Origin: a phage
Assembly: GCA_026683435.1 (NCBI GenBank)
Contig: GCA_026683435.1_4866.1
Reading direction: 5' to 3' (one strand)
Length of the DNA stretch: 64,000 bases
A program made the position numbers and the translations under genes. The first letter of the stretch is position 1. Every line of letters starts with the position of its first letter. Shown here one piece after another: positions 1-64,000 of this stretch. The notes below the pieces were generated by a model. That model did no database searches, was not told the origin of the DNA, and saw only the letters and a list, made by a program, of their open reading frames with translations.

Positions 1-1
1 T

Positions 2-424
2 GAGCGTTTTGTGTCGGTAAATGGGACAATGCTCTCTAACTACCCTGGATATATCATCGTGGGCAGTGAGAAAATTCCGGGTAATGTTATACCTTTCGGT
101 GCGTCGACAACAGCTGTTCAGATATCCAGGACTCTTGCCCGCACGAAACCGATGCAGCCAATTCACATCGTGTTCGTGCCTCCGGAAGGTTCTGTGCCGC
201 CGTTGCAAGCGAAGTTCACTATTAATGGCGTAGGTAGTAGTGGTAATCCGATGTTCGTGATTACTGAAACGTCACCGATTGAACTTCGCACTGGAGGCGA
301 GACGATTCTCATTGAGAAGCGTAATCCATTCCACATCCCCACCAGGACATGGGATTGGATTTTACAAACGTTAGATACTGAACGTAGAAACGAAGGCAAC
401 AACTCGGGTGAGTGGGCCTCTTAG
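2..424 (+). CDS. 5'-truncated CDS, C-terminal part of an upstream gene (probably structural); product unknown
   Basis: Frame is open from the window edge to the stop at 424 (ORF track starts at a GTG at 11). Same strand as the following fibre gene. Confidence 0.5.
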   Translation, partial: ERFVSVNGTMLSNYPGYIIVGSEKIPGNVIPFGASTTAVQISRTLARTKPMQPIHIVFVPPEGSVPPLQAKFTINGVGSSGNPMFVITETSPIELRTGGETILIEKRNPFHIPTRTWDWILQTLDTERRNEGNNSGEWAS

Positions 425-458
425 GACGGACTGCCTGCGGGCGGGTAGTCCGTAGGTA

Positions 459-500
459 AACCGCCCTTCCGTTATTGGGAGGGCGGTCTCCGTTTTATTA
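459..500 (+). terminator. putative intrinsic terminator
   Basis: Stem ACCGCCCT/AGGGCGGT followed by T-rich CTCCGTTTTATTA, between the stop at 424 and the RBS of the next gene. Confidence 0.4.
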
Positions 501-519
501 CAGATTAGGAGTGTTTGCA

Positions 520-3500
520 ATGCCGAGAGAAGATGCGGCGCAGTTTAACGGTACGCTCAGTACCGCTACTTACCCGAACCGTTATTCGGCGGTCATTCCC
601 GTCGAAGCACCGTTCTATCGCATCGGGTTAACGTTAACCGTTACCGATAAAACAACCGGAACCAAACGCAAGTTAATAGAAGGTCTCGATTATTTCTTAG
701 GACATTACTTCCAGGAATTAGCCGAGGCTGAGAACGATGCAATATACGGCAGCATAATGCTGCTGAACGCCACAGAGGTAGAATACGAGTTACTGTCGGT
801 TGGTCGACAGTATCGCATCCCTGCTTCTGAAATCGGCAAGTATCTGGTTAAGACAGATATGAAAGACCCGCGTAACTGCGATTGGTCTGAGCTGATGAAA
901 TATCCGCCGATTATCTCGCCAATCGACCCGCCAAAAGACCTCGAAGAAGCGATTCTTCACGATGAAATCGTAAAGGCGTTGGAAGATATCCGTCTGGGTA
1001 TTTTAGAGCGCGCCCACGAGCTGGATGAGGCTTTTGCCGAAGTTACCGATTTGATTTATCAGAACGGTAAGCAGGTGTTTGATGACGAAATGTATCAACA
1101 CCACCTGATTAAAAATGCACATGGTTACACCTGCGGTGACATTGGCGCTCTCCCGGTACTCGGCAAAGCCGTAGATGCGACTAAGGCATTCGGACGTACC
1201 CTGGCAGAGCTAGTGACGTTAATGTCTACCAGCGGCATCCAACAGAAACACGTTGACATGCTTCTGGATAATACCCTGGGTGATTTACTGGGCCGTATGC
1301 GTGTTCTGAATAACGACGCGATTACGTTCCAAACAACGTCTGGTCACGTTATCAGCATGAAGGGTGAGAAGTTCATCATCACCTCGACAAAACCGCTGGT
1401 ATTAAAAGCTGACCAGGATAACAACGAACCGGGCATCGCTACGGAGTTCAGTGCTGGTCTGAACACGCTTTGGGTTCACTCGGGTAAAGCAGGTGACAAG
1501 TGGGGCGCTTATGATGCAGGTGTGCTTGCACCTGTGTATAACAGCGTGTATCTCGTTACGCCGGATATGGTTAAGATGTACTTGACCTCGGTGAAGATAC
1601 TTCCAGCAAACGCCTACTTCAAGTCCAGCGACACGTTGAAGATTTACGGCTCTGGTAAAGAAACAAACAAACTTTACATGAATGCGGAGCTGCCTGCAGC
1701 AACCACAACTGTGCAGGGTTTGTTTGCGATTACTAACCTTTCGGCGTCCGCTGCAGCATCCACAGCGATTTCCCAAAAAGCTGTTACTGACTTGAAGAAC
1801 AAACTCGACGGATATGCGGACGACACGTATACAGTCAACGGTAAAGGGTTTGTGTTAGACGAAAACGGTCAAATGCATTTAACCTTAACCGCGTCGGATT
1901 TCGGTATTGAGAAGATGAACAATACCGGGCCGCTGGAGAAACCGGTTACTAACGCGTTGCGCACCGTTCTATCAGGCAAAGCGCTTACAACGCACACCCA
2001 CACCATTGCCGATCTCGATAACGTGCCGTACGCATCCACGTCTGTTACAGGTTTGGCTAAACTGTGGGATGCTATTGACACCACAACAGATAAGATGGTT
2101 ACTGCCCGTCAGGGTTTCTTGCTCGAACAAAAGATCGGTACACTGAACGACAAGATTGCTACGTTATTACCGGCGTGGACTGTCGGCGGATCATCGTACG
2201 GCAACAATAACTTCTTGCCTATACCTGTCCAGGGGAACTACGAAGGGTATACCAAAAACCAAACCTGGCAGAAAGGTTTGGCGCGTTACGAGTCTGGTAA
2301 GGTTTACTCGCTCCGTAACGGTTCTAACGGGAACCCACCTGGTGACTGGGCTATCTATTACGCCTATGCTGATGTGTCGCCAAGCAATACGCTGGAAAAT
2401 ATGCAGCAGACGTCCGTACGTTATCGACCCGCTGGAATGTCGGCGTATCCTGGGGTGAATCTGGTTGCTATTGTGATTACCGGTACCGATGCAATGATCT
2501 GCTTAGGCAGTGACGGTGCGTACTACTTGGTCATCTTCGATGGGACGATTGACCATGCAAAACATCATCGTGTTGTTAAAGTGGTGTTGGGTGATTACAA
2601 GAACGGTAATGGTGCGGGCACAGTAACGACAGCACCGTGGGCTCCAAACGCTTCTACAGACGATTTGATTGTTTGTAATGAACGTGTCTACCTGTTGCGT
2701 ACGGTGCTTACCTCCGGTAACTATTTCGTGAGTATGCGTAGCATCGCACTCAACGAACTTAATCCGGGTGGTAGCAACACGTTTGTGGCGGATGCGTTAA
2801 CAGGCGGGATATTAACGTCGGGTGAAAACGTTTATCTGCGACAGGGACAGAAACGTGCACCTTCCGATGCGCTCCCAGCACCAGTTACACAGATCTACGC
2901 AGACGCGTTAGCGAAGTGGAACAATGCAACCAACTTTGTACATGGTCCTGAGTGTAATCACGCGATTGGTGTTGATGGGCTGAGCTTTCGTGTTGGTTTA
3001 ACGCCAACGGTTTGGTTTGCTTCTACTACAGGGCAAACTATTAACTTTAAACAATGGGTGTCAAGCTTTGTTGTCGACTGTAGCGCATTAACGGTAACGC
3101 TGGAAGGTGCTGATCGATTCCCTATTGTGGCTGATCTTACCACGGTTCGTTATAACGGTGGTACTGAGATTGGGATTCCAAGCCGGAAGTGGGGCGAAGG
3201 TCAAGCTAATAACCGAACCTTTGCAACATCGCAAGACAAGTATATCGTTTCGCAAGGACATGCAGGCGATCGCGACCTAATGCCGATTGTCACGATTACC
3301 ACGTTAGACGACGGTGTGAGTTGGTACGAGTACCTGTCGTGCGACTACAACTTCACTGCCAGAAGGTTTAGTGCGGTAACGTTAAACCAAGGTCGTGGTT
3401 CTATCTACGAGCTGGGTATGGCGTATCCACTGACTCTGGGAGCGAATTCCAGACTTATCTGGTTGTCACAGCCACGTTCCCGTTTGGCAATTGAGGTTGA

Positions 3501-5703
3501 GTTTGATCCGAACACCACTTACTCAGGTAAAGCGGGGTATGGCCCAACTAACAATCGACGTGTAGTGGATTCTACCACGTACGAGAATCTGTCGCAGATG
3601 TGCCACATTGTTACACCGGCGTCGCCTGGTACAGAGTTAAACGGCTGGTATTGCACAGGACCAGAAACATTCCCTTACCACAACGTTTCTGGCACTTTCA
3701 CGATTCATGCCGATCGGTTGACGCTGTCACAAGCCGAATGGGATAAGATGAAGCAGATGATCATCGACGGTGCACCGGCAGGCGCTGCGAATGGTTATGC
3801 TTCGGAATTTATCCTTGCCGCAAATAACGCAGGAAAGGCATTGTTCTCCGTTTGGTTCATCGGCATTGGTACGGCCACACCGCTCACGTTAGCACAAGTA
3901 GCATGTACGCGTACTGTGAACAACGTTAACGTGTTGGATATCTACTACTTTACACTGAAACCAACAATCAGCAACGGGCAGGTAACATTCCCCGCAGCGA
4001 TATTGGCTTTGTTTGACTTCTATAACAACCTCGACTATGACTTGAACTATGCTACGTTGGGAGAGATAACGGGAGGAAAAACACGCCGGCCGGGACAACC
4101 TACCATGGTGTCGGTAGATGGTACGCAGTTCGGGTTGTATCTTCCACACACGTTAACCTTGCGCCAAATTGGCGACTTGGGTGCGCTTAACTACGCTGTT
4201 GGTCTTACGTTGTCTAATGGTACCTGGACGCGTTCTTCTGCTCCACACGGCGTTGGACGTATGGCACCGTCACACACTCCAGTCAGTCCAGCTTATCTGG
4301 CACATCGCGATCAAGTGATGTTACACAACTCATCTCTCGACTACGTCTATTGTGGTGGTATCGCAACGTCGTCGAGAGATTTTGTCGCGGCTCCTAATTT
4401 TAGTGGCCCGACTGAATCGGTTGTCATTGCTGGTGTGGAAACAGCTGAAGGTTGGCTGGTATATGTGACTGAGGAAGTTGACCTGCGTTTCGGCTCGAGC
4501 ACTTATAAGCTGCCTACGTGGTATATTGACCTCAGCGCAGCATTTCCAACAAACCATCAGAACCGGACATTCTACCTGCACGCCAAGGTAGAAAATGGTA
4601 CACCGAAGTACGTAATGGACGTGATTCAACATCCAGACACTGAAACGGAACTCTATATCGGGTATGTTAAAACGGGCTCGTCGCGAGTCGTCGAGACTAA
4701 CGTCGAACATGCTAAGCGATTAGGGGCGGTGAAACAACTGTTGGAACATGCGGCGGTTGAGAATAAGCATGATGTGGAAGTGGGAAGGGACGCAGCAACG
4801 GGCAGACTGGCACCATTGCGTAAAGAAGCGATGGGTCCTTTGTCGATCGATGCTACGAAAGGCTATCTGGATAGTCAGTTGCTTTATACCGTATCTGACG
4901 CACAGCGTCGCGGTAAACCGATGGTCTCCAAACGTTTCGAAGGCTTGAAAACTTTGCCGGCGTTTACTCAGGCAAACAAGTCGGGGGCGTTTTGGAAACA
5001 TCCTACAACAATTGCGACGGTAACGGCCGATGAGAACGGTGAAGCGGCATCGTTGGGAATGGAGTGGGTAGGTATCCCTACGCCTGCTTTCTCTCCGACC
5101 TCAGGAACGATGATAGTGGTGATACAAAGTAAATTCGTCGTCCCAGGTACACCGGGAGTAGAAACGACCTTTAATGTTCACGTTGCCCCATGGGAGGCGG
5201 TGGACGGCTTTTTCTACAACATCGAGGCGGAAGGTACGGATGTTAACATTGACGAAAATCCAGAAGTGTTATTGCCGTCACCACATACCGTGCACCACAA
5301 ACAGCACTCTCTGCCAGCAGGCGTGCCGTGCACCTTTACATTTGTCGCGGCGGTAAGTTCTTCAGCGCTCGAAACAGCTAACCAGCATATTTGCTCTTGG
5401 CTTTTCACGGACGCTGGGGGTCTACCAATCACCACCGATCTTTCGGATAGTAAGATTCAAATCTTACCAGCGGCGGGAGAGACCAACGGCACACCAGTTG
5501 TTCTGAACAGTCGTAGCTACACGTTTACGAATGTGACAGGTGCAATCCCGGTTGTTACCACGGGCGCTCAGGGTTTATTCCCACCACCGATCGTGGCGTG
5601 GGATGGCGATGATCTTACGTTAACGATTGCGCACGATTGGGTGAACGAGAGAGGATGGCAACAGCCTGATATTATCCAGGTCAATCTTATGTTCCGTACC
5701 TAA
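520..5703 (+). CDS. large tail-fibre-like virion protein (about 1727 aa)
   Basis: Uninterrupted 5.2-kb ORF. AGGAG lies 8 nt upstream of ATG 520; the ORF-track start 475 is an upstream TTG inside the terminator hairpin. Gly/Thr/Asn/Ser-rich with an 'ASTSVTGLAKL' fibre-type motif. Function inferred from composition and size. Confidence 0.7.
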   Translation: MPREDAAQFNGTLSTATYPNRYSAVIPVEAPFYRIGLTLTVTDKTTGTKRKLIEGLDYFLGHYFQELAEAENDAIYGSIMLLNATEVEYELLSVGRQYRIPASEIGKYLVKTDMKDPRNCDWSELMKYPPIISPIDPPKDLEEAILHDEIVKALEDIRLGILERAHELDEAFAEVTDLIYQNGKQVFDDEMYQHHLIKNAHGYTCGDIGALPVLGKAVDATKAFGRTLAELVTLMSTSGIQQKHVDMLLDNTLGDLLGRMRVLNNDAITFQTTSGHVISMKGEKFIITSTKPLVLKADQDNNEPGIATEFSAGLNTLWVHSGKAGDKWGAYDAGVLAPVYNSVYLVTPDMVKMYLTSVKILPANAYFKSSDTLKIYGSGKETNKLYMNAELPAATTTVQGLFAITNLSASAAASTAISQKAVTDLKNKLDGYADDTYTVNGKGFVLDENGQMHLTLTASDFGIEKMNNTGPLEKPVTNALRTVLSGKALTTHTHTIADLDNVPYASTSVTGLAKLWDAIDTTTDKMVTARQGFLLEQKIGTLNDKIATLLPAWTVGGSSYGNNNFLPIPVQGNYEGYTKNQTWQKGLARYESGKVYSLRNGSNGNPPGDWAIYYAYADVSPSNTLENMQQTSVRYRPAGMSAYPGVNLVAIVITGTDAMICLGSDGAYYLVIFDGTIDHAKHHRVVKVVLGDYKNGNGAGTVTTAPWAPNASTDDLIVCNERVYLLRTVLTSGNYFVSMRSIALNELNPGGSNTFVADALTGGILTSGENVYLRQGQKRAPSDALPAPVTQIYADALAKWNNATNFVHGPECNHAIGVDGLSFRVGLTPTVWFASTTGQTINFKQWVSSFVVDCSALTVTLEGADRFPIVADLTTVRYNGGTEIGIPSRKWGEGQANNRTFATSQDKYIVSQGHAGDRDLMPIVTITTLDDGVSWYEYLSCDYNFTARRFSAVTLNQGRGSIYELGMAYPLTLGANSRLIWLSQPRSRLAIEVEFDPNTTYSGKAGYGPTNNRRVVDSTTYENLSQMCHIVTPASPGTELNGWYCTGPETFPYHNVSGTFTIHADRLTLSQAEWDKMKQMIIDGAPAGAANGYASEFILAANNAGKALFSVWFIGIGTATPLTLAQVACTRTVNNVNVLDIYYFTLKPTISNGQVTFPAAILALFDFYNNLDYDLNYATLGEITGGKTRRPGQPTMVSVDGTQFGLYLPHTLTLRQIGDLGALNYAVGLTLSNGTWTRSSAPHGVGRMAPSHTPVSPAYLAHRDQVMLHNSSLDYVYCGGIATSSRDFVAAPNFSGPTESVVIAGVETAEGWLVYVTEEVDLRFGSSTYKLPTWYIDLSAAFPTNHQNRTFYLHAKVENGTPKYVMDVIQHPDTETELYIGYVKTGSSRVVETNVEHAKRLGAVKQLLEHAAVENKHDVEVGRDAATGRLAPLRKEAMGPLSIDATKGYLDSQLLYTVSDAQRRGKPMVSKRFEGLKTLPAFTQANKSGAFWKHPTTIATVTADENGEAASLGMEWVGIPTPAFSPTSGTMIVVIQSKFVVPGTPGVETTFNVHVAPWEAVDGFFYNIEAEGTDVNIDENPEVLLPSPHTVHHKQHSLPAGVPCTFTFVAAVSSSALETANQHICSWLFTDAGGLPITTDLSDSKIQILPAAGETNGTPVVLNSRSYTFTNVTGAIPVVTTGAQGLFPPPIVAWDGDDLTLTIAHDWVNERGWQQPDIIQVNLMFRT

Positions 5704-5750
5704 CAGATAGCGCTATGGGGCAAGGAAGCCCCAATCAAAGGAGTTTGGCA

Positions 5751-6953
5751 ATGGCCGAAATCATTCATCAGTACCCGCTCGACCTTACCGGGACATTAAC
5801 GTCGAACGCCGTTACACGGCGTATTACGTTAGGTTCTGGTAAAGTTAACCGGGCTTTTGCTTTTCCTGACGGAGCTTTCTACGCGGATACCTTCCGCTTG
5901 GCAGCTGCGAATAAACCAGGTGTCTACCCGTACAAACGCGGTACAGACTACGAACTGATTTTTGCACATACTGCATATCAGAAAATGACCAAGAACCGTG
6001 AAGTGGTCATGGGTGTGGTGGTAACTAACTCGGCCATTCCTACTGATATCGAAGTCTCTGCGCAAGTCGTTGGTGGTTTTCAGTCTGCGAACGTCGAAGG
6101 CATCCGACAAGCGATTGCGTCGTTGAAAATTGAAGACCGTGTGGTGGACTTCAAGGATCTTCGAAACGTACCCGATACGTTCCCGTCCGCCCCGACGTAT
6201 AAAGACCTTGGCGATATCTACGGTTTTGAGTATATCATTACCGTACTCGCGGGGATTAAAGATGCGATTAACTCCGGCTCTGCAGTACAGCTGGAAGAAA
6301 TTAAAGGTATTCTGGATGGTCTGAAAAACGACTTCCTCGACGCCTTAAATACCCACATCAACGCCGAAGGTAACGTACACAATCTCGACATTCATCAGGT
6401 TAATGGCCTGACGGAGACGGAGATTCGTGCCCTGATTCAAAGTGTACAGACTGCCATTGACGCCACTATCAAAGATATCGGCGACTTAAGAGCAGCAGAC
6501 ACAGCGTTGGGGCAACGCATCGATGCAATTGTGGCTTCGTTAGCCGCGTGGAACGACCAGCTTAACGTGGTTGCTCAAAATTACCAGAAAATGTCGTTAG
6601 CATTAGCTAACCTTAATTCTCTGGTGTTGCAATTACAGAAGATGGTTAACGATCTTCAGTCTGCACTGAATAAAACAAATCAGCGCGTCACGGATCTTGA
6701 GAATCAGGGCAAAGACTTCCAACAGCAAATTGATAACCTGCAAGGACAAATCAACAGTCTTAAAACTCAGGTTGTAAATAACACCAACGCAATTTCGCAG
6801 GCAAACCAGAATCTGGCGAACCATGCGGCTGCGGATAACCCACACCCGAATTACCTCCATAAACAGTATGGCGGTGTTGTGCAGGCTGCTGTTCACGTCA
6901 ACAACAGCCTCACCTCGCGCGACGATGTTCAAGCTGAAGCGGGTACTAAGTAA
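5751..6953 (+). CDS. fibre-associated protein with long C-terminal coiled coil (fibritin- or tail-fibre-like)
   Basis: AAGGAG lies 9 nt upstream of ATG 5751; the ORF-track ATG 5715 has no RBS. C-terminal half is heptad-like and Q/N/L-rich (LQLQKMVNDLQSALNKTNQRVTDLENQ...). Confidence 0.65.
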   Translation: MAEIIHQYPLDLTGTLTSNAVTRRITLGSGKVNRAFAFPDGAFYADTFRLAAANKPGVYPYKRGTDYELIFAHTAYQKMTKNREVVMGVVVTNSAIPTDIEVSAQVVGGFQSANVEGIRQAIASLKIEDRVVDFKDLRNVPDTFPSAPTYKDLGDIYGFEYIITVLAGIKDAINSGSAVQLEEIKGILDGLKNDFLDALNTHINAEGNVHNLDIHQVNGLTETEIRALIQSVQTAIDATIKDIGDLRAADTALGQRIDAIVASLAAWNDQLNVVAQNYQKMSLALANLNSLVLQLQKMVNDLQSALNKTNQRVTDLENQGKDFQQQIDNLQGQINSLKTQVVNNTNAISQANQNLANHAAADNPHPNYLHKQYGGVVQAAVHVNNSLTSRDDVQAEAGTK

Positions 6954-6965
6954 CTTGTTTACGAG

Positions 6966-7007
6966 CCGGACTATGTTTATGGACATAGTCCGCTCGTTCT
7001 ACTTTTT
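6966..7007 (+). terminator. hairpin plus T-run (terminator or attenuator) upstream of the Cys-repeat peptide genes
   Basis: 10-bp perfect stem CGGACTATGT/ACATAGTCCG with a 6-nt loop, followed by TTCTACTTTTTAA. Confidence 0.4.
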
Positions 7008-7018
7008 AAGGAAGCGTA

Positions 7019-7411
7019 ATGGCGATATCTATTAAAGACGTCAGAAACCGCGTCCAGATAGTCGAAGCTAACATGGCGACAGGCCCCCGTATCGACGCGC
7101 AAGTGGCCTCTAAAGCCCATAATGCGGCAGACCGATTTGGGGGTTGGACGAAAGCACAGCTAGATTGCGGCGGGACATGTTCTTGGACGTGCTCTAACGG
7201 TTGCTCGCATGGCTGTTCGAGCTGTTCAGGAAGCTGTTCTGCTTCTTGTATCGGTAGCTGTTCTTCGACGTGTGGCGGTAACTGTTCTGGTTGCTCTGGT
7301 TGTTCTGGTGGTTGCAGTAGTAGCTGTACCGGTAACTGCTCAGGTGGTTGCGGGGGGGCTTGTTCTTCCAATTGTTCCGGAGCCTGCTCCGGTGGCTGTT
7401 CAGGTCGCTAA
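7019..7411 (+). CDS. Cys/Ser/Gly-repeat small protein 1 (130 aa; putative RiPP-like precursor)
   Basis: AAGGAAG RBS. About 50-aa Cys-free N-terminal region conserved with the next two ORFs, then about 80 aa with about 21 Cys mostly as C-S-x-x units. Confidence 0.6.
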   Translation: MAISIKDVRNRVQIVEANMATGPRIDAQVASKAHNAADRFGGWTKAQLDCGGTCSWTCSNGCSHGCSSCSGSCSASCIGSCSSTCGGNCSGCSGCSGGCSSSCTGNCSGGCGGACSSNCSGACSGGCSGR

Positions 7412-7421
7412 GGGGGATTAA

Positions 7422-7826
7422 ATGGCAATTGGATTAAAAGAACTGAATAACCGATTAAACACGATCGATGCAAACGCTTTAAAGAACACCACGAATGTGC
7501 AAAACTACATTCGCAATAAAGCTACGAATAACGCCGACTTGTTCGCAGGTCAAGGTCGTTCGCACTACGACTGTGGTGGTACGTGTTCTTTTAGCTGCTC
7601 AAGTTGCTCTGGCGGCTGCACAGGGTCTGCGACAGGTGGTTGTGGGTCGACTTGTTCCGCAAACTGTGTATCAGGCTGTAGCAGCAGCTGCACGGGCTGT
7701 AGCTCTTCGTGCTCTGGTGGTTGTAGCGGCACGTGCACAGGCAGCTGTTCTGGGGGTTGTGGTAAATCCTGCTCCGCAAACTGCTCAGGTGCGTGCTCTG
7801 GTGGTTGTTCAGGTCCTAACTCCTAA
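7422..7826 (+). CDS. Cys/Ser/Gly-repeat small protein 2 (134 aa; putative RiPP-like precursor)
   Basis: AGGGGG RBS. Paralogous to 7019-7411 with the same leader-like N-terminus (MAI..K.(V/L)(R/N)NR(V/L), ..NAAD(R/L)F.G, ...(H)YDCGGTCS) and about 20 Cys in the core. Confidence 0.6.
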   Translation: MAIGLKELNNRLNTIDANALKNTTNVQNYIRNKATNNADLFAGQGRSHYDCGGTCSFSCSSCSGGCTGSATGGCGSTCSANCVSGCSSSCTGCSSSCSGGCSGTCTGSCSGGCGKSCSANCSGACSGGCSGPNS

Positions 7827-7841
7827 CTGACGGAGGCTTAT

Positions 7842-8048
7842 GTGATCAGTCTCAAGACTATTCGAAACCGTCTCGTTACGGTAGAAGGTTACATTACAAC
7901 CGCACAGGCAAACAACTATATTGCTAACCAGGGCACCGTGTCGACCACAAATAACCTGGCTGGCTTACCGCTTTCTCACTATAACTGTAATGGTGGGTGT
8001 AGCTGGTCCTGCAGCGGAAGCTGTAGCCGTGGAGCGGGGAATCGATAA
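7842..8048 (+). CDS. Cys/Ser/Gly-repeat small protein 3 (68 aa; short-core paralogue)
   Basis: GGAGG RBS with a GTG start. Conserved leader-like N-terminus (MISLKTIRNRL...LSHYNCNGGCSWSCSGSCS) and a short core with 4 Cys. Confidence 0.55.
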   Translation: MISLKTIRNRLVTVEGYITTAQANNYIANQGTVSTTNNLAGLPLSHYNCNGGCSWSCSGSCSRGAGNR

Positions 8049-8070
8049 CAGAAAACGTTCGGAGTATTAA

Positions 8071-8958
8071 ATGAAAAACGATTTGCATCTTGCGTATAAA
8101 ACCACATTCAACCACCCGCTGCATCTATCTTCCCCAGATTCAGTGCGTGCACACCTTGCTGACAAAGTCAGACTGATTGCACAGATTCCTGGTGAGTGGC
8201 CAAAGGTTCGTGGTCGCTTCTTGACCGACAAGAAGAACTACACCGTAGAAAATACGTTTAAGATCCGTGATATGGTTGCAGAGGCCATCGTTATCTTTAA
8301 CGGCGATGGTAACTCTCGTGGCGTGTTAGTCGACGGTAAGTATTTCTTCAGTGAAGGGATTTTGAACAACAGCGTCGATTTAGAACTGATGTTTACACCG
8401 TTTGACGAACTTGAAGCAAAACCGATGGCGCGCCGTTGGTGGAGTCCGGACTATCTGGGCTCGTTCCCTTACTACTTTGTACTGGTACCTGCCGATACGG
8501 AAACGTATTTCGACACCGAACCATACATCGATATCGAGGGGTATAAAGAACTCGGCATCACCCGTTTAGCGGACATGATGGCGTATAGCTATAAGTTCGT
8601 GTGGGATAAAAAGCGTTCTGTCTGGTATGCGCTGACTGACGATTTTGAAATCACCAAACGTATTCGTAAGCCGTGGATGCAACACCTGGTTCAAACCCGA
8701 TATGGGGATTACCCGGCGACAGAAGCGGACTTGAGTAAGCTGGTAAGCTTCCTCTTAACAAAGGTGGATTTAACGAAAGAAGAAGCAGAAGCTGTTTCTG
8801 AGATTCGTGGTCGTTCGGTAACGTTGGCCGATTTGAAACGTCTGAACGAAAGACACGCCGACCTGAACAAAATTTTAGCTGCCTATCACGACCCGATGTT
8901 ACTGGTGCCTGGCGCTAATGTAGACGAAGATCCTTTATTCGCCATTGATTATATTTAA
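8071..8958 (+). CDS. hypothetical protein (295 aa) in the rSAM cassette
   Basis: GGAG RBS. Co-oriented and tightly packed between the peptide genes and the rSAM genes. No motif recognised. Confidence 0.65.
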   Translation: MKNDLHLAYKTTFNHPLHLSSPDSVRAHLADKVRLIAQIPGEWPKVRGRFLTDKKNYTVENTFKIRDMVAEAIVIFNGDGNSRGVLVDGKYFFSEGILNNSVDLELMFTPFDELEAKPMARRWWSPDYLGSFPYYFVLVPADTETYFDTEPYIDIEGYKELGITRLADMMAYSYKFVWDKKRSVWYALTDDFEITKRIRKPWMQHLVQTRYGDYPATEADLSKLVSFLLTKVDLTKEEAEAVSEIRGRSVTLADLKRLNERHADLNKILAAYHDPMLLVPGANVDEDPLFAIDYI

Positions 8959-8980
8959 AAATATACTGGAGCAACCTGCA

Positions 8981-9895
8981 ATGACAGATCAAGTAGAATC
9001 CAGGATCTCGTCTGAACTGTACGACAAACCGTCAATTCTGTCGGTTGTCGCAACTTCTAAGTGTAACTTAGACTGTAGCTTCTGTGGAGGGGCTTATTAC
9101 ATGGATAGAGAAGATACTTCTCGTGAGTTTCAACGTGAAGAGATTCTCTCGATTTTAGAGAAGAATCCGGATATCGGTGAGATTCATTGGACGGGCGGTG
9201 AGCCGCTGTTAGCGCAGCGTAAGATTGAAGACTTCGTGAACGAGTTGAAGGAGTCTCATCCTAACCTCCGTCATCACATGTACACCAACGGTTTAAAGAT
9301 GCGTAAATCACATCTGCCGTTGCTGAAACAGTTCGACCTTATCTTTGTGTCCATTGACGGCTACAAGAAGTCGGAACGTCCGTTTATGAACTTTGTAAAC
9401 GGTGGTAATCACGAAGCGCTGGAAGTGCTGTACGAGCTGGACAACTATTACACCTGGGGTGTGATGACGCGTGACCAGTTAGGCGATAAACGCTGGTACG
9501 AAGATTTCATCGAGCTGCACCGAGCAATCTATCATTACCGTCCAGGTGGTGTGTCGTTGTTGTTTGATGCGATGATGCCGAAACCGTTATCGCCAGACCA
9601 CGTCATGAACTTCATGTACGGGTATTGGAAAATACTCGACAATATCGAACGCCTTAACATGCAGAACGATTCTGAATGTGGGCTTGCGATCAGTAAAATG
9701 TTCGATACCGAGTGCAACACGTGCAGTGAAGTGCTGTGGCTTAACGCCGACGGTACGCAGGAGCAAATTCAGAACGCCCCAGAGATATTGGAAGTCGGCT
9801 GTAATCGCCTGGCGCGTTCTATCGGCGTTGATGCGTATAACTACATCAACCGTGTAATTTCTGCTAAGCGTAAACGGGCGGCGAACAATGAGTAA
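8981..9895 (+). CDS. radical SAM enzyme (about 304 aa)
   Basis: CNLDCSFC (CX3CX2C) near the N-terminus, GGEPLL glycine motif, and C-terminal Cys cluster (C-x11-C-x2-C). ATG 8981 has a GGAG RBS; the ORF-track start 8945 is a TTG overlapping the previous gene. Confidence 0.8.
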   Translation: MTDQVESRISSELYDKPSILSVVATSKCNLDCSFCGGAYYMDREDTSREFQREEILSILEKNPDIGEIHWTGGEPLLAQRKIEDFVNELKESHPNLRHHMYTNGLKMRKSHLPLLKQFDLIFVSIDGYKKSERPFMNFVNGGNHEALEVLYELDNYYTWGVMTRDQLGDKRWYEDFIELHRAIYHYRPGGVSLLFDAMMPKPLSPDHVMNFMYGYWKILDNIERLNMQNDSECGLAISKMFDTECNTCSEVLWLNADGTQEQIQNAPEILEVGCNRLARSIGVDAYNYINRVISAKRKRAANNE

Positions 9896-11216
9896 TAGCG
9901 AACAGCAAATCCAGTACACACCACGCACGTATCAGGTTGTGACTAACCTGTCATGTAACCTGGACTGCGAATACTGCTACGAGCGTAAATATCCGCGTAA
10001 CAACAAAGTAGCAGACGTGATTGATTTTATCCACGCTTGTTTCGAGCGTGATAAAGATATCCCGAACGTTGAAGTCATCATCGATATCATCGGTGGTGAG
10101 CCGTTCATGCAGCCTAAACTTCTTTTGGCGGCCTTTGAAACCGCAGAGAAGTTATGCGCAGAACACAATCGCCCGTATATGTTCAGTATCTCCACGAACG
10201 GTACGCTTCTGGACCGTCCGCTGAACAAAGAAATTATCGAGCGCTGGAAAGACAAACTGTCTATTGGGGTCTCCATCGATGGTTTACCTGAAGTCCATGA
10301 CAAATATCGTATCTTTACCACGACGCGTGAAGGGTCGTACGAAGCTGCGGTACGCGGTTACAATTATCTGAAGAGTGTTGGCATCGCTGAGCTGGGCGTA
10401 AAGGCGACGTTTACGATCGATACATTGCCGCACTATGCCGCCAGCATGAAATCGTTAATTGACATGTCCGGCGGTGGTACCATCTCTGGTAACGTAACGT
10501 ACGAAGATATCCTGCCGCGCCATATGGCGTTGGATATCGCGAACCAGATGATGGACGTGATGGACTACTGGATTGAGAAGGGTCTGCACACCAACCCGCG
10601 TAACACGATTACACACATCATCCCGGATGGCCTGAACTTTATGGCAACTTGGGACCCGGATTGGCGTGACAAACTCTTACATGACGACTCTGTTCGTCTC
10701 GACCCAGAACGCCTGAAACCGTACTGCGGTACGTTGACGCACATGACCTGTCTCGGCTTTGATCGCAAGATTTACGGTTGTAACCGTTTCATGTCCACGG
10801 TAACTTCCCGCTCTGCTGTAGCAGAACTGGTCGGTCGTGAGTTTGTGAGCCTGGACGGTGGTAAGCTGTTAGAAGAGATTCAAACGCAGTACACCAACTA
10901 CCCAGAAACCTGTTTAGGGTGTCCGATGAAACACAGCTGCGGTAGCTGCGCAGCAGCATCGTACGAAAACGGTGAAGGTACACTGGAAGACCGTAAAGCG
11001 TATCATGCCGAGCGTCGTCAGTGTGGTTGGACTACTGCGAAGCTGATGGCGGCGGAATATTGGTATCAGAAAACTGGTACGACCCGCGCATCAGATTTGC
11101 ATGATAAATCCATGTGCTATTGTTCACGTTGTGTACGCCAACGTGCTGAAGCAGAAAAATTACAAAACGGAGCCCAGAATGAAGTCAATACTGATTCACA
11201 ATTTTACGAAGCGTAA
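9888..11216 (+). CDS. radical SAM enzyme with SPASM-type C-terminal domain (anSME-like RiPP maturase fold)
   Basis: CNLDCEYC (CX3CX2C), GGEPFM, STNGTLL and SIDG motifs, and C-terminal CLGCPMKHSCGSC plus further Cys. Start overlaps the stop of the previous rSAM gene (ATGAGTAA). Confidence 0.8.
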   Translation: MSNSEQQIQYTPRTYQVVTNLSCNLDCEYCYERKYPRNNKVADVIDFIHACFERDKDIPNVEVIIDIIGGEPFMQPKLLLAAFETAEKLCAEHNRPYMFSISTNGTLLDRPLNKEIIERWKDKLSIGVSIDGLPEVHDKYRIFTTTREGSYEAAVRGYNYLKSVGIAELGVKATFTIDTLPHYAASMKSLIDMSGGGTISGNVTYEDILPRHMALDIANQMMDVMDYWIEKGLHTNPRNTITHIIPDGLNFMATWDPDWRDKLLHDDSVRLDPERLKPYCGTLTHMTCLGFDRKIYGCNRFMSTVTSRSAVAELVGREFVSLDGGKLLEEIQTQYTNYPETCLGCPMKHSCGSCAAASYENGEGTLEDRKAYHAERRQCGWTTAKLMAAEYWYQKTGTTRASDLHDKSMCYCSRCVRQRAEAEKLQNGAQNEVNTDSQFYEA

Positions 11217-11745
11217 ACTGCACTTGGTCGATCGCTTCCTGCGCAAAAGCAAGCTGTACAATGTGCACGCAATTGTGGCAGGGGAAGACTTCACTGATGA
11301 AATCCAAAGCCTGTTGATTAAATACGGGCTGAACGTGATGATCCCGGTCTACTGCGTTGAGAAAGGACACGAGTCTGTCGCGGAAATCGAAAAGCGCAAT
11401 CCTGGCTTTGAGAAGCGACTGCTCGCATACCCACGCCACAAAATCGAACTGCTACGTCATTCCATCGATGAAGCCAGTCCTGAAAGTTTAGTGGCTTTGG
11501 GCTTGTCTTTCCCGCGGATGCGTATTCGTAACTTACGCTCCAATAATCCGGTCGACGCGTATTACACAGAGCGTCAAATCTTCGAAGAACACCTGCTCCC
11601 GCAGTTGGAAGAAGAAGAGCAACACAACATTTCTGTGTTGTGGGCCGGTAACCTCGATCAGGACTTCCAGATGCTGGACTTCGGTTTGTTGTTAGAACTT
11701 GGCCTGATTGAGGAGGACGAATGTCTGTTACTGACAAAAGCTTAA
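11179..11745 (+). CDS. hypothetical protein (about 188 aa), cassette accessory candidate
   Basis: ACGGAG upstream of ATG 11179. The ORF-track start 11101 lies deep inside the rSAM gene. Confidence 0.55.
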   Translation: MKSILIHNFTKRKLHLVDRFLRKSKLYNVHAIVAGEDFTDEIQSLLIKYGLNVMIPVYCVEKGHESVAEIEKRNPGFEKRLLAYPRHKIELLRHSIDEASPESLVALGLSFPRMRIRNLRSNNPVDAYYTERQIFEEHLLPQLEEEEQHNISVLWAGNLDQDFQMLDFGLLLELGLIEEDECLLLTKA

Positions 11746-12392
11746 CGAACGAAGAGATCCGCGCCCGTTATTTCCAGCGTGATTTGCCGATTGATCGTCA
11801 CGGTAATTTCATGGAACGAATCGGTGCGCAGGATCAGGGTCGTACCGGATTTTGTGCATTACTCCATTACCATCTCATCGAAGGGATGTCTGATAAAGAA
11901 GCCCTGGCACGTATGAAGCTGTATGAGATGTCGGAGATTGAAGCTAACTTCACATTGAAACGCACGAAAGAGTTTATTGCTAATGTGCTGGAGATTGACC
12001 TCGACGAAATTCGCGGGAATCTGAAATCCACCGCACGTTACATTTACGAAGACGTGCAGAAGATGCTGTTGGAACTTGACCACCGCTACGAAGATGAGCG
12101 TCATGGTTATATCGAGTTTGAAGGTAGCCACTTTCAAGCCGATGAATCGTCGCGCGCCATCCTCGGTCAATACATTCAGGCAGATACCGCACCAGAATAC
12201 TGGCTCGATACGCTGAATACTAAGCACAGTCCGTTTACAGTAGACCAATGTAAAGCGTTGTTGGGCGCTATTGTTGCACGCGACCAGGTGTTGCACTCAG
12301 CAATGGCAGATAACAAACGCCAAATCCGTGAGTTAGCTGAAAAGCGCGATTACACCGGTTTAAAAACATTGTCCGAATCACTCGGCATGTAA
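11721..12392 (+). CDS. hypothetical protein (223 aa), last gene of the rightward block
   Basis: GAGGAGGA RBS. Overlaps the previous gene by 25 nt and is followed by a strong terminator. Confidence 0.65.
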   Translation: MSVTDKSLTNEEIRARYFQRDLPIDRHGNFMERIGAQDQGRTGFCALLHYHLIEGMSDKEALARMKLYEMSEIEANFTLKRTKEFIANVLEIDLDEIRGNLKSTARYIYEDVQKMLLELDHRYEDERHGYIEFEGSHFQADESSRAILGQYIQADTAPEYWLDTLNTKHSPFTVDQCKALLGAIVARDQVLHSAMADNKRQIRELAEKRDYTGLKTLSESLGM

Positions 12393-12406
12393 GCAAAGAA
12401 AATAAA

Positions 12407-12450
12407 GGCCCTACCTCCCCGAAGGGAGGTAGGTACCTTTTATTTATTTC
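12407..12450. terminator. bidirectional intrinsic terminator at the strand-polarity switch
   Basis: Stem CTACCTCCC/GGGAGGTAG with CGAA loop, flanked by T-runs on both strands, between convergent genes. Confidence 0.65.
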
Positions 12451-12472
12451 TTAGAAACTACTAATTGCTCTG

Positions 12473-13021
12473 TTACACGACAGTGTGACCTTCGCCGCCG
12501 AATCCGCCCAGTTCACCGTTGGTGGTGCTCAGGTCAGTTTTAACGATTGGCTGCGTTACAGTATAAACTGCAAGGCTGGCAGGTTGGTATTTAATGTGGC
12601 CTTCTTTCACCTTAACAGTGATGACTTTCTCACCACTGCTGCCGTCCTCGCGTGTAATGGTGAGTTCAGACAACGCAAACGCATCTTCCGTTTCACCGTC
12701 GCCAAATAGTTCTGCGTTGACAAAAGCAAGCACTTCTTCATCGGTATCCCATTCTGCCTGGTCAGCGGTAACTGCTTTCGCACCGATGATGTTCGATGAA
12801 TCGAGGCGGGTATAATGCAGCTCTTTCTCGCCAGTAAAGTTAGCGGATTCCGCGGTGGCAGTGATGGTGAGTTTGGAGTTGCGAGTGTCTCCAGAATCTG
12901 CTGGTGAATAGTCAGCAACAGCGCCGAATGTAACGTCAGCAGAAGTTAACGGACTAGACAGTCCGCTGTTTGCAGCATTAAACAGCGCGACGAGTTGGTC
13001 TTTTGCAGAGATGACTGCCAT
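12473..13021 (-). CDS. small member of the fibre-associated paralogue family (182 aa)
   Basis: AAGGAAA RBS. N-terminal module with 'LHYTRLDSSNI' (family Y-x-R-L motif) and C-terminal 'NGELGGF' shared with the 470-aa paralogues. Confidence 0.65.
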   Translation of the reverse strand: MAVISAKDQLVALFNAANSGLSSPLTSADVTFGAVADYSPADSGDTRNSKLTITATAESANFTGEKELHYTRLDSSNIIGAKAVTADQAEWDTDEEVLAFVNAELFGDGETEDAFALSELTITREDGSSGEKVITVKVKEGHIKYQPASLAVYTVTQPIVKTDLSTTNGELGGFGGEGHTVV

Positions 13022-13144
13022 GGTTGTTTCCTTATAGTAGGTTTGTGGTGCATACTAAATCGTTCTAAAAACAACATAGTGGGCTTAATATGACAGTAAA
13101 GTTGGCTGTTAAACGAGAAAGTTTTTACCACTGAAAGGTACTCT

Positions 13145-13636
13145 ATGAAACGTCTATTTATCGTATTCGCGATTATAAACCTGTTGGCCGGTTGTGTTCA
13201 GTCGCCAAGCAACATAGGACAATTTAGCGCCACACCAGTAAAGAATCACGACTTGGTGATTTATACATGCACAGGGACGCAGGAGAAGTTTGTAGACTAC
13301 CGTCCGGTACTGGACAACCTACAAATGATGCCGCGGTCAGTAACAGTAATGGATGTGGGTGCAAACTGGGTAGCAGCGTGGGACGGTGGCAAACTAGAGT
13401 CACCGATGATGTTTAAAGATACAATTGGCAAAATCGACGGGAATGTTAACACCACCACAGGTGAGCGTTATTACCGTATTAATAAAACCGTAAACGATAG
13501 CCCCACTTATTCTTTTTCGGATGTGAACCCGTATACCGGCGAAGGTAAAGGGATGACATTCTTTCGCTGCAGCAGCGGGTTTATCGGTGAAGTTCCTACT
13601 CCGATTACGATTGTTCCGTTAGAAGAAAATAAATAG
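13145..13636 (+). CDS. putative lipoprotein (163 aa)
   Basis: N-terminal signal peptide with lipobox LLAGC. Followed by a strong hairpin terminator. Confidence 0.65.
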   Translation: MKRLFIVFAIINLLAGCVQSPSNIGQFSATPVKNHDLVIYTCTGTQEKFVDYRPVLDNLQMMPRSVTVMDVGANWVAAWDGGKLESPMMFKDTIGKIDGNVNTTTGERYYRINKTVNDSPTYSFSDVNPYTGEGKGMTFFRCSSGFIGEVPTPITIVPLEENK

Positions 13637-13640
13637 TGTT

Positions 13641-13680
13641 TACCCACTCCCGTAAGGGGAGTGGGTAAGGGCTTTATTTA
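13641..13680 (+). terminator. intrinsic terminator
   Basis: Stem TACCCACTCCC/GGGAGTGGGTA with GTAA loop, then GCTTTATTTA. Confidence 0.6.
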
Positions 13681-13761
13681 CCCTCTAAAACGCTCTGTAA
13701 CGCTCTCTAAGCGCATTAAACGTATCAAATGATAAATGATATTACTTTTGATTAAAGTGGC

Positions 13762-14277
13762 TTAGATTTTAACTAGCTTGCTCCAATCGATGGGTTGTTG
13801 CTTAACCACTTTAACGGTACCACGTGTCGGTGACCAGAAGGTGATATCAGGCTGGTTGCGTACGTCAACATGCAGCCAGGTAATATCGCACTCGATAAAG
13901 TGAATAAACGGAAACTCGTTAGGGTTCGCGGCAATATAGTCGTGTACTTTCTGCAACGGAGTATCAAGCATTGTTGCATCAAACGCATTACCGAATTTAT
14001 GCATACTGCCCGATTCGGCGTACAGTTTGTTTGCACGAGTTTGCCAATCGCCACCCTTTGGTTTCTCTTGATTAATAAAGAACTGCAGGGTACGCAGACT
14101 ACGCTGTTGCTGGGAACTGGTTAAAATCACCATCCGCCCAAAACGATTACGAATCTGTTGGAGCGAGATTAGCAGTAACGGATTAAGGAAACGAATAGCA
14201 CCTTCGCCGTATTTCGCGATGTACTCCTGCGGCATCAACTCTTTTAACGCGAAGTTGGCAGGATTCGGATGAAACAT
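13762..14277 (-). CDS. zinc peptidase, M15-like (peptidoglycan peptidase candidate)
   Basis: 'SGSMHKFGNAFDA' (H..G.A.D) and 'WLHVDVR' motifs are typical of the M15/YcbK-like fold. Adjacent to the endolysin region. Confidence 0.55.
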   Translation of the reverse strand: MFHPNPANFALKELMPQEYIAKYGEGAIRFLNPLLLISLQQIRNRFGRMVILTSSQQQRSLRTLQFFINQEKPKGGDWQTRANKLYAESGSMHKFGNAFDATMLDTPLQKVHDYIAANPNEFPFIHFIECDITWLHVDVRNQPDITFWSPTRGTVKVVKQQPIDWSKLVKI

Positions 14278-14286
14278 TTTCTCTCC

Positions 14287-14928
14287 TTAAGGGGCAGTCA
14301 GGAACGCACGTTTGATATTCAAATACTGCACGTTTACCGGTTGCCCATTAGTAATGTCAACACGTTCGTGTTCAGGAATCGCTAACGTACGCGACGTTCT
14401 AAAGAACAGGTAGTTGCGATTATAGGACAACGTCTTTTCTACCGGCCGGCTATAAACCACTTTAGAGTTATCGTCTACATAGGACGGCCAACCAAACTCG
14501 TGAACGGCACGGTAGAAGGACTTACGAATAAAGGTGTCAACGCCTAATGCCTCCATGATGCGTAAGAACATCAGGTCAGCGAATGTTTTGTCGCAAGCAC
14601 GAGATAGATTACCTTCAACGGTGTCAGGGTAAAAGCCTACCGATGAACGTTTCTGGTAAAACAAATCATGCACACAAGCGGCAGCAGCCCAAGGCCCATC
14701 CGGATGCAGGATAGGACGTAACGCTTCTGGAATGCTTGCCAGGTCCGTCACAAATCCTTTCGGTACCGTTACCCATAACGGGGTATCCGGATGCACACCT
14801 GCTAATGCTACCATCGCATCCATTCCGGCGTGTTCACGATAGAGGCTGCGCAACGTAAACTCGAAATGGAAATCATCCGTGAGGATAAACCACGGCTTCT
14901 CTAACAACTTATACTTAAGTGCTTCCAT
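14287..14928 (-). CDS. DUF1353-like protein (213 aa)
   Basis: 'PKGFVTDLASIP' and 'CVHDLFY' motifs match my recollection of DUF1353. Confidence 0.5.
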   Translation of the reverse strand: MEALKYKLLEKPWFILTDDFHFEFTLRSLYREHAGMDAMVALAGVHPDTPLWVTVPKGFVTDLASIPEALRPILHPDGPWAAAACVHDLFYQKRSSVGFYPDTVEGNLSRACDKTFADLMFLRIMEALGVDTFIRKSFYRAVHEFGWPSYVDDNSKVVYSRPVEKTLSYNRNYLFFRTSRTLAIPEHERVDITNGQPVNVQYLNIKRAFLTAP

Positions 14929-14935
14929 ACTGACC

Positions 14936-15028
14936 TCACGTCATATAACGCACGAGCATCGTGAGGACCATTAATCCCAGTAAAATGGGCATTAAGCCTT
15001 TCGGCCAGTCGTCGTTGTCGTATTGCAT
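14936..15028 (-). CDS. possible very small membrane protein (30 aa; below ORF-track cutoff)
   Basis: GGAGGG RBS 8 nt upstream of the ATG. MQYDNDDWPKGLMPILLGLMVLTMLVRYMT has one hydrophobic helix. Coordinates hand-derived. Confidence 0.3.
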   Translation of the reverse strand: MQYDNDDWPKGLMPILLGLMVLTMLVRYMT

Positions 15029-15118
15029 GGCTTTACCCTCCGACAGAAGATCGCGCGTAATAGTTTGAAGAACCCAGAATCGTAATACGTTTCCGGAACG
15101 GTTTGTACTTCGGGGAAC

Positions 15119-15220
15119 TTAGGCGGAGTTGGACGGTGGGTCATTACGTTTTCTCCTTGCGGCAAAAACAAGGGCGCGCCAGATAGCTTTCATTAAGGCA
15201 GCAAACCAATTCTGTTTCAT
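15119..15220 (-). CDS. possible small ORF (33 aa) coupled to the endolysin stop
   Basis: ATGA overlap with the endolysin stop. MKQNWFAALMKAIWRALVFAARRKRNDPPSNSA has a hydrophobic N-terminus then a basic stretch. Hand-derived. Confidence 0.3.
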   Translation of the reverse strand: MKQNWFAALMKAIWRALVFAARRKRNDPPSNSA

Positions 15221-15834
15221 TTGCACATCCCCAACTTAGCCACGTAGTCTGGCATTTCCTGATAGACGCGGCCATACCAGCCGTAAGTAAACTCTTCGTT
15301 ATCCTCACGCCCTTCACTGATTTCCGTGTAGTACGCAACCTGATGACAGGTTAAAGCGAACATCAGTCGATTCAGGCCCTCTTCCCCACGGGCTTTGATG
15401 AAGCCTTCTAACGCTGTTAACGTACGTGGCCCGATACCACCATCGGCATCGATATCATCGTATAGTTTACCCTGACGGTTTAATACGTTCAGAATACGTT
15501 GCAGGGACTTGATACAGTTACCGCGTCCTGCGTTGATGCCGAAGTCAAACATCCGGTCAGCTAGCAGGACATTCATTTTCATAATCTGGTCTAAGCGCAT
15601 CCGCTGCCACCAGAGCTTGTTGTAAATGTCTAACGCGATTTCTAAGCTCAGGTCACGCATATCCCCTTTATAGCCATATTCTCGCGCAGTGAGTTCAGTG
15701 ACACCGCGGTTCGTTGCTTTGCCCAAATCTTTCGGGTTATTAACGTAACCGGCTTCGATGTTTACTTTGGCACGAATAATGCCCTCTTTACTCCAACGAT
15801 CGACCACGATAACCTCCTGAGTTGATAGGGTCAT
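15217..15834 (-). CDS. endolysin, GH108-like muramidase with C-terminal peptidoglycan-binding-like region
   Basis: N-terminal 'EAGYVNNPKDLGKATNRGVT' resembles the GH108 E-G-G-Y motif. Internal ATG (MTLSTQEV) chosen because the longer ORF start lies inside the upstream terminator hairpin. Confidence 0.55.
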   Translation of the reverse strand: MTLSTQEVIVVDRWSKEGIIRAKVNIEAGYVNNPKDLGKATNRGVTELTAREYGYKGDMRDLSLEIALDIYNKLWWQRMRLDQIMKMNVLLADRMFDFGINAGRGNCIKSLQRILNVLNRQGKLYDDIDADGGIGPRTLTALEGFIKARGEEGLNRLMFALTCHQVAYYTEISEGREDNEEFTYGWYGRVYQEMPDYVAKLGMCK

Positions 15835-15866
15835 AAAAAGAAAGCCTCTTCCCCGTGGGGAAGAGG
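15831..15866 (-). terminator. intrinsic terminator for the upstream fibre gene
   Basis: Stem CCTCTTCCCC/GGGGAAGAGG with T-run on the minus strand. Confidence 0.5.
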
Positions 15867-15912
15867 GCATGGATTATCTTTAGGCTTTAAACCCGTCAAG
15901 TTCCTCGTTAAA

Positions 15913-18090
15913 TTACGATAACGGTATCGTTGGCCGCACCCACGGTTTAGGGGCAGATTTGGTATACGGATTACATTCCATCATTTTACCGAGATACGCA
16001 TCGTAATACACGAAGCGATCGACGTAGAACTTCTCCACCGGTGCACTACTGGTAGCCGATTTCACCCGGTTGCGTTCCACAGCGAGGCTAATCGCCCCGG
16101 TAGGTGCGGGTTTTAGCGTGAACATCACCGCGCGGTTGTAACGCCAAGTGTCGTGCACAATATCAAACTCCGATACACAGTGTGCCATGATACCAAACAA
16201 TGTGGTGGCTGGTAAGTTGGCTACAGCATCGCCGTATGGTGTTCCCACCAAACCGCCGGGTATGTTTTGCTTTTGGAACAGCGTACCTGAAATAATCGTA
16301 CCTAAGAACTCCACAACTACAGGCTTGGTTGGGTCGGTGACTTTATCTATCCCATCCGCACTGGCCAATCGGTTGGCATCTAAATCTGCGAGGTAGTCGA
16401 GGAACTCTTGGTACTCGTTGGTGACATTCGGTTTCACCGTTCCGACGGATACCCAGTTGACGATACTTTTATTCCCACCGACGGCTTCGCCTGCCATCCC
16501 AGGGCGAGTCCATGACATCCCGTCTTCACGACCGTAGACATAGATCGGCGAGCCGGTAGCCGGGGTGTTCCATTGCTCGAACGCTGTATATCGTCCCGGC
16601 TGGCCCCAATCCCCACCCGGACCGCCATAGTAGCGACTCTGGTAGCCGGTAAATTGTGCGACGACTAACTGAGTAGCACCGCCTTTGTCACGGGACCCAG
16701 CTAAGCCGTTACGGTTATTGGTGCCGCTGGGCACCACCGCGCCTGTCCCGAGTGGCGCACCACCAGCTCCACCGATCTTGGTGGTGCTAAACGCATAGTA
16801 GTCGCCCCCACCCCCACCTCCGGCGATGGTGCCGTAGTTTTCGATGGTGACTTTGCCACGGAAGGCATCGGTAATGTGGATTGCGTCAGCTCCGTCTGCT
16901 GATGTGTTCGCAGGCAGAGAATAGACCATACCCGAACCACCACGACCAAGAATGGTTCCCCGGTTAACGAAGTTCCAAACCACCTCGCCAATTTGCGGCA
17001 ATTCGTCGATAACGAACGTCGGTTTCAGGTTGCTGTCGCGATAAACGAAAGCCCCCGCATCTACGGTCACGTTAACAAACAAACGCCCGCACGCCGCATG
17101 GTTGGTCAACGTCGTGGCCCAGTAGCTGTCCGAAACTTGCGACGTAGTTGTGTAGTTCAGGTTAAGGGTTTGCTCGTTATCTTGATAGCGTGCCACATTC
17201 AACGTGGCACTGCCCATGACTTTGTACGAACCCTCCACGGGTGCCAATTGCACTTGTCTTGGCCACTCGCCTGTCAAGTTCTCTACAGGAGCAATTTCGT
17301 TTACATCAAAAACACTCCGAATGCCGAGTGTCTCGATGGCCAGAGCATCGTGCAGGCTACCGGTGAAATCATCCGGGACGTATGTGGTTTTGCCTGCATA
17401 TGTCTCGAGTTTGTTACGTGAAAAGAACACATACTTCGTTCCAAACATCCCGCTCCCCGGTCTAGCGGTCAAAGCTACGACGCTGTTATACGCAGAGGTT
17501 TGGCCTATATCCTCCGGGGACATAGGGGAGCTGACATCGACTTTATCAAGATCCACGATCCGTTTGGTTGCATTAGAGTAGAAGTTAATCCACTGCTGTT
17601 TATTCGCAGCCTTTAGCGTGAGAATGATGTTGGTAACAGTGTAGACGGTGTTGATATCCACGTCACCGTTTATCACATCTAGCGTTTGGCTGCCGTACCA
17701 GATAAGACTTGTCTGTTTCGTCTGGAACGTGATGCGCGCAGCATTGTTTGTCCAAGTGATAGGCAGGTCTTCAAAGTCGTCAGTTAAAAAGGTAATCCCT
17801 AGTAGAGTGTCTAAATGCGGCAACAGTTCGTGGATGGACGCACAAGTGGGAATGGCATCCAACTTAACCTTGGCGAAATAATCAGCAATATTTTGCTTCG
17901 TGACTTGGGCCGTAATTTGACCGTAATTTGAATACCCCGGACCCCCTGTCAGTGTGACGTCTAGGGTTTTTTCGTCACGATGCGCCACGGACACCAGGCG
18001 TACGTTAGCGGGGTCTACTGCTTTGGCGACCGCGTTTTTACGGTTGAGCGACCGAATCACGGTCGCCACTAAATCAGGAGTGTAGGACAT
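15913..18090 (-). CDS. large tail-fibre or receptor-binding-like protein (725 aa)
   Basis: Gly-rich segments (GGGGGDYYAFSTTKIGGAGGAP). C-terminal 'YTKSAPKPWVRP' is shared with the next gene. Confidence 0.7.
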   Translation of the reverse strand: MSYTPDLVATVIRSLNRKNAVAKAVDPANVRLVSVAHRDEKTLDVTLTGGPGYSNYGQITAQVTKQNIADYFAKVKLDAIPTCASIHELLPHLDTLLGITFLTDDFEDLPITWTNNAARITFQTKQTSLIWYGSQTLDVINGDVDINTVYTVTNIILTLKAANKQQWINFYSNATKRIVDLDKVDVSSPMSPEDIGQTSAYNSVVALTARPGSGMFGTKYVFFSRNKLETYAGKTTYVPDDFTGSLHDALAIETLGIRSVFDVNEIAPVENLTGEWPRQVQLAPVEGSYKVMGSATLNVARYQDNEQTLNLNYTTTSQVSDSYWATTLTNHAACGRLFVNVTVDAGAFVYRDSNLKPTFVIDELPQIGEVVWNFVNRGTILGRGGSGMVYSLPANTSADGADAIHITDAFRGKVTIENYGTIAGGGGGGDYYAFSTTKIGGAGGAPLGTGAVVPSGTNNRNGLAGSRDKGGATQLVVAQFTGYQSRYYGGPGGDWGQPGRYTAFEQWNTPATGSPIYVYGREDGMSWTRPGMAGEAVGGNKSIVNWVSVGTVKPNVTNEYQEFLDYLADLDANRLASADGIDKVTDPTKPVVVEFLGTIISGTLFQKQNIPGGLVGTPYGDAVANLPATTLFGIMAHCVSEFDIVHDTWRYNRAVMFTLKPAPTGAISLAVERNRVKSATSSAPVEKFYVDRFVYYDAYLGKMMECNPYTKSAPKPWVRPTIPLS

Positions 18091-18104
18091 GGTGACACCT
18101 TAGT

Positions 18105-19424
18105 CTATAGCGGTGGATACCAAGGGACCGGGGCGGTTTTGCTATATGGACTGTAGACCATATAGCCGCCTTTGCTTGGGTCGTAATAGATGAAATAGTT
18201 ACAGTAATTCGAGTAGAGGCTCGTCATTTGTTTGGATTGGTATCCGTTACGGTATAGTCCCTGGTAAGTAGTAGCTGATGTCGTGGTGGTGTAAGCAGTG
18301 TGGTACAGTACCCGACGCCGGTTAGCAATACTTTCTTGGAACATCTCTTCGGTCGGAAACGCGTGTTGCATCAGCCGTCGAATACTCCCGGTACAGTATC
18401 GAGTGCCATACGGGGAACCCGTTAAATCATCCGCCGTTTCAGGCGATTCTGCCCGAGTCAACACGTACTCGTTTTGATACAACGTGACGCTCATCGAATT
18501 TGGGCTGGTTTCCCGGAAACTCATGTAACGCGCATAACGTTCGACGTCCTCTTCCTGCGCCAAATAGGCCACGTTATTTTTCGGACCAAAGTGCAAGAAG
18601 AACGGACGACGGAGATTACCCATATCCTCAGGTGGCGTCAACTTCACGCAGTAATTGTACTCCCCACGCATATCAGGGTCTAAGCCTGGGTTGTTATTGC
18701 GTGTAGCGACATACCCATAGAGGTCATACGGGTTATCAGTAGCAGCATTACCGATAGTGAACGGGATGCCCGACCATGCCGACAGCGCCGCGATGAACTG
18801 GGTCATGTACGAGTTACTGTTTAGTCGCAGCGGGGTACCCATTGGAATATTGATTATCTGTTGGGTGTACATGCTCCAGTCGAGTCGATAGACCGTGCTG
18901 TAAACATCCATGGGTTCCCAAGCCCCGGTTTCGGTGGTGTGGTACAAGTCGGCAAAGCTGGGCTCTTCACGAATAAAGCTAATAGGAATGTGACCCGTGA
19001 ATGCGGGGTTATCCGATTTAATCGCCACCGTCCGATCGCCCGTTGCCACAGTGATCATTGCAAACTGGCTGTCGGGATACGTTAAATCGTCAGCAGTAAG
19101 CACCAACCCACAAGCTGCGGAAATCCGGTCGATGATGTCGCGGTAGGACGTCGCCCGATAAGGTACTTTAACCGGTACGCTGACGCCTTTAAAATACTGC
19201 GAAAGGTTTAAGCGGTCGTAGTAGATGTCCATCTTACCGCTGTAACCACCACCCTGTAATCCGTTTACCACTATACGGCTGTTGCGGCCATCGCGCAAGG
19301 CATTGGTTAAAGGACCTTGTAATAACGCCACGTTTGTTGCGTTGAGTGGTTTCTTGAGCTGCGGGTTATCACGATTAATCTGATCCCAAACCAGCTGCAT
19401 GACAGGTTTGTTATAGTTGATCAT
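18105..19424 (-). CDS. fibre-like protein with family N-terminal module (439 aa)
   Basis: N-terminal 'MDIYYDRLNLSQYF' module and C-terminal 'YSKTAPVPWYPPL'. Confidence 0.7.
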   Translation of the reverse strand: MINYNKPVMQLVWDQINRDNPQLKKPLNATNVALLQGPLTNALRDGRNSRIVVNGLQGGGYSGKMDIYYDRLNLSQYFKGVSVPVKVPYRATSYRDIIDRISAACGLVLTADDLTYPDSQFAMITVATGDRTVAIKSDNPAFTGHIPISFIREEPSFADLYHTTETGAWEPMDVYSTVYRLDWSMYTQQIINIPMGTPLRLNSNSYMTQFIAALSAWSGIPFTIGNAATDNPYDLYGYVATRNNNPGLDPDMRGEYNYCVKLTPPEDMGNLRRPFFLHFGPKNNVAYLAQEEDVERYARYMSFRETSPNSMSVTLYQNEYVLTRAESPETADDLTGSPYGTRYCTGSIRRLMQHAFPTEEMFQESIANRRRVLYHTAYTTTTSATTYQGLYRNGYQSKQMTSLYSNYCNYFIYYDPSKGGYMVYSPYSKTAPVPWYPPL

Positions 19425-19429
19425 TGCAA

Positions 19430-19466
19430 CGTCCTAAAAAAAGAAAATAGGCCCTTCGGGGCCTAT
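19430..19466 (-). terminator. intrinsic terminator
   Basis: Stem ATAGGCCC/GGGCCTAT with TTCG loop on the transcript, then T-run, immediately before the start at 19424. Confidence 0.5.
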
Positions 19467-19639
19467 TTTTAGCTGTTATGGTGAAGTACGCTATCCCTTT
19501 AACTCCAGCTGATTCGACCTGCGTGTTGGGGATTATCCCGCTGAATGAGCCGACACAACAGCTCAAGTGCAGTGGATGAGTAAAACCCCATATTAGCTCC
19601 TGTTAGCTAAGAACCAATTCGATAACGTGGACTACCGAC

Positions 19640-20078
19640 GCGCTACTGTTCGAAGAGATGTACGATGGTGAGTCTGGATAAGTGGCGCGATAATACCACG
19701 TGTTGGCGTTGCCAGCGATTTGATAGGCGCGTCTACCGACTGTACACTGCTATCAGATAACCAAACACCGTATAAATCACGTAGAGCTGGGAGAAGATCC
19801 CGCACGGTCTTGGCCGTTTGTGGTACGTAGACGCGCGGAGCTATTTAAAATAGATCTGATAATGTTAAACGGTCGTAATAAACCGTGCACTCCCCAGAGA
19901 AACCTTTACCGGGTTTACCTACCAACGTAATTACCGTGTTACGACCATTCTTAGTGGTCTCGGCAGGAATACCCCTCACCCCAATCGAATCAGCGCTGAT
20001 TCTTCCTGCGAGTTCAGGGTTATCCCTTACAACCTGTTGGCAGAGCAGTTCCAGTTCGGGTGCGCTATACAATCCCAT
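19640..20078 (-). pseudogene. truncated, decayed copy of the 472-aa fibre paralogue
   Basis: First 77 codons are about 75% identical to the N-terminus of 21991-23409 and end at a TAA where the intact copy has Lys. About 68 further codons still resemble the paralogue, then the frame ends. The following 200 bp or so has no ORF. Confidence 0.55.
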
Positions 20079-20089
20079 GAAGTCTCCTG

Positions 20090-21025
20090 TTAAGGCAGAA
20101 CGAGTTCAAGTACCGCAATAGAACGTATTGTATCGGTTTCGTATCTACCGTTCGACGGCGACTCTGGGTAAGGTGGACGGCTGTACCACTGATTGTAAAT
20201 GTCAGACATAGTCGCAAAGAGTGCAGATTGCGGGGCAGTAGTCGAATCGGTTGGACCGACCGGAAGGTCGTCAAAGCGCGGCAACTGCCCACTGTAGTTG
20301 TACAGGCGCGCGAAAGTGTTAAACCACTCACCGTCGAGATACAGCTCGGTCTTACCGCTTCTAACGTTAGTCGTCCAGAATCTGTAGTCGAACAAATACG
20401 GCAAACGCACCACGTATTCGTAACCGTTCTTCGCCACCGTGCGGCGTTGGTTACGTGCAGTGGCCCAGCTCGGTACAAATCCATTGCCATCCTGGCCGTA
20501 CATCAGCCCCTGGTTATAAATGAACTGCGGGCTAGCGTATATTATCGCGTTATCGGACATAAACAGAATACGGTTTTTGTAAATGAACTTATGCCAGGCA
20601 CCAACGGCGGAACTGAACATATTCACCACGAGGCTGTTCAGTTCCGTGTTAGTGAATAACTCTGTTGGCGTTACTGTTCCAAAGTATCCAGCGTGCCAGT
20701 CGCCGTATAACAGCTTCTGGGGGCCAGGCCCGGTGTCTAAAAAGAACCCTTGGGCGGTAGGGGTGTTGAAGACACGCTCACCGTCTTTAACCGCAGCTAT
20801 CCAATAACGGTAAGTGGTGTTGTTTTCCACAGCGTTGTCTTCGTACGATGTAGCGTCACCCGGAAGGGTTGCCAGAGGCGTTCCCGGTGCATTAACATCA
20901 ATGGTGGCGTTGCCCGGCGTCTTGCGATAGATTTCGATGCTATCGAGCGCCTGTGGCTTCCGTTGTGCAAAGTTTAATGTAATAGGCATGATTAATCCTC
21001 GATAAGCTCGATTACTGGAATCCAA
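20090..21025 (-). CDS. fibre-module protein, 311 aa (paralogue of 23423-24346)
   Basis: Shared 'IEIYRK..NATIDV', 'TYRYW(I/V)AAVKD', 'DTGPGPQ..L.GDW..GYFGTV' and C-terminal 'ELVLP' motifs. Confidence 0.7.
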   Translation of the reverse strand: MDSSNRAYRGLIMPITLNFAQRKPQALDSIEIYRKTPGNATIDVNAPGTPLATLPGDATSYEDNAVENNTTYRYWIAAVKDGERVFNTPTAQGFFLDTGPGPQKLLYGDWHAGYFGTVTPTELFTNTELNSLVVNMFSSAVGAWHKFIYKNRILFMSDNAIIYASPQFIYNQGLMYGQDGNGFVPSWATARNQRRTVAKNGYEYVVRLPYLFDYRFWTTNVRSGKTELYLDGEWFNTFARLYNYSGQLPRFDDLPVGPTDSTTAPQSALFATMSDIYNQWYSRPPYPESPSNGRYETDTIRSIAVLELVLP

Positions 21026-21978
21026 ACACCGCCCGCGGTCGCACCAGCGACATGTTGTATACGCTGGAGGTTATCCACGGTATCAGTGGAACCCGCCGCC
21101 GTTCCGCGCGTCAGCCCCAACTTACGGTCTGGGTCAAACTCCTGACAATGCGCCCCGCGGCCACTCACCGCCGATCCACTTCCGAATATGCTGGTGTTCG
21201 ACCACTTTATCAGGGACATCACTTTTTTCTTTTCTGGGAACCAGCTACTTATCCCATAGATGAGTCGGTTGTATTCGCTATCGGCAGTATACGGTGACGC
21301 GTCATGGAGTTTACCGTCCCACTGTGCATCGAGTGTCATGACCGGGCTTTCACTGTCGAGTGTTAAACCGCGCAGCAGGCGCATCCGATAGCGGTCACCC
21401 AACCACGTAAACTCCCCAGCCTGGTCAACGTCAGGTAAATCACCATGACCGCCTTCCGGACCAGGTCCCGCCACACCGTACAGCAAACCCGCGTTATAAA
21501 TCGCATCACGGCTATACAGCGTGTTGCCGTTCACACGAAGACCACTAAACAGATACAGAATTTTACCGTCTAGCTGGAACTTCATCAAGCCCGGCTTAAC
21601 AGTTGGGTCGTATCCAGAAAGGGCCACAAACCCTGGCGGATAATCAGCCGCGCTAGGCAATTCACCGTACGCCACATACCCGTAATACGCAAAGCGGTCA
21701 TCACCGTACTGTGGAGCCACGATGCCGATACCGCGACGGTTCTGAATTAGAATTGATTTCTGCGGACTGAACAGTGTCCGACTTCCCACTGTCACGGTGG
21801 TCATGTAGTAATACGTTGTCCCCAGTATCGCTGTTCGGTCAGTATACTCAGTTTCCCCGTTAGTGAACGTTGCCAGGGGTTCAGGTAATGCCGTACGCAC
21901 CAGAGGTTTGGTGTCGCGGTACAGCTTCACGGTCGAAGCCCCAGGGTTATTGTTCGTCCAACGAATTGTAAAAGCCAT
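20992..21978 (-). CDS. fibre-module protein, 328 aa (paralogue of 24356-25354)
   Basis: Shared 'F(T)(I/L)RW.N.N', 'LPEP(L/I)AT(F/L).NGETE', 'PGPEGGHGDLP' and C-terminal 'ELI' motifs. Confidence 0.7.
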   Translation of the reverse strand: MAFTIRWTNNNPGASTVKLYRDTKPLVRTALPEPLATFTNGETEYTDRTAILGTTYYYMTTVTVGSRTLFSPQKSILIQNRRGIGIVAPQYGDDRFAYYGYVAYGELPSAADYPPGFVALSGYDPTVKPGLMKFQLDGKILYLFSGLRVNGNTLYSRDAIYNAGLLYGVAGPGPEGGHGDLPDVDQAGEFTWLGDRYRMRLLRGLTLDSESPVMTLDAQWDGKLHDASPYTADSEYNRLIYGISSWFPEKKKVMSLIKWSNTSIFGSGSAVSGRGAHCQEFDPDRKLGLTRGTAAGSTDTVDNLQRIQHVAGATAGGVWIPVIELIED

Positions 21979-21990
21979 TGTCGTTACCTC

Positions 21991-23409
21991 TTATTGGAAT
22001 CCATCCAACTCACCGTTAGTATCGCCCAGAGTAATTTTTGAAGGTTGGGCGATTTGGTCAGTCGTGAGAATAATCGGTCTAATCTTAACGCTAGCCATGC
22101 CTGTTACCGCGACGGAATATGCACGTTCATCATTGTCCGTCGTGGCAAGCAGAGGACGTGGATTCGCTGCAGCGGAGGTTTCCGTAATAGGCACCACACG
22201 AAGCGATTCGTTTTGGTCGATGTCTGTCAGAGTAACCACGGACGGTGCCCATGTCAGTTCTGCACCTTCGTCAATCAACGGCACAGGTTCATTGGCAACA
22301 TCAAACATCTCCAGGATTGGCCAAAAGCCAGAAGAGGTGTGGATGTATGTGTATGAACGATAGCTCCCACTGATAGACTGGTAATACGCTTGGTCGGCAC
22401 CGAACTGGTGTCGTAACCACACGTAATCCAGGAAGTTAGCATCAGTCGTGCTAAGAGTTCCCCATTCCCCATATACGTTCACCGACCCCAATTTGCTGGT
22501 CAGTGACAGGATAGAGGTGATTGACGGCGGTTTACTCCAATCAGGCGCGGCGGCGTTCTCGGTGTAATACGGGATAGACATTCTGAAATAATGCGTTCCT
22601 TCATCATCCCGTTTTACCATGTATTTCAACTGTTCAACATCGACAGGTGTGTAAGTCGACTTCGGGCGAGGTCCTGCGTCTCCGGAATCAAATATTGCAC
22701 CCTTGTTGTACAGGTCTGCCCAGGTAACGTTGCAAATCGCACGGGTCGGAACAAACACTACCGCCCCATTCAGAAAGAATTTGAGCCACTTGATAGCGTA
22801 GCGGTTAGGCCAGTTGGTGCCGTTATAGAGGGCATACACCATTTCATCAGATGTGAATAACTCTTCCGCGCTTACCAACCCAAAGAATCCGTATAACTCA
22901 TTACCGGCCATTAATCCTTTTGGCCCAGGACCCGATTTCGGATACATCGCAATCGGTTCGTAAACATAGGTCATCTTGCATGACCCGGTATAACACAAGG
23001 AGTTAGCGTGCGCCGTCAGAGTTACAGTTTCCGGCGTAGCGTATTTCATTAATGCAACGTTTGGACTGGTGATGTCACTCGCGGTTAAGTTCAACCCGTT
23101 CAATTCATTGAACGCCGGTAACGCTTCCGCATGGGTTTGTGCGCTACGTGGAATACTCACCATATTCGGGCCAGACTTGAACAGACTGGCCAGATTCAAC
23201 CGGTCGTAATATACCGTTATTTCCCCAGCAAATCCTTTACCGGGTTTTCCTACCAACGTAATCTGTGTGTTTCGTCCGTTAACGTTTTTCGCAACAGGAA
23301 CACCCCTGACCCCAATGGAGTCAGCGGTGATTTTTCCTGCTAAACCGGGATTGTCACGCACAATTTGTTGGCAGAGCAGTTCCATTGAAGGTTCTGTATA
23401 CAACCCCAT
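21991..23409 (-). CDS. fibre-like protein, 472 aa: family N-module plus GPGP/GYFG module
   Basis: 'ITVYYDRLNLASLF', 'PKSGPGPKGL', C-terminal 'NGELDGFQ'. Confidence 0.75.
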   Translation of the reverse strand: MGLYTEPSMELLCQQIVRDNPGLAGKITADSIGVRGVPVAKNVNGRNTQITLVGKPGKGFAGEITVYYDRLNLASLFKSGPNMVSIPRSAQTHAEALPAFNELNGLNLTASDITSPNVALMKYATPETVTLTAHANSLCYTGSCKMTYVYEPIAMYPKSGPGPKGLMAGNELYGFFGLVSAEELFTSDEMVYALYNGTNWPNRYAIKWLKFFLNGAVVFVPTRAICNVTWADLYNKGAIFDSGDAGPRPKSTYTPVDVEQLKYMVKRDDEGTHYFRMSIPYYTENAAAPDWSKPPSITSILSLTSKLGSVNVYGEWGTLSTTDANFLDYVWLRHQFGADQAYYQSISGSYRSYTYIHTSSGFWPILEMFDVANEPVPLIDEGAELTWAPSVVTLTDIDQNESLRVVPITETSAAANPRPLLATTDNDERAYSVAVTGMASVKIRPIILTTDQIAQPSKITLGDTNGELDGFQ

Positions 23410-23422
23410 GGTATTTACTCCA

Positions 23423-24346
23423 TTACGGTAAGACTAATTCAAAAGCAAAGAACATCGTGGCCGAGTTCCCGACACCTGAGGTGTTACTAATCCCCATAGG
23501 CGCATAACCGTACGCATAAGCGAAAATGTTGTTGCTCCATAAAGGAGCTAATGCAGCAGCACCTGTTTCGTTAGGCTGGTAAGTTGAACCTTGCGCCGGT
23601 ATTGAATCGATGGCACCAAGACCAATAGGCGGGAACTGTGAACCGACAGGATACAAACGGCCCATTGTGTTTCGCCATTCACCGTTGTTGTAATCCTGTC
23701 CTGAGAGTGCCGCGTCGTACGGGACTGCGTAAGGTAACCGGATACGGTACGTACGACCATCCTTCGTGACCTTACAATCTTGTTTGGTCGCCGTGGCCCC
23801 CAGCGGAACAATACTTCCGTCATCATCGGTCCCGTACATCATGCCGTACTGATACGCCATTTGTACCGAGTTGCTTTTCGAATGCATCGTCGCTGGGAAG
23901 AAGACAATTCGCCCACGGAAAATAAACTTGTGCCATTCCTGAGGGTCGTAAGTAAACATGTTTCCCTGCTGCGCGGTTAACATGAGTTTTAACTCGGCAG
24001 TATTAAAGAACTCGGTATTAGATACCGTACCGAAATAGCCTGACGCCCAATCGCCACGCAAAATAGTTTGTGGCCCCGGTCCAGTGTCCGGATAGAACCC
24101 TTGCGTAATCGGATTGCCGATAAGTCGTTCATTATCTTTCACAGCAGCTACCCAGTAACGATAAGTTGTATTCTTCGTCAGGGTATCGATATTATCTACG
24201 AACTCTACCGCGCTACCGGATAAGGTGGCGTGGGGTGTACCTGGGTTGTAAACGTCGATTGTTGCGTTCCATCCTTCCTTGCGGTAGATTTCAATCGCGG
24301 TAAGACCTTTGCTGGCTTGGGACGGCCAGCTTAACCGTATAGTCAT
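23423..24346 (-). CDS. fibre-module protein, 307 aa
   Basis: 'PDTGPGPQTILRGDWASGYFGTV' and C-terminal 'FELVLP'. Confidence 0.75.
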   Translation of the reverse strand: MTIRLSWPSQASKGLTAIEIYRKEGWNATIDVYNPGTPHATLSGSAVEFVDNIDTLTKNTTYRYWVAAVKDNERLIGNPITQGFYPDTGPGPQTILRGDWASGYFGTVSNTEFFNTAELKLMLTAQQGNMFTYDPQEWHKFIFRGRIVFFPATMHSKSNSVQMAYQYGMMYGTDDDGSIVPLGATATKQDCKVTKDGRTYRIRLPYAVPYDAALSGQDYNNGEWRNTMGRLYPVGSQFPPIGLGAIDSIPAQGSTYQPNETGAAALAPLWSNNIFAYAYGYAPMGISNTSGVGNSATMFFAFELVLP

Positions 24347-24355
24347 GACTGCCCC

Positions 24356-25354
24356 TTACTCGACCAGTTCAAAGATAGGGTAGTAGCGCCCTTTCGTGGT
24401 GGGTGATAAATAGTTTATACGCTGAATCGTGGATACGGGTGTTCCACCGGCATTGTTAAAAATACCACGATGGAGCACACGGTCTTCCGCGGTATCGTGT
24501 TCCATACAGAGAACACCACCGCCGAAATACTGTGCCAAGGTTCCCAAAGTACCCTGTCCCAGATAAGTATAACCGATTGTTGCCCAGTTAGCCCAACGCT
24601 GTTTCTTCGGCACCTCGTTAACCATCGTGTAAAGTAAATCGTTATACTCACACGGGTTGGTTAGAGAAGCGATTTCATCATGGGTTTTCCCATTATAGTC
24701 AGCTACGAAAGGATACGCAGGAGGCTCGCTAGACGTCGTCAGGCCGCGAGGAAGACGCATAATGTACGTATCCCCTTTGTGGACTATCTTAGCGTCTTGT
24801 GGAGTGGCCGGTAGCGTTCCATGGCCGTTCTCTGGGCCAGCATCGCCCGTACCATAGACTAAACCAGCTTGATAGAGGGAAGCCCAGTCCACAGGCGTAT
24901 TCGGGAACTGCGACGTGTTAGATAGCATGTAATAGATCTTCCCGTTTCGGGTAAATTTATACAACGCCACACGATCGGTTAGTAGGTTAGGGAACATCGC
25001 CAAAAATGCAGGTGGCATTTGCGACGGAAGCCACTGTTCGTCGTAAGGAACCGCACCCATAAACCCTAAACGGTCGTCACCGTTTAGAATAGTCATTGGG
25101 CCTATCCCGCGTTTTACCTCAACAGTATATTTCTGGCTAGACGATGCCACTGTTTTACCGTTGGCGGTTACCGTCAGAAGGTAATAATAGGTTGCGCCTG
25201 GTGTGGCGGTGGTATCACGCCATTCTGTCTCGCCATTTGAGAGCGTTGCAATCGGTTCAGGCAAAGCGCCTGGTGTGATATCTTTAACATCACGGTAGAT
25301 TTTTACTACCGTAGGGATTACGTTTGGATTTTTCCAACGCAAAGTAAAAGACAT
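24356..25354 (-). CDS. fibre-module protein, 332 aa
   Basis: FN3-like N-terminus (MSFTLRWKNPN), 'AGPENGHGTLP', C-terminal 'FELVE'. Confidence 0.75.
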   Translation of the reverse strand: MSFTLRWKNPNVIPTVVKIYRDVKDITPGALPEPIATLSNGETEWRDTTATPGATYYYLLTVTANGKTVASSSQKYTVEVKRGIGPMTILNGDDRLGFMGAVPYDEQWLPSQMPPAFLAMFPNLLTDRVALYKFTRNGKIYYMLSNTSQFPNTPVDWASLYQAGLVYGTGDAGPENGHGTLPATPQDAKIVHKGDTYIMRLPRGLTTSSEPPAYPFVADYNGKTHDEIASLTNPCEYNDLLYTMVNEVPKKQRWANWATIGYTYLGQGTLGTLAQYFGGGVLCMEHDTAEDRVLHRGIFNNAGGTPVSTIQRINYLSPTTKGRYYPIFELVE

Positions 25355-25365
25355 GGATGATACCT

Positions 25366-26778
25366 CTACTTAAAGCCGTCCAGTTCACCGTTAAGAGACG
25401 TTAACGTTGTCTTGTCGGGGGGAGTATACATTTCAGCGGTAGCCGCAATAGGTTGGAAGTCGACTGTCTTCGGCAGCATTAATGCAGGCGGATGCAGTGC
25501 GAAACTGTTTTCTGAAGTAACAACTACCGGTTCGAAATCGGTAGTATCTGGATTACCGAGCACCAACGGCTTGAGACTAAACGTGTTTTCTGCGGACACG
25601 CTGCACGGTTGGAGGCTGTAATCTACCGCGCCGTGGATATCTTCTAAGCCCAAGGTAACCGTGGACTTATCCACCAACTCTAGCACCGGGAACCAGTAGT
25701 AGTTGCCTGCGCTCGATGATTTTTCTAAGTTTGTCCAACTGGCTCCAGACAACGTCGCCATGCGATGATAGGCGACGTTGGTCTTCAGTGTATCTTTCAA
25801 TAAACAGAACAGCGTCCAGTAACTGTTAATCGGTTTGTCCCACGTTCCATTATACAGAAAGTTGAACATCTCAAACTCACTACCTGCTAACTCAGCGGCA
25901 GTTGGGGTGCCGCTGACGTATGGGTCTTTCCCGGCACTAGGTAGACGAACACGGAAGTAAAACCTTTTGTTGTCTGCGCCTGTAAAGCTAATGATGCGTC
26001 CCTGGTTAACGGGCGTCGCCGCAGGGTATTTACCATTATCATCTGTTCCGTAAACGAGTCCGTTTGTATATAATGTATTCCAGGAGATGGAGCTAGCGAC
26101 AGGACTGATCGGGAGGTAAATAACCCTACCCTGGTAAAAGAACTTGTACCAACCTTCGGCACCAGAATGTACCGGTGGTAACGCACCGGCCGATATAGTG
26201 GCATTAAGAAGTTGAGAGTGTGTAAACAACTCTGCAATTGTGGTTGTTCCGAAATAACCCGCAATAGTGTTACCTTGCAGCAACGTTTTAGGGCCAGGTC
26301 CAGAATCGGGGTAAATTGCACCGCTCGGGACGGTATAACGTATCGTTAAGCTGCCTGTAAACGCAGGGCAATTACCTGAGATATTTAATTTCAGCGTCTG
26401 CGGCGAAGCGCTCGGTTTAGGTAGACTTGCGTCAGGTAACTGCAAATCAGAAGCAACTAATGTAAGCCCCAATGCGTCGTTTATTGCAGGTAGCGCGTCT
26501 CGTACCGTTAAGACTGTATCTTTGATAGCCACAGTCGGCACAAAATTAAATAAAGTGGCCAGGTTAATCCGGTCGTAGTACACGGTAACATTACCTTGTA
26601 CACCTGTCCCTGGATACCCGGTGAAAACAGCTTTGGTGTTACGTTGGTTTAACGTAACTGAAGTTGGGCCGCTGGTTAAAGCAGCGATAGCCGGCGTCAG
26701 CTTAACAACTAAATCAGGGTTATCCCGATTGACTTGGTCGTATACAAGCAGTGCCGACTCCTTCGAGTAAAATAGCAT
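25366..26778 (-). CDS. fibre-like protein, 470 aa: family N-module plus GPGP/GYFG module
   Basis: 'VTVYYDRINLATLF', 'PDSGPGPKTLLQGN..GYFG', C-terminal 'NGELDGFK'. Confidence 0.75.
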   Translation of the reverse strand: MLFYSKESALLVYDQVNRDNPDLVVKLTPAIAALTSGPTSVTLNQRNTKAVFTGYPGTGVQGNVTVYYDRINLATLFNFVPTVAIKDTVLTVRDALPAINDALGLTLVASDLQLPDASLPKPSASPQTLKLNISGNCPAFTGSLTIRYTVPSGAIYPDSGPGPKTLLQGNTIAGYFGTTTIAELFTHSQLLNATISAGALPPVHSGAEGWYKFFYQGRVIYLPISPVASSISWNTLYTNGLVYGTDDNGKYPAATPVNQGRIISFTGADNKRFYFRVRLPSAGKDPYVSGTPTAAELAGSEFEMFNFLYNGTWDKPINSYWTLFCLLKDTLKTNVAYHRMATLSGASWTNLEKSSSAGNYYWFPVLELVDKSTVTLGLEDIHGAVDYSLQPCSVSAENTFSLKPLVLGNPDTTDFEPVVVTSENSFALHPPALMLPKTVDFQPIAATAEMYTPPDKTTLTSLNGELDGFK

Positions 26779-26827
26779 AGGGACTCCGCATCGCCAAAAG
26801 AGGGGGGGCTCCGAAGAGCCCCTACAC

Positions 26828-27658
26828 TTAGCTGTTATAGTGGTAGTACGCCACGCCTTTCACGCCTTCCTCATCGATACCCGTTTGGACAACCACGCGG
26901 TCGTACGATTTGTTAGCGAACTGAGCGGTGGATGTCGGCACATCCTGAACGGTGTTACTGTTCAGTGGCCCCGCGTAGTTCGGAATACCCAGGTCATCCA
27001 ACACCTTACGCAAACCAGCCCACTGCGGTAGGCCAGAAGCATCTACTGTCAGTAGGTTTTTATACGCGGTAAAGTCAATACCGTACGTCAACAAATCAAT
27101 ACACTTCTTACCGAGAGACGGTGAAATAGGCTCTTGAATCGCATTCAAGACATCCGATTTCACCGAAGTGTCTAGTACCGGTAAACCACGGTTATAACGC
27201 AACGTCGCAGAACCGATATAAGCCGGAGATGTCGATAGCGCTACGATGTTCTGTGTATTGGTGTAATTTGGGGTATTGGGACCCGCCAGTGGGAGGTTAT
27301 AGATATCGATTGCAGAGAAGTTTACTCCGTAAGTATCCAAGAGCACCGAAAAGGCTGAGTGGAGGTTGGGAGCGTCAAACGTGACGAACTGCGCCTGGAC
27401 AGAAGGACCCCACGGCAATAACCGCGCTAAGTTCACACGGTCGTAGTAAACGGTGATTGCGTCTCGAAATCCAGAACCCTGAATACCGCGCAAGCGTGCC
27501 GACGTATTGCGGTTGTTGGAAGCTGCATTAACGGGAACCTGTGTCACTTTCTCCACGTAGCAGTTTGCCGGCGACGCTTTAATAGGTAGGTTTGGGTTAT
27601 CCCGGTTAATGAGGTCAAAGACCAACTCGTTTGACGGCTTAGCATAGTTGATCATCAA
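26828..27658 (-). CDS. paralogue-family protein (276 aa)
   Basis: N-module 'ITVYYDRVNLARLL'; C-terminal 'YYHYNS'. Confidence 0.75.
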   Translation of the reverse strand: MMINYAKPSNELVFDLINRDNPNLPIKASPANCYVEKVTQVPVNAASNNRNTSARLRGIQGSGFRDAITVYYDRVNLARLLPWGPSVQAQFVTFDAPNLHSAFSVLLDTYGVNFSAIDIYNLPLAGPNTPNYTNTQNIVALSTSPAYIGSATLRYNRGLPVLDTSVKSDVLNAIQEPISPSLGKKCIDLLTYGIDFTAYKNLLTVDASGLPQWAGLRKVLDDLGIPNYAGPLNSNTVQDVPTSTAQFANKSYDRVVVQTGIDEEGVKGVAYYHYNS

Positions 27659-28546
27659 TTATACCTCGCTTGGATCGTCCAGATCGTTGAACTGGAGATA
27701 CAACGTTCCGACGATGGTGGTACAGGTAACAGGCAGTTTCAACACCAGCGCATACTTGTACTTCGCGTTTGTCGGCATTGCAACAGGGTCATTCAGACCA
27801 ACGCTGATAACCTCCGCGCCCGCCAAACCGTAGGAAGCGGAAGTGGTCGCTACCCATGCAGTACCCGTGATATCTTTCAGCAGGTTAACCATATCCGTCA
27901 ACGGCTGTCCAGACAGAATACCCGGCTTGTATGCCAGCAGAGCATCTCGGTACTTAGTGAAGTTGTACGGGTAGGAATAGACCTCTGCAATGACCGCAGT
28001 AACATTTTCGGAACCCATCTGACCGTTCGGGTATTTCAGACCGGTCAGGACGTTAGTAGTGACCGCAGAGACTAACGACTCATCGCCTTTCACGACTTTA
28101 AATGTCGCCTGTCCAACCCAACCGATAGACTCTGGATGTGCAACAACACGCACAGTACCTTCGGTCTTATCACCGTTCCATTCGATATCTGCGTCCTGCA
28201 GGTCAGCTTCTTCCAGAACAAAACCGTAACGTTGGTTCAGTCCAGGAATGGCCGCATACAAGGTTTCGTTGGATGGGCCGATCGCCAACGTGTCACCAAT
28301 CAACACTAACAAGTCTTCGACTTTCATGCGGTTGTAGAAGACATTTTTCTTACCCGACCAGGTAGAGCCCGTTACCCCATCTGCCGTAATTTTAATTTGC
28401 GTGTTACGGTTAGTCAGCGTTTCCTTTTCCGTACCACGGATGTCCTTTGGCGTGGACCAGATGATGTCAGTCATCTTAACAGCAAGCGAGTTCTGTGCGT
28501 TCACTGCTGCCAACAGGACGTCTTTAGAAGGTTGATAAATAGCCAT
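27659..28546 (-). CDS. paralogue-family protein (295 aa)
   Basis: N-module 'VFYNRMKVEDLL'; C-terminal 'LYLQFNDLD'. Confidence 0.75.
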   Translation of the reverse strand: MAIYQPSKDVLLAAVNAQNSLAVKMTDIIWSTPKDIRGTEKETLTNRNTQIKITADGVTGSTWSGKKNVFYNRMKVEDLLVLIGDTLAIGPSNETLYAAIPGLNQRYGFVLEEADLQDADIEWNGDKTEGTVRVVAHPESIGWVGQATFKVVKGDESLVSAVTTNVLTGLKYPNGQMGSENVTAVIAEVYSYPYNFTKYRDALLAYKPGILSGQPLTDMVNLLKDITGTAWVATTSASYGLAGAEVISVGLNDPVAMPTNAKYKYALVLKLPVTCTTIVGTLYLQFNDLDDPSEV

Positions 28547-28556
28547 TCGCTAATTC

Positions 28557-29414
28557 CTAGTTGTTGTAGTGCAACATACACTCGCCGATTACTTTCGGGT
28601 CGTTCTGAATGCCGGTAATCAGCAATACGTTATCGTACGCTTTATTGGCGGTCGCCAACTCACTCGTTTTGTAGCGGGTAATTGTGCAGTTCGTCGGATC
28701 AAACGACGGTACCCCACGTGCGACCAATGTGGCCATCAGATTGGACGTGTAACCCAAATCAAAGTTACTTCCTACGTCCATTCGCCCGTTCTTAAACGAG
28801 GCCATAACCTGCACTTCATCGGTAAAGTCTTCCCCGTACGTCAAGAAGCCCATGTATTTCTTACCAGTGCTTGCTGCTGCAGGGTGGTTCAAAGCCAACA
28901 AGATGTCGTTTACCACGAGGTCTTCGAGGCTATTCTTACCCCGGATAGACATAAAGGTGATGCTGCCAGTGTATTGGATACAGCTAGCGTTAATACGCAT
29001 CGTGTTGTTTACGTTCAGATAAACGTATTGTTCTGGGATATCATCTGCAACCAGGTTTAATCCATAACGACCGTTCAGGTTCTGCGCAAACGCAGTACGT
29101 TTCGACTCCACGTTCAACCAACCGTAGGCATTCGGTGCAGTTACCTGAGGTGTCATGTTCTTAAATAAGTCGTTCAGCGACAAGCGCTTATAACGGAACG
29201 TTTGAGGACCGATATAACCACGACCTTGACGACCACGAATGATAATCTCGGTGTTGGCACCGCTTGCTGTCGGTGTGATTGCTTTCGGCGTACCGATGAT
29301 AGCATTGTCTAAACCCATCGGTAGAACAGCATCCGGGTTTTCGGCATTAATCGCATCGTACAGATATTGTCGCTGAGACAGACTATATAAAGCCATAATA
29401 GCCTCCTCGGCCAA
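28557..29414 (-). CDS. paralogue-family protein (285 aa)
   Basis: GAGGAGG RBS. N-module 'TFRYKRLSLNDLF'; C-terminal 'MLHYNN'. Confidence 0.75.
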   Translation of the reverse strand: MAEEAIMALYSLSQRQYLYDAINAENPDAVLPMGLDNAIIGTPKAITPTASGANTEIIIRGRQGRGYIGPQTFRYKRLSLNDLFKNMTPQVTAPNAYGWLNVESKRTAFAQNLNGRYGLNLVADDIPEQYVYLNVNNTMRINASCIQYTGSITFMSIRGKNSLEDLVVNDILLALNHPAAASTGKKYMGFLTYGEDFTDEVQVMASFKNGRMDVGSNFDLGYTSNLMATLVARGVPSFDPTNCTITRYKTSELATANKAYDNVLLITGIQNDPKVIGECMLHYNN

Positions 29415-29465
29415 AAAAGAAAGGAGTAGCCAGGAGGAGGATTTCCTCCTCCCAGCGAGGCCTAA

Positions 29466-30377
29466 TTAGGCATTAAAGTGCAGGTACATGATACCCTGGA
29501 AGTTGGTGCACAGAGTGTCATCCAGCTGCAGCAGCAGAACCTGGTTGTAAGCAGTGTTTGCACCTTCAACCGGTTTCTTAGGTTCGTCGCCTGAAGCAGT
29601 GCCATCGTCAGTAGTAGAACCAACGTACAACACGTTAGCGCCTTTCAGGTTATAATCCGCAGGCTTATCAGATGCAACCCACAGTTCCGGCACAACTTTA
29701 TTCAGCTCAACCGGGAATGCAGAGTCGCCAGCGATAACACCTTTCGCCTGTACTTTCAGGAATGCTGCGATTGCTGTGCAGTCTACACCGTAAGAGTAGA
29801 TGTAACCCTGACCCTTCGCAGCGCTTGGACCATCTGGGTAAACCAGGCCGTCGAGCTTGGTTTGTGTTACCACCAGACTCAGACGTTCACCAACCTGAGG
29901 CTTAGCACCGATTTTAACCGGGATGCTGCCCAGATAAGCGTAGCAGTCTTCTTTGAAAGTAATGACGTGGTCAACCGGTGCTGGGTCCGGATCGTTCGGG
30001 TTAGTCAGCGGCGGGTTGGTATTTTCCGGAATAGCCGCCGGAACGATATCGTCTTCGGTCAGCTTCAATCCGTATTGGGTGTTCAGGGTCGTCAGCAGGT
30101 CGGTGGTGGTTTTCGGCAGTTTAACGTCGAGGTATGCGGTTACATTACGGAACAGCGCACTGCCTTCCAGGCGATTATAAGTCACGTCCTGAGTACCGAT
30201 GTACCCGGAGTTCTTTTTCGCAGTCAGGGTCATGCTGGTATTGCGATCGGCACCTTCATCGCTAATAGGGGTCGGTGTGCCGAGCGTTATTTTAGAAAGT
30301 TCCAGTTCTGCGTCTGGGTTTTTCTCATTAATAAAATCCAGAACCAGCTTATCGGACGTTTTGTTTAAAGGTTTCAT
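29466..30377 (-). CDS. paralogue-family protein (303 aa)
   Basis: N-module 'DVTYNRLEGSALF'; C-terminal 'MYLHFNA'. Confidence 0.75.
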   Translation of the reverse strand: MKPLNKTSDKLVLDFINEKNPDAELELSKITLGTPTPISDEGADRNTSMTLTAKKNSGYIGTQDVTYNRLEGSALFRNVTAYLDVKLPKTTTDLLTTLNTQYGLKLTEDDIVPAAIPENTNPPLTNPNDPDPAPVDHVITFKEDCYAYLGSIPVKIGAKPQVGERLSLVVTQTKLDGLVYPDGPSAAKGQGYIYSYGVDCTAIAAFLKVQAKGVIAGDSAFPVELNKVVPELWVASDKPADYNLKGANVLYVGSTTDDGTASGDEPKKPVEGANTAYNQVLLLQLDDTLCTNFQGIMYLHFNA

Positions 30378-30398
30378 TCTTACTTCCTTTACTCAGGA

Positions 30399-31244
30399 TT
30401 AATCAGGGTCGTTGTAATGCAAATACAAACGCCCGCCAAAATTCAGACAGTACAACGACAGCTCCACAATCAGCACGTTGTCGACTGCTGGGTTGGTTGG
30501 TAATTCCGCTTTGTTACGCCCGTTATAGACGACGACGGCTTCACGAAGGTTAAAGTCGATAGGGTTGCGGTACGTTGTCCAGTTATCACCGGTGACCGTT
30601 TTGAGAATCTGTGCCAGACGTTCTGTGGTTATCGCAGCACCTAGTCGTTGAAATTCCTCCGCGAAATTATCAAAGCGCCAGGGATACGAATAAACTGCAC
30701 CTTGACCGACCTTGATGTTAAAATACGGATACTCGTAAGGCATCACTGTTAACGGTTCGAAGTTTGCAGGAAGCAACGCATCGCCTGGTAACAGCTGTAC
30801 CTGTTGTTGCCCTATCCAACCTAAAGAAGTGGGCGTGGCAATCAGATCCACACGCCATGTCTTCCTGTCGATTTCGGTATTCACCACATCTGCAGGTTTA
30901 AGGCTGAGACCGTAATACTGGTTAATTAACCCGACCACGTCATGCATCTGGTAAACAGCATCGAGACGTGCAGGAACACGTAGAGGTTGAATCCCGTCCG
31001 GATCGGTAAACATGTCTGCGAAGTCAACACGATCGTAGTACACGGTAGTGGCACCGATAGCATTAGCCGTGGCCAATGCCTGAATGCGCACCATCGCGTT
31101 GTGACCGTTAGCTTTTGCCAGGTCTTCGTCAGACGTCGGAATCGCAGGGACACCAAAAACAACATCTTCGACTTTTAAATCGAGATTGTTTTCGACGTTA
31201 ACTTCCGCGATAATAATCTTTTCAGCTGTGGCTAAAAGTGGCAT
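30399..31244 (-). CDS. paralogue-family protein (281 aa)
   Basis: N-module 'TTVYYDRVDFADMF'; C-terminal 'LYLHYNDPD'. Confidence 0.75.
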   Translation of the reverse strand: MPLLATAEKIIIAEVNVENNLDLKVEDVVFGVPAIPTSDEDLAKANGHNAMVRIQALATANAIGATTVYYDRVDFADMFTDPDGIQPLRVPARLDAVYQMHDVVGLINQYYGLSLKPADVVNTEIDRKTWRVDLIATPTSLGWIGQQQVQLLPGDALLPANFEPLTVMPYEYPYFNIKVGQGAVYSYPWRFDNFAEEFQRLGAAITTERLAQILKTVTGDNWTTYRNPIDFNLREAVVVYNGRNKAELPTNPAVDNVLIVELSLYCLNFGGRLYLHYNDPD

Positions 31245-31254
31245 GTCAAAATCC

Positions 31255-32097
31255 TTATATCGGGAGATAATGAAGGATGAGATTACCGGCGTAGTTGCTG
31301 TCCGCAGCTAGCTTGATAATCGCCACACGCTGATAATCGGGGTTGTAACTATCGTTCGGTGTGACTGAAGTTATCCCCATAAATCGTGCACCTTGGAGTG
31401 CAATTTGTTCAGGTTGCGCATTCGCCCCCGTCACATATGCAAACTTTAATGGCACCACTTCATTCAACAACTCAACATCCGCTGCAGTGATTGCACGGTT
31501 GTAAACCCAATCGGTGGTGAACTGTTTTTGCAGTTCAGTCCAATCGTAACCATACGCCACATACTCAGCCTGCGGTTTACTAGCAACCACGAACGGCGCG
31601 ATAATTGCGCTGAGGTCAACATCCGTCACCACATCCGCCAAGTTCGGGAAGAACTTCGCAAAGCGTAAACGGAAACCACCTTGCCAGGCCAAGCAACCGG
31701 GCTTAATAGTCACATCGATTAACCAGCTTTCTCCCAAATCTTTTACTGACTGGTCAACGATATCGTCGGCAACTAAAGACAAGCCGTATTTCGCATTCAG
31801 AAACGGCAACAACTCAGAGAGTTTATTTACCGGGTCGGCAACGACTACCGGTATTACGTTCCTGAACAGAATTTCCATTTCGATACGGTCGTATTCGAGC
31901 GTAACGTTGCCTTTGTAGCCCTTGCCGTTCAACCCGTATAAGAGCACACGCGTATTCCGGTCAGCGCCAGGCGTTTGGACAGACTCAGGGAAGCCAGTTG
32001 CAACCTGCTCCCATGTGAGTGGATTGGCCGTTAATCCGTTCTGTCGGTTAATAGCATCTAACAACATCTCTTTCGAGGGCTTATCGTAAATAGACAC
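31255..32097 (-). CDS. paralogue-family protein (280 aa)
   Basis: N-module 'VTLEYDRIEMEILF'; C-terminal 'LILHYLPI'. Confidence 0.75.
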   Translation of the reverse strand: MSIYDKPSKEMLLDAINRQNGLTANPLTWEQVATGFPESVQTPGADRNTRVLLYGLNGKGYKGNVTLEYDRIEMEILFRNVIPVVVADPVNKLSELLPFLNAKYGLSLVADDIVDQSVKDLGESWLIDVTIKPGCLAWQGGFRLRFAKFFPNLADVVTDVDLSAIIAPFVVASKPQAEYVAYGYDWTELQKQFTTDWVYNRAITAADVELLNEVVPLKFAYVTGANAQPEQIALQGARFMGITSVTPNDSYNPDYQRVAIIKLAADSNYAGNLILHYLPI

Positions 32098-32107
32098 CTA
32101 TACCCTC

Positions 32108-32905
32108 CTAGTTGTTAAAGTGTAGGTTGAGGCTGCCCTGGAAGTTCGTACATTTATCGGTCAGTTGCACTGACACGACTTTCGCGAACGCCGTATTTGC
32201 TCCCGGCAAGTCTGCAGGTACGCCGTCGAATACGACAGTGGCACCACGCAGGTTATACGGGGATGGGGTATCTTCAGCTACCCAAATCTCAGGAACACAT
32301 TTGTTGAGTTCGATTGCCAACGCCGTGTCATCTACCTCGATACCGACCGCTAAGAGGCTCAGGAAACGAGAGATGTGGCTACAATCGATGTCACGCGAAT
32401 AGATATACGCCTGACCCAACTGGATGTCCTGGTGATCCGGGTACAGAAGACCGCTCAACTCTGTATTGGTTACTACTTCTGCCAGAGGTGTAGCAGGTTT
32501 CAGCTCGATGACCGCTTGACTTCGCCACTCGTGGGAAGTTTCAACAGCAACGACTGTGTGCGTCTGTCCATCAATGGGGTTATCTTCGATATCCTCAGGT
32601 AAGATAGACAGATTAAAACGCTCGTTAATCGCCGCGAGTAAGTCGTGCGTGGTTTGCACGTCCTCGTCTCCAAAGGCAACATCGCCTGTAAGGTAGTCCT
32701 CTAATGGGCGACGATGGTAGTCCACAATCACTTGCGTACCTTCATCACCGCGCATCTTCGAGGTAAGGACTACCTCCGAATCACGACCGTCTACTGACAC
32801 AACCTCCGGCAGTCCGATATCAACATCGTCAAAGGTAAGCGGTGGGCTTATCTTATTCTCTTCGTTGATGAGTTTTAGCAGATTCTGTTTTGAAGTAAAA
32901 GACAT
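32108..32905 (-). CDS. paralogue-family protein (265 aa), first gene of the array
   Basis: N-module 'VIVDYHRRPLEDYL'; C-terminal 'LNLHFNN'. Confidence 0.75.
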   Translation of the reverse strand: MSFTSKQNLLKLINEENKISPPLTFDDVDIGLPEVVSVDGRDSEVVLTSKMRGDEGTQVIVDYHRRPLEDYLTGDVAFGDEDVQTTHDLLAAINERFNLSILPEDIEDNPIDGQTHTVVAVETSHEWRSQAVIELKPATPLAEVVTNTELSGLLYPDHQDIQLGQAYIYSRDIDCSHISRFLSLLAVGIEVDDTALAIELNKCVPEIWVAEDTPSPYNLRGATVVFDGVPADLPGANTAFAKVVSVQLTDKCTNFQGSLNLHFNN

Positions 32906-33004
32906 CGCGTTAACTCGAGTTAAGGGATTATTGAGGTCGTAAGATTTTTAGACCCCCTGCCAGCATATTAAAAGCGTAGTGCGTACCAGAATCCGAACAA
33001 GAGC

Positions 33005-33052
33005 AAACAAAAAAAGAAAAGGAAACAAAAAAGAAGGGGAGCCGAAGCTCCC
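33005..33052 (-). terminator. intrinsic terminator (possibly bidirectional)
   Basis: Stem GGGAGC/GCTCCC with TTCG loop on the minus transcript, then a long T-run. Confidence 0.5.
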
Positions 33053-33083
33053 TTTTCTTCACGACTATATCCTCAATCGTCGA

Positions 33084-33302
33084 TTAACAGACCCACACAA
33101 GGCCGTTATTCTTTGGGCGGTCTTTAACACCGTAGGTTACTTCAACATTGTCAATCTTTTTTTCGTCGTCTTTCATTGTATTCATGAAAGCTTTGGCTTC
33201 TGCTGCAGACATTTTCAGCAGCAGGTCAATCATGTCGGGCTTACGTTTGGCTGCGGTTTCAACAACAGGTTTGATTTCAGATTTGGAGAACAGGTTGCGC
33301 AT
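33084..33302 (-). CDS. hypothetical small protein (72 aa)
   Basis: ORF with lysine-rich composition in the leftward early-type block. Confidence 0.5.
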   Translation of the reverse strand: MRNLFSKSEIKPVVETAAKRKPDMIDLLLKMSAAEAKAFMNTMKDDEKKIDNVEVTYGVKDRPKNNGLVWVC

Positions 33303-33363
33303 GGGATATTCCTTTTTTGTAGATTGCGGGTGAATTGGCGGGACTTTGCCCGCCGGGTTATTA

Positions 33364-33810
33364 TTAGTGTACTTCTTTTTCTAAACGCAGGCGATGCGTC
33401 GCTAAGGCAACCGCGCGGTTTTCGAATTCAAGACTGAATGGACTGATTTGTGCCATGTATTTCTTTACAACATCGTCAGAGACAACTTGACGACGATAAT
33501 CACGAATCATTTCAGCGAAGCTGCTAGTAGGAAGTTCGTCGTATTCGATTTCCATACCACGTCTATTGATGTAATACGAAGCAACCATGTCGTTAAACAT
33601 TACGTCACCGGCTTCACCTAAAGGGAACTCGTCACGTGTGGGTTCCGTAGTCTGGAACGTGGCTTCTTTGGCGTTGGCGATAATCTCTTCGAAGTCCTCA
33701 GTAGTGAATTCGCTAGGGTCTTGTTTGTTGGCCGCCATCACGATTAGGAAAGAAATCATAATCGGGTTTTTGCTAGCGTACTTAGTAAGTTCGTTATTCA
33801 GAATGTACAT
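33364..33810 (-). CDS. hypothetical protein (148 aa)
   Basis: AAGGAG RBS, preceded by the conserved upstream motif. Confidence 0.65.
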   Translation of the reverse strand: MYILNNELTKYASKNPIMISFLIVMAANKQDPSEFTTEDFEEIIANAKEATFQTTEPTRDEFPLGEAGDVMFNDMVASYYINRRGMEIEYDELPTSSFAEMIRDYRRQVVSDDVVKKYMAQISPFSLEFENRAVALATHRLRLEKEVH

Positions 33811-33856
33811 GTTAAAACTCCTTAAGATAATGGTCGATTAGATAAGAGTTAATGGT

Positions 33857-33887
33857 TAACTCTCACCTAAGTAATATATATCTGAAA
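33857..33887 (-). promoter_or_regulatory. conserved upstream motif, copy 1 (putative phage promoter or operator)
   Basis: TAACTCTCACCTAAGTAATATATATCTGAAA on the plus strand, identical to 52611-52641, about 45-75 nt upstream of the ATG. Confidence 0.5.
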
Positions 33888-33904
33888 ATAATTGTAATCG
33901 GACT

Positions 33905-33945
33905 AGACAAAAAAAGAAGAAACCCTACTCCCGAAGGAGTAGGGT
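33905..33945 (-). terminator. intrinsic terminator
   Basis: Stem CCCTACTCC/GGAGTAGGG with UUCG loop on the transcript, then T-run. Confidence 0.55.
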
Positions 33946-33981
33946 ACTGCTTTATTCGCTACCCTTGGGATAAGCGTCATC

Positions 33982-34410
33982 CTAGTTGATGTGGAGTAGA
34001 GTGTCCTTCAACGCCTTCTGCTTTTCGTACGACTGACGACACAAGGAAGTCAGCGTCGAATACGCCGTGCCGGTACGCACCGGTAATTCGCCACCCGCTT
34101 CGGTGGGTTCTGTACGAACAAAAGACCCTTCTTCAAACGGCGGCGCTGCGTGTGGGAAGTTCTTTTTCATGTATCGCTTATACCAGCCGGCTACAACACG
34201 GATAACTTTTGGCATCTGAGATCGTCGGTCACGTACTTTCTTCCCGTGCATCTGATTCATCTCGGAAGACATGCATAGCGAGGTGTACTGACTGAATCCG
34301 TCACTGACCCACTTACCGTCCTGGACCAGTAATTTCTTACCAACTGCTACAGCGATTCTCGGAGAGAAAATGACCGCACCATCTTTACGTTTCTTAGGCT
34401 TAAGCATCAT
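33982..34410 (-). CDS. hypothetical basic protein (142 aa)
   Basis: N-terminus MMLKPKKRKDG resembles the N-terminus of the next gene. Confidence 0.6.
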   Translation of the reverse strand: MMLKPKKRKDGAVIFSPRIAVAVGKKLLVQDGKWVSDGFSQYTSLCMSSEMNQMHGKKVRDRRSQMPKVIRVVAGWYKRYMKKNFPHAAPPFEEGSFVRTEPTEAGGELPVRTGTAYSTLTSLCRQSYEKQKALKDTLLHIN

Positions 34411-35203
34411 TATCGTCCTTGTATAGGGAGTCGTAAGGGCTGTTAGTGTTCATGTTAAATTCTTGTTCTACTTCAGGATGTTGTGAAAGGGAATCCAGAA
34501 AGATCGGTTGATATCCACCCTCTGTACGTTTCTTTATCATTTCAAGGAACGACTTTCCATCAGGAACATCAGGTGTTGATACTAACACCGTGTCAGAGAC
34601 TGTCGGTAAACGCGTGCAGCCTTCAGTGTTCAGCTGTAGTACCGCGTCTGGTGCGATGTGTCTGATGTTAGGAAACTTCAACGCGATCTCTTCCATCTTC
34701 GCTTTCAATGCATCACCGTTTAGCAGCGGTACAGTCGGCGTCATATAAGCGAACTCAACATCTCGATCGGCCACATAATCGCGTAAGTGTTTTCGGGCTG
34801 CTACTGTAGCAGAAACTTGCTCTTTATTAGCGTTTATGCCGATGTCATTAAAGCGTTTTAGTTTGTCTAAGAAAACGCTAATGTTTTCCTTCGGCATAGG
34901 GCGTGGGAACTTACGCAGAAAATAAAGTTGTTCGCGGCCAGGCACCCAGCTGAGTACCCAGCACGCTTTTAGTGTACGGAAGATATCACGATAGGGTTTC
35001 TTCTCTTGAAAGAAATCCCCTTTTAACTGGCAACGGTCTTCAACCATTGCCTGGAGTTGGGTGGCTACGTTGGCCATTGCCGACCAGGTGATAAGACGAC
35101 TACGGTGTTTACCCACGTAGAGACGTCCACCTGTAACACGACGGGACTGTGGATGTACTATTTTGACAAACTGTAATCTTTTCTGTTTGCGTGGTTTTAA
35201 CAT
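34400..35203 (-). CDS. hypothetical protein (about 267 aa)
   Basis: AAGGAG lies 8 nt upstream of the internal ATG (MLKPRKQKRLQF...). Confidence 0.6.
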   Translation of the reverse strand: MLKPRKQKRLQFVKIVHPQSRRVTGGRLYVGKHRSRLITWSAMANVATQLQAMVEDRCQLKGDFFQEKKPYRDIFRTLKACWVLSWVPGREQLYFLRKFPRPMPKENISVFLDKLKRFNDIGINANKEQVSATVAARKHLRDYVADRDVEFAYMTPTVPLLNGDALKAKMEEIALKFPNIRHIAPDAVLQLNTEGCTRLPTVSDTVLVSTPDVPDGKSFLEMIKKRTEGGYQPIFLDSLSQHPEVEQEFNMNTNSPYDSLYKDDNDA

Positions 35204-35280
35204 TTTAATACTCCTTATGGTCGTAACTAATTTGAAACTGTTGCTTTTAAGGATTAACGAACAGCCTGCCAACCTCTAAT

Positions 35281-35697
35281 TTACTCATCTTTTACCTCGA
35301 AACCGTGACTACGGAAATACTCGATGGCCGCAGAACGTTTACCTACACAGGAGAGTTTTTCATAGAGCAACTCAAGGAGTGTTTTTGGTTCCCAACGTTG
35401 CTCTATGAAATAGATTAGGGCACCCAGGTTCCGTCCTAACATCTTGTCACGCAGATCCGCATCTCGTCGGGCATCCCGTAGCTCATCTTCGAGTTTCCGG
35501 TTCTTAGACTGTTCCTCAGAAAGTAGTCGTGTAAGCTTACGGCGTTCTTCGAAAGATTCATCAAGATTTCTTTTCCACGCTTCTTTCGAAATTTCCAACT
35601 CAGTCTTTGATAGGCTGAGTTCCAATTCCAGTATTTCTAATTGGCGACGCAACTGTTTTTTCTCCTGAAACAGGCCGAACATGTTTTCTCCTTGCAA
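35281..35697 (-). CDS. hypothetical coiled-coil protein
   Basis: Charged heptad-like region (LEILELELSLSKTELEISKEAWKRNLDESFEERRKL...). Confidence 0.55.
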   Translation of the reverse strand: MQGENMFGLFQEKKQLRRQLEILELELSLSKTELEISKEAWKRNLDESFEERRKLTRLLSEEQSKNRKLEDELRDARRDADLRDKMLGRNLGALIYFIEQRWEPKTLLELLYEKLSCVGKRSAAIEYFRSHGFEVKDE

Positions 35698-35747
35698 TAG
35701 CTCTATCGATTCTGTTACGAATTTCTGCTAACGTTAACGGTTCCCAC

Positions 35748-36068
35748 TTAAAATCCATTGCGACCTCCATGTGCGATGTATAACGCACATTTCGCATTGA
35801 GTGCTTCGATATTAGCGATAAGTATCATCACCCCGCCGAGTGTTCGTGGTACGCGAACTGCTTCGTACTCGCGACTTTGTGTACGGACACAATATTCATC
35901 GCCCAGGAACGCGATTTCGTAATACTCAGCACGTAACGGTACAAATGACTGTAGCAACATATCTGCGGTTTGATAGTCGTCAGTCAGTTTCCCGCCCTCG
36001 AGTAAATATTTCTGAATCTCGTGAATAGTCAGTCCCCGTAATGAAATAGACACCGGCTTCTCCTTCAT
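35748..36068 (-). CDS. hypothetical protein (106 aa)
   Basis: ORF in the co-directional block; overlaps the upstream ORF in another frame. Confidence 0.45.
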   Translation of the reverse strand: MKEKPVSISLRGLTIHEIQKYLLEGGKLTDDYQTADMLLQSFVPLRAEYYEIAFLGDEYCVRTQSREYEAVRVPRTLGGVMILIANIEALNAKCALYIAHGGRNGF

Positions 36069-36411
36069 GGTCGATTAATAACAGTTCAGGTGGTACGTCG
36101 TAGTCGATGGGTGCGGACTCCTCCATCACGCTATACAATCGCTGATAGAACTCTCTGGAGGTTTCCAGGTGCCCTCTTGACACGTGTCTGACATGCGGTG
36201 TATTAGGATGATAAAACTCGCCGTAGGTTATCGCTAACTCGACAAACCATAGACATAGTTCTCTTGGCCCGTATCGGTTATAAAACTTTATCACCCCAAC
36301 ATCAAACATCTTGTTGTAATGCGGTAAATCACGATAACGAAGTTTTAGTGTACCTACACCGATGCGTTGAAGCTCGATAGAGATAGCTACGTCTATGGTT
36401 AACATTATCAA
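35980..36411 (-). CDS. hypothetical protein (143 aa)
   Basis: ORF in the co-directional block. Confidence 0.5.
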   Translation of the reverse strand: MIMLTIDVAISIELQRIGVGTLKLRYRDLPHYNKMFDVGVIKFYNRYGPRELCLWFVELAITYGEFYHPNTPHVRHVSRGHLETSREFYQRLYSVMEESAPIDYDVPPELLLIDHEGEAGVYFITGTDYSRDSEIFTRGRETD

Positions 36412-36428
36412 TTACCCTTATCTACCGA

Positions 36429-36812
36429 TCAGTTAAATCCGGTATATTCGTTGATGCTACCGTCCTTGATATACACGCCTGGCGTCAGTGCAACTTTACG
36501 TGGATCGTTATCAGCACGCTCGCCGTTACACTGAACGTTCCACTCGTTGACTAAGCGCTCCATTTCGCGCGATGCATATAGGCGCACGTCTGTAACCAGC
36601 TCGCTGGCCTCACCCAGATGCGTTGCGTGAAGCACGCTATTCTCCAGGCCGTAGAGTTTAGCGAGCAGGATTTTGTTAAGTTCTAACGCTGCTTTTGCAA
36701 CGAGCGCGTACCCTTGACGTTGTCCATCTATGTCTGCGTTCAGTAACGTCAGCTGATGATTTTTCATGTGCTCGATAGCCAGTGCTAAATCGGTGTTCGG
36801 TGGTGTTTCCAT
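36429..36812 (-). CDS. hypothetical protein (127 aa)
   Basis: ORF with an ATGA-type junction to the upstream gene. Confidence 0.55.
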   Translation of the reverse strand: METPPNTDLALAIEHMKNHQLTLLNADIDGQRQGYALVAKAALELNKILLAKLYGLENSVLHATHLGEASELVTDVRLYASREMERLVNEWNVQCNGERADNDPRKVALTPGVYIKDGSINEYTGFN

Positions 36813-37132
36813 TAGTTTTTATCCTCACGTTTACTAAATTCTTCTAACATCTCGTCGTACGCACTCCTGGTATCTTTTAATCCCTGAACGGCCGCGTCAT
36901 AGGCACGCCGCGCAGGGGACGTAAGATGGTAGTGCCCAATACGTTCGATAATGTCGTGACAGCGACTTATGTGCGTGCAGAGCCTACTCGCATTAACGCC
37001 CAGTTCCGCGAGGTCGTGTCTTAACTGCAAGTTATCGGCCTGTACACGACGGTTAGCGGCAGCTAATTCTCGGTTTTCTTCGTACAGTTGTTTTTGTCGC
37101 TTGTTAATCAGCGCCAGTAACCAGTTCAACAT
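36812..37132 (-). CDS. hypothetical coiled-coil protein (106 aa)
   Basis: ORF with charged helical composition. Confidence 0.55.
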   Translation of the reverse strand: MLNWLLALINKRQKQLYEENRELAAANRRVQADNLQLRHDLAELGVNASRLCTHISRCHDIIERIGHYHLTSPARRAYDAAVQGLKDTRSAYDEMLEEFSKREDKN

Positions 37133-37142
37133 CCTGTCCCCC

Positions 37143-37661
37143 TTAACGCTTCAGATAGATAACGTTATGGTTTTCGTACTTCGCGTCTACCCAGGAAAAT
37201 TCCCAGTAATGTCTCGGACGATCGGCGATTTTCATGTCCAGTTCCAGTATACCGTCTAAAGGTACCTGTCTGAGCACCTCTACGATGCTCTGCAGCTCGT
37301 TACGAGGCCGGTCGTGGATTAGCTCCAGATAACGCTCCAAACGCGCAGGCGTCGCTACAGTGCGAATATGAGTACGTTTATCATCGTCGTGCAGGTAAAG
37401 GAAGTTTGGTGTGCGTGGAACGTACCAGTGCCAGGTACCGATATACGGACCGGGCTGATAATCAGACAGTTGTTTGATTGCATTTAATACCGACGAACAA
37501 CGGAAATACCAGATGTCCCATTCATCACGAGGGAACAGTTCCGCGACTTTCACTTTCAATGGGTCGATACTAATATCCCCCGCAGCCAATACTTCCGGGG
37601 CAACGCCCGATTCTAAAACGTTACGTTCCCGTTTGGTATACAGGTTCATGATAATATTCAC
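37143..37661 (-). CDS. hypothetical protein (172 aa)
   Basis: ORF in the co-directional block. Confidence 0.55.
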   Translation of the reverse strand: MNIIMNLYTKRERNVLESGVAPEVLAAGDISIDPLKVKVAELFPRDEWDIWYFRCSSVLNAIKQLSDYQPGPYIGTWHWYVPRTPNFLYLHDDDKRTHIRTVATPARLERYLELIHDRPRNELQSIVEVLRQVPLDGILELDMKIADRPRHYWEFSWVDAKYENHNVIYLKR

Positions 37662-37688
37662 TTAATGCTCCTTAGGATTTAAAATAGC

Positions 37689-38024
37689 TTACTGTTTAGC
37701 CCAGTATTCGGCTAACGTTTGGTCACCTTTACCGATGCGAGCATGAATGCCCATTTTACGCAGCCGGTACAGTTCAAGGGACATGGTGTTTAGTTTGATA
37801 AGATTTACGTCCGTTGGGCTCTTAAGGCAATCGTCTAATACATTAACGAATTTATCCAGCGCCTCTTGCGGAACTTTGCCTTCTGGGTAGTCGTACAGTG
37901 TTATCACTTTAAAGGTGTAACCGTCGATATTCGACAACTGTTTTACAGCTTCACCGATATCACGATTTATCATTGGTGTCCTATTGAGACGCATTGGTCT
38001 GGCAACACGGATTACTCTACCCAT
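37689..38024 (-). CDS. hypothetical protein (111 aa)
   Basis: ORF in the co-directional block. Confidence 0.5.
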   Translation of the reverse strand: MGRVIRVARPMRLNRTPMINRDIGEAVKQLSNIDGYTFKVITLYDYPEGKVPQEALDKFVNVLDDCLKSPTDVNLIKLNTMSLELYRLRKMGIHARIGKGDQTLAEYWAKQ

Positions 38025-38349
38025 TGACCACCCCCAAATCGCTTACAGTGGATGCTGCGGGGACATCCAGGTTATTCATCCATAACGACAGCTTGTTCAT
38101 CTTCGCCGCGGTTTCAGGACTAGGGTTATTGCGCAAGTCACTTAAAGCCATCGCAAACTGGGTTGCCAGGATTTGACTGCCGTAGAAAGCACTGCGGCTT
38201 ACTGGTAACGCTTCGAAGCGTGCATCGAAATTGTTTGCTTGGTTAAGTTCTTTAACAGTGCTCAGAATGGCTTCCTGCATTCGAAGTTCACCGTCGCCTT
38301 CAAGGTCAGTTGCCTGACGCAATACCGCAATGTGATAGACTTTAGACAT
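38017..38349 (-). CDS. hypothetical protein (110 aa)
   Basis: AAGGAG RBS, with terminator plus conserved motif upstream. Confidence 0.6.
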   Translation of the reverse strand: MSKVYHIAVLRQATDLEGDGELRMQEAILSTVKELNQANNFDARFEALPVSRSAFYGSQILATQFAMALSDLRNNPSPETAAKMNKLSLWMNNLDVPAASTVSDLGVVNG

Positions 38350-38411
38350 TTTAAGTGCTCCTTAATACATGACATAAGCTCTGATTGAAACGTAAATTTC
38401 AGAGGTTCACT

Positions 38412-38431
38412 GAGATAATATCTATCTGAAA
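38412..38431 (-). promoter_or_regulatory. conserved upstream motif, copy 2
   Basis: GAGATAATATCTATCTGAAA on the plus strand, directly downstream of the terminator hairpin of the preceding gene. Confidence 0.45.
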
Positions 38432-38471
38432 TAAAATAAAGGTTAGGTGGTACCTCGTAGAGGTACCACCT
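38430..38471 (-). terminator. intrinsic terminator
   Basis: Stem AGGTGGTACCTC/GAGGTACCACCT, then T-rich run on the minus transcript. Confidence 0.55.
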
Positions 38472-38477
38472 AGACAC

Positions 38478-40637
38478 TTACTGATATATTTTGATTTGTG
38501 GGTAACTATAGCTATAGCTATCGCTATCAACATCCTGACCGACAAACAAAATGCCTGTGTTAGAAAACGCCGCGCTGCAATACAATGTTAGCCCGGCGGG
38601 GTTAGAAATCGTATTACCGTAGTAGGCGCTGTAGCGCATGTACTTACCGTCATTCTTCACAAACAGGCTGCCTAACGATCCAACCATTCCGAAGATCAAA
38701 CAAGCACCATCGGGAGAAACACAGACATTGCCGTTCGGATATCGAGTGGATGTTACACTATAATCAATTTCCGTGTAATCCAACTCACGTGTCGCCACCC
38801 AACCATCGGCGCGTTTTTCGAAGATGTTGTATTTGTGGGTTTCAAGGACGGATACCAGTATGACTGAAAAGTTCGAAGATGCTGCCACCTTCAACGTCGA
38901 GGCTTCTGCTAACCCTGGGATGTCTAGCTTAGCGGTTTCAACATAGAGTCCTTCTGAACCTTTAGTTACGATATGAACAGATTTTCCATTGTGCTCTGAA
39001 AAAGCAACGCTGGTGCCATCGGCGGTCATCGCAATACTGTCGTACGAACCACACAGAGCACCAGAATCGTCGAAGTCAAACGTGAGCGTTTCGTAATTTG
39101 AAAACCCATCACTTTTTTGGTAAACAGCTATTTCGCGCGTACCATTCCCAACGAACAGTGTCTCTCCGTCCGGGGTGAGTTTGACCAACTTACCGTTTAC
39201 ACCGGTGGCCGGGAGATTGGTAATTGCTGTTGGCGTCACTTTGCCCCACGGCATGTCGGCACTGTTGTCGTAAACCAGCACTGCGCCCTTCGTTGTTTCC
39301 CCAGTTATCGCGGAAGGAATCCCGACGACGAACAAATCGCCTGACTTGTTTATCGATACCGGACAACGCCCATCGGTTTCCGCATTTTCACCAGTATCAA
39401 AAGTTAGATCCATCAGAATGCTGGCATCGTGTCTATAGCCTGGGAAATCTTTTCTATATATAGAAATTGTAGTTGAACGCTTTGCAAGTGGAGTGGTAAT
39501 CAGTACATTTGCATCGCTACTACAATCCAATTCTGCACCCAACGAATAATTATTTTCCGAAGACACGTTCAACGACTGGAATTCATTCGATGGGTATACG
39601 TTTCGGCTTATCTTTATCCGATAAGGATCGGACCACTGTCCGACGGTGTCCTCACCACGATATCTGACGCGTAGCCAATAACTACTACCGTATTGAAGCA
39701 CGTTATCCGGCAGAGTTATCGTTGTAAGGTTTCGCATATCGAACAATGAAGAGAATGGTAGGTTGCTACTAGGACTAAAATCTAACGTATCGCCATAGTT
39801 ATAATAGAGTTTCCAATCTGTAGCAATATGCGTTTCCGTGCCTGAAGTTTCAAACGTCGATGTTTCTATCGTTAAACCTGACGGTCCGTTCACATCGGTT
39901 GGGGTTGGCGACACTATCGTCGGTTTTTGGATTGTGGTCTCTATTACCGAAAACATGGTTACTGACCAGTCACTATTAACCGTATCTGAGTGAAATTTAG
40001 CACGGGCGTAATACGTCTTGTTTCCTACCAGTGTGCCGGGTGGTAAAGTTAGAAATTTTTTAGCATCCTGAGATTCGAGCAATTGGTAAACCGTAGTGGA
40101 AAAATCTTCATTTTCAGACACTTCCCAACTCGTCGCTCTATGAGGTGTTGTTTGAAACGGCCTTGCAGTGAAGCCATTGAGGATAAAATCCAGATCACTA
40201 GCTGAACTAGAACCGTAGTACGGGGAAATCCATGTAGGCGCGTCCACTACATTAGAGACCACCTCAATTTCATAGGTTTTGGTGATGCCGTTAGCAGAAA
40301 CGGTCAGCGTAATAATTTGTCCTAACTGCCGAGGATCTTCGATAAACAACGTATAGTTTAAACCTCCATAATGCCTGATTATTGCTTCAGGGCACGTTAC
40401 CTGATAAACCGACGGTTCTTCATTACCGGCAATGTAAAAAAACGTTTCCCTGCCTAGAATGCATTTTTTTTCATCTCCGTCGGAAAAGATTACAGTGAAT
40501 GATGACTCTGCAGAAGCATCTGACAACGGTATCTTGTATTCGATTCCATCCTTACTAAATAAAACAACCCCACCCGTTTTATCCCCAGTAAATTCAGGCA
40601 GTTCGTGTAAACGTTTCTTTTTGACTACAGTTGCCAT
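38478..40637 (-). CDS. large hypothetical protein (719 aa)
   Basis: Long ORF. An FN3-like/beta-rich architecture is a guess from Ser/Thr/Gly-rich composition. Confidence 0.65.
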   Translation of the reverse strand: MATVVKKKRLHELPEFTGDKTGGVVLFSKDGIEYKIPLSDASAESSFTVIFSDGDEKKCILGRETFFYIAGNEEPSVYQVTCPEAIIRHYGGLNYTLFIEDPRQLGQIITLTVSANGITKTYEIEVVSNVVDAPTWISPYYGSSSASDLDFILNGFTARPFQTTPHRATSWEVSENEDFSTTVYQLLESQDAKKFLTLPPGTLVGNKTYYARAKFHSDTVNSDWSVTMFSVIETTIQKPTIVSPTPTDVNGPSGLTIETSTFETSGTETHIATDWKLYYNYGDTLDFSPSSNLPFSSLFDMRNLTTITLPDNVLQYGSSYWLRVRYRGEDTVGQWSDPYRIKISRNVYPSNEFQSLNVSSENNYSLGAELDCSSDANVLITTPLAKRSTTISIYRKDFPGYRHDASILMDLTFDTGENAETDGRCPVSINKSGDLFVVGIPSAITGETTKGAVLVYDNSADMPWGKVTPTAITNLPATGVNGKLVKLTPDGETLFVGNGTREIAVYQKSDGFSNYETLTFDFDDSGALCGSYDSIAMTADGTSVAFSEHNGKSVHIVTKGSEGLYVETAKLDIPGLAEASTLKVAASSNFSVILVSVLETHKYNIFEKRADGWVATRELDYTEIDYSVTSTRYPNGNVCVSPDGACLIFGMVGSLGSLFVKNDGKYMRYSAYYGNTISNPAGLTLYCSAAFSNTGILFVGQDVDSDSYSYSYPQIKIYQ

Positions 40638-41188
40638 TATACATCGTCTCCGTAGGTTAACACTGCATCATCACCGATGCATAAAACAGTTTCTTCATCC
40701 AGACTTGCCACAGCTTCTTTTTCATTAAACGCCGTGAATGTAAAGGTAGCCGTCCAAGCCGGTGAATCGTCACTCATCGCTGCAATCAATGGCTCGTTTG
40801 TTGGTGTAATAACCCCTGTCGAGATGTCTTCACGTGACAAGTTTAAACCGCATAACTGGTTTACAACTGTCGCTAAATCAGCATAGGTGTCGCCGGGAGC
40901 TACAGTAACCAGTATCGGTCCTTGCGGGTCGATAATCTTATTAGCGACTAGACGGTCGTAATAGACGGTAACCTTCTTGCCGTTAGGTTTACGTGCTTTC
41001 GCAATGTACGCTTGCGAGGTACGGGCACTTTCAACACCTAAGTCGATTGGCCCTACTCCGCTTATCACAATCTCGTCAGGCGATAATGACAAGCCGTTAT
41101 CGTGATTAATCAACGCCACGACAAGCGCTTTCGACGAGAGTGTTAGGTCTGGCTGATAGCGGTCTGCCATTAACGCCTCCAGAAACAA
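40637..41188 (-). CDS. short member of the fibre-associated paralogue family (183 aa)
   Basis: N-module 'VTVYYDRLVANKII'. Located outside the main array. Confidence 0.65.
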   Translation of the reverse strand: MFLEALMADRYQPDLTLSSKALVVALINHDNGLSLSPDEIVISGVGPIDLGVESARTSQAYIAKARKPNGKKVTVYYDRLVANKIIDPQGPILVTVAPGDTYADLATVVNQLCGLNLSREDISTGVITPTNEPLIAAMSDDSPAWTATFTFTAFNEKEAVASLDEETVLCIGDDAVLTYGDDV

Positions 41189-41224
41189 AAAAATAAGCTA
41201 CCACACATATGATCGTGTGGTAGC
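41184..41224 (-). terminator. intrinsic terminator
   Basis: Stem CTACCACAC/GTGTGGTAG, then T-run on the minus transcript. Confidence 0.5.
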
Positions 41225-41238
41225 CTACTCGTACGCTG

Positions 41239-41634
41239 TTAGTGCAGTGTAGCACTGTGCACAACAGTTAACCCGCGACGTTTGATCTCATCCGCGATGG
41301 ATTGCAATAGCTTATCGTAACCCACCTTTACAAATTCAGGTAAGCCACGGTCAACCATCTCCATCTCGGTGATTTCTTCACGGAAAACTTGACAACAGCC
41401 TTCTAAATAACGTTTAGCTTCTGTCACGTCATCGACATACCGCGCATAACTCAGGGCGATCGCGTAACCTTCTGCAATAAACGCATACTTCATGAAGACT
41501 TCAGGGTCGAGTTCTTCAACTGCCACGTCTAGACGTGAAGCGGTCTGACGTACAGAGTTGCGTAATGATTCAGAAAACAGTGTAGTCGTAACCATATCCT
41601 GATTAGGAACGGTTTTAGGCATAATCAATTTCAC
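41239..41634 (-). CDS. hypothetical protein (131 aa)
   Basis: ORF in the co-directional block. Confidence 0.55.
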   Translation of the reverse strand: MKLIMPKTVPNQDMVTTTLFSESLRNSVRQTASRLDVAVEELDPEVFMKYAFIAEGYAIALSYARYVDDVTEAKRYLEGCCQVFREEITEMEMVDRGLPEFVKVGYDKLLQSIADEIKRRGLTVVHSATLH

Positions 41635-41645
41635 GAGGACTCTCC

Positions 41646-42029
41646 TTACGATAACTCGCCCATGTAAATTACTTCATAACCGAACCACTCACCGATTTCA
41701 ATAAGGTAAGAAACTAGCAAGTGGCGATGACAGAATTTCCCCGGTGGGCAATAGCACATTAGTACGACCTCGCCCTGGCGGAGAATCTCTATCAACTTAT
41801 CAGTGTCTTCATCAAACAACCGACTAAGTTTCTGCAGGTAGCGTTTGGTATACGCAGCTTCTGCGTCGGGGCCTTTGTCAGACTTCTTGTAGTCCATCAG
41901 AAAGTCCCAGTCGGGTGCCAAATATTTCAGCCCCGACTTAACCGTTATATCCAGCTTTGGCAAATTCCGTTTTTCAGCTATCCGCCACTTCGCCAGTTGG
42001 AGCGTCCACAGCTTTACTTGCTTTGGCAT
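41646..42029 (-). CDS. DUF488-like protein (127 aa)
   Basis: 'VVLMCYCPPGKFCHRHL' resembles the DUF488 signature. Overlaps the upstream gene by 56 nt. Confidence 0.45.
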   Translation of the reverse strand: MPKQVKLWTLQLAKWRIAEKRNLPKLDITVKSGLKYLAPDWDFLMDYKKSDKGPDAEAAYTKRYLQKLSRLFDEDTDKLIEILRQGEVVLMCYCPPGKFCHRHLLVSYLIEIGEWFGYEVIYMGELS

Positions 42030-42981
42030 TTTTCGCTATCTCTTTTTCTTTCTCCTGAAGCGCTTTAAAATGTGGCGCATACGCGCACCACTCTTCCGCG
42101 GTAAACGATGTGATACATAACCGGTTAGTATCTTCACTTACCGTAAAGGTCGTGTGGTTTCTTTCCGGGTCCTTAAAGTTAGCAAAAGCCGGTACGCCCA
42201 AACCCATAGCAGAAATAGCACTACCGAGAGCAGAACACCATACCCGTCTGTAAGCATCGTTGATTTTAATCTCCCATCCCACAGACGGTGTAATACCAAG
42301 ACTACGATAATTCTGCGACTTTGCCGACGGATGGGCATAAACGATGAGCACGTTATTCTCACGGTCTATCGCGAATTCGTAGTTGTTGTTGTTACTGACC
42401 TGTACCAACCTACGAATATCTTCCGGCAACTCCTGCCACATTTCCAGTTTCTCTTTATCCCACGCAGGTGTTAGAAGCGGTGGAACGCGACCGGCATGAT
42501 CTTGGAAATACATCAATTCGCTATAGAGGTTCTTTAAGCGAGCGTACTCGTCTAATGTCCAATCTCCCAGCTCTAGACTATTCTCCAACGCATCTAGCTT
42601 ATTCCAACCAACAACTGCATAGGCGTGGTGCTGTTTGCGCGTAATACCACACATCAGTTTAGCGAGACCGTTAACAACATTGCCCTGCTGAACCAGAGGC
42701 GACCAGCCGTTAGCATATCCAGCGGTAACGACAGGCTGGAAGTTCTCTTCCCCGAGCACCGCCCATGTAACATGTTCGGTTTGTGCATGGTGTCTATCCA
42801 TCAACCGTTCAACAATGGCCACGCTACAAAGAATTTCCATGAAGTTCGCGTTACCTCCATTCCACATGGAGAAATATGCAGGACGGACATGTCGCGCTTC
42901 ATTGGCCGGTGCTTTGCACAACAGCTGATACATTATCCAGGTGGAATCCAACCCTGCTGAAAACGAAACAAGCTTTGTCAT
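41974..42981 (-). CDS. PP-loop superfamily ATPase-like protein (QueC/PAPS-reductase-like N-terminus) with unknown C-terminal extension
   Basis: N-terminal 'MTKLVSFSAGLDSTW' is an SGGxDS-like PP-loop motif. Start shares ATGA with the stop of the upstream gene. Confidence 0.5.
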   Translation of the reverse strand: MTKLVSFSAGLDSTWIMYQLLCKAPANEARHVRPAYFSMWNGGNANFMEILCSVAIVERLMDRHHAQTEHVTWAVLGEENFQPVVTAGYANGWSPLVQQGNVVNGLAKLMCGITRKQHHAYAVVGWNKLDALENSLELGDWTLDEYARLKNLYSELMYFQDHAGRVPPLLTPAWDKEKLEMWQELPEDIRRLVQVSNNNNYEFAIDRENNVLIVYAHPSAKSQNYRSLGITPSVGWEIKINDAYRRVWCSALGSAISAMGLGVPAFANFKDPERNHTTFTVSEDTNRLCITSFTAEEWCAYAPHFKALQEKEKEIAKNAKASKAVDAPTGEVADS

Positions 42982-43463
42982 TGTTTCACCGTATGTAGAA
43001 ATTGATAACGTGGGGTTTCTTCTGCCACAACATCGAAAGATGGGATGCAAACAATCTTCCCATATCCATCGAGTTCTATACGTGGAGAAATCGTGATGGT
43101 GCCTGCACGCATCACTTCAATCGCTAACGCTTTGAGTGGGCCGTGTGGTGTGAATTCACCGCGGAGTTGAAAGTAACCATCGACAACGCCATAGCAGACG
43201 TTCGATACATAACCGCAAACGCGTACGAGTTCAATACAACGTATCCGATCAATGGCGGCCTTTACTTCCCCGAACGATTGACACGGTTTAATCACAGGCG
43301 CGTCGAATTCACAGAAAACGTGTCCGCGACGTAATGCTAACGATATCGTTTCGTCGGGACGGGCCGAGTCTTTAAATTCGTCGCACGGTATAGACAGTAT
43401 CAGTCCACTCGCGGATGCCACGGTTTGTGCGGGTATTTCCTTAACCTCGGTTTGTAGTTTCAT
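42978..43463 (-). CDS. hypothetical protein (161 aa)
   Basis: ORF translationally coupled to the PP-loop gene. Confidence 0.55.
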   Translation of the reverse strand: MKLQTEVKEIPAQTVASASGLILSIPCDEFKDSARPDETISLALRRGHVFCEFDAPVIKPCQSFGEVKAAIDRIRCIELVRVCGYVSNVCYGVVDGYFQLRGEFTPHGPLKALAIEVMRAGTITISPRIELDGYGKIVCIPSFDVVAEETPRYQFLHTVKQ

Positions 43464-43553
43464 TTATTCACTCGATAATTAATGGGGTTAAAATCAAATC
43501 CATGTAACCTAGGGTTAATAGCGCCACTATCTCAATCGGCGTGAGGTTTTCCA

Positions 43554-43763
43554 TTATTTTTCCTCTTTCAATATCTCAGCAACCGCTTTGCGACACGCGT
43601 TCACAGCGTCAGGATAAGTGCTATTGTTCGGGTCTACTCGATCAATACACATTCTGAACGTGCTGGTTGCGGTCTCTCGACGTTCTGCAGTGCGGGTACT
43701 GGTACTGACGGCGATATAAATACAGAACAACACAGCAGCTGCGATCGGCCAACGTAGATTCAT
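43554..43763 (-). CDS. small membrane protein (69 aa)
   Basis: Hydrophobic N-terminal helix (WPIAAAVLFCIYIAV). Start overlaps the stop of the upstream gene. Confidence 0.5.
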   Translation of the reverse strand: MNLRWPIAAAVLFCIYIAVSTSTRTAERRETATSTFRMCIDRVDPNNSTYPDAVNACRKAVAEILKEEK

Positions 43764-44461
43764 CAGTAATCCCCTGTTGCCCCTATCGCAGTCGCTACTT
43801 TACCGACGACCTCGTCAACCGGAAGTACCACCTCGTCTTTCTTGCTCACAATCTCTGGTACTTCTTTGACATGTTCAACGGTCACGTCAAACTTCCGAGT
43901 ATAACCAACAAGTAACTTTGCCATATCTGCACGACTAACGAACTGTTGTTCTTCCGACAGATGTAACGACGTATCAAGTAGTCCAGAATGCATGAAGTTT
44001 TCAATGAGTTGGTCTTCTTCCTCTTTGAAGTCGTACCGCTCGTTCGGGGCGGCCACAAATGCATAACCGAAATACTTCCCCTCTTCCTGTTCAGGGCGTA
44101 ACGATTTAACTAACTCCTCAGCGTGTTCACAGAAGTCCGCCAAAGTATAATCGTCAAGTGTGGCAACTGCGGTTTCTGTTACAATTTCACCGGTGTCGAG
44201 TTCAGTGAGGTGCATCACCCAAAGATGCCATGGTCGCGGTTGGTCGAACAGCCCACCGACTAACATATCTGTGGCGATAGCACGAATGCGAGGACTTGCC
44301 GTAAAGTGAAAACCACGGCCCGCGTACGGCCCGAGGCGACGAATCGAACTGCCGATAAACGTGATACGATTCAGAGCGTTTTCAGCGACGGTGTGTGCCG
44401 TACGTTCTGTGGCAACTTTCGGGTTATACTTTTTGTTACGGGGTTTCTTTTGCTTAGCCAT
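43763..44461 (-). CDS. hypothetical protein (about 232 aa)
   Basis: Internal ATG (MAKQKKPRNKK) chosen because the ORF-track start overlaps the upstream gene by 86 nt. Confidence 0.5.
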   Translation of the reverse strand: MAKQKKPRNKKYNPKVATERTAHTVAENALNRITFIGSSIRRLGPYAGRGFHFTASPRIRAIATDMLVGGLFDQPRPWHLWVMHLTELDTGEIVTETAVATLDDYTLADFCEHAEELVKSLRPEQEEGKYFGYAFVAAPNERYDFKEEEDQLIENFMHSGLLDTSLHLSEEQQFVSRADMAKLLVGYTRKFDVTVEHVKEVPEIVSKKDEVVLPVDEVVGKVATAIGATGDY

Positions 44462-44504
44462 GTTCTGATTCTCTTTGTGGGTTACATTAAATGTGGCGGT
44501 GATG

Positions 44505-45062
44505 TTAAAAATAGTCTTTCTTATTTTCGCTACGCGGGAACTCAGCGAAGGGGACGGTTCCGTTTTCATCGAGCTTTGCAACCAGCTCACTGAATTTCAT
44601 GAACGGTACAAAACGGTTATTGCCGGGGAACACCGAACAGATTTTCTCAATGCGCTCAATCGTCCAGTTCCCGTTTTCAGGATCAAGGTCAGGGTTTAAT
44701 GCGAGGTGCTCAATAAAGGTCGACAGCAGCGACGATTCTCTATCTTCGGGAATCACCACTACGCGATGATGACTGTGGGTTGAAACCAAACGATAGTTCG
44801 GCCCCGCTAACTTGACGTCTAAGATTTCACCCCCTGCTCGAATCAACGTACCGGCGTAAGTGATTTCTTCATGACGCAGGTTATCCTTACCCGTGTTCAG
44901 TACGTCCGTTAACATCCGTACGTTTTCCGTTGGGAACCACCAACCGTGTATGGTGAAGTGTTCTTCTGGGTTACTGGGCATGGGTAGGTTTAAGCCAACG
45001 TGGTTCGTGTTGACGTAAATCTGGTCGTCGATAATAACGCCTGAGATATAAACGTTATTCAT
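44505..45062 (-). CDS. hypothetical protein (185 aa)
   Basis: ORF in the co-directional block. Confidence 0.55.
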   Translation of the reverse strand: MNNVYISGVIIDDQIYVNTNHVGLNLPMPSNPEEHFTIHGWWFPTENVRMLTDVLNTGKDNLRHEEITYAGTLIRAGGEILDVKLAGPNYRLVSTHSHHRVVVIPEDRESSLLSTFIEHLALNPDLDPENGNWTIERIEKICSVFPGNNRFVPFMKFSELVAKLDENGTVPFAEFPRSENKKDYF

Positions 45063-45583
45063 TTACGCAAATCCTCTCTGTAAACCACGTCGCATTTACG
45101 ACTGGTCATGGGGTCAATGTACGATACCAACTGAACGATGTTCTTCGGCTCCATCCCGCAAGCCCAACCACAGATTGCTAAATCCCCTCCGCTACCAAAC
45201 CCAATAGGTGCACGCAAGTCCAGCTCATCAACCATCAGTATTTTGTTGGGTTCTGGCATGTTGGTGTTCGGGTCTTCCAACGACATCATGGAGTTATGCA
45301 ATTTAAAGGATTTGGTGCGGGTCATTATCAGCAACGTATCGAATGCAATGAACTGGTTGATAAATGCTTCCGCTGCTTCGCGTGCTTTACGCTTGCCAAA
45401 TACGAAAGCGTAGACCGCCTTGTCGAGTTTTACACGTTGTTCGGTAGTTGGGTGGCTGGAACCAAAGAAATACGCTATACGGCCTTTTAAGACCTGTATT
45501 TTCGTATCATCAACAACCATTCCATTCAGCAACACTGCGCGGTCACCAACGAGGTAGTCTTGAGTGAATAATACCGTGGTCAC
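45059..45583 (-). CDS. hypothetical protein (174 aa)
   Basis: AAGGAGG RBS with a GTG start. Confidence 0.55.
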   Translation of the reverse strand: MTTVLFTQDYLVGDRAVLLNGMVVDDTKIQVLKGRIAYFFGSSHPTTEQRVKLDKAVYAFVFGKRKAREAAEAFINQFIAFDTLLIMTRTKSFKLHNSMMSLEDPNTNMPEPNKILMVDELDLRAPIGFGSGGDLAICGWACGMEPKNIVQLVSYIDPMTSRKCDVVYREDLRK

Positions 45584-45592
45584 GCGACCTCC

Positions 45593-45634
45593 TTAAAAAA
45601 GAAAAAAGACGTCCTACTCCCGAAGGAGTAGGAC
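45593..45634 (-). terminator. intrinsic terminator
   Basis: Stem GTCCTACTCC/GGAGTAGGAC with UUCG loop, then T-run. Confidence 0.55.
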
Positions 45635-45640
45635 ACCGAA

Positions 45641-45985
45641 TTAGAAGTGCTTACGGAAGATAGACTCGTTGCAGGTCTCCCCACGCGTCTTACCACGAGA
45701 CACGGTGGTTTTGTTTGCAGCAGTTTTACCATCACCCACAGCGGTCTTCGCCAGCGGCAGACGTTCGCTTGCACCACGGAATGCGTAGTAGCGAATGTTT
45801 TCTGGGGCAGCGACATCGCCTTCGAACTGGAAGGTGATACCTTTACGCAGTGACTTGTAGGTGTAGCCTTTCAAGTCCAGCGTCTGCGGCAGTGCATTTT
45901 CATCGGCACCATGTTGGTAGTGGATAACCGTACCTACACGTTTGATGACGATATACATCTGCGCTGCTTTTGGTGCTTTGGCCAT
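45641..45985 (-). CDS. hypothetical protein (114 aa), possibly abundant
   Basis: AAGGAG RBS, conserved motif upstream and strong terminator downstream. Confidence 0.6.
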   Translation of the reverse strand: MAKAPKAAQMYIVIKRVGTVIHYQHGADENALPQTLDLKGYTYKSLRKGITFQFEGDVAAPENIRYYAFRGASERLPLAKTAVGDGKTAANKTTVSRGKTRGETCNESIFRKHF

Positions 45986-46036
45986 TCTCGATACTCCTTA
46001 TAGATTAAAATGTGAGGGAGAAAACAATCTTCTCCC

Positions 46037-46057
46037 CTAGATAACATCTATCTGAAA
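46037..46057 (-). promoter_or_regulatory. conserved upstream motif, copy 3
   Basis: CTAGATAACATCTATCTGAAA on the plus strand; contains inverted repeat AGATA-N5-TATCT. Confidence 0.45.
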
Positions 46058-46066
46058 AGTAATGCG

Positions 46067-46393
46067 TTAGAGGCGGATTTGCAGCTGGATAGGATCGCTG
46101 TTTTCTCTGTGGGTATCAGGCCAGCAGAAAATACGATGATGTACGCGACTTATCTCAACCACTAACCCGATAGCGGGTACAAACAGGAACACGTTCAGCG
46201 GCATGGTGAAGTCAATCTTACTTTCAAGATTGGTGAAGTGGACTTCTTTGTTATCCACCCCAATCACCTGTGCGTACACCTGCCGTGCTTCCGGCGGACA
46301 CCCTAACGACTTCTGAAACGCAGACTGCATCCGAATGAGTAGCTCACTCGGCGACAGTTCATCGCGGACATCAATGAGGGATGGGCTCGACAT
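46067..46393 (-). CDS. hypothetical protein (108 aa)
   Basis: ORF in the co-directional block. Confidence 0.5.
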   Translation of the reverse strand: MSSPSLIDVRDELSPSELLIRMQSAFQKSLGCPPEARQVYAQVIGVDNKEVHFTNLESKIDFTMPLNVFLFVPAIGLVVEISRVHHRIFCWPDTHRENSDPIQLQIRL

Positions 46394-46685
46394 GGTGGTT
46401 GGTATCCAGTACGAAGGAGTTCTCGCCGGTCTTTTTCGCCAGCGCCCACATCCACTTGTCGGTGGACTTGTCGTGCCACGATGCTAACCACACGCCATCG
46501 ACAATGCCTGCGGTGTCAACTTCCGGGTGGAACAGCATGTATTCGTTTTCTTCCGCATCGAGGACAACGAACTGCCCTTCCTCCATACGGTCGAAGTTAG
46601 CGACACCAACGGTAATCGGTTCCGCATCGACAGAAAGGGTCACTTCACGTTTTGGCAGGTCACGATGAATAGCACTTAACCACAT
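46371..46685 (-). CDS. hypothetical protein (104 aa)
   Basis: ORF in the co-directional block. Confidence 0.5.
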   Translation of the reverse strand: MWLSAIHRDLPKREVTLSVDAEPITVGVANFDRMEEGQFVVLDAEENEYMLFHPEVDTAGIVDGVWLASWHDKSTDKWMWALAKKTGENSFVLDTNHHVEPIPH

Positions 46686-46781
46686 TCTCTTAATTCCTCT
46701 TTACGTGGGTTGTTTCACATAAGTTAGTGGACTGATGTAAATAAAAAGGGACCCCCTCACCCGTGGGCAAGGAGGCAAACC

Positions 46782-47276
46782 TTACAGTTGGTTTTCTTCG
46801 CGGTCGTCTGTCAGGACGGCTGCGCAGATAAAGCGCGCGAGTTTCAATTTCGCAGCCGCTGTCTCCTCTGCAGACGGATTCGGGTCAACCGGCGCAGCCA
46901 AATCAACATCTGCCAGCTCTTCCGCGTATTTCTCAGCAGCTTCATCGAAGCCTGCACGGATACCTGCCAGAAGGTCTTGTACTTCATCGCTTGGCACAGG
47001 ACCATCGATAAGAATCTTCTGAGCATCTGATGGCTCTACATCGGCAAAGTTCATTTCGTTCAACATGCCAATGCGTTCTGCGTTAGAGGTGATGAGTTGT
47101 GCCAACAGTTTTTCAAAACGGTTGATATACTCATCGTCCAACGGTTGACCGGTCAGTAGCTCGTAGTAGCGGGCCATTAGTGTGTTCGCGTCGGCCCCTT
47201 CCTCATGACGCACGCCTAAATCAAAATCGTGCTGAGGGAGCTGACCTAATTCGATCATATCCATAGTTAACCTCAA
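46782..47276 (-). CDS. hypothetical acidic protein (164 aa)
   Basis: ORF with strongly acidic composition. Confidence 0.55.
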   Translation of the reverse strand: MRLTMDMIELGQLPQHDFDLGVRHEEGADANTLMARYYELLTGQPLDDEYINRFEKLLAQLITSNAERIGMLNEMNFADVEPSDAQKILIDGPVPSDEVQDLLAGIRAGFDEAAEKYAEELADVDLAAPVDPNPSAEETAAAKLKLARFICAAVLTDDREENQL

Positions 47277-47304
47277 CGGTGTTTAAGGGTCATACAATGG
47301 CGAA

Positions 47305-47595
47305 TTACGCCGTTACCGGAACAGGGGTGATTAACAGCTCCCCTTCCACCTCACGTAACTGATAACCGTACATAACGTTGTAGGATTTAATGCCGTCGCG
47401 CTGTTTGGCTTTCGCGACGAGCTTTTCCAACACGCGACTATGTGCACGAGTCATCTCTTCTTTCGAATAAACAACTTGGAGTACGTGCTGTTCGTCAATA
47501 ACGGCACGGAACTGCATTACGTCGCCATCCTCAACGTTGTAAACGACTTCTTTAGACTTCGACACTGTACGATTAATTTGCATTATTTTCTCCAT
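47305..47595 (-). CDS. hypothetical protein (96 aa)
   Basis: ORF in the co-directional block. Confidence 0.5.
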   Translation of the reverse strand: MEKIMQINRTVSKSKEVVYNVEDGDVMQFRAVIDEQHVLQVVYSKEEMTRAHSRVLEKLVAKAKQRDGIKSYNVMYGYQLREVEGELLITPVPVTA

Positions 47596-48385
47596 TAGTA
47601 GTTTTCAGGGCACGTCCGTACACATAACTTTCGGGTAGCCAACCGTTTTCTAATAACCACATTGCGGCTGGTCCCCCAGTATATTGGTGGTAAGTGTAAA
47701 CTAATTCATCCCCCACCGGTAATTCAGACTGGATACAATGCATCAACAGTCCGAACTCCTCTCGAGTTAGAGTAACCACCCCTTCTGCGGTAAACCATCC
47801 ACCAATAACCCAGCGTTGTCCACGATGTGAGAGCACTGTCAACTTGTAGCTATCAGCGTTTCGCCACGACATCAGCCTCCCACCCATGACAAGCGTTGAG
47901 TAGATTGAGCTTGTACCGTAAAGCATCCTAACCCAATCCAAGAACGCTTTCTTACTATCGAACAACGAACTGACATCCCCACAGAAATCCTCATCGTGGC
48001 TAGGCACCGATGAATTAATTTTGCGGTAGTTTATCGTTTCGCAACAAAAGCCCATGCGAGCATATTCGTCCCCTTCAGAACGAGTAAAATGCATCGCGTA
48101 GTTACGCCCAGCTGCACGAAGTAAGGAATCCGCAAGCGAGGTTAACTGGGCGTCTAAAGCACGAACCATATTGATAACTTCTAACATGTATCCGTGGTCC
48201 AGACAGAGCACGATCGCATCAGGCGCAACTGTGTCCCGACTGAAAACTTCAAAGATTCGGTAGTAAAGACGACGTTCATCTTGTAACGTGGAAGGATCGA
48301 TATCATTTAACAACGATAACGCTTTACGGTCTTCCAACCACGTTCGGTCCAGAATCCTCTCCGTGCGTTCGATAACTCTCAGCAT
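47573..48385 (-). CDS. hypothetical protein (270 aa)
   Basis: ORF in the co-directional block. Confidence 0.6.
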   Translation of the reverse strand: MLRVIERTERILDRTWLEDRKALSLLNDIDPSTLQDERRLYYRIFEVFSRDTVAPDAIVLCLDHGYMLEVINMVRALDAQLTSLADSLLRAAGRNYAMHFTRSEGDEYARMGFCCETINYRKINSSVPSHDEDFCGDVSSLFDSKKAFLDWVRMLYGTSSIYSTLVMGGRLMSWRNADSYKLTVLSHRGQRWVIGGWFTAEGVVTLTREEFGLLMHCIQSELPVGDELVYTYHQYTGGPAAMWLLENGWLPESYVYGRALKTTNGENNAN

Positions 48386-48394
48386 ATTCTCTCC

Positions 48395-49198
48395 TTACGC
48401 AAGGGTGTAGTGATGCGTGATTACACGATACTCTAACCCATCGATAGAAGGAAACTCGTGCTCTATCGCAACACCCATGTTGACCTTCTTACCTTTCTGT
48501 CCCGCCAAATGCAAAATGGCGTGGTAGTGTTTTAGAAACTCTACCGAGTAGGCAATCGGGTCAAAAGTTTGGCAGCAGAATTGCTCAGTAATGATGCTCT
48601 TCGGGAACTCCTTATAAAGCATTAATGAAAACGGTTTCTGACCGTGCAACCCCACGAACGCAGAGACAAAACCATTTGCTAATTCACCCAACATCTCACG
48701 CGTTCCTGCGTCTTTTAGCGTAGGTCGCATTAGATAGCAAACATCTTGGGTTTGTTCTAATGACAATGTCTCCAACGGGACAACCGATGGGTCTGACGTA
48801 AAACCGTATTTCGGACTGACAGTAATCTCCACACGCTTCGTTACAGCTTCGAACCCCAGACGTTGGTACAATGCCGCATGTTCGGTGTCATGCGGAAAAC
48901 AGGTAATATCAAGCATCTGCACTTCCAGGAGTCGCGTTAAACGCTTCCACTCGTGGAACAGGGGCTCGGAAAGCACGTGCAACTCGTAGATGTAGTAAAC
49001 AATACCTGAACGACATCCACGAAAATACATTTGCGCACGACCGCTATTGCTCAACACTAACCAATGATCGTCTTCTTGGTCTGCGACGGGTCGCAAATCT
49101 TGAATCCGTTCACGGAGTTGCCCCAAGGTGGTCAATCGACCACTAAACTCTACGGTCAGGTCATTTTTGTCCATACCGTATAGATTAAATAGTTGCAT
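48395..49198 (-). CDS. hypothetical protein (267 aa), possibly GNAT-like
   Basis: Weak C-terminal 'YQRLGFEAV' GNAT-like motif only. Confidence 0.5.
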   Translation of the reverse strand: MQLFNLYGMDKNDLTVEFSGRLTTLGQLRERIQDLRPVADQEDDHWLVLSNSGRAQMYFRGCRSGIVYYIYELHVLSEPLFHEWKRLTRLLEVQMLDITCFPHDTEHAALYQRLGFEAVTKRVEITVSPKYGFTSDPSVVPLETLSLEQTQDVCYLMRPTLKDAGTREMLGELANGFVSAFVGLHGQKPFSLMLYKEFPKSIITEQFCCQTFDPIAYSVEFLKHYHAILHLAGQKGKKVNMGVAIEHEFPSIDGLEYRVITHHYTLA

Positions 49199-49207
49199 GT
49201 TGGTACC

Positions 49208-50026
49208 TTATAAGGTGCCGATTAGCTCTGTCACCGCTTTACGTTTATTCGCATCCGCAGACATATATCGACCTACTTGAACTTCGCGCCAAGTAAAGCC
49301 GTAATAAATATCGCGTGTGAGTAACGTATCTGCGTTTGACAGAACGATCTTATTGCCATCGGCAGCTTGTTGTTTTAAAAGTTTCGCTAACTCGCGGTGG
49401 TCAGCTTGTGAAAATTCCTTGCTGTGATACTGCGCATGTTTAGCCGTATCCGAAAGTGGGATGTATGGCGGGTCAGCGTATATCACTGCGTTAGATGGGC
49501 ACTTATTTAAGATGTCGCGGAAGTCGGCGCAGAGCAGCTCGACGTTGGTTTCCGAACAACGTTTCGCCCACGCCAGAATTTCCTCTTCAGGGAAATAGAC
49601 ACCGTTCGGATGTTGACCATAAGGCACGTTAAACCCACCCGACTGATTGTATCTGCACAAGCCGTTGTAACCATGACGTGTAAGATACAGGAACATCGCA
49701 GCGCGCTGGAGATTAGGTTTCCCCGTGGTTGTCTCGCTGTTAAATTCCTCGCGTCGTTTCATGTACAGACCGCGGTCCGTCCCATTTGCAAAGAGCGCCT
49801 TTGCTTCCAGTATCAACGCCTCCGGACGATCGCGCGCCATGGTCAATAACTCGATTAAGTCCGGGTTCGTGTCGCCGAGAATATAGTTCGGGTATTTAGT
49901 GTTTAAAAACACTGACCCTGCACCCACAAACGGTTCAACGAAATACTCAGCATCTGGAAGCACCTGTAGCAGCTCGGGAAGTACGCGACTCTTACCACCC
50001 ATCCATTTTAAAATTGGTCTTATCAC
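49208..50026 (-). CDS. dam: DNA N6-adenine methyltransferase (Dam family)
   Basis: 'KWMGGK', 'FVEPFVGAGSVF' (motif I) and 'DPPY' (motif IV). Confidence 0.8.
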   Translation of the reverse strand: MIRPILKWMGGKSRVLPELLQVLPDAEYFVEPFVGAGSVFLNTKYPNYILGDTNPDLIELLTMARDRPEALILEAKALFANGTDRGLYMKRREEFNSETTTGKPNLQRAAMFLYLTRHGYNGLCRYNQSGGFNVPYGQHPNGVYFPEEEILAWAKRCSETNVELLCADFRDILNKCPSNAVIYADPPYIPLSDTAKHAQYHSKEFSQADHRELAKLLKQQAADGNKIVLSNADTLLTRDIYYGFTWREVQVGRYMSADANKRKAVTELIGTL

Positions 50027-50032
50027 CCGTTA

Positions 50033-51061
50033 TCATCCTCTCATGCCAGATTGAAACATATCACTGATAGTCAGCCTGGTTGTAGTCTCCACCGGAATGC
50101 TAGGTTCTTCTTTCAGCACTCGATCGGCGCGGTTCCCATTCACCCGTTTCCAGCTAATAAGTTCAGGATCGCGTTTCAACGTTAGTGTACGCAGTACCTG
50201 CTTGCAACGTAAGATGTTACCGTACAGGTGATTTGCTGGATTATTATCAGCAGCTGTTTCAATATAGACTTGGTCGGAATGACGTTGTGCGAAATCGAAC
50301 AGCGCGCCCATTAGCCGGCGACCAATGCCACGTTTACGATGCGTAGGTGCAACCGTCAAGCCAGAGAGTTCAACGACGCCTGGCGCGACCAAACGCATTT
50401 GGGCAATGCCGACGATATCACGACCGTCTCGCCAAATCGCGGTTTCCACATTAGCGTGCTGAATTCTTGCTATCACGGTTTCTGCCAAAGGACCAATGTG
50501 TGTATAATAGCCACGAATGTCATACCCCAGTTCCTCGCAAATTGCACCACTGACCAGATTCAGGATAACGTCTTTGTCGTCCTTGGAAAGTTCTGCGTAT
50601 GCGTCACCAGAAATAATCTTGATTTCCGATGCAGTTATTACTTTATCAAACAGTTTAGAATGACATGCCCAGACGATATCTGAAAGAACAAACCCTTTTT
50701 CGACCAGTTTTTGTTCAACATCGCCAGTAGGTGCCGGGCACGACATATATTCGAAGCCTGTGTGGTCGAGCACAAGGGCTAAACCAACTTTATCGAATGC
50801 CCCAGGTACAAACTCCTCAAAATAGTGACAGGTTAGTGTAGGGTCACCGTGTCGATAGGTGGCCACTAAATAACCCTCCCAGGTTTCTCTATTCCGTACC
50901 ACGTAAACAGAATAAGTCTCGTCCTTTAGAAACTCTTTTAGGCGGCGTGCTCGTACAGTATCGCTACCGACGTTATTTTGGAACTCGGCAGAGCGAATGC
51001 TGCTGCGGAACAATTTAGCCACAGTTTTCATTGTAATGCCCTCAAAAGGTAATGCTGTCAC
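50033..51061 (-). CDS. two-domain protein with C-terminal GNAT acetyltransferase domain
   Basis: 'HRKRGIGRRLMGALFDFA' GNAT acetyl-CoA-binding motif in the C-terminal half. Confidence 0.6.
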   Translation of the reverse strand: MTALPFEGITMKTVAKLFRSSIRSAEFQNNVGSDTVRARRLKEFLKDETYSVYVVRNRETWEGYLVATYRHGDPTLTCHYFEEFVPGAFDKVGLALVLDHTGFEYMSCPAPTGDVEQKLVEKGFVLSDIVWACHSKLFDKVITASEIKIISGDAYAELSKDDKDVILNLVSGAICEELGYDIRGYYTHIGPLAETVIARIQHANVETAIWRDGRDIVGIAQMRLVAPGVVELSGLTVAPTHRKRGIGRRLMGALFDFAQRHSDQVYIETAADNNPANHLYGNILRCKQVLRTLTLKRDPELISWKRVNGNRADRVLKEEPSIPVETTTRLTISDMFQSGMRG

Positions 51062-51079
51062 AACATGAGGATAATGCGT

Positions 51080-51117
51080 AAAAAGACAAAAAATTAAGGG
51101 GTCCGAAGACCCCTTAA
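51080..51117 (-). terminator. intrinsic terminator
   Basis: Stem TTAAGGGGTC/GACCCCTTAA with UUCG loop, then T-run. Confidence 0.55.
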
Positions 51118-51120
51118 TGA

Positions 51121-51777
51121 TTACAGTTCAGGTTTGGAGACAAGCGCCGTCCAAGTTTCAGAATGTTTGATACTGACGTGCGCCAAGCGATTCACCATGA
51201 ACGCAAATTTGTCCATATGCTTCTGCACTTCGTTATCAGTCAGATTACCAGCGATAACTTTACCGTCTTTGGTCAGCACGATATAACCGTGGTTGTTGTC
51301 TACAGTAGTAAACGCCACGTCAATCGTAACTGGGTACAGTTTCACCAGCGTCGGCAGAATATGACCAACACGATCCGCCATACCCGCAAGCTGACCACAA
51401 AGGTCGGCTTTATCCTGCATGAACAAACGCAACATCGCTACTGCAAACACCGGATAGATGTTTTCGATTTGCGTGTCGTAACGAGACAGACCGATAACTT
51501 CATCACCACGGGTTAGCACCATGTTGTTCAGATGCGCGCCTTTATAGATGGTAAAGCGTACGTCGCTACCAAGGTTAACCGCAACGATTTCCTGACCAAG
51601 GTCAATCGGATATTCGCGCTCGATGTGAATTGTTTTCAGACGTTCACTGATTGGTACAATTACATCCGGTTTAGGAATGGTAGGTGGGCGTGGAGATTCG
51701 GTAGTACGCGTTTTTGTGGCTTTAATCGCGTTGCTTGCCGTTGAATCTTTTGCTACAGTTTTAGGGGCCTTCGCCAT
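51121..51777 (-). CDS. hypothetical protein (about 218 aa)
   Basis: AAGGAG RBS at the internal ATG (MAKAPKTVAKD). Confidence 0.55.
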   Translation of the reverse strand: MAKAPKTVAKDSTASNAIKATKTRTTESPRPPTIPKPDVIVPISERLKTIHIEREYPIDLGQEIVAVNLGSDVRFTIYKGAHLNNMVLTRGDEVIGLSRYDTQIENIYPVFAVAMLRLFMQDKADLCGQLAGMADRVGHILPTLVKLYPVTIDVAFTTVDNNHGYIVLTKDGKVIAGNLTDNEVQKHMDKFAFMVNRLAHVSIKHSETWTALVSKPEL

Positions 51778-51799
51778 GATATACTCCTTAAGGGTTATA

Positions 51800-52189
51800 T
51801 TAGTTATCCCAGAAAGCTGCTTCTGGAAAGTCGTGTTCAAATGCCCGACGGTCATTCTCTACACGGTTTAAATGTGTCGGTAAAGACACACAGTTATTAC
51901 AGATACAAAGTTCTTTATCCCCTTGACTGGGGTCAAAGTCGTGCCATTTCCACTCAACAGTATCCCGTTTCGGGAAGGTACCTTTGCAATCGTCGCAGAC
52001 CACTTCTTCAGCTGCAATTTCAGCCTGCAGTTTTTCCCAGCAGTCTTCGCACATGTAATACGTTTCGCGGCCCCATGGGTCGCACTCTGCCGTATAGCGC
52101 GGGGCTATAGAGCCCACTTTAAGATGTTTACATCGATCATCCTCTTCCGTCATCACGCGACGGGTGATACCATTTACAAACCAATTCAT
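51800..52189 (-). CDS. Cys-rich zinc-finger-like protein (129 aa)
   Basis: Paired CxxC motifs (CEDCWEKL, CDDCKGT, CICNNC). Confidence 0.5.
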   Translation of the reverse strand: MNWFVNGITRRVMTEEDDRCKHLKVGSIAPRYTAECDPWGRETYYMCEDCWEKLQAEIAAEEVVCDDCKGTFPKRDTVEWKWHDFDPSQGDKELCICNNCVSLPTHLNRVENDRRAFEHDFPEAAFWDN

Positions 52190-52200
52190 ATGTTTGCTCC

Positions 52201-52566
52201 CTACATTACTGCAGAAGGTTTACGTGCCATGACTTTGAGTCCTGTTTCTCGTACCCGGATAGGACAGTTATTCATGTAGTCGGTGCAGGATTCAATTTTG
52301 AAGCTATGGCGGCATTTGCCGTTGATGGAACGGTAAACGATTTCGTAATTCAGGCGCAGTGTATCGGCAACACGCATCAGAGTTTCGATAGTCACGGCTT
52401 TCTCGCGTTCATTTTTAATCGCAGAGATTTGTGACGGTGAGCAGCCTACCAACAATGCAATGTCTTTCTGCGTAACATCCTTCGCAGTGACACGAGTAAT
52501 AATGTAAGAGAGACGAACCAGAAATGCTTTCTTTGCCAACACAACGGTTTGATGTTTAAAACGCAT
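52201..52566 (-). CDS. helix-turn-helix DNA-binding protein (121 aa)
   Basis: 'QKDIALLVGCSPSQISAIKN' HTH-like segment. AAAGGAG RBS, conserved motif upstream. Confidence 0.55.
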   Translation of the reverse strand: MRFKHQTVVLAKKAFLVRLSYIITRVTAKDVTQKDIALLVGCSPSQISAIKNEREKAVTIETLMRVADTLRLNYEIVYRSINGKCRHSFKIESCTDYMNNCPIRVRETGLKVMARKPSAVM

Positions 52567-52610
52567 TAGAATACTCCTTTAGATTAATAGTCGATTAGAG
52601 AGTTTAGTAG

Positions 52611-52641
52611 TAACTCTCACCTAAGTAATATATATCTGAAA
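52611..52641 (-). promoter_or_regulatory. conserved upstream motif, copy 4
   Basis: Identical 31-mer to copy 1, within an approximately 80-bp region highly similar to 33811-33890. Confidence 0.5.
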
Positions 52642-52683
52642 TTTAGTGGAGTGGAAGCAAAAAGCATAAGACTGTTCTGATCT

Positions 52684-52723
52684 GTAAAAAAAGACAATAC
52701 CCTCTTACCCGAAGGTAAGAGGG
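52684..52723 (-). terminator. intrinsic terminator
   Basis: Stem CCCTCTTACC/GGTAAGAGGG with UUCG loop, then T-run. Confidence 0.55.
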
Positions 52724-52729
52724 GTACAA

Positions 52730-53353
52730 CTAACCTGCCAGAATACGTTCAACGATACGCGCGGCTTGTAACGCTATATCGTCGTCAGCCGTAACACGCA
52801 TCAGCGGGAACTTATCGCCGCCATCTGTGGTGATGTGGAAAGCAAAACGGTAATGGTCGCGTAAGGCGTCCCAATCGGTCTGTGAGCGCAGATACTTCGC
52901 TGTCAGTACCTCATCATCCCAGTTCTTACCTTGTGCCTCTACGCGCTTCTTAAAGCGTTCTGTGGCGGTTTCGTAAGATACATCGGTTGCCACGTAAAGC
53001 TTTGGTGCGTTAATGTGGTCTAATACCCGCGAACGGAAAACTTCCCCTTTACCATCGACGCCCTGGTAGACAATAGTCGATTGACAAAAACGGTCAAAAA
53101 TAACGACATCGTGCTCTGGTACAACGAGGTCCATCGTGTATTGGAAATCCAGACACATCGCTTTAGCAATGCGTTCGTTAGAAGCGTGCTGGATAACCAG
53201 AGAACGTGCACTAATACCGGCTTCAGTGGTATTCGTCGGGTGATTGACGATGATGACATTAACGCCAGCGGAGCGCAACATCGCTTGAATCATTTTCGCG
53301 AGTGTTGATTTGCCAGAAAAATCTGGACCATCCAGCGCCACTGAGTTTAACAT
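52730..53353 (-). CDS. thymidylate/dNMP kinase-like P-loop kinase
   Basis: 'LDGPDFSGKST' P-loop near the N-terminus and 'DRF' (Tmk DRY/F-like) motif. Start set at the internal ATG. Confidence 0.55.
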   Translation of the reverse strand: MLNSVALDGPDFSGKSTLAKMIQAMLRSAGVNVIIVNHPTNTTEAGISARSLVIQHASNERIAKAMCLDFQYTMDLVVPEHDVVIFDRFCQSTIVYQGVDGKGEVFRSRVLDHINAPKLYVATDVSYETATERFKKRVEAQGKNWDDEVLTAKYLRSQTDWDALRDHYRFAFHITTDGGDKFPLMRVTADDDIALQAARIVERILAG

Positions 53354-53413
53354 TTTATTCTTCCCCAAAAGTTTAATTAATTGTAGTGGTGTCACAATAT
53401 AGCGAGCATACGT

Positions 53414-53449
53414 AAAGAAAAAAAATAATAGGCACTCCGAAGAGTGCCT
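53414..53449 (-). terminator. intrinsic terminator
   Basis: Stem AGGCACTC/GAGTGCCT with UUCG loop, then T-run. Confidence 0.55.
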
Positions 53450-53456
53450 AGCTTAC

Positions 53457-54221
53457 TTAGAAGTCAACTCGCGTTTTCGATTTTTCCTCAATGCCTTCTG
53501 GCCATGAATCAATCCACGCTTGCAGCACCGCAGCTACACGGGGCTCAGCTAAGAACCTCTTCAATAACGGCCATGACTGGAGAGGATATAAAAACTTCAA
53601 CGAAACTTGACCTGGGTCAAACTCATTCCGAACAGTAAACGGTAAACGGAAATCATAAGTTACCTGAACAACTGGCTCACTGAAAGGCTGGCCAAAGAAA
53701 CTCAGGTTCCGAGTTACCGAAAGGACATGCCCTGCAAACTCACCCCGAATCAGTTCGCTGCTCTTAACGGAGACAAACGAATAACCGTCGGTGTTCGGCT
53801 TACGCAGTCGTTCGGTTTTCATCACGTTAGCGAAGAAGTTATCAATCACTTCTTCGACCAATACGTAATTCAGACACTCCCCACGCAACGCCTCGAGATT
53901 GTGTTGAGACCATGCATCCCATAGCGCCGGTTTTCTGGCAATCAGCTTAAAGAACAGACGTGCAGAAACCGCCCGGAGTTCGCCGAGCATTTTCTTGGTC
54001 AGTTCAGTTTGATCCCAACTGGGGGCACAAAAGATTGTCCTTCCGCCGGAACCTACTAAGGTGGCACCGGTCACGCTGTTAATCAGTTTGTGACTTAACA
54101 TGTGCGGAATACCTTTTGCCGTCAGGTCATTTTCGTCATACGTGAATACGTAGCGATACTGACCATCTGCGGTAGGTACGGAAAGCCATTCTTTGGTTGC
54201 TGCTTTATTGAGTTTTGACAT
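53457..54221 (-). CDS. hypothetical protein (254 aa)
   Basis: ORF in the co-directional block. Confidence 0.6.
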   Translation of the reverse strand: MSKLNKAATKEWLSVPTADGQYRYVFTYDENDLTAKGIPHMLSHKLINSVTGATLVGSGGRTIFCAPSWDQTELTKKMLGELRAVSARLFFKLIARKPALWDAWSQHNLEALRGECLNYVLVEEVIDNFFANVMKTERLRKPNTDGYSFVSVKSSELIRGEFAGHVLSVTRNLSFFGQPFSEPVVQVTYDFRLPFTVRNEFDPGQVSLKFLYPLQSWPLLKRFLAEPRVAAVLQAWIDSWPEGIEEKSKTRVDF

Positions 54222-54320
54222 TTTGTTTACTCGCTTTTAAGTTTAAGTTGGTGAGTTTTAACCGACTCACAACGGCTTCTAGCATATGCTAAGGATGAAA
54301 CGTAATTTTTGCACGTCTCC

Positions 54321-54342
54321 CTAAGATAACATCTATCCAAAA
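54321..54342 (-). promoter_or_regulatory. conserved upstream motif, copy 5 (variant)
   Basis: CTAAGATAACATCTATCCAAAA on the plus strand, next to a terminator hairpin. Confidence 0.4.
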
Positions 54343-54356
54343 AAGAATAGAGTCGA

Positions 54357-54376
54357 CCCACTCCCGAAGGAGTGGG
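54357..54376 (-). terminator. intrinsic terminator
   Basis: Stem CCCACTCC/GGAGTGGG with UUCG loop, then T-run. Confidence 0.5.
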
Positions 54377-54382
54377 TATAAC

Positions 54383-54982
54383 TCACTGATGATCAACTGT
54401 CGGTTCAGACCACTCTGGGACTGGCGGAAGCTTAATATCAGCTGCATACTCTGAAGGTACTGCAAGTGTGGTAAAGCCTCGACATGCTAAATAGTGCTGC
54501 ATTCGTGCTGCCTGGTTTGGTGTATCAGTAATCACCAAATGGGTCTTACGCATAAGTGCGAGTACCGCCTGTCCTTCTTGCGGTGTAGGTGTACGTGGAT
54601 GCTTACTGATAATGCTCATTAACCAGTCACGTGCAATACCGCCTACATTACAACTGGCCTCACGCAAATCAACCACACCTTCTCCCTCACCGACCACCTG
54701 TTTCGTGGAGTTAGGATAAAAGCGATACGGTGCACGACGACGCTTACGACGTACTTCTGAAATAGCACGCCCGAGTATCATCTGTGCATGTTTAACGCTA
54801 CAGCCTTCCACCGGTCTACGCATGTTCGTTACTAAACAGGCAATCTCTAGTACCTTACCGATTTGATAACGACGCTTAAAGCCATGACGACTTATGTCTA
54901 CGTATTCTGGAAGATTGCCGTTTTTATTGATGTTTGCAACCGTAATCAAAAACAGCGAATCGAGAATCATCTCAGACATCAC
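54383..54982 (-). CDS. hypothetical protein (199 aa)
   Basis: ORF in the co-directional block. Confidence 0.55.
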   Translation of the reverse strand: MMSEMILDSLFLITVANINKNGNLPEYVDISRHGFKRRYQIGKVLEIACLVTNMRRPVEGCSVKHAQMILGRAISEVRRKRRRAPYRFYPNSTKQVVGEGEGVVDLREASCNVGGIARDWLMSIISKHPRTPTPQEGQAVLALMRKTHLVITDTPNQAARMQHYLACRGFTTLAVPSEYAADIKLPPVPEWSEPTVDHQ

Positions 54983-54991
54983 AGTCTCCCC

Positions 54992-55363
54992 TTAAAACCC
55001 CGCAACGACTGCAGCCATAAAGTCATGGACGACTTTACGTTGTTCTGCAAGCGGGTAGCCAAATTTAGTAATGTCGTGCATCCACCGAACTCGGTGGGTC
55101 CGACCATCGTGACTGAATGTGGAGCGCAGTACCAGGAAATAATCCGCACTGACTCGAAAATGTAACGAGCAGCTGCCATGTTTGGCTCGCACGGTCAACT
55201 GAATACGCTTTACACCGCCGCCTAAATACTTAGCGTCGATGTCGACCTGGTCAACCTCCGGCACAGCCCGTAAGGCTTGCGCGACGTCTTCCAGGTCCCC
55301 GTTCTTGCTCACATTAGCGCCATGGAGCGCTGCGGTACAGAGTTGAAGCTCTCGATAGAACAT
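54992..55363 (-). CDS. hypothetical protein (123 aa)
   Basis: ORF in the co-directional block. Confidence 0.5.
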   Translation of the reverse strand: MFYRELQLCTAALHGANVSKNGDLEDVAQALRAVPEVDQVDIDAKYLGGGVKRIQLTVRAKHGSCSLHFRVSADYFLVLRSTFSHDGRTHRVRWMHDITKFGYPLAEQRKVVHDFMAAVVAGF

Positions 55364-55917
55364 CCTTCTAGTCTCCTGTCCCTCCCATAGTTCAAGGGAT
55401 TTTTATAATACCAATCTTCATGCACAGGAGTCACGCGGATATACCGGCTGTAAAACAACAAGTATTTGTAAAAGGTATCAATACTGACGTCTTTGTCCAC
55501 TGATAAAAAGTAGTTTAAAGACGGGTCGTCTGGGAACGACACAAAGATACCGGTGAAGTGCGCATCGGAATAGGGGCCATTAAACGGCGTCACTTCACAC
55601 TTCAGGCAAGGTAAGCCAACCTGAAACGCGTTCTGTCCTGTCCAGTAGATTCCACGTGTGGTTGCATCGCGTGTTTTCCCATCGGGACGACAAACGATCC
55701 CTGCCATAAAACTGGAGCGTTGACTTGGGTCAGCCGCATTTAAGAACCGGATTATTCTGTCTACTGAAAAATATTTTAACGTGCCGGGCGGTAATTGCCA
55801 GAACTGTCCCATCGCACGTACCACCTTCCAACCAGGGCGATTTCTTGCCCCGAAACGCTTTACACAAAAAGTATATCGCGAGCCAGTCTGATGTGGCACG
55901 CTGCGGACAGCCACCAT
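55309..55917 (-). CDS. hypothetical protein (202 aa)
   Basis: ORF in the co-directional block. Confidence 0.5.
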   Translation of the reverse strand: MVAVRSVPHQTGSRYTFCVKRFGARNRPGWKVVRAMGQFWQLPPGTLKYFSVDRIIRFLNAADPSQRSSFMAGIVCRPDGKTRDATTRGIYWTGQNAFQVGLPCLKCEVTPFNGPYSDAHFTGIFVSFPDDPSLNYFLSVDKDVSIDTFYKYLLFYSRYIRVTPVHEDWYYKNPLNYGRDRRLEGCSIESFNSVPQRSMALM

Positions 55918-55918
55918 G

Positions 55919-56395
55919 TTAAAGCTCCTTTACCATATCCTGGTATTCAGTTCGAAAACCGAAACGTTCATAAAACGCAATAGCACGGTCATTATTACCG
56001 AGCACGTTAAGCTGCATCCATGCGCAGCCTTTTGATTTGCCGTAATTTTCTACGGCTTCAATTAACTCATGACCGACGCCTTGAGAGCGAACTGATTCAT
56101 CTACAAAAAAGTTATATACCCAGAGGAAACGTTGTCCCTTTTTGGTGTAGCCGAAGGTGATGAAACCAACAGCCACACCACGGTCATCAACGGCGCAAGC
56201 GCACAGCGTACCTTCACCCCAAACCTCCTCCAGTTTTGAGATTTGATTAAACCCTTCACGACCGTTTAAGTCGGCGAGTTTTATTTTCTGATCGTCGTAT
56301 AACTTGTTGTGTAGTCCTAACAAGTCGGCGTAGTATTTCTTTCCATACGGGGAGTTGGGCTTGGTGACAAAAACGATTTTCATCACACCCTCCAA
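55919..56395 (-). CDS. GNAT family N-acetyltransferase
   Basis: 'VRSQGVGHELIEAVENYGKSKG' and 'AIAFYERFGF' motifs. Confidence 0.65.
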   Translation of the reverse strand: MEGVMKIVFVTKPNSPYGKKYYADLLGLHNKLYDDQKIKLADLNGREGFNQISKLEEVWGEGTLCACAVDDRGVAVGFITFGYTKKGQRFLWVYNFFVDESVRSQGVGHELIEAVENYGKSKGCAWMQLNVLGNNDRAIAFYERFGFRTEYQDMVKEL

Positions 56396-56877
56396 TACAT
56401 CTGGTAAGCACCTACCTTAAAGCCAGCTTTGTCGTAGAGCGACTTCGCGGCAGCGTTACCGGCGTTCACGGACAGGTGAACAACTGTACACCCTTTTTCC
56501 GTTGCGGATTTCTTTACCGCATCCATCAACGCGGTGCCGTAACCTTTACCACGTGCGCTGCTGCTAACGACCAGTGAGGATACCGACATCATCGTCACAC
56601 CCTCTTCAGTCATCGTGCGGTATTGCGCAAAGCCATACAAGACACCGTCGTCCACGACCGCCAGTAAACGACCCCGGAAGCGCTCGGCTAACGATTTAGC
56701 CGGCGTAAAACGGACATTAATACCCGTCTCTTTTCGATAGCTTTCTATTTCGCTTTTGTCCAGCTCGTTATAAAGCGCGAGGATATCTGTGGAATATTTC
56801 CTGCCGTTAGCCGTGTCTGGCCCCACTATGGTAATAATCTTCATCAGTTCACCTCGGCCAGCGATTGCTTCGTCCAC
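56383..56877 (-). CDS. GNAT family N-acetyltransferase
   Basis: 'ARGKGYGTALMDAVKKSATEKG' and 'SLYDKAGF' motifs. Confidence 0.65.
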   Translation of the reverse strand: MDEAIAGRGELMKIITIVGPDTANGRKYSTDILALYNELDKSEIESYRKETGINVRFTPAKSLAERFRGRLLAVVDDGVLYGFAQYRTMTEEGVTMMSVSSLVVSSSARGKGYGTALMDAVKKSATEKGCTVVHLSVNAGNAAAKSLYDKAGFKVGAYQMYWRV

Positions 56878-57977
56878 TCCATTAGACCCTCCGCCACGCG
56901 TACCAGTGCCGTGGTGAATGCGTCTTCCATTGCCATTGCATTGCGATAGCGCAGAGTAGCTTCCTTCAGCTCAGCCCCTTCCAGGTTCTTAAGCTCGGAC
57001 TTCATCGCTTCCACTTCTTCGTAAATGCCGGTGTAACCCACAACACGGTTCTTTGTTCCACGTGCAGCAATAGATTTGATAAGTGCTTCCACAGCCTCTA
57101 TTGCTTTCCCACACTGATGCATATCCAGCGACTTAATGGTTTCACCATACTCACCGTCACGCGCAATTGCCCAACTGACCTTACCACTATGGTGCTCAAC
57201 CACAACGATATTTCCAGGGACAGGAAAAGCTTCCACCTTTTTAAAGGGATCGATGATGCCAAGCAACCCAGCAGCACGCTTAACTGCCCAGTTCGTGGAC
57301 TTGCTGATTTGTTTTAAGCCCGGCCCTTCGAATGCTTTGCTTTTCTTCAGAGCAGTGCGTGTGTAAACCGTGTACTTTTGCACGACGCCTTCGTACGCAT
57401 TTGTTTGTTTAGAAAACTTAACACACGCTTCAAAATCGGGTCGATCTTCAAAGCAAATTTTAGACGTCCAGCTACTCGTGTGAACGTCGACCGCAGCGAG
57501 TGTTTTGTGGTCATCTAACAGCGACATTCGCGTTTTAAGCTTATTGAGCTTACGTTCCATGAAAGCAGCTTTCGAAGTTATTTCTTTCAAACGGTCGGCT
57601 TGTTCTTTCGCTAGCGCTTCCGCGAAATCGTAAAAGCGTAATGCGAGCTTTTTCGAGAGTTTACCCGCGCCCTTTGCGGTTGCACCTAGTCCGGCACCCA
57701 CTAACTTTCCAGTACCTTTAACAGCTTTCGCAGTAATGCGCCCTGCTGCGCGATGGATGCCAGCCCGCGGGTCAGTATCAGTCATAAACTGAGCACGCTC
57801 CATCGCTTCGCGCGATTCACGAGCAACCAACATATCTTCACCGTCGTCGGTTAAGCACCAACGCTGACGAATCGCGCAAACCGCAGGGAAGTCGGGCTTA
57901 ACTCCCAGACCTTCGAGTGCGACCAGGCGATCGTAGTCGTCAGTCAGGACTTCTAAATCTAAATCGAGCGTCGACAT
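56844..57977 (-). CDS. hypothetical protein (377 aa)
   Basis: ORF in the co-directional block. Confidence 0.6.
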   Translation of the reverse strand: MSTLDLDLEVLTDDYDRLVALEGLGVKPDFPAVCAIRQRWCLTDDGEDMLVARESREAMERAQFMTDTDPRAGIHRAAGRITAKAVKGTGKLVGAGLGATAKGAGKLSKKLALRFYDFAEALAKEQADRLKEITSKAAFMERKLNKLKTRMSLLDDHKTLAAVDVHTSSWTSKICFEDRPDFEACVKFSKQTNAYEGVVQKYTVYTRTALKKSKAFEGPGLKQISKSTNWAVKRAAGLLGIIDPFKKVEAFPVPGNIVVVEHHSGKVSWAIARDGEYGETIKSLDMHQCGKAIEAVEALIKSIAARGTKNRVVGYTGIYEEVEAMKSELKNLEGAELKEATLRYRNAMAMEDAFTTALVRVAEGLMEWTKQSLAEVN

Positions 57978-57987
57978 CCCCTGCTCC

Positions 57988-58260
57988 TTACATCTGCGTC
58001 AAAGTATAGTAGTAGTTGCGATGTGGCCATCGAACACACAAGGCAAATATCTCTCCCGTATCCGGCGTGGTGTAAACTGTCTGAATTGGGTCATTTTCTT
58101 GTGGTGCGACTTTCGAATCAAAACCGTGGCGTTCCAGGTAATCGAAGAACTCATCCTCGGAGCCTGGGAACAAGCGAAGGCTAGTCACCTTCTTAATCGG
58201 TTTTGACGGCGTAGGGAAGAATGCTTCCCACAAACGACGAGCTAAACTGGTAGTTTGCAT
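57988..58260 (-). CDS. hypothetical protein (90 aa)
   Basis: ORF in the co-directional block. Confidence 0.5.
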   Translation of the reverse strand: MQTTSLARRLWEAFFPTPSKPIKKVTSLRLFPGSEDEFFDYLERHGFDSKVAPQENDPIQTVYTTPDTGEIFALCVRWPHRNYYYTLTQM

Positions 58261-58290
58261 AATAGCGACCTCTGATTAAAGGCAACGTGG

Positions 58291-58890
58291 TCATAATAAG
58301 CACAAGCTCTCAAGCCACAGATGTCCTTCAAGCGCATGGTGGTAACAAGGAATACCACACTGCTTAGCGTATTTCACGCCCATGGCAGTACCGCCGGTCG
58401 GATTACCTTGTTTATCTAAAGGCGCAGAGTAATAAACTGCGTCTACAGGCGTTGCTAAATCATCGCCCATAATTATATTCAGATTACGGCCATGAAGCGC
58501 CCAGGCGAACTCCTGGAGCTTTTCTGGCGCGGGATGAAGCTTACCTACTATCTCACGATAGCGGTCATCCTGAGGGATTACACGGAACTCTACGTTGGGA
58601 TTCTGTTTCTTGAGCCAGAGCTTTTTCTCATCGGGTAGGTAACAAATGAACTCATCATCCCACGCCACTTTCTTGCCGGTATCTTGGTCTATTGTATTCG
58701 CCCACTGTCGGGCAAATCGGAATTGCAATTGGTCTGGACCACACCAGCAGCCGCCAGAAGAAAAATGAATCGTGTAATCTTTGGCGTGCAGCGCATTAAA
58801 CCCACGTAACAATCGCATGTACATTTCAGACATGGTATCTTCATCAGTCTTCCGAGAACCGATTACCGCAATTTTATAAATCTTTTTCAT
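58291..58890 (-). CDS. Rossmann-like protein, DprA/SLOG-like (tentative)
   Basis: 'IAVIGSRK' followed by 'SSGGCWCGPD' resembles DprA/LOG-type nucleotide-binding folds. Confidence 0.4.
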   Translation of the reverse strand: MKKIYKIAVIGSRKTDEDTMSEMYMRLLRGFNALHAKDYTIHFSSGGCWCGPDQLQFRFARQWANTIDQDTGKKVAWDDEFICYLPDEKKLWLKKQNPNVEFRVIPQDDRYREIVGKLHPAPEKLQEFAWALHGRNLNIIMGDDLATPVDAVYYSAPLDKQGNPTGGTAMGVKYAKQCGIPCYHHALEGHLWLESLCLL

Positions 58891-58924
58891 GGACTTACCT
58901 CCTATACGGAGTGGACGATTCGTA

Positions 58925-58967
58925 AGAAAAAAATAAATACCTACCCTCGCTAAACGGGCGAGGGTAG
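58925..58967 (-). terminator. intrinsic terminator
   Basis: Stem CTACCCTCGC/GCGAGGGTAG, then T-run. Confidence 0.5.
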
Positions 58968-58971
58968 TGTC

Positions 58972-59589
58972 TTAAACAAACTCACGATAACGAAAACCGT
59001 TAAGCTTCGTGATAGTCACTTCTTCTAACAGCTTACGCCCCCAGAAACCAGCCAAGTCGTATTCCAGACCAGGCAGCGTTGTCTTGGTTAAGTCTTGGCC
59101 GATATGGTACGGTAGCGTAATGCGTGTGCGCGATTCGTAAACAAATGATTCACATTCATAGACGAGGACGTATCGATCAGTCGGGATGTCGTACTCTACG
59201 TGGCATTGCGCGGGGTTTTCCCACGCCTTACTTACAACGATGCCGCGTTCTGCACACGCCGATTCAAAACTGACCATTGCAGGTTCAGACCATACGCGCA
59301 AATCGGCCGGTTTACCTTTCGACAAATCAAACCATGTGAGATGTTCAGGCTTCAACGTGATTATATCATTTAAGCTCAATTTGCGGTAACGCACAACCAC
59401 ATAGTCATCTGGCTTACTCTTATTAGTCAGCAAAGCACTTACACGACCGTCCGGTTCCGGTGGACCATAACTCTCCACTCGGATACGTTCTGTGGTCAGG
59501 GGCGTATAAACGGTTTCAGCATTAAAAGCATTGACTAAATCGAGCAAGGTTTGACTATGATGGTGGTTAAAGTCAATAACAAAAGACAT
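58972..59589 (-). CDS. hypothetical protein (205 aa)
   Basis: ORF in the co-directional block. Confidence 0.6.
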   Translation of the reverse strand: MSFVIDFNHHHSQTLLDLVNAFNAETVYTPLTTERIRVESYGPPEPDGRVSALLTNKSKPDDYVVVRYRKLSLNDIITLKPEHLTWFDLSKGKPADLRVWSEPAMVSFESACAERGIVVSKAWENPAQCHVEYDIPTDRYVLVYECESFVYESRTRITLPYHIGQDLTKTTLPGLEYDLAGFWGRKLLEEVTITKLNGFRYREFV

Positions 59590-59650
59590 GCCTCGCTCCT
59601 GGTATTTGATTAAGGGGGGTCATAATACTTCACAGGAAAATAATAAACAG

Positions 59651-59670
59651 TATAGGGGCCGAAGCCCCTA
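59651..59670 (-). terminator. intrinsic terminator hairpin
   Basis: Stem ATAGGGGC/GCCCCTAT with UUCG loop; weaker T-run. Confidence 0.4.
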
Positions 59671-59680
59671 TACGCTGTGT

Positions 59681-60070
59681 TTAATAATCGTACAAAGGAT
59701 ACCGTGCGGAAATTTCTTTACCTACCCAAAAAGTTAACTGGTGGGTATTAACGCTGCGGTGTGTTCGTACTGACGGGACAATTGTCGCTTTAACTTTCGG
59801 CGAACACGTACCGGCATCTATTGGCTGGTACGTCTTGCGCTTTGTGTTAACGAGATAAAAGCCACCGCCCGGACACAGTTCAGAACGCCCGTAGTTGACC
59901 ACGGCAAACTCACCCTTCTCCACTGTCACGACTGGTTCATCTTTGTCGCTAAATTTTACAGGTGCGTCAGTTTCCCACATCGGTTTATACTGCGGGAAGT
60001 CCTGAATGGTAAAGGCGTTTACTGGCGCAGTAACGCAGACTATAAACACAGCTAATACAGCACGCATCAT
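59681..60070 (-). CDS. secreted or periplasmic small protein (129 aa)
   Basis: N-terminal signal-peptide-like MMRAVLAVFIVCVTAPVNA. Confidence 0.55.
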   Translation of the reverse strand: MMRAVLAVFIVCVTAPVNAFTIQDFPQYKPMWETDAPVKFSDKDEPVVTVEKGEFAVVNYGRSELCPGGGFYLVNTKRKTYQPIDAGTCSPKVKATIVPSVRTHRSVNTHQLTFWVGKEISARYPLYDY

Positions 60071-60072
60071 AT

Positions 60073-60549
60073 CTAGTCCTCTTCCAGATAGGGTAGAAGC
60101 CAGTCCATTTTCTCCAAACGGTGAATCATGTTGCGAGTGTTTGGCGATACCTGTAGGGCATCATGGAACTGTTTTTTGAAGTGATGCCAGTGATAAGAGA
60201 AAGGTTTTGTTGGATAGCCCGCTTCCTTGAGAACTTCTTCCCACTCCAACCTCTGGATAAGGTGCTCGTCGACCAAAACCTCAACTAAAGCCTTCCAGGC
60301 ACTCCGACGAAAATGCCGGGACAACCGACGTTTTAAATCGGCATAACTTTTTCTTTTACTGGACCGTATTGCTGGTGATGTCTTACTGTGATGAAAAGAA
60401 CGTCTCGTAAGATTCAGAATCTTAACAGGAGTGCCCCTAAGCGAACTGTCTGCAATATTCAGTTCATGCTGAGGAACAAGCTCCACACGGCGGATGACGT
60501 TTATACGGGTTCCATCCGTATCTCGTGTTTCGTAAGCAACACGTATCAT
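60073..60549 (-). CDS. hypothetical protein (158 aa)
   Basis: ORF in the co-directional block. Confidence 0.55.
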   Translation of the reverse strand: MIRVAYETRDTDGTRINVIRRVELVPQHELNIADSSLRGTPVKILNLTRRSFHHSKTSPAIRSSKRKSYADLKRRLSRHFRRSAWKALVEVLVDEHLIQRLEWEEVLKEAGYPTKPFSYHWHHFKKQFHDALQVSPNTRNMIHRLEKMDWLLPYLEED

Positions 60550-60566
60550 TATACACTCTCGCTCGT

Positions 60567-61052
60567 TTAGACGAAATGACCTTCTGCCATCGAAAGAAAA
60601 ATGGGAACGCTTTCAGCGTAATGAGTTAAAAACTTTTCCTCCGGTGGCGTGTGTGACGAAATAACATTGTAGTTCGTCATACGAAAATACCGTTGGCCGT
60701 CAGCAGCAATATACCATCGGTCAATCTGGAAGCCTTGTTGGTGAAAGAATCCTAGCGCGGGAATGTTGGTCGGGTGAACACGACAGCTGATGTGTTTACG
60801 ATCGGAGTTCTGCTGAAGATACTTAAGCATAAATCTGCCGACACCGCCCCGCCGCGATTCTTCGGGCACTACCATATAGACCAAATGGCCAGGTTCCCAT
60901 GCCATGATTCCCCGCACGATATCATCCTCAACAAACATCGTGAGTTTAATAGGCTCCTCGCGGATACTGTTTAAGTCGCGCACCCATTCAACCAGTTCAG
61001 GATAAACATTCGCGGGAATCTTATCCTCGACCACATTAATAACAAGCATCAC
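60567..61052 (-). CDS. GNAT-like acetyltransferase (tentative)
   Basis: 'ESRRGGVGRFMLKYL' and 'GFFHQQGFQ' motifs. Confidence 0.5.
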   Translation of the reverse strand: MMLVINVVEDKIPANVYPELVEWVRDLNSIREEPIKLTMFVEDDIVRGIMAWEPGHLVYMVVPEESRRGGVGRFMLKYLQQNSDRKHISCRVHPTNIPALGFFHQQGFQIDRWYIAADGQRYFRMTNYNVISSHTPPEEKFLTHYAESVPIFLSMAEGHFV

Positions 61053-61687
61053 TTCTCTCCACTAAGCAGGTATCTGGCTTCTGCCAATGACAGGGACGGT
61101 TTTAACAGCATGTGTAGCGGCAGGATTGTTGAACGGTGAAACTGTGCCGGTGTTTTTGCCAGGTGTTCCAGATAGCGATTGACCGACATTTCTTGCCAAT
61201 CGATAGTAGGACGAACCCAACTTATCTGTAACCATTTCCCCAATGAGACGTCACGCTTACCGCGTGGCATAATTATACTTAACTTGTACCCGTGGTCAAA
61301 CTGACGCGGCGGATGGCCTGGCTCCCAAGGAACTTCGGGACCTAACGCATCTGCAAGAAACCCTTCTTTAATTAACACATTTCTGACGGCAGCGAATATC
61401 CGTCCACGTTGCGCGGTGATCTCTTTGACGTGTGCCATGGCATTTAGTTTACGTTTGGTAATTGCAGCGGAAAGCGCGCTGACAAACTGCCCTTCAACAT
61501 ACGGGGCGTTTAAGCAGCTACGAAACGGCACTACGTAAAACGCCTCCCACAATACTTCTTCGACTGCCGCCAATAACAACGCTTCTTTCTCAGCTGCAGT
61601 AAAATCCACAGACAGCATTTTGGTAAACGAACCTAATATAGCGCTAAACGGTAGTAGTACAGACCGTTGACGAAATTGTAATTGCAT
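61049..61687 (-). CDS. hypothetical protein (212 aa)
   Basis: ORF with 4-nt overlap to the downstream gene. Confidence 0.55.
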   Translation of the reverse strand: MQLQFRQRSVLLPFSAILGSFTKMLSVDFTAAEKEALLLAAVEEVLWEAFYVVPFRSCLNAPYVEGQFVSALSAAITKRKLNAMAHVKEITAQRGRIFAAVRNVLIKEGFLADALGPEVPWEPGHPPRQFDHGYKLSIIMPRGKRDVSLGKWLQISWVRPTIDWQEMSVNRYLEHLAKTPAQFHRSTILPLHMLLKPSLSLAEARYLLSGEK

Positions 61688-61751
61688 TTTTATATTCCTT
61701 TTGGGCCGTGCTTACACAGTAATTTACGTAGACGTAATAAAAAAATAAGAA

Positions 61752-61778
61752 GCCTCTTCTCCAGGAGGAGAAGAGGGC
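61752..61778 (-). terminator. intrinsic terminator
   Basis: Stem GCCTCTTCTCC/GGAGAAGAGGGC, then T-run. Confidence 0.5.
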
Positions 61779-61782
61779 TTAA

Positions 61783-62355
61783 TTACACTTTAGGTGCGGT
61801 AGTCTGTTGCTTCGCGTTGCTCTTATTCAGCTTGTATTCAACAACCTTGGCACCAATGGCCATCGAATTGTAAGCAAGTGTCTTAATCGGCCATGTAAAG
61901 AACACGGCCTGAGCAAACAAAGGTAAGAGCGCCACAATCAGCACATCCGTTAACTCCTGTGGATAATGTAGGTGCGTGTCCCAGGCCATCGCGCCAGTAA
62001 TCACCACAGTGGTCAGCACCAACAAAACGATAAGGACTTTCTGCGGACCTTTCAAATTTGGCCACAGGGTCAATAACGTTTCTTTGGCGAGCTTTTCATC
62101 CATGCTTTCTACGGCGGCTTTTGCTTGCGATTCAAACGTTTTCGCCATGTTCCCTACCTGCTCAAGGATGAGGGGGCGTAAAGAAGTAAGAATCACGTTA
62201 GCAGGTTTAGTGACATCAATTTCAACATCACTTCCCAAAGCGGTCTGGGCGGCTGTTTTTAGTCGGTTACTCTCTTCCAGGCTTAATTTATTGGTGCCCG
62301 CCTGGATAAGAACATCCAACACATCCGTCGAGGCTTCTTGCAAAGACTGCGACAT
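61783..62355 (-). CDS. membrane protein (190 aa)
   Basis: Two hydrophobic helices (VLIVLLVLTTVVITGAMAW, LIVALLPLFAQAVFFTWPI). Confidence 0.55.
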   Translation of the reverse strand: MSQSLQEASTDVLDVLIQAGTNKLSLEESNRLKTAAQTALGSDVEIDVTKPANVILTSLRPLILEQVGNMAKTFESQAKAAVESMDEKLAKETLLTLWPNLKGPQKVLIVLLVLTTVVITGAMAWDTHLHYPQELTDVLIVALLPLFAQAVFFTWPIKTLAYNSMAIGAKVVEYKLNKSNAKQQTTAPKV

Positions 62356-62357
62356 CG

Positions 62358-63008
62358 CTATTTCCTCCGGCGTCTTCCTTTCCGCTTACCGGCCTTAGCT
62401 TTAGGAACTTTAACCTTGGGCGGAAGAAGACTATTTAGGTTTAATAAGTTGACCCTGACGAAGATATTGCCCACCGCCACGGCATCGATACTGTGTTCAT
62501 CCAATACCGATAAGTCGCACCGGGTATGGTTCGCGTAGAGTTTGGTCACCGCTTGTTGCATATGCGATTTATCTGTACCCTTTGCTTCCACACCAACGTA
62601 CGACTTCACAATAATAGGATTAAACCCATGGAGATATTTTTCGGGAAACACGTCCCAAAGCGTTCGCCGCAACATCAGTTGCAACTCCACCCCAGATTCG
62701 TACGCTGAGAGCTTAGCTCTTCGCATGAACGGTGTTTCGGTAGCGACAAAAGTCGGCCTTGCCAGTTTTAAAAACTCACGAAAGCGTTCTTCTAATTCTA
62801 CCAAACGCGCATCGCGTTTCCCTACGCACTCACCAAAAGAGCCATTGTGCGTAGGGTCCGCAACATGAGCCGTGCCCGCCCAGACAACTTCACCTTGAGG
62901 TTGGCCAAATTCCCAGTCGATAACCGCCATCCCAAGATGGGCAGTACCGGGGTCAACAGCCGCAATCCTCACCATACTGTCGGGTAACCTCGGCTCAGGA
63001 ATCAGCAT
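62358..63008 (-). CDS. RuvC-like Holliday junction resolvase with basic C-terminal tail
   Basis: 'IAAVDPGTAHLGMAV', 'FVATETPF', 'KSHMQQAV' and 'DEHSIDAVAVG' align with RuvC catalytic motifs. Start overlaps the stop of the upstream gene (TGATG). Confidence 0.6.
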   Translation of the reverse strand: MLIPEPRLPDSMVRIAAVDPGTAHLGMAVIDWEFGQPQGEVVWAGTAHVADPTHNGSFGECVGKRDARLVELEERFREFLKLARPTFVATETPFMRRAKLSAYESGVELQLMLRRTLWDVFPEKYLHGFNPIIVKSYVGVEAKGTDKSHMQQAVTKLYANHTRCDLSVLDEHSIDAVAVGNIFVRVNLLNLNSLLPPKVKVPKAKAGKRKGRRRRK

Positions 63009-63895
63009 CAGTTAGCTGTCCCTAAGAACCACGGTGCCGGCTGGCCGATACGGATGGTCAGTGACAGACGATCGTTGGTCTGTGCCAGGTTAGTGAACAG
63101 GGAGATGTAGTACAACGCCTGCACACCGATAGCTTCGTCGTAGCTGAACTGTGAACCGGTAGCCGACTCACCCGTTTCAGGGGTATCAACGCCAGAGCAC
63201 AGCGCAATTTCAGAGATAATCGAACTGCGTGGCGTACCACGTAGAATCGCCGTCACGTTCATGTATTCCTGAACATCAAACTCAGTCCATGGAATCACCA
63301 GGTCTGCGCCCGATTCAACATAACGACCGTCGGGGATCTCTACAGTGCCGTCATCGTCGTAATCGTAGTCTGGGAGTTCTTTCGGTACCGGGTTCAGTTC
63401 CGCATCGGTATAGACGAAATCTTTGACGGTTTCAACACCGTTTTCGCGAGTGATATCCAGGTCAGTGGTCTTCACTGCGCGCATGTCGATACGTTTCAGA
63501 TAATACGCCCAGTAATCCCGCGCGCCGATAGTTTCACGAGTACGGAAAGCGTACTGTTTACGTTGCTCATCAGACAAGTCATTATCCAACGTACGCAGTA
63601 CCAATGGAACGCGCGAGAACATCCCTGACGCAATCGGGGATTTCGCGACGGGAACAACGTCTGCCACAACATCAGACTGATCAACGATGTGACCACGGTT
63701 ACCCACGCACATGTATCCTAAATGCGGACGTGTAGCGCCATCGGGAACTTTCGAGGTCATGAGTTTATAAAACTCGTTCATCGTGGATTTCTGTGGGTAC
63801 TGCACGTCAGCACCTGTCAATAACGCGGTCGTAAGTCGCATCGCGTTAAGAGTCACTGTTGACAGTTTACCATCGTAAACTTTGGTGTTAGCCAT
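63008..63895 (-). CDS. hypothetical protein (295 aa)
   Basis: ORF in the co-directional block. Confidence 0.6.
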   Translation of the reverse strand: MANTKVYDGKLSTVTLNAMRLTTALLTGADVQYPQKSTMNEFYKLMTSKVPDGATRPHLGYMCVGNRGHIVDQSDVVADVVPVAKSPIASGMFSRVPLVLRTLDNDLSDEQRKQYAFRTRETIGARDYWAYYLKRIDMRAVKTTDLDITRENGVETVKDFVYTDAELNPVPKELPDYDYDDDGTVEIPDGRYVESGADLVIPWTEFDVQEYMNVTAILRGTPRSSIISEIALCSGVDTPETGESATGSQFSYDEAIGVQALYYISLFTNLAQTNDRLSLTIRIGQPAPWFLGTAN

Positions 63896-64000
63896 TTAAA
63901 AATTCTCCTGGGCGAAACCCGTCGAGTGCCCGTTTAGTTACCAGCTGCGCCAGCTTACGGGGAGTTGGGTCAACAAAAGTAATCGCAATCGTGCCTTTGA
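63888..64000 (-). CDS. 3' end of a CDS whose start lies beyond the window
   Basis: Frame is open from the window edge to a TAA overlapping the next start (...RPGEFLNG*). Hand-derived. Confidence 0.35.
   Translation of the reverse strand, partial: KGTIAITFVDPTPRKLAQLVTKRALDGFRPGEFLNG

What the first reader, a model, noticed from the sequence alone, without database searches (positions are those of the whole stretch)
6966..7007. Perfect 10-bp hairpin with T-run immediately upstream of the peptide genes
Seen: CGGACTATGT-TTATGG-ACATAGTCCG followed by TTCTACTTTTTAA sits between the coiled-coil fibre gene and the first Cys-repeat ORF. Inference: a terminator or attenuator that separates fibre-gene transcription from the peptide/rSAM cassette, implying separate regulation.
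Basis: seen in the sequence. Interest (0 to 1): 0.35.

Follow-up and report, generated by a model that had tools for sequence, protein, structure and literature searches.

The report
Terminator hairpin with promoter start inside
The hairpin after the fibre gene of this SPN3US-like giant Salmonella phage is real and conserved, most likely ends fibre-gene transcripts, and appears to carry in its loop the start site of a phage-polymerase promoter for the downstream peptide and radical-SAM genes.

Summary
The window is an SPN3US-like jumbo phage (Seoulvirus). The perfect 10-bp stem is 6967-6976/6983-6992 and extends, past one bulged C, to 15 bp (6961-6997). A U-rich tail follows (TCTACTTTTT), then the Shine-Dalgarno sequence and the ATG at 7019.

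It is not chance: the window has 13 perfect stems of at least 10 bp against 0.27 in shuffles, and all 13 are intergenic.

Sixteen distinct orthologous spacers from four named genera plus metagenomic relatives keep a hairpin at this spot, built from different, co-evolved arms. G·U pairs make it stronger on the sense strand. This points to a sense-RNA terminator, and most relatives have a canonical T-run directly after the stem.

New here: the loop's TATGG is invariant in all 16. Together with TTAC at 6959-6962 it forms TTAC-N15-TATG. That motif occurs 9 times in the window against 2.2 expected. It is spacing-specific and concentrated in intergenic DNA. It recurs in Erwinia phage Huxley and has the same geometry as the mapped phiKZ middle promoter P78M, where the G of TATG is +1.

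My reading: a terminator for the fibre operon overlaps a phage-RNAP promoter whose start, G6981, lies in the loop. Transcripts from that promoter lack the 5' arm and escape termination. No transcript ends have been mapped. Interest is moderate.

The parts
5715..6953 (+). Upstream gene: 412-aa coiled-coil virion or fibre protein (SPN3US gp167, 'virion structural protein 20'); stop codon TAA at 6951-6953.
   Evidence: ORF list; SPN3US annotations; only sub-threshold coiled-coil Pfam hits.
6959..6962 (+). TTAC box, the predicted -22 to -19 element of a phiKZ-middle-type phage-RNAP promoter. It overlaps the base of the hairpin's 5' arm.
   Evidence: 'AC' is invariant and 'TTAC' is present in 14 of 16 distinct orthologs. 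TTAC-N15-TATG is enriched and spacing-specific. Same spacing as phiKZ P78M (PMC4666361).
6961..6997 (+). Hairpin: outer stem 6961-6965/6993-6997, bulged C6966, perfect inner stem 6967-6976/6983-6992, loop 6977-6982 (TTATGG).
   Evidence: MFE -23.7, z -6.6. Orthologs all fold at the same place. Arm-swap test. Sense-strand bias.
6978..6981 (+). TATG initiator motif in the loop. G6981 is the predicted transcription start (+1), equivalent to NC_027402 position 144258 on the minus strand.
   Evidence: TATGG is invariant in 16 distinct orthologous sequences while the stems differ. In phiKZ, TATG is essential for nvRNAP, with G = +1, and is read on the single-stranded non-template strand (PMC4666361, PMC12809450).
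6998..7007 (+). U-rich tail TCTACTTTTT (7 of 10 T), the predicted release zone for transcripts coming from the fibre operon.
   Evidence: Tails in orthologs are T6-T7 runs or T-rich, mostly with a TTAT motif as in phiKZ terminators (PMC10914365).
7008..7021 (+). Shine-Dalgarno AAGGAAG (7008-7014) and ATG (7019-7021) of the first Cys-repeat peptide ORF. The predicted 5' UTR is 38 nt.
   Evidence: AAGGA and the ATGGC start context are invariant in orthologs. The predicted 5' UTR is 34-41 nt in all lineages, with no conserved fold.
7019..12392 (+). Downstream unit that the embedded promoter would drive: three Cys-repeat peptide ORFs (7019-7411, 7422-7826, 7842-8048), a 295-aa ORF, two radical-SAM genes (8981-9895, 9888-11216), and two more ORFs.
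   Evidence: No strong terminator-like site and no exact promoter motif lies inside the unit.
12410..12433 (.). Bidirectional GC-rich terminator hairpin (UUCG loop on the minus strand, T-runs on both sides), the likely 3' end of the cassette unit.

Best explanation
The element does two jobs within a 65-nt spacer. First, in RNA made from the upstream fibre/baseplate operon (gp168-gp167), bases 6961-6997 fold into a hairpin of 15 Watson-Crick pairs (16 with the U6977·G6982 wobble). A U-rich tract follows. The hairpin acts as a factor-independent terminator and 3'-end stabiliser for the phage's multisubunit RNA polymerase. It is probably somewhat leaky in the SPN3US lineage, because the T5 run sits 5 nt from the stem. 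Second, the same DNA carries a promoter of the phiKZ 'middle' type for the phage RNA polymerase, with TTAC at -22 to -19 (6959-6962) and TATG at -3 to +1 (6978-6981). Initiation would therefore occur at G6981, inside the hairpin loop. RNA started there contains only the 3' arm. It cannot form the terminator, so it runs on through the T-tract into the Cys-peptide and radical-SAM cassette, as far as the bidirectional terminator at 12410-12433. Shown here: the structure, its conservation and co-evolving arms, the sense-strand bias, the invariance of TATGG and (T)TAC, the statistical reality of the motif, and its geometric identity with a mapped phiKZ promoter. Inferred: that termination and initiation actually occur at these sites in SPN3US-type phages.
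For: Identity of the window: 97-98.5% identical to SPN3US-type Seoulvirus genomes. Structure. Not chance. Conservation: 16 distinct orthologous spacers from Seoulvirus, Machinavirus, Erskinevirus, Wellingtonvirus and IMG/VR contigs all place a hairpin in the spacer a short distance after the stop codon, with z scores of -4.0 to -6.8. Co-evolved arms: hairpins made from a lineage's own 5' and 3' halves average -20.6 kcal/mol, against -11.4 for chimeras between lineages; most chimeras between lineage groups fall between -6 and -14. RNA-level, sense-strand structure: in 13 of 13 sequences the plus-strand fold is more stable than the minus-strand fold, by up to 7 kcal/mol, because of G·U pairs. 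Terminator tails: relatives carry T6-T7 or T-rich, TTAT-containing sequence right after a GC-rich stem base, like the phiKZ terminator motif (PMC10914365). Promoter: TATGG and the AC of TTAC are as invariant as the SD and the start codon. TTAC-N15-TATG occurs 9 times against 2.18 expected, with 0 of 100 shuffles reaching 9. Six of the nine hits fall in the 8.8% of the window that is intergenic (P = 3e-5), and five of those six sit upstream of, and in the sense of, the next gene; in the sixth (13125) the ATG of TATG is the gene's own start codon. With TRTG, 9 of 14 hits are intergenic (P = 4e-7). The other spacings tested (N10, N12-N14, N16-N18, N20) give 0-2 hits each, and only one of those, at N17, is intergenic. 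In Huxley, 3 of 3 exact hits fall in the 4.2% that is intergenic. At an orthologous promoter site elsewhere in the genome, TTTAC and TATG are conserved while the spacer has diverged. phiKZ P78M, a mapped middle promoter, reads AAAATTACC...TATG, which is exactly TTAC-N15-TATG (PMC4666361). The 111-nt interval is 100% identical in about 30 isolates whose flanks differ by 1.5-3%.
Against: No 5' or 3' RNA ends are available for any SPN3US-type phage. In the window's own lineage the T5 run is 5 nt from the stem, the inner stem is AT-rich, and the consensus terminator scan did not call it. A single-register covariation count was only modest: 72% of cells paired, and a +3 slide scored as well. This is because the inner stem is rebuilt in different registers in different lineages. 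In Erskinevirus the box reads AAAC rather than TTAC. Purified phiKZ nvRNAP does not transcribe middle promoters in vitro (PMC4666361), so the enzyme or factor that uses TTAC-TATG promoters is unknown. Apart from one possible case at 41191-41230, which has no TTAC box, no other promoter site in the window or in Huxley has a hairpin around its TATG, so the overlap is not a general rule.
Confidence: 0.55

Rival explanations
1. It is an intrinsic terminator and nothing more. On this view the conserved TATGG loop and the upstream TTAC are kept for reasons of terminator efficiency or loop stability, or simply by shared ancestry, and the cassette is expressed only by read-through or from some other promoter.
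For: Hairpin plus T-rich tail is conserved, and the tails in relatives are canonical. Other promoter-motif sites have no hairpin at their TATG.
Against: Other terminators in this genome mostly use UUCG or GNRA-type tetraloops with GC-rich stems, so a TATGG loop is not a general terminator requirement. TATGG stays invariant while every stem position turns over. The exact N15 spacing to TTAC matches an independently enriched, spacing-specific intergenic motif and phiKZ P78M.
Confidence: 0.2
2. It is a DNA-level promoter hairpin. The inverted repeat extrudes, either as a cruciform or as a hairpin on the non-template strand, and presents TATG single-stranded to the phage RNA polymerase. This would supply the unknown 'strand-opening' determinant of TATG promoters, by analogy with phage N4 virion-RNAP hairpin promoters. 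Termination would be secondary or absent.
For: phiKZ nvRNAP reads TATG on the single-stranded non-template strand, and the extra specificity determinants are unknown (PMC12809450). TATG sits at the loop or the loop/3'-arm junction in every lineage.
Against: G·U (G·T) pairs make the minus-strand arm much weaker in most lineages, by up to 7 kcal/mol, which argues against a two-stranded cruciform. The five other intergenic exact TTAC-N15-TATG sites, the near-matches aligned with them, and phiKZ P78M and p119L show no such hairpin. T-rich tails are conserved downstream, as expected for an RNA terminator.
Confidence: 0.1
3. It is an RNA processing or stability element, or a protein-binding site. 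The hairpin would be cut by RNase III, or bound by a phage or host protein that recognises the UAUGG loop. This would set differential stability of the fibre and cassette mRNA segments without terminating transcription.
For: The stem is long (15-17 bp) and selected on the sense strand, and the loop is sequence-invariant.
Against: There is no Rfam match. This reading does not explain the conserved T-rich tails, the TTAC box, or its N15 spacing.
Confidence: 0.1
4. It is a transcription attenuator in the 5' leader of the peptide operon, as the reader suggested as an alternative.
For: It has a hairpin plus T-run directly upstream of an operon.
Against: There is no room for a promoter and leader upstream, because the fibre stop codon is 5 nt before the TTAC box. 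No alternative anti-terminator fold was seen, and no Rfam leader matched. The predicted start lies inside the hairpin.
Confidence: 0.03

Closest known systems
Factor-independent (intrinsic) terminators of phiKZ-like jumbo phages (Putzeys et al. 2024, PMC10914365; 201phi2-1, PMC11512511)
   Same: A stem-loop in the sense RNA after a stop codon, followed by T-rich sequence. Most orthologs carry the 'TTAT' tail seen in the phiKZ terminator motif. It sits in a phage that transcribes with its own multisubunit RNAPs.
   Different: The stem is AT-richer. The loop is a conserved TATGG rather than the W-rich or UUCG loops of the other terminators in this genome. In the SPN3US lineage the T-run is offset by 5 nt.
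phiKZ middle promoters, e.g. P78M (AAanTTACc box plus TATG start; Ceyssens 2014 as cited in Yakunina 2015, PMC4666361)
   Same: A TTAC box and a TATG separated by exactly 15 nt. It lies in intergenic DNA in the sense of the downstream gene, with an AT-rich upstream flank.
   Different: The upstream flank here is T-rich rather than A-rich. No TSS has been mapped in SPN3US-type phages. Here the spacer and the start site are occupied by a terminator hairpin.
Promoter-coupled terminators of bacteria (Fletcher et al. 2026 preprint, 10.64898/2026.08.19.745784)
   Same: Terminator and promoter for adjacent tandem units share the same short intergenic DNA. The other sites in this window (hairpin, T-run, TTAC-N15-TRTG) resemble that layout, with the T-tract abutting the promoter box.
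   Different: In the bacterial case the termination site lies about 10 bp upstream of the start site, and the stem DNA doubles as the -35 element. Here the order is reversed: the predicted start is in the hairpin loop and the release site is about 20-25 nt downstream of it. The polymerase is a phage enzyme.
Phage N4 virion-RNAP hairpin promoters (recalled from my own knowledge, not checked here)
   Same: A promoter whose key bases sit in or next to the loop of a DNA hairpin.
   Different: N4 hairpins are short (5-7 bp stem, 3-nt loop) and are recognised as DNA by a T7-like single-subunit RNAP. Here the pairing is biased to the sense-strand RNA, and the other promoters of the same motif lack hairpins.

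Membership tests
Intrinsic (factor-independent) terminator | Stable stem-loop in the sense transcript, downstream of a stop codon | tested here: met
   A stem of 15 Watson-Crick pairs (16 with the closing U·G wobble) begins 8 nt after the TAA. MFE -23.7 kcal/mol, z -6.6. The sense strand is favoured in 13 of 13 orthologs.
Intrinsic (factor-independent) terminator | U-tract immediately (0-2 nt) after the stem | tested here: inconclusive
   In the window the tail is UCUACUUUUU, so the T5 run starts 6 nt after the stem, and the consensus scan did not list it. Orthologs such as Huxley, Asesino and L018 have T6-T7 flush with the stem.
Intrinsic (factor-independent) terminator | Structure maintained by compensatory evolution | tested here: met
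   Arm-swap test: a lineage's own arms give -20.6 kcal/mol against -11.4 for chimeras. The single-register pair count is only modest: 72% paired, and 0 of 500 shuffles reached the covariation score, but a +3 slide scored equally well.
Intrinsic (factor-independent) terminator | RNA 3' ends map to the U-tract | not testable with these tools
   I found no Term-seq or RNA-seq data for SPN3US-type phages.
phiKZ-type middle promoter (TTAC box plus TATG start) | TTAC-containing box about 22-24 nt upstream of the start | tested here: met
   TTAC at 6959-6962, which is -22 to -19 relative to G6981. 'AC' is invariant, and TTAC is present in 14 of 16 orthologs.
phiKZ-type middle promoter (TTAC box plus TATG start) | TATG with G as +1, at the same spacing as in mapped phiKZ promoters | tested here: met
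   The TTAC-N15-TATG spacing is identical to phiKZ P78M. TATGG is invariant in 16 orthologs. The motif is spacing-specific and enriched in intergenic DNA in two genomes.
phiKZ-type middle promoter (TTAC box plus TATG start) | A-rich flank (AAan) 5' of TTAC | tested here: not met
   The flank here is TTGT, and the other sites in the window are mostly T-rich, because terminator T-tracts abut the box.
phiKZ-type middle promoter (TTAC box plus TATG start) | Primary transcript 5' end at the G of TATG | not testable with these tools
   No TSS data exist for this phage group.
Transcription attenuator or leader terminator | Promoter and leader upstream of the hairpin, with an alternative anti-terminator structure | tested here: not met
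   The stop codon of the upstream gene is 5 nt before the TTAC box. Only one dominant fold is predicted, there is no Rfam leader, and the predicted start lies inside the hairpin.
N4-like DNA hairpin promoter or cruciform | Pairing possible on both DNA strands, or on the recognised strand as DNA, and a hairpin shared by the promoter class | tested here: not met
   The minus-strand fold is weaker in all 13 orthologs, by up to 7 kcal/mol. The other sites with the same promoter motif lack hairpins. A hairpin on the non-template strand alone cannot be excluded.
Rfam cis-regulatory RNA families | Match at the gathering score | tested here: not met
   No matches at gathering score in the whole window, and only chance-level hits locally.

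The most novel reading that the evidence does not exclude
The hairpin could be a conserved 'promoter-inside-terminator' switch. Initiation from the loop would make the cassette's own transcripts immune to the terminator. Polymerase bound at TTAC/TATG, or short RNAs started at G6981 that are complementary to the 5' arm, would in turn change how efficiently fibre-operon transcripts terminate. That would couple two temporal classes within 65 nt. A further possibility is that the inverted repeat centred on TATG helps open the DNA for the phage nvRNAP, which would supply the still-unknown specificity determinant of TATG promoters.
Probability: 0.12. Interest if true: 0.7.

Novelty: new variant of a known kind. 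Interest (0 to 1): 0.4.

Why it matters
A hairpin with a T-run after a phage structural gene is ordinary on its own. Two things here are worth a specialist's attention.

First, this gives a usable, statistically supported promoter consensus for SPN3US, Machinavirus and Erskinevirus jumbo phages: TTAC-N15-TRTG, the same geometry as phiKZ P78M. No transcription maps were found for these phages.

Second, it is a conserved case in which the predicted start site sits in the loop of the preceding gene's terminator. That layout predicts clean insulation of a RiPP-like peptide and radical-SAM cassette from late fibre transcription. It also offers a simple natural template for asking what, beyond the four bases TATG, tells jumbo-phage RNA polymerases where to start. 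The phiKZ structural papers state this as an open question.

Tried and rejected
- **Single-register covariation.** I ran RNAalifold on the MAFFT alignment, then an Infernal model with the count of structure pairs. Sequence conservation of TATGG fixed the alignment, and the inner stems are in different registers in different lineages. Only the outer 5 bp came out, and the statistics were modest. I replaced this with per-sequence folds and an arm-swap test.
- **Rfam.** Nothing found.
- **Sigma-70 promoter and terminator consensus scan.** It did not flag the site, and host-type promoters are fewer than chance, as expected for a phage that does not use host RNAP.
- **TSS-in-loop as a general architecture.** I looked for it across the window and 50 kb of Huxley. 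Only one further candidate turned up (41191-41230, minus strand), and it has no TTAC box. My scan's loop filter also missed the focal site itself, so that scan is incomplete. I could not find the ortholog of the 41.2-kb hairpin in the Huxley segment.
- **Published transcript maps or promoter tables.** I found no SPN3US transcriptome. The supplements of the phiKZ and 201phi2-1 ONT-cappable-seq papers are not held, and Ceyssens 2014 is not held.
- **Small ORF from the loop ATG.** Considered and rejected. There is no SD, and the ORF is not conserved: in Huxley it is about 8 codons.
- **Conserved structure in the predicted 5' UTR.** None found.

Full report
**What the window is.** The 4 kb around the finding is 97-98.5% identical to Salmonella jumbo phage SPN3US and its relatives (Seoulvirus). 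These are phiKZ-like phages that transcribe their genomes with their own multisubunit RNA polymerases (PMC7598289). The gene ending at 6953 is SPN3US gp167 ('virion structural protein 20', a coiled-coil protein). The gene before it, 520-5703, is gp168, a 188-kDa baseplate/fibre protein. Downstream lie three paralogous leader-plus-Cys-repeat ORFs (7019-7411, 7422-7826, 7842-8048), a 295-aa ORF and two radical-SAM genes.

**The observation.** The sequence is as described.
- The perfect 10-bp stem is 6967-6976/6983-6992 and the loop is TTATGG (6977-6982).
It pairs with ACGAG (6961-6965) across one bulged C (6966), so the stem is 15 bp.
- The tail is TCTACTTTTT (6998-7007), followed by the SD AAGGAAG (7008-7014) and the ATG at 7019.
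- The 57-nt spacer folds at -23.7 kcal/mol, z = -6.6.
- Perfect hairpins with stems of at least 10 bp number 13 in the window against 0.27 in dinucleotide shuffles, and all 13 are intergenic. The hairpin is therefore not a chance feature.
- The simple terminator scan missed it because of the bulge and because the T-run is not flush with the stem.

**Conservation.** I collected the orthologous spacer from 15 GenBank relatives and 5 IMG/VR contigs. These cover Seoulvirus, Machinavirus, Erskinevirus, Wellingtonvirus and an unnamed lineage at about 76% protein identity. They give 16 distinct sequences.
- Every one has a hairpin in the spacer a short distance after the stop codon, with z from -4.0 to -6.8.
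- The stems are made of different sequences. Examples: CGGACTATGT/ACATAGTCCG here, GGGGTCATGTT/AACATGACCC in STsAS, GAGGACCTGTC/GGCAG-GTCCTC in Machinavirus and Erskinevirus, and CGGGCCTCGTC/GGCGAG-GCCCG in Wellingtonvirus.
- A single-register pair count was only modest, because the inner stems sit in different registers.
- A register-free arm-swap test is clear. A lineage's own 5' and 3' halves fold at a mean of -20.6 kcal/mol, against -11.4 for chimeras between lineages.
- In 13 of 13 sequences the plus-strand fold beats the minus-strand fold, by up to 7 kcal/mol, because of G·U pairs. Selection therefore acts on the sense RNA rather than on a two-stranded cruciform.
- In most relatives the stem base is GC-rich and is followed at once by T6-T7 or by T-rich sequence containing TTAT. 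This matches the phiKZ terminator motif (PMC10914365).
- Together these points support an intrinsic terminator for the fibre operon. In the SPN3US lineage the U-tract is offset, so it may be leaky.

**The unexpected part.** In the alignment of the 16 sequences, the loop TATGG is invariant. So are the AC of an upstream TTAC, the SD and the start codon. Everything else turns over.

TATG is the initiator of phiKZ nvRNAP promoters. Its G is +1, all four bases are essential, and they are read on the single-stranded non-template strand (PMC4666361, PMC12809450). phiKZ middle promoters add an AAanTTACc box upstream.

Here TTAC (6959-6962) and TATG (6978-6981) are 15 nt apart. Evidence that TTAC-N15-TATG is a real motif:
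- It occurs 9 times in the window against 2.18 expected, and 0 of 100 shuffles reached 9.
- Six of the nine hits lie in the 8.8% of the window that is intergenic (P = 3e-5). Five of those six sit upstream of, and in the sense of, the next gene. In the sixth (13125) the ATG of TATG is the gene's own start codon.
- With TRTG, 9 of 14 hits are intergenic (P = 4e-7).
- The other spacings tested (N10, N12-N14, N16-N18, N20) give 0-2 hits each, and only one of those, at N17, is intergenic.
- In 50 kb of Erwinia phage Huxley (about 66% nucleotide identity), 3 of 3 exact hits fall in the 4.2% that is intergenic, in the sense orientation.
- At an orthologous site elsewhere (window 46718 and Huxley 741), TTTAC and TATG are conserved while the spacer has diverged.
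- The mapped phiKZ middle promoter P78M reads AAAATTACC-...-TATG, which is exactly TTAC-N15-TATG.

I conclude that the motif is the SPN3US-group counterpart of that promoter class and that the focal spacer contains a full copy. The predicted +1 is G6981, in the loop. The predicted 5' UTR is 38 nt here and 34-41 nt in all lineages.

**How the pieces fit.** At the other motif sites in the window the order is: GC-rich UUCG-loop terminator, T-run, TTAC-N15-TRTG, SD. This is a tandem terminator-promoter layout reminiscent of bacterial promoter-coupled terminators (10.64898/2026.08.19.745784).

The focal spacer is only 65 nt, and there the two elements are superimposed. TTAC overlaps the base of the 5' arm, the 5' arm fills the N15 spacer, and the start is in the loop. 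A transcript begun at G6981 has only the 3' arm and cannot form the terminator, whereas transcripts arriving from gp167 can. The arrangement has been kept through four genera, which suggests it is functional and not merely tolerated.

**Rivals.**
- Plain terminator with an incidentally conserved loop: confidence 0.2.
- DNA-level hairpin that presents TATG to the polymerase: 0.1. The strand asymmetry argues against it, as does the absence of hairpins at other sites of the same motif.
- RNA processing or protein-binding element: 0.1.
- Leader attenuator: 0.03, because there is no room for an upstream promoter and no alternative fold.

**Limits.** Everything about function is inferred. I found no TSS or TTS maps for this phage group. 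Purified phiKZ nvRNAP does not use middle promoters in vitro (PMC4666361), so the enzyme form that would use this promoter is unknown.

**Verdict.** The more informative result is the embedded, conserved TTAC-N15-TATG promoter with its start in the terminator loop. This is a new variant of known element types and of moderate interest (0.40). It can be tested directly by mapping 5' and 3' ends.

Noticed in passing
window 7019-7411, 7422-7826, 7842-8048 (+): Three paralogous ORFs with a conserved N-terminal leader (MAIS/GLK..RNR..) and C-terminal Cys-repeat cores. They are not annotated in the SPN3US GenBank or RefSeq records, which instead annotate an out-of-frame 111-aa ORF (window 7495-7830). 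Several relatives annotate antisense ORFs across them. They are followed by a 295-aa ORF with no Pfam hit and two radical-SAM genes, so the region looks like a RiPP-type cassette.
   Followed up: partly
window, minus strand: 38373-38395, 46718-46740, 52665-52687, 54283-54305; near-matches at 32964, 51059, 53393, 58903, 59621, 61715: Recurrent intergenic layout: a GC-rich hairpin, commonly with a C-UUCG-G loop, then a T-run, then TTAC-N15-T(A/G)TG, then the SD. This is probably the standard terminator-promoter junction of this phage group. The consensus is not described in the papers I could read.
   Followed up: partly
window, minus strand: 33869-33882, 38413-38426, 46039-46052, 52623-52636, 54324-54337: The AT-rich motif GATAKATRTTAYYT occurs 5 times against 0.21 expected. 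All hits are intergenic and in the sense orientation. It resembles the AT-rich early (virion-RNAP) promoters of phiKZ-like phages. Three of the five share a spacer with a TTAC-N15-TATG site, which suggests dual promoters.
   Followed up: partly
window 41191-41230 (-): A second long hairpin (17 bp including G·U pairs, followed by a T-run) has TATG at the loop/3'-arm junction, just upstream of gene 40637-41170. There is no TTAC at N15, so it could be chance. I did not find its ortholog in the Huxley segment.
   Followed up: partly
window 12410-12433: A perfect 10-bp GC-rich hairpin with T-runs on both sides, between convergent genes. It is a likely bidirectional terminator that closes the peptide and radical-SAM unit.
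   Followed up: no
window 54280-54291 (-), within site 54283-54305: The TATG of this promoter-like site lies at the centre of a perfect 12-nt palindrome, TAGCATATGCTA.
   Followed up: no
L023 about 4636-4720 (IMG/VR contig; fibre homolog at 26% identity): In this distant relative a GC-rich hairpin lies wholly between a TTAC and a TATGG (TTAC-hairpin-ATT-TATGG). The two boxes are 33 nt apart in the linear sequence but would be brought close if the hairpin formed.
   Followed up: no
L004-L015 (Machinavirus and Erskinevirus orthologs), start codon of the first peptide ORF: In these lineages the peptide start codon context is also TATGGC (ACGTATGGC), repeating the loop's TATGGC. Seoulvirus has TAATGGC instead.
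   Followed up: no
window 6930-7040: This 111-nt interval is 100% identical in about 30 SPN3US-type isolates whose surrounding 4 kb differs by 1.5-3%. Several of the SPFM assemblies show small indels nearby, so their matches come back in two pieces.
   Followed up: partly

What the first reader, a model, noticed from the sequence alone, without database searches (positions are those of the whole stretch)
7019..12392. Phage-encoded Cys-repeat peptides with two radical SAM enzymes: a candidate RiPP-like maturation cassette
Seen: three tandem co-oriented small ORFs share a Cys-free leader-like N-terminus of about 50 aa and differ in the length of a C-terminal core built almost only of Cys, Ser, Gly and Thr. 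They are followed in the same operon by a 295-aa unknown protein, a radical SAM enzyme (CNLDCSFC, GGEPLL), a second radical SAM enzyme with a SPASM-like C-terminal Cys cluster (CNLDCEYC, GGEPFM, CLGCPMKHSCGSC), and two more unknown proteins, ending at a strong terminator. Established: rSAM-SPASM enzymes adjacent to Cys-rich precursors are the hallmark of sactipeptide and ranthipeptide (SCIFF-type) biosynthesis, where Cys sulfur is crosslinked to carbon atoms of other residues; QhpD is a related case. Inference: the phage makes one or more heavily thioether-crosslinked peptides, possibly virion-associated (the cassette sits directly after fibre genes) or a diffusible or anti-host factor. I know of no described phage RiPP cassette of this architecture.
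Basis: partly seen in the sequence, partly recalled or inferred. Interest (0 to 1): 0.92.

Follow-up and report, generated by a model that had tools for sequence, protein, structure and literature searches.

The report
Radical-SAM-matured cysteine-repeat phage fibre proteins
A giant Salmonella phage (SPN3US type) encodes three small, usually mis-annotated proteins with a cysteine at every fourth residue, next to two radical SAM enzymes and a helper protein. In related phages the same cysteine repeat forms the far end of true tail fibres, so this looks like an undescribed enzyme-driven maturation of a virus structural protein rather than a secreted peptide antibiotic.

Summary
The window is an SPN3US-like jumbo phage. 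It carries three co-oriented genes, here called pepA, pepB and pepC (130, 134 and 68 aa). Each has a Cys-free N-terminal part of about 50 residues followed by a Cys/Ser/Gly/Thr "CXXX" repeat. They are followed by a 295-aa protein (gp165-like), a radical SAM enzyme (rSAM-A), a radical SAM/SPASM enzyme (rSAM-B), two proteins found only in this phage clade, and a terminator.

The Cys frame is the coding frame. In the pepA core, 41 of 43 codons that differ between this window and an Erwinia phage are synonymous. SPN3US GenBank annotates the wrong frame, and gene callers mostly miss these ORFs.

rSAM-B is closest to NCBIfam's CXXX-repeat maturase (TIGR04115), PapB and CteB, but scores below every curated cut-off. 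In IMG/VR, 76 of 80 loci encoding a relative of rSAM-B carry a co-oriented CXXX ORF next to it.

In several of these cassettes the CXXX domain is the C-terminus of a real tail fibre. The gp165-like gene then sits where a fibre chaperone gene usually lies. No protease or exporter is present.

My reading is a tail-fibre-tip maturation module, probably forming thioether cross-links. The chemistry and the virion location are inferred, not shown. It is a new variant of a catalogued but uncharacterised system.

The parts
475..5703 (+). Context: gp168-like giant tail/baseplate-periphery protein (1742 aa).
   Evidence: ORF; SPN3US_0168. SPN3US gp168 is a tail protein similar to phiKZ gp131 (PMC5105663) and is in the virion proteome.
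5715..6953 (+). Context: gp167-like virion structural protein (412 aa) with weak tail-fibre-type coiled-coil matches.
   Evidence: phrog_2163 at 7e-109 plus weak tail-fibre PHROGs. SPN3US gp167 was detected in virions.
6961..6997 (+). Hairpin followed by a U-run between gp167 and pepA. It may act as a terminator or attenuator that sets the cassette apart.
   Evidence: dG -24.1 kcal/mol, z -4.5, and 0 of 200 shuffles fold as well.
7019..7411 (+). pepA: 130 aa, with a 49-aa Cys-free N-terminal part and an 81-aa CXXX-repeat domain (21 Cys). It is the predicted substrate of the rSAM enzymes and a fibre-tip-like protein.
   Evidence: frame conserved; core dN/dS 0.029. phrog_6085 at 5e-40. TIGR04114 at 18.0 bits against a cut-off of 20. 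SD AAGGAAG.
7422..7826 (+). pepB: 134 aa paralogue, with a 50-aa N-terminal part and an 84-aa CXXX domain (20 Cys).
   Evidence: phrog_6085 at 3e-41. It aligns to residues 243-399 of the 401-aa fibre-like protein of L028 at E 1e-9. The SPN3US GenBank gp166 is a wrong-frame ORF over this gene.
7842..8048 (+). pepC: 68 aa paralogue with a GTG start. It keeps the junction motif C-N-G-G-C-S-W-S-C plus one or two repeat units only.
   Evidence: orthologues in four genera; the distal Cys are lost in CR5 and Kwan. phrog_6085 at 3e-25. dN/dS 0.058.
8071..8958 (+). gp165-like accessory protein (295 aa). Its fold is unassigned and it is not a virion protein. I propose it acts as the substrate-presenting or fibre-assembly factor of the module.
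8945..9895 (+). rSAM-A: radical SAM enzyme (likely start ATG 8981, giving 304 aa) with CX3CX2C, GGEPLL and a conserved C-terminal C-x-x-C ... G-C.
   Evidence: PF04055 at 58.7 bits. Conserved Cys columns. GGAG lies 8 nt before ATG 8981. Full-length orthologue in L007 at 26% identity, 2e-14. Fused to an rSAM-B-like half in L027.
9888..11216 (+). rSAM-B: radical SAM/SPASM-type enzyme (442 aa). It is the predicted Cys-repeat maturase.
   Evidence: PF04055. TIGR04115 at 125.6 bits (3e-36) and PapB NF047865 at 113.6 bits. The family profile matches CteB 5WGG at 7e-37. Conserved Cys are C23/27/30 plus C280, C288, C298, C342, C345, C351, C354 and C379.
11179..11745 (+). gp162-like protein (188 aa from ATG 11179). 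It is specific to this phage clade, of unknown function, and not part of the universal module.
   Evidence: phrog_7988 aligns from residue 27 of the long ORF. Found only in SPN3US-clade loci.
11721..12392 (+). gp161-like DUF4376 protein (223 aa). It is specific to this phage clade and may be a fibre-associated assembly factor.
   Evidence: PF14301 at 36.9 bits against a cut-off of 25. Weak phrog_2837 'tail protein' match. Only in SPN3US-clade loci. Not in the virion list.
12410..12433 (.). Bidirectional intrinsic-terminator-like hairpin that closes the cassette, lying between it and the convergent gp160 gene.
   Evidence: 10 pairs, 7 of them GC, with a T-run on both strands.

Best explanation
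The cassette is a maturation module for Cys-repeat tail-fibre-tip proteins, not a pathway for a released peptide.

pepA, pepB and pepC are small fibre-tip-type proteins. Each has a Cys-free N-terminal part with a predicted helix. This is followed by a junction, N-A-x-D-x-[LF]-x-G-x5-[YL]-x-C-x-G-x-C-S-[WF]-[ST]-C, and then a domain with Cys at every fourth residue.

Three non-virion proteins act on that domain in the cytoplasm:
- rSAM-B, a radical SAM/SPASM enzyme of the CXXX-repeat-maturase / PapB / CteB lineage.
- rSAM-A, a second radical SAM enzyme with one probable auxiliary cluster.
- The gp165-like protein, which probably presents or chaperones the substrate, because rSAM-B has no RRE domain.

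The most likely chemistry is repeated radical-mediated formation of Cys-S-to-carbon thioether bridges along the repeat. This would give a covalently laddered, reduction- and protease-resistant rod or tip. The product would stay joined to its N-terminal part and be built into the tail or baseplate fibre apparatus encoded just upstream (gp167, gp168).

Shown here: the genes are real and constrained; substrate and enzyme co-occur; the family relationships hold; CXXX domains are fused to true tail fibres; and the two rSAMs are fused in one locus.

Inferred: the thioether chemistry, the role of gp165, and the virion location in this phage.
For: Genes are real: conserved frame and Cys columns in four genera, 41 of 43 differing core codons synonymous, dN/dS 0.03-0.06.

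The enzyme lineage is thioether-forming:
- The top NCBIfam matches are TIGR04115 (3e-36) and PapB (1e-32, nearly full length).
- The best solved structure for the family profile is CteB 5WGG at 7e-37, against anSME at 1e-16.
- Eight conserved SPASM-region Cys, seven invariant and C288 in at least 90% of sequences.

Substrate and enzyme co-occur:
- 514 viral stretches encode relatives of rSAM-B.
- 76 of the best 80 loci carry a co-oriented CXXX ORF within a few kb.
- There are 95 hits near the enzyme gene against 3 far from it, in equal amounts of DNA.
- Distant members pass the TIGR04115 cut-off at 428-497 bits.

Fibre context in related cassettes:
- L024 runs baseplate V/J/I, then a 384-aa tail fibre (PF12571 at 139 bits; PHROG tail fibre at 1e-55) ending in the CXXX repeat, then a gp165-like protein, two rSAMs and the tail sheath.
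- L091 has a P2-H-like fibre with a CXXX end.
- L007 has a J-like tail-tip gene, two small ORFs, a 302-aa fibre with the same ...Y-x-C-x-x-C-S-W-T-C junction, a gp165-like protein and two rSAMs.
- L045 runs Dit, a Tal-like protein, a structural protein, a CXXX protein and then the rSAM.
- pepB aligns to the last ~160 residues of the L028 fibre-like protein at 1e-9.

The two rSAMs work together: they are fused in one 686-aa ORF in L027.

gp161-gp165 are absent from the 86-protein SPN3US virion proteome, while gp167-171 are present.

No protease, exporter or signal peptide is found in the cassette.
Against: - No chemistry is known even for the reference family TIGR04115.
- rSAM-B is below every curated cut-off (125.6 bits against 350).
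- The repeat has no conserved acceptor residue such as the Asp of PapA.
- pepA-C have never been seen in virions. This is uninformative, because they were not in the search database, but it means there is no positive evidence.
- A profile built from the Cys-free part alone finds no homologue outside the SPN3US clade or elsewhere in the window. Fibre homology therefore rests on the junction motif and on full-length alignments.
- The core is extremely conserved between Salmonella and Erwinia phages, which is unusual for a receptor-binding tip.
- One module (L026) is not next to recognisable tail genes, and its candidate substrate has only 3 Cys.
- Some bacterial CXXX proteins carry signal peptides (P0177), so secreted products exist in the wider family.
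- AF2 gives no fold for pepA (pLDDT 42).
Confidence: 0.52

Rival explanations
1. Same substrates and enzymes, different chemistry. The rSAM pair converts Cys or Ser of the repeat to something other than thioether bridges. Options are formylglycine (anSME-type oxidation), D-residues (epimerisation), or C-terminal or backbone modifications. rSAM-A and rSAM-B would each install a different mark.
For: anSME is the second-best solved relative of the family profile (1e-16), and one homologue is named AslB-like by JGI. Each repeat unit offers both Cys and Ser or Thr at position +1. There is no conserved acceptor residue. Two different rSAM enzymes are always present in this subfamily.
Against: The scores to the thioether-forming lineage are much stronger: TIGR04115 and PapB at 114-126 bits against anSME at 57 bits, and CteB at 7e-37 against anSME at 1e-16.
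Confidence: 0.2
2. Classical RiPP. The 50-residue N-terminus is a leader. It is removed and the cross-linked Cys-rich cores are released at lysis as diffusible, anti-host or anti-competitor peptides.
For: Three tandem precursors with similar N-termini and variable cores next to an rSAM/SPASM enzyme is the usual layout of a RiPP gene cluster. Signal-peptide-bearing bacterial CXXX proteins exist (P0177). In L090 the CXXX ORF has only a 14-residue N-terminus.
Against: The cassette has no peptidase, exporter or immunity gene. rSAM-B has no RRE domain. The N-terminal part is under purifying selection over its whole length (dN/dS 0.078). The identical junction and repeat sit at the C-terminus of 271-568-aa fibre proteins. 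The cassette lies inside the late structural region.
Confidence: 0.12
3. The Cys-repeat proteins are not rSAM substrates. They would be unmodified metal-binding (metallothionein-like) or Fe-S-related proteins, or disulfide-bonded structural proteins. The rSAM enzymes would act on another target, such as gp167, gp168 or a small molecule.
For: Cys-x-x-x-Cys arrays can chelate metals. No modification has been demonstrated. AF2 predicts a disordered core.
Against: Adjacency of CXXX ORFs and this rSAM lineage is nearly universal across very different phages (76 of 80 loci), whereas gp167, gp162 and gp161 are restricted to the SPN3US clade. NCBIfam curators defined the pair as target and maturase. 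Disulfides cannot form in the cytoplasm where virions assemble.
Confidence: 0.1

Closest known systems
NCBIfam CXXX-repeat system: TIGR04115 (radical SAM peptide maturase, CXXX-repeat target family) with TIGR04114/TIGR04117 and Pfam PF27846 (Cys-rich CXXX-repeat target)
   Same: It pairs an rSAM/SPASM enzyme with an adjacent protein carrying Cys at every fourth residue. It is the best NCBIfam match of rSAM-B (3e-36). The peptides reach 17-18 bits on TIGR04114. True members found in viral contigs also sit in tail-tip modules.
   Different: rSAM-B scores 125.6 bits against the 350-bit cut-off, and the peptides score 17-18 bits against the 20-bit cut-off. The window's subfamily adds a second rSAM and a gp165-like protein that TIGR04115-type loci lack. 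The reference system is a computational definition. I found no experimental chemistry for it and no stated link to phage.
PapB/PapA (freyrasin ranthipeptide; NF047865)
   Same: Second-best family match, aligned over nearly the whole model (positions 12-319 of 330, 1e-32). From my own knowledge, it has no N-terminal RRE-type extension and makes several regularly spaced thioether bridges from Cys at four-residue spacing.
   Different: The score is 113.6 bits against a cut-off of 340. From my own knowledge, PapA uses C-x3-D motifs with Asp as acceptor and is a short leader-containing peptide. The phage cores contain no Asp or Glu, and the CXXX domain is fused to fibre proteins in relatives.
CteB/SCIFF (TIGR03974; PDB 5WGG)
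   Same: Closest solved structure to the rSAM-B family profile (7e-37), covering the rSAM core and the SPASM domain. It shares the CxxCx5Cx2-3C-A-A motif.
   Different: The alignment starts at CteB residue 103, so the RRE domain is missing in the phage enzyme. The TIGR03974 score is 53.9 bits against 425. The substrate is not a 45-residue, six-Cys SCIFF peptide.
QhpD/QhpC (quinohemoprotein amine dehydrogenase maturation; TIGR03906)
   Same: The concept is the same: an rSAM/SPASM enzyme cross-links Cys within a protein subunit that stays part of a larger assembly rather than being released. There is a weak family match (3.8e-15).
   Different: The score is 55.5 bits against 453. From my own knowledge, QhpC has few Cys-to-Asp/Glu links and sits in a periplasmic enzyme context.
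Phage tail-fibre assembly chaperones (P2 gpG / Tfa, T4 gp38 / gp57A, intramolecular chaperone domains)
   Same: The genes sit in the same position, immediately downstream of the fibre gene in L024, L091 and L007. The products are non-virion and are needed only for fibre maturation. The functional analogy is an inference.
   Different: There is no sequence or fold similarity. Known chaperones fold fibres without covalent chemistry, whereas here two radical enzymes are involved.

Membership tests
TIGR04115 CXXX-repeat radical SAM maturase | Whole-protein score at or above the curated cut-off (350 bits) | tested here: not met
   125.6 bits, E 3e-36, in two stretches. Distant viral relatives score 428-497 bits and pass.
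TIGR04115 CXXX-repeat radical SAM maturase | An adjacent gene encodes a protein with Cys-x-x-x repeats | tested here: met
   pepA and pepB lie 2-3 kb upstream on the same strand. The pairing holds in 76 of 80 related viral loci.
TIGR04114 / PF27846 CXXX-repeat target | Repeat model score at or above the cut-off (20 bits) or a PF27846 hit | tested here: inconclusive
   pepA scores 18.0, pepB 17.1 and pepC 13.7 bits, just under the cut-off. PF27846 is not in the local Pfam copy: known PF27846 proteins also gave no hit. By direct count, 17 of 20 and 16 of 19 Cys-Cys spacings equal 4.
Radical SAM superfamily (PF04055) | CX3CX2C cluster motif and a Pfam score above the gathering threshold | tested here: met
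   rSAM-A scores 58.7 bits and rSAM-B 55.6 bits against a threshold of 29.5. The motifs are CNLDCSFC and CNLDCEYC.
SPASM domain (PF13186 / TIGR04085) | C-terminal 7-8 Cys motif, CX9-15GX4C ... CX2CX5CX3C ... C, binding two auxiliary clusters | tested here: inconclusive
   No PF13186 hit at E 0.1 or better. However, eight Cys are conserved across 22 family members: C280, C288, C298, C342, C345, C351, C354 and C379. The spacing is CX2CX5CX2C. The region aligns to the SPASM parts of PapB, TIGR04115 and CteB. rSAM-A has only C-x-x-C ... C.
PapB-type ranthipeptide system (NF047865) | Score at or above 340 bits, and C-x3-D/E acceptor motifs in the substrate | tested here: not met
   113.6 bits. The pepA and pepB cores contain no Asp or Glu.
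SCIFF/CteB ranthipeptide system (TIGR03974) | Score at or above 425 bits, an N-terminal RRE domain, and a six-Cys-in-45 precursor | tested here: not met
   53.9 bits. The profile aligns only to CteB residues 103-430. The precursors are 68-134 aa with 4-21 Cys.
Anaerobic sulfatase-maturating enzyme (TIGR03942) | Score at or above 349 bits, and a sulfatase substrate nearby | tested here: not met
   57.3 bits. None of the cassette or flanking proteins scanned matches a sulfatase family.
Canonical RiPP gene cluster (sactipeptide or ranthipeptide type) | Leader peptide recognised by an RRE, with a leader peptidase and/or exporter encoded in the cluster | tested here: not met
   No peptidase, ABC-transporter or PqqD/RRE family hit for any of the eight proteins in Pfam, NCBIfam or PHROGs. 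The gp165 model has no RRE-like structural match.
Phage tail fibre / fibre-tip protein | Homology to known fibre proteins | tested here: inconclusive
   pepB aligns to the C-terminal ~160 aa of the L028 fibre-like protein at 1e-9. The junction motif is shared with fibres in L007, L009 and L028. A profile of the Cys-free part alone finds nothing outside the clade, and pepA-C have no Pfam fibre domain.
Phage tail fibre / fibre-tip protein | Presence in purified virions | not testable with these tools
   The published SPN3US proteome lists gp167-171 but used an annotation lacking these ORFs. The MS data need to be re-searched.

The most novel reading that the evidence does not exclude
Tailed phages of many lineages (at least 514 IMG/VR stretches) use dedicated radical SAM enzymes to install a long ladder of covalent Cys-derived cross-links in the C-terminal tip of tail fibres. 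This would be a new class of virion protein maturation and a new kind of fibre-tip or receptor-binding architecture. SPN3US would be the only cultured, genetically tractable clade in which the tip is split off as three small proteins, possibly forming a heterotrimer.
Probability: 0.4. Interest if true: 0.9.

Novelty: new variant of a known kind. Interest (0 to 1): 0.8.

Why it matters
If the reading is right, radical SAM 'RiPP' chemistry is used on virion structural proteins. As far as I could find, no such post-translational modification is described for phage fibres.

It would give a function and a biological setting (phage tail tips) to a catalogued but uncharacterised enzyme-substrate family. 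It would also define a covalently reinforced fibre module of possible use in engineering stable binders.

It would explain why two radical SAM genes are conserved in all SPN3US-like jumbo phages. SPN3US already has amber-mutant genetics and virion proteomics, so the question is directly testable.

There is also a practical annotation point. These ORFs are systematically missed or called in the wrong frame or strand, so proteomic and comparative studies have been blind to them.

Tried and rejected
- AF2 on pepA with a six-sequence alignment gave pLDDT 42. Only an N-terminal helix was predicted and the core had no fold.
- A leader-only HMM found no other window protein and no homologue outside the clade. 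I therefore dropped the idea of a docking motif shared with gp167 or gp168.
- Pfam cannot test PF27846 because the local copy lacks it.
- Literature searches found nothing relevant. I tried SPN3US with radical SAM; CXXX repeat; TIGR04115; tail fiber with radical SAM and thioether; SPASM with tail fiber; ranthipeptide with bacteriophage; and Cys-rich with radical SAM and phage tail.
- The infected-cell proteome paper I tried by a DOI recalled from memory (10.1128/JVI.01833-18) is not held.
- I rejected three alternatives. The wrong-frame or opposite-strand ORFs annotated in GenBank are excluded by the codon-position pattern. An anSME/sulfatase reading is excluded by the scores and context. A tandem-repeat expansion artefact is excluded because only one weak 24-nt repeat is present and lengths are conserved across genera.
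- I did not run the metagenome or genome collection scans, because the viral contigs gave enough.

Full report
IDENTITY OF THE WINDOW. The 5.4-kb region is 98-99% identical to Salmonella phage SPN3US and its close relatives (genus Seoulvirus, 240-kb jumbo myoviruses). It is about 80% identical to Salmonella phages STsAS/SPAsTU and to Erwinia phage pEa_SNUABM_29. In SPN3US coordinates it covers genes 166-161, directly after gp168 and gp167. gp168 is a tail protein similar to phiKZ gp131 (PMC5105663). gp167 is a virion structural protein detected in virions (PMC5694885 supplement).

OBSERVATION. I call the three small genes pepA, pepB and pepC:
- pepA, 7019-7411: 130 aa, 21 Cys, first Cys at residue 50.
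- pepB, 7422-7826: 134 aa, 20 Cys, first Cys at residue 51.
- pepC, 7842-8048: 68 aa, GTG start, 4 Cys, first Cys at residue 49.

Their cores are almost only Ser, Gly, Cys and Thr, and the Cys-to-Cys spacing is 4 in 17 of 20 and 16 of 19 intervals. The genes that follow are:
- a 295-aa protein (8071-8958);
- rSAM-A (8945-9895, probable start ATG 8981 with GGAG 8 nt upstream);
- rSAM-B (9888-11216);
- two further ORFs (11179-11745 and 11721-12392);
- a strong bidirectional hairpin terminator at 12410-12433.

Both rSAM proteins pass Pfam PF04055.

ARE THE CYS-RICH ORFS REAL GENES? This mattered, because the repeat is open in several frames and public annotations disagree. SPN3US GenBank calls gp166 in the +2 frame over pepB. 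Huxley, Kwan, CR5 and pEa_SNUABM_29 call opposite-strand ORFs.

The Cys frame is the coding frame. The same start, stop, length and Cys columns are kept in Seoulvirus, Machinavirus, Derbicusvirus and Wellingtonvirus. In the pepA core, window versus pEa_SNUABM_29, substitutions fall 5/3/40 on codon positions 1/2/3, and 41 of 43 differing codons are synonymous.

dN/dS is 0.047 for pepA (core 0.029, N-terminal part 0.078) and 0.058 for pepC. The neighbouring enzyme genes give 0.04-0.06, at dS of about 1.6. Each gene has a Shine-Dalgarno sequence.

The exact pepA sequence is absent from a 5.8-billion-cluster protein collection, where the best hit is 49% identical, and several entries are frame-shifted calls. 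Gene finders therefore routinely miss these genes.

THE ENZYMES. The best NCBIfam matches of rSAM-B are:
- TIGR04115, 'radical SAM peptide maturase, CXXX-repeat target family': 125.6 bits, 3e-36, cut-off 350.
- The PapB ranthipeptide maturase family: 113.6 bits, aligned over model positions 12-319 of 330.

All other peptide maturases and anSME score far lower. The peptides themselves score 17-18 bits on the 18-residue model TIGR04114, 'Cys-rich repeat-containing protein', just under its cut-off of 20.

In a 22-sequence family alignment the CX3CX2C motif is conserved. Seven C-terminal Cys are invariant (C280, C298, C342, C345, C351, C354, C379) and an eighth, C288, is kept in at least 90% of sequences. 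This is a SPASM-like pattern.

The family profile's closest solved structure is CteB (5WGG), the thioether-forming SCIFF maturase, at 7e-37. The alignment covers only chain residues 103-430, so the N-terminal RRE domain is absent here. anSME follows at 1e-16.

rSAM-A is a shorter, divergent radical SAM protein with GGEPLL and a conserved C-terminal C-x-x-C ... G-C. I infer that this binds one auxiliary cluster.

rSAM-B orthologues occur in all SPN3US-related genera, with the same gene order. Beyond that clade, a pattern scan of IMG/VR found 514 viral stretches encoding a relative of rSAM-B.

Among the best 80 loci, 76 have a co-oriented CXXX-repeat ORF within -4.5/+3.5 kb. There are 95 regex hits near the enzyme gene against 3 elsewhere, in equal amounts of DNA. 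Three of the four exceptions are contigs cut just upstream of the enzyme gene. The fourth (L026) has a 97-aa ORF ending GCESCAMGCHGPQ in the substrate position.

The more distant loci carry enzymes that pass the TIGR04115 cut-off at 428-497 bits. The window therefore belongs to a sister subfamily of a catalogued system.

That subfamily is defined by a four-gene core: the CXXX protein, a gp165-like protein, rSAM-A and rSAM-B. It is found in the SPN3US clade and in L007, L024-L028 and L090-L092. In L027 the two rSAMs are fused into one 686-aa ORF, which argues that they act together. gp162, gp161 and gp167 are restricted to the SPN3US clade.

WHAT THE SUBSTRATES ARE. Here the evidence departs from the RiPP picture. 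In the related cassettes the CXXX domain is usually the C-terminal end of a large structural protein:
- L024 (a P2-like contig) has baseplate V, J and I genes. Next comes a 384-aa protein that is an unambiguous tail fibre and ends in the CXXX repeat (Pfam PF12571 at 139 bits; tail-fibre PHROGs down to 1e-55). After it come a gp165-like protein, rSAM-B, rSAM-A and the tail sheath.
- L091 has a 271-aa fibre that passes PF12571 and has a CXXX end, followed by a gp165-like protein and both rSAMs.
- L007 (a Deferribacter abyssi prophage) has a lambda-J-like tip protein followed by two small ORFs. Next is a 302-aa fibre with H-x-H-x-x-R-Y-Y-T-E repeats that ends '...ATNADQLGGQAGSYYRCSDCSWTCSSSC...' plus the repeat. 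A gp165-like protein (24% identity, 2e-9) and both rSAMs follow.
- L009 (a 213-kb contig) has a T4-gp13-like neck protein, then a 568-aa protein with a precomputed PF27846 hit and the junction 'NAVTLGGQPPDFYTCGGSCSWSC'.
- L045 (a siphovirus-type contig) runs Dit, a Tal-like protein and a 792-aa structural protein. These are followed by a 371-aa CXXX protein and a TIGR04115 enzyme.

The window's peptides carry the same junction: N-A-x-D-x-[LF]-x-G-x5-[YL]-x-C-x-G-x-C-S-[WF]-[ST]-C. pepB aligns over its whole length to the last ~160 residues of the 401-aa fibre-like protein of L028, at 1e-9. That L028 protein also matches the peptides' PHROG family, phrog_6085.

In L090 an uncalled 79-aa CXXX ORF starts two bases after the stop of a T7-tail-fibre-like gene. 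This shows that 'split' versions like SPN3US's occur elsewhere.

The cassette has no peptidase, exporter, immunity gene or signal peptide. In the published 86-protein SPN3US virion proteome, gp167-171 are present and gp161-166 are absent. This fits gp161-165 being assembly or maturation factors. It says nothing about pepA-C, which were not in the search database.

MOST LIKELY MECHANISM. pepA, pepB and pepC are small fibre-tip-type proteins. Their Cys-every-fourth-residue domain is modified in the cytoplasm by rSAM-B together with rSAM-A.

The gp165-like protein probably presents or chaperones the substrate. It sits where fibre chaperone genes sit, and rSAM-B has no RRE of its own.

By similarity to CteB and PapB, the likeliest reaction is repeated Cys-S-to-carbon thioether formation. 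This would give a covalently laddered tip that stays attached to its N-terminal part and is mounted on the fibre apparatus encoded just upstream.

The steps that are shown are: the genes are real and constrained; substrate and enzyme are linked; the lineage assignment holds; CXXX domains are fused to real fibres; and the two rSAMs are coupled. The steps that are inferred are the chemistry, gp165's role, and the virion location in SPN3US.

COUNTER-EVIDENCE AND LIMITS.
- No chemistry is known even for TIGR04115 proper.
- rSAM-B fails all curated cut-offs.
- The cores lack an obvious acceptor residue; they contain no Asp or Glu.
- A profile of the Cys-free part alone finds no homologue outside the clade.
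- The core is unusually conserved between Salmonella and Erwinia phages for a receptor-binding tip.
- L026's module is not in a tail context.
- Some bacterial CXXX proteins have signal peptides (P0177).
- AF2 does not fold pepA.
- The searchable literature excludes most subscription journals, so an existing description cannot be ruled out. My eight relevant searches found none.

COMPARISON AND NOVELTY. In mechanism the cassette most resembles the thioether-forming rSAM/SPASM maturases CteB, PapB and QhpD. It belongs to the same broad system as NCBIfam's CXXX-repeat target and maturase pair. It is not a member of any of those families by their curated thresholds.

It differs in three ways: a second radical SAM enzyme; an accessory protein of unassigned fold; and substrates that are fibre-type structural proteins, here split off as three small conserved paralogues.

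I rate it a new variant of a known (catalogued, uncharacterised) kind. The tail-fibre association of the whole CXXX-repeat system appears to be an unreported and testable insight. SPN3US-like phages are the only cultured phages in the INPHARED collection that carry it.

VERDICT. The enzyme-substrate cassette is real; a released RiPP is unlikely; a virion fibre component is likely. Interest 0.8.

Noticed in passing
window 7495-7830 (+2 frame); L001 9477-9812; L003 3256-3993; L002 6099-6818: Public annotations place wrong-frame ORFs (SPN3US gp166) or opposite-strand ORFs (Huxley gp176/177, pEa_SNUABM_29 _00267/268, CR5_157, Kwan_183) over the Cys-repeat genes. The exact pepA protein is absent from a 5.8-billion-cluster protein collection.
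   Followed up: yes
window 8945-9100; L001 11082: SPN3US GenBank gp164 starts downstream of the CNLDCSFC cluster motif, so the deposited protein lacks the radical SAM motif. ATG 8981, with GGAG 8 nt upstream, is the likely start.
   Followed up: partly
window 6961-6997: A stable hairpin (dG -24 kcal/mol, z -4.5) followed by a U-run lies directly after the gp167 stop and before the pepA ribosome-binding site. It may be a terminator or attenuator separating the cassette from the fibre genes.
   Followed up: partly
window 9888-11216, C-terminal ~40 residues (protein motif CYCSRC): rSAM-B of the jumbo-phage clade has a C-terminal extension with a conserved C-x-C-x-x-C motif. Most of the non-jumbo homologues lack it. 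It may be an extra metal or cluster site.
   Followed up: no
L027 7137-9197: A single 686-aa ORF fuses an rSAM-A-like half (residues 15-132) to an rSAM-B-like half (residues 289-663; 30% identity, 7e-54).
   Followed up: yes
L090 5017-5256: An uncalled 79-aa CXXX ORF begins 2 nt after the stop of a 607-aa T7-tail-fibre-like gene, in another frame. It is either a separate cap protein or a candidate for frameshift fusion.
   Followed up: partly
L026 6883-7176: In a 279-kb contig the substrate position holds a 97-aa ORF with only three C-terminal Cys (GCESCAMGCHGPQ). The module is flanked by a 909-aa ORF that I did not characterise rather than by recognisable tail genes.
   Followed up: no
window 7842-8048 versus L004 3960-4169 and L005 3963-4172: pepC keeps the junction C-x-G-x-C-S-W but loses the distal Cys in CR5 and Kwan (CSWTSSGG, CSWSSSGG). 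This suggests the junction itself is a functional unit, and pepC may be a minimal or regulatory substrate.
   Followed up: partly
L009 3128-3798: This 213-kb phage contig has an additional rSAM-like gene split into 56-aa and 156-aa pieces between the CXXX fibre gene and the accessory gene. It may be a decaying third rSAM.
   Followed up: no
window 12473-13021 (-) and 13145-13636 (+): The convergent neighbour is the homologue of SPN3US gp160, reported at more than 300 copies per capsid (PMC5694885). The next gene encodes a 163-aa protein with a lipobox-like N-terminus (LLAGC).
   Followed up: no
window 7232-7289: The only tandem DNA repeat in the whole 64-kb window is a weak 24-nt repeat of 2.4 copies inside pepA. 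The Cys repeat is therefore not maintained by recent DNA-level duplication.
   Followed up: yes

What the first reader, a model, noticed from the sequence alone, without database searches (positions are those of the whole stretch)
7019..8048. Precursor-like peptide family: fixed C-x3-C periodicity, variable core length, repeat-driven shadow ORFs
Seen: the cores are built from 4-residue units C-S-x-x (CSGG, CSSS, CTGN, CSAN), giving about 21, 20 and 4 Cys in the three paralogues. The leader-to-core junction is conserved ((H)Y(D/N)C(G/N)GGxCS(W/F)), as are the leader N-terminus and the NAAD(R/L)F.G element. The repetitive DNA creates long overlapping ORFs in other frames and antisense (7006-7371, 7209-7421, 7495-7830); these lack an RBS and the conserved leader, so the Cys frame is the coding one. 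Inference: core-length variation (80, 84 and 18 aa) suggests expansion or contraction by repeat slippage, with a conserved leader for enzyme recognition.
Basis: seen in the sequence. Interest (0 to 1): 0.7.

Follow-up and report, generated by a model that had tools for sequence, protein, structure and literature searches.

The report
Cysteine-repeat phage proteins with radical-SAM maturases
Three small proteins of a giant Salmonella phage, with a cysteine at every fourth residue, lie beside two radical-SAM enzymes inside the tail-fibre gene block; the same pairing recurs in unrelated phages, which suggests phages chemically cross-link part of their tail fibres, something I found no description of.

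Summary
ORFs 7019-7411, 7422-7826 and 7842-8048 encode 130, 134 and 68 aa proteins with 21, 20 and 4 Cys, almost all spaced C-x3-C. Comparison with phages about 80% identical in DNA shows the Cys frame is the coding one (core of A: 47 synonymous to 1 non-synonymous change). The window is a SPN3US-like jumbo phage.

The three genes head a conserved cassette: accessory protein (gp165), radical SAM (gp164), radical SAM/SPASM maturase (gp163) and gp162. The maturase's best curated match is the CXXX-repeat-target family, below cutoff. 77 of 80 viral loci with a maturase homologue carry a CXXX-tract ORF.

The RiPP-precursor reading is only partly right. In other phages the same junction motif and CXXX tract form the C-terminus of full-length tail-fibre proteins, or occupy the T7 gp17 fibre slot. 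Cys number is fixed across five genera (A always 21), the core is more conserved than the "leader", and a nearly coreless paralogue is conserved. No protease or exporter was recognised.

Most likely these are tail-fibre-module proteins whose Cys tract is cross-linked by the co-encoded enzymes. The chemistry and virion location are untested. Repeat slippage is not supported.

The parts
475..5703 (+). Context: giant tail protein (SPN3US gp168 homologue, 1742 aa)
   Evidence: phrog_7449 and virion structural PHROGs. SPN3US gp168 was detected in virions and is a tail protein similar to phiKZ gp131, which was localized to the baseplate periphery and fibres (PMC5694885, PMC5105663).
5751..6953 (+). 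Context: coiled-coil virion structural protein (SPN3US gp167 homologue). The ORF could start at 5715; the annotated start corresponds to 5751.
   Evidence: phrog_2163 virion structural protein at 7e-109, weak tail-fibre PHROG hits and coiled-coil Pfam hits. gp167 was detected in SPN3US virions.
6961..6997 (+). Stable hairpin followed by a U-rich run, between gp167 and ORF A. Possibly a terminator or attenuator, or an RNA-stability element.
   Evidence: RNA fold gives dG -24.1 kcal/mol and z = -4.5 against shuffles, with 0 of 200 shuffles as stable. It was not called by the simple terminator scan.
7019..7411 (+). Paralogue A: 130 aa, made of a 49-aa N-domain and junction followed by an 81-aa CXXX tract with 21 Cys
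   Evidence: phrog_6085 at 5e-40. TIGR04114 at 18.0 bits (cutoff 20).
7422..7826 (+). Paralogue B: 134 aa with 20 Cys
   Evidence: phrog_6085 at 3e-41. TIGR04114 at 17.1 bits.
7842..8048 (+). Paralogue C: 68 aa, GTG start, N-domain and junction with only 4 Cys (short-core or coreless type)
   Evidence: Orthologues with 2 Cys in CR5, Kwan and Phobos, and a 69-aa equivalent in L097.
8071..8958 (+). Accessory protein (SPN3US gp165 homologue, 295 aa). It is conserved with the cassette and its function is unknown.
8981..9895 (+). Radical SAM protein 2 (gp164 homologue). It has CX3CX2C plus four C-terminal Cys and matches no SPASM-family model over its full length. An alternative TTG start lies at 8945.
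   Evidence: PF04055 at 1e-15. Cys positions. Full-length homologues in L011 (2e-14) and L097 (1e-30).
9888..11216 (+). Radical SAM/SPASM peptide-maturase-like enzyme (gp163 homologue, 442 aa)
   Evidence: Best NCBIfam hit is TIGR04115, the CXXX-repeat target family (3e-36, 125.6 bits, cutoff 350). Next is PapB NF047865 (1e-32, model positions 12-319 of 330). CX3CX2C lies at 23/27/30, and SPASM-type Cys at 280, 288, 298, 342, 345, 351, 354 and 379 are invariant or nearly so in the family alignment. The closest solved structure is CteB 5WGG at 3e-10.
11179..11745 (+). gp162 homologue (188 aa), unknown function, conserved downstream of the maturase
   Evidence: phrog_7988. A homologue sits in the same position in L097 (6e-11).
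11721..12392 (+). DUF4376 protein (gp161 homologue). The domain is common in tail-fibre-associated proteins, and this is the last gene of the block.
   Evidence: PF14301 at 5.6e-9. Weak hit to the tail PHROG phrog_2837.
12410..12433 (.). Bidirectional intrinsic-terminator-like hairpin that ends the + strand block
   Evidence: Stem of 10 bp with 7 GC pairs, and T-runs on both strands.

Best explanation
ORFs A, B and C are small proteins of the tail-fibre/baseplate-periphery gene module of a SPN3US-like jumbo phage. They are probably not precursors of a diffusible peptide.

Each has three parts: (i) a short N-terminal amphipathic helix with a 3-4-3-4 hydrophobic pattern, which probably mediates oligomerisation or docking; (ii) a conserved segment ending in the junction N-x-x-(L/F)-x-G...Y-x-C-x-G-x-C-S-W-x-C; and (iii) in A and B, about 80 residues of C-(S/T/G)-x-x repeats.

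The Cys tract is the substrate of the co-transcribed enzyme set: the SPASM radical SAM gp163, the second radical SAM gp164, the accessory protein gp165 and gp162. The enzymes probably install a ladder of intrachain cross-links, most likely Cys thioethers as in the nearest characterised relatives PapB, CteB and QhpD. That would turn a Gly/Ser/Cys-rich tract into a rigid, protease-resistant fibrous element attached to the gp167/gp168 fibres.

Shown here: the coding frame, purifying selection, the conserved cassette, the pairing of maturase with CXXX tract, and the occurrence of the same domain at the C-terminus of genuine fibre proteins and in fibre gene slots. Inferred: that the enzymes act on A and B, the type of chemistry, and incorporation into the virion.
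For: (1) Maturase-substrate pairing. gp163's best curated match is the CXXX-repeat-target maturase TIGR04115. In 77 of 80 IMG/VR loci chosen only for a gp163 homologue, a CXXX-tract ORF lies on the same strand nearby. A distant phage system nearly meets the curated thresholds: maturase 309 bits against a cutoff of 350, target 28.9 against 20.

(2) Conserved cassette. Peptides, accessory protein, rSAM2, rSAM1 and gp162 are syntenic in five genera and in the distant L097 (accessory 2e-27, rSAM2 1e-30, gp162 6e-11).

(3) Fibre identity. In L011, L012 and L014 the same junction and CXXX tract form the C-terminus of 258-568 aa proteins. These carry HxHDxRY(Y/F)TExE repeats with weak PF12789 'phage tail repeat' hits, and sit beside GpJ-like or T4 gp13-like genes, followed by the accessory protein and paired rSAMs. 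In T7-like contigs L095 and L096 the CXXX protein occupies the gp17 fibre slot, after a gene that carries only the T7 fibre N-terminal domain. It shares its N-domain (tail-fibre phrog_5073) with a neighbouring collagen-repeat protein. In L040 it lies between baseplate-wedge and tail-fibre genes. Of 10 sampled upstream neighbours, 3 are tail fibre and none has any other non-tail functional annotation.

(4) In the window the genes follow gp168 and gp167, both found in virions, and gp168 is a tail protein.

(5) Fixed architecture. A has 21 Cys in all five genera, the core is more conserved than the N-domain, and the coreless C-type is conserved.

(6) No protease, transporter or RRE was recognised.
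Against: There is no direct evidence that A, B or C is modified or is in the virion. SPN3US virion proteomics could not have found them, because the GenBank record annotates the shadow ORF (gp166) instead. gp161-166 were not detected in virions, which fits enzymes and chaperones but says nothing about A, B and C.

The leader-plus-core shape and small size are what a RiPP precursor looks like. Tail-fibre regions are also known hot spots for accessory genes, so position alone is weak evidence. The AF2 model of A is uninformative (pLDDT 49), and no solved structure contains such a tract.

gp163 and the peptides fall below the curated NCBIfam cutoffs. The cores contain no Asp or Glu, the acceptors used by PapB and QhpD, so the cross-link chemistry cannot be transferred directly from them. 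The T7-slot argument rests on gene order only.
Confidence: 0.55

Rival explanations
1. A true phage-encoded RiPP. A, B and C are precursor peptides whose roughly 48-aa leader guides the radical SAM enzymes. The leader is then removed and the cross-linked Cys-rich core is released at lysis as a diffusible product, for example an antibacterial, anti-competitor or signalling peptide.
For: The proteins are small with a leader-like N-terminus and a repetitive core. They lie next to a SPASM radical SAM related to the ranthipeptide/sactipeptide maturases PapB and CteB. The curated family names treat CXXX repeats as rSAM peptide targets. Multiple precursor paralogues are common in RiPP loci (general knowledge).
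Against: No protease, exporter or immunity gene was recognised in the block. The maturase has no N-terminal RRE, since its CX3CX2C motif starts at residue 23, and the accessory protein has no detectable fold match. The core is more conserved than the leader, with a fixed Cys count across five genera. The same domain is fused to the C-terminus of 258-568 aa fibre proteins and fills fibre gene slots. Coreless C-type paralogues are conserved, which makes no sense for a product precursor.
Confidence: 0.2
2. Non-virion assembly factors. The modified or unmodified Cys-rich proteins act inside the cell as scaffolds, chaperones or caps for assembly of the gp167/gp168 fibres and are not retained in the particle. 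Alternatively, C acts as a decoy or regulator for the maturases.
For: The cassette sits among tail-fibre assembly-type genes: DUF4376, and an annotated tail assembly chaperone a few genes downstream. gp161-166 are absent from virions. The coreless C-type keeps only the N-domain and junction, which would fit a regulatory or capping role.
Against: In other phages the tract is covalently part of the fibre protein itself. In T7-like contigs no other gene is available to supply the distal fibre. An intramolecular chaperone would usually be removed by a protease, and none was recognised.
Confidence: 0.15
3. Unmodified metal-binding or disulfide-rich proteins, metallothionein-like or keratin-associated-protein-like. 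On this reading the neighbouring radical SAM enzymes act on something else, such as gp167, gp168 or a small molecule.
For: Cys makes up 24-26% of the cores of A and B, in a Gly/Ser-rich background. Weak, non-significant similarity to Cys-rich disulfide modules (EGFR, nematocyst minicollagen-type domains; E 0.03-4.5).
Against: Co-occurrence of the CXXX tract with the maturase in 77 of 80 independently chosen loci. The maturase's closest curated families are Cys-peptide cross-linkers. Regular C-x3 spacing differs from metallothionein's C-x-C and C-x-x-C clusters (general knowledge). A phage protein made in the reducing cytoplasm of the host would not readily form disulfides before lysis (inference).
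Confidence: 0.07

Closest known systems
CXXX-repeat radical SAM peptide modification system (NCBIfam TIGR04114 target repeat, TIGR04117 target protein, TIGR04115 maturase; Pfam PF27846 tSAM_targ_Cxxx_rpt). This is an in-silico defined system. I found no experimental characterisation in the searchable literature.
   Same: Tandem C-x-x-x repeats in the target. An adjacent SPASM radical SAM whose best curated match is TIGR04115. More than one radical SAM gene in the locus. Distant phage relatives (L040) nearly or fully meet the curated thresholds, and the L012 fibre carries PF27846.
   Different: The window's maturase scores 125.6 bits against a cutoff of 350, and the peptides score 18.0, 17.1 and 13.7 against a cutoff of 20. 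The window type ('class I') has its own junction motif (N-x-x-L-x-G...Y-x-C-x-G-x-CSW-x-C), its own accessory protein family (phrog_8030) and a tail-fibre context. Some bacterial members instead carry signal peptides (P0224, P0229).
PapB/PapA (freyrasin), a ranthipeptide system in which a SPASM radical SAM makes six Cys-to-Asp beta-thioether rings on repeated C-S-A-N-D motifs (from my knowledge of the published work; NCBIfam NF047865)
   Same: gp163 aligns to the PapB model over nearly its whole length (positions 12-319 of 330, E 1e-32). Like that model, it lacks an N-terminal RRE extension. The substrate is a tandem short Cys-containing repeat, and 'CSAN' even occurs in B.
   Different: The score of 113.6 is below the 340-bit cutoff. 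The cores here have no Asp or Glu acceptor, and the residue at +4 is the next Cys. A second radical SAM and two further conserved proteins are present. The context is a phage tail module.
CteB/SCIFF (Cys-Thr thioether ranthipeptide; PDB 5WGG) and the sactipeptide maturases
   Same: CteB is the closest solved structure by sequence (E 3e-10). The substrates are Cys-rich peptides and the enzymes have SPASM auxiliary clusters.
   Different: SCIFF has six Cys in about 45 residues, with no periodic repeat. CteB carries an N-terminal RRE domain, which gp163 lacks (the alignment starts at CteB residue 106).
QhpD/QhpC, a radical SAM enzyme that installs Cys-Asp/Glu thioethers inside a subunit of quinohemoprotein amine dehydrogenase (my knowledge; NCBIfam TIGR03906 hit at 3.8e-15)
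   Same: It is a precedent for SPASM radical SAM cross-linking of a functional protein rather than a secreted natural product. That is the logic proposed here.
   Different: The target is an enzyme subunit rather than a virion protein, with three cross-links on a non-repetitive sequence and carboxylate acceptors.
Repeat-based fibrous modules of phage tail fibres: collagen-like G-X-Y repeats and the 'phage tail repeat' PF12789
   Same: The CXXX tract occupies the same position in modular fibre proteins. In L095 and L096, one protein with collagen-like G-X-Y repeats and one with a CXXX tract share the same N-terminal domain.
   Different: A four-residue Cys-based period, and obligatory association with radical SAM enzymes. 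No structure is known.

Membership tests
CXXX-repeat rSAM system (TIGR04114/04115/04117, PF27846) | Target protein contains tandem Cys-Xaa-Xaa-Xaa repeats | tested here: met
   Spacing of 4 in 17/20 (A), 16/19 (B) and 3/3 (C) Cys intervals.
CXXX-repeat rSAM system (TIGR04114/04115/04117, PF27846) | Target scores at or above the curated TIGR04114 cutoff (20 bits), or matches PF27846 | tested here: not met
   18.0, 17.1 and 13.7 bits, just below the cutoff. PF27846 is absent from the local Pfam copy, so it could not be tested on the window. Relatives carry it in precomputed annotation.
CXXX-repeat rSAM system (TIGR04114/04115/04117, PF27846) | Adjacent maturase scores at or above the TIGR04115 cutoff (350 bits) | tested here: not met
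   125.6 bits, E 3e-36. It is the best of all NCBIfam models but well below the cutoff. The class II phage homologue in L040 reaches 309 bits.
CXXX-repeat rSAM system (TIGR04114/04115/04117, PF27846) | Maturase and target are encoded side by side | tested here: met
   They lie in the same co-directional block in the window. 77 of 80 viral loci show the same pairing.
SPASM-domain radical SAM peptide maturases | CX3CX2C radical SAM cluster motif plus a C-terminal seven- or eight-Cys SPASM motif | tested here: met
   C23/27/30, and C280, 288, 298, 342, 345, 351, 354 and 379, invariant or nearly so across 13 homologues. Full-length alignment to SPASM families.
RiPP natural product (leader/core precursor) | Short precursor with an N-terminal leader and a C-terminal core next to its modifying enzyme | tested here: met
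   The form is met: a 48-50 aa N-region, a Cys core and rSAM genes nearby.
RiPP natural product (leader/core precursor) | Leader removal and export: a protease and/or transporter in the cluster | tested here: not met
   No protease or transporter family was hit in any gene of the block with Pfam, NCBIfam or PHROGs. Host enzymes cannot be excluded.
RiPP natural product (leader/core precursor) | A RiPP recognition element (PqqD-like) in the maturase or a partner | tested here: inconclusive
RiPP natural product (leader/core precursor) | Leader conserved and core comparatively free to vary between relatives | tested here: not met
   The core is more conserved than the leader (synonymous to non-synonymous 47:1 against 15:13 in A). 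The Cys count is fixed over five genera.
Ranthipeptide/sactipeptide (thioether cross-linked) | Cys sulfur to carbon thioether bonds installed by the rSAM | not testable with these tools
   This needs mass spectrometry or NMR of co-expressed product.
Ranthipeptide/sactipeptide (thioether cross-linked) | Membership of a characterised maturase family (PapB NF047865 cutoff 340; SCIFF TIGR03974 cutoff 425) | tested here: not met
   113.6 and 53.9 bits.
Phage tail-fibre protein | Gene lies in the tail-fibre/baseplate module | tested here: met
   The genes lie directly after gp168 and gp167 (virion, tail) and before DUF4376. The same holds in L011, L012, L014, L040, L095 and L096.
Phage tail-fibre protein | Sequence homology to recognised fibre proteins | tested here: inconclusive
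   A, B and C themselves hit only phrog_6085, of unknown function. That profile does align to the C-termini of proteins with fibre N-domains (phrog_5073, weak PF12789), and A aligns to the L012 fibre C-terminus at 2e-11.
Phage tail-fibre protein | Physical presence in the virion | not tested
   The ORFs are missing from the SPN3US annotation used for proteomics. No data set could be re-searched here.

The most novel reading that the evidence does not exclude
Phages from several unrelated lineages build part of their tail fibres from a cysteine-every-fourth-residue repeat, which phage-encoded radical SAM enzymes cross-link after translation. The lineages seen here are phiKZ/SPN3US-like jumbo myoviruses, a T4-like contig, GpJ-type prophages, T7-like podoviruses and gut myoviruses. 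This would be RiPP-type chemistry used to manufacture a virion structural or receptor-binding element. In SPN3US-like phages the element is split off as three mini-fibre chains (A, B and coreless C), which may assemble through their N-terminal helices.
Probability: 0.45. Interest if true: 0.85.

Novelty: new variant of a known kind. Interest (0 to 1): 0.72.

Why it matters
Radical SAM/SPASM peptide maturases are known as makers of small secreted natural products, and in one case of an enzyme subunit. If the reading here is right, the same chemistry is a widespread way of building phage adsorption organelles. It would also be a kind of structural post-translational modification I found no report of for tailed phages.

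That would matter in four ways:
- It would explain why jumbo phages and many metagenomic phages carry otherwise puzzling radical SAM genes, which are often labelled as auxiliary metabolic genes.
- It would point to a new fibrous protein motif with unusual stability.
- It would affect host-range engineering and heterologous production of such phages, because the fibres would need the maturase cassette and an Fe-S/SAM-competent host.
- It would give the uncharacterised CXXX-repeat system a tractable model in SPN3US, a genetically workable Salmonella phage.

There is also an immediate practical point. Reference annotations, including SPN3US RefSeq, call the wrong frame or strand here, so the real proteins have been invisible to proteomics.

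Tried and rejected
(1) Repeat slippage. TRF and repeat finding show only weak DNA repeats. Orthologues in five genera keep the same Cys number and spacing. Rejected as an active process; only Kwan B shows a two-unit gain.

(2) Shadow ORFs as genes. Rejected by codon-position analysis.

(3) Structure of peptide A. AF2 with a 27-sequence alignment gave pLDDT 49, which is unusable, so I did not run a fold search on it.

(5) Pfam on the peptides gave no hits. The relevant model PF27846 is not in the local copy.

(6) BLASTP of B against the L011 fibre failed because of composition adjustment. Profile comparison with phrog_6085 succeeded instead.

(7) Literature. Ten searches (CXXX repeat, TIGR04115, SPN3US with radical SAM, radical SAM with tail fiber, SPASM with phage and tail, and others) found no description of this system. 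The Haft and Basu 2011 paper could not be opened.

(8) No tRNA genes were found anywhere in the window, and Rfam found no RNA families in 5600-12600.

(9) The metallothionein-like reading was considered and ranked low; see the rival explanations.
Full report
**What is there.** The window is from a SPN3US-like jumbo phage of the genus Seoulvirus. Region 5700-9000 is 98.8% identical to Salmonella phage SPLA1a and 97.7% to SPN3US. Three adjacent + strand ORFs, 7019-7411 (A, 130 aa), 7422-7826 (B, 134 aa) and 7842-8048 (C, 68 aa, GTG start), encode proteins with 21, 20 and 4 Cys. Cys-to-Cys spacing is four residues in 17/20, 16/19 and 3/3 intervals, and the cores are almost entirely Cys, Ser, Gly and Thr. 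Each ORF has a Shine-Dalgarno-like sequence upstream. The three align over a 48-50 residue N-region and a junction, (H)Y(D/N)C(G/N)GxCS(W/F)xCS.

**Which frame is real.** I compared the window with two relatives whose DNA is only about 80% identical, SPAsTU and Erwinia phage pEa_SNUABM_29. In the core of A, codon differences are 47 synonymous to 1 non-synonymous, and 42:2, in the Cys frame. In the other two forward frames they are 1:46 and 7:39. B and C behave the same way. The Cys frame is therefore translated and strongly constrained, and the shadow ORFs are by-products. Several public records annotate the wrong ORFs. SPN3US gp166 (GenBank and RefSeq) is the shadow ORF at 7495-7830, and the CR5, Kwan, Phobos, pEa29 and Asesino records carry antisense or off-frame calls.

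**No sign of slippage.** DNA repeats in the region are only 60-76% identical and TRF scores are low. Orthologous trios occur in Seoulvirus, Machinavirus, Erskinevirus, Derbicusvirus and Wellingtonvirus. Paralogue A has exactly 21 Cys in all of them, and its spacing string always begins 44443444. B has 20 or 21 Cys, with 23 only in Kwan. C has 4 Cys, or only 2 in CR5, Kwan and Phobos. The core is more conserved than the N-region: 47:1 against 15:13 for A. This is a fixed architecture, not a length-variable array.

**The enzymes.** Downstream, in the same co-directional block that ends at a strong bidirectional terminator (12410-12433), lie five genes:
- A 295-aa protein with no family assignment (8071-8958, SPN3US gp165).
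- A radical SAM protein (8981-9895, gp164).
- A 442-aa radical SAM/SPASM protein (9888-11216, gp163).
- A 188-aa protein (gp162).
- A DUF4376 protein (gp161).

The best NCBIfam match of gp163 is TIGR04115, 'radical SAM peptide maturase, CXXX-repeat target family' (3e-36), followed by the ranthipeptide maturase PapB over nearly the whole model (1e-32). Both are far below the curated cutoffs. gp163 has the CX3CX2C motif and a full set of conserved SPASM cysteines. Its closest solved relative is the SCIFF thioether synthase CteB. The peptides score just under the cutoff of the matching target model TIGR04114 (18.0 and 17.1 against 20).

**Is the pairing general?** I collected 80 viral-contig loci solely on the basis of a gp163 homologue. 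In 77 of them an ORF with a long CXXX tract lies nearby on the same strand. A profile of the junction plus core found 196 proteins, which fall into two main classes:
- Class I has the window's junction motif, for example '...GDADTLDGQHGSYYRCESGCSWTC...'.
- Class II has a different N-domain of about 110 aa and very long tracts, up to 63 Cys in 370 aa.

Some bacterial members carry signal peptides. A class II phage system (L040) nearly meets the curated definition: its maturase scores 309 bits against a cutoff of 350, and its target passes TIGR04114. The window's system is therefore a divergent branch of the in-silico defined CXXX-repeat/radical SAM system.

**Why I do not think these are simply RiPP precursors.** The nearest non-jumbo homologues of gp163 (33-39% identity) all lie in phage or prophage tail modules. 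There the same junction and CXXX tract form the C-terminus of full-length fibre-like proteins:
- A 302-aa protein in a Deferribacter prophage, with HxHDxRY(Y/F)TExE repeats, ending '...KATNADQLGGQAGSYYRCSDCSWTCSSSC...'.
- A 568-aa protein on a 213-kb contig next to a T4 gp13-like gene.
- A 258-aa protein next to a GpJ-like gene.

These are followed by homologues of gp165 (2e-9 and 1e-7), of gp164 (2e-14) and of gp163. Peptide A aligns to the 568-aa protein's C-terminus, beginning exactly at the junction (2e-11). The PHROG family of A, B and C (phrog_6085) aligns to these C-termini from profile position 5-35 onward. Most of the supposed leader is thus homologous to an internal fibre segment.

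Class I proteins of about 210 aa have N-domains that hit a tail-fibre PHROG. In two T7-like contigs they sit in the gp17 fibre slot. They come after a gene that contains only the T7 fibre N-terminal domain and after a small protein with collagen-like G-X-Y repeats that shares their N-domain, and radical SAM genes follow. In a gut-phage contig the CXXX gene lies between baseplate-wedge and tail-fibre genes. Of ten sampled upstream neighbours in other loci, three are tail-fibre proteins and none has any other non-tail functional annotation.

In the window itself the genes follow gp168 and gp167. Both are found in SPN3US virions, and gp168 is a tail protein related to phiKZ gp131, which lies at the baseplate periphery.

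**The coreless paralogue.** A distant contig (L097) reproduces the window's layout: a 119-aa CXXX protein, a 69-aa protein that ends right after the junction ('...YYDCGGSCSWTASGR'), the accessory protein (2e-27), rSAM2 (1e-30), rSAM1 and a gp162 homologue (6e-11). A conserved precursor without a core makes little sense for a natural product. It does make sense for a chain that takes part in an assembly or regulates it. The N-termini of A, B and C share a 3-4-3-4 hydrophobic pattern, which I read directly from the alignment. AF2 predicts a helix for residues 5-20 of A at modest confidence. Oligomerisation through this helix, possibly as a hetero-oligomer of A, B and C, is an inference only.

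**What remains unknown.** The chemistry is untested. Thioether cross-links are the obvious guess from the nearest characterised relatives, but the cores lack the Asp or Glu acceptors that PapB and QhpD use. The roles of gp164, gp165 and gp162 are unknown. gp165 gives a confident model (pLDDT 87.5) with no recognisable fold relative, and it belongs to a tiny family of 47 representatives among 1.84 billion proteins. The monomer model of peptide A is uninformative.

Virion presence has never been tested, because the ORFs were absent from the annotation used for SPN3US proteomics. gp161-166 as annotated were not detected. Ten literature searches found no description of radical SAM-modified phage fibre proteins or of the CXXX system's chemistry. 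Subscription-only literature was not searchable.

**Verdict.** The best-supported reading is that A, B and C are tail-fibre-module proteins whose Cys-every-fourth tract is cross-linked by a dedicated, conserved radical SAM cassette. I put the maturase-substrate pairing at about 0.85, a structural or virion role at about 0.55, and thioether chemistry at about 0.4. In kind it is a new, phage tail-associated variant of the predicted CXXX-repeat/radical SAM system. If the structural role is confirmed, it would be an unreported way of building a phage adsorption organelle.

Noticed in passing
window 7495-7830 (+); also L005 4377-4589(-), L006 4608-4985(-), L009 4135-4956(-), L004 5421-6140(-), L008 4356-4940: Public annotations call the wrong frame or strand over the Cys-repeat genes. 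SPN3US gp166 (YP_009153460) is the shadow ORF, and several Erwinia and Cronobacter phage records carry antisense or off-frame 'hypothetical proteins'. The real A, B and C proteins are therefore missing from proteomics databases.
   Followed up: yes
window 6961-6997: Very stable hairpin (dG -24 kcal/mol, z -4.5) followed by a U-rich run, between the gp167 stop codon and the ORF A ribosome-binding site. It may be a terminator or attenuator that sets lower expression of the downstream cassette.
   Followed up: partly
window 18105-32905 (- strand): A tandem array of about 14 genes (roughly 265-470 aa each), mutually related at 22-42% identity. It probably corresponds to one of the virion paralogue families reported for SPN3US (PMC5694885), but I did not map it.
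   Followed up: partly
L040 9026-12257: In a gut-phage contig, a tail-fibre gene directly downstream of the CXXX/rSAM cassette is followed by a reverse transcriptase (phrog_1423, 4.6e-87). The arrangement resembles a diversity-generating retroelement that targets the fibre.
   Followed up: no
L095 8330-10336: In a T7-like contig the two radical SAM proteins are fused into one 668-aa polypeptide: rSAM2-like at the N-terminus and PapB/TIGR04115-like at the C-terminus. This supports the idea that they work as a unit.
   Followed up: partly
L095 5921-7621; L096 6029-7642: T7-like phages with a split tail fibre: a gene carrying only the T7 fibre N-terminal domain, a small protein with collagen-like G-X-Y repeats, and a CXXX-repeat protein that shares the latter's N-domain.
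   Followed up: partly
window 11179-11745 and L097 10567-11085: The 188-aa gp162 homologue is conserved immediately after the maturase in a very distant phage (6e-11), so it probably belongs to the cassette.
   Followed up: partly
window 12473-13021 (- strand): By position this gene corresponds to SPN3US gp160, which converges on the cassette's terminator. Virion proteomics reported gp160 as a high-abundance protein (more than 300 copies, 'head ejection?'; PMC5694885), so a head protein gene abuts the fibre block.
   Followed up: no
records LR535901, LR535903-LR535908, LR535911-LR535913 (SPFM phages): Several SPFM phage records match this locus only in dozens of short pieces (for example 40 pieces covering 73%), and their proteins appear frameshifted. 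This looks like error-rich assemblies rather than real divergence.
   Followed up: no
P0224, P0229: Some bacterial CXXX-repeat proteins carry signal peptides, apparently twin-arginine type ('RRDFIKT', 'RREFFKK'), in place of a fibre N-domain. The same repeat is therefore also used in exported bacterial proteins.
   Followed up: no
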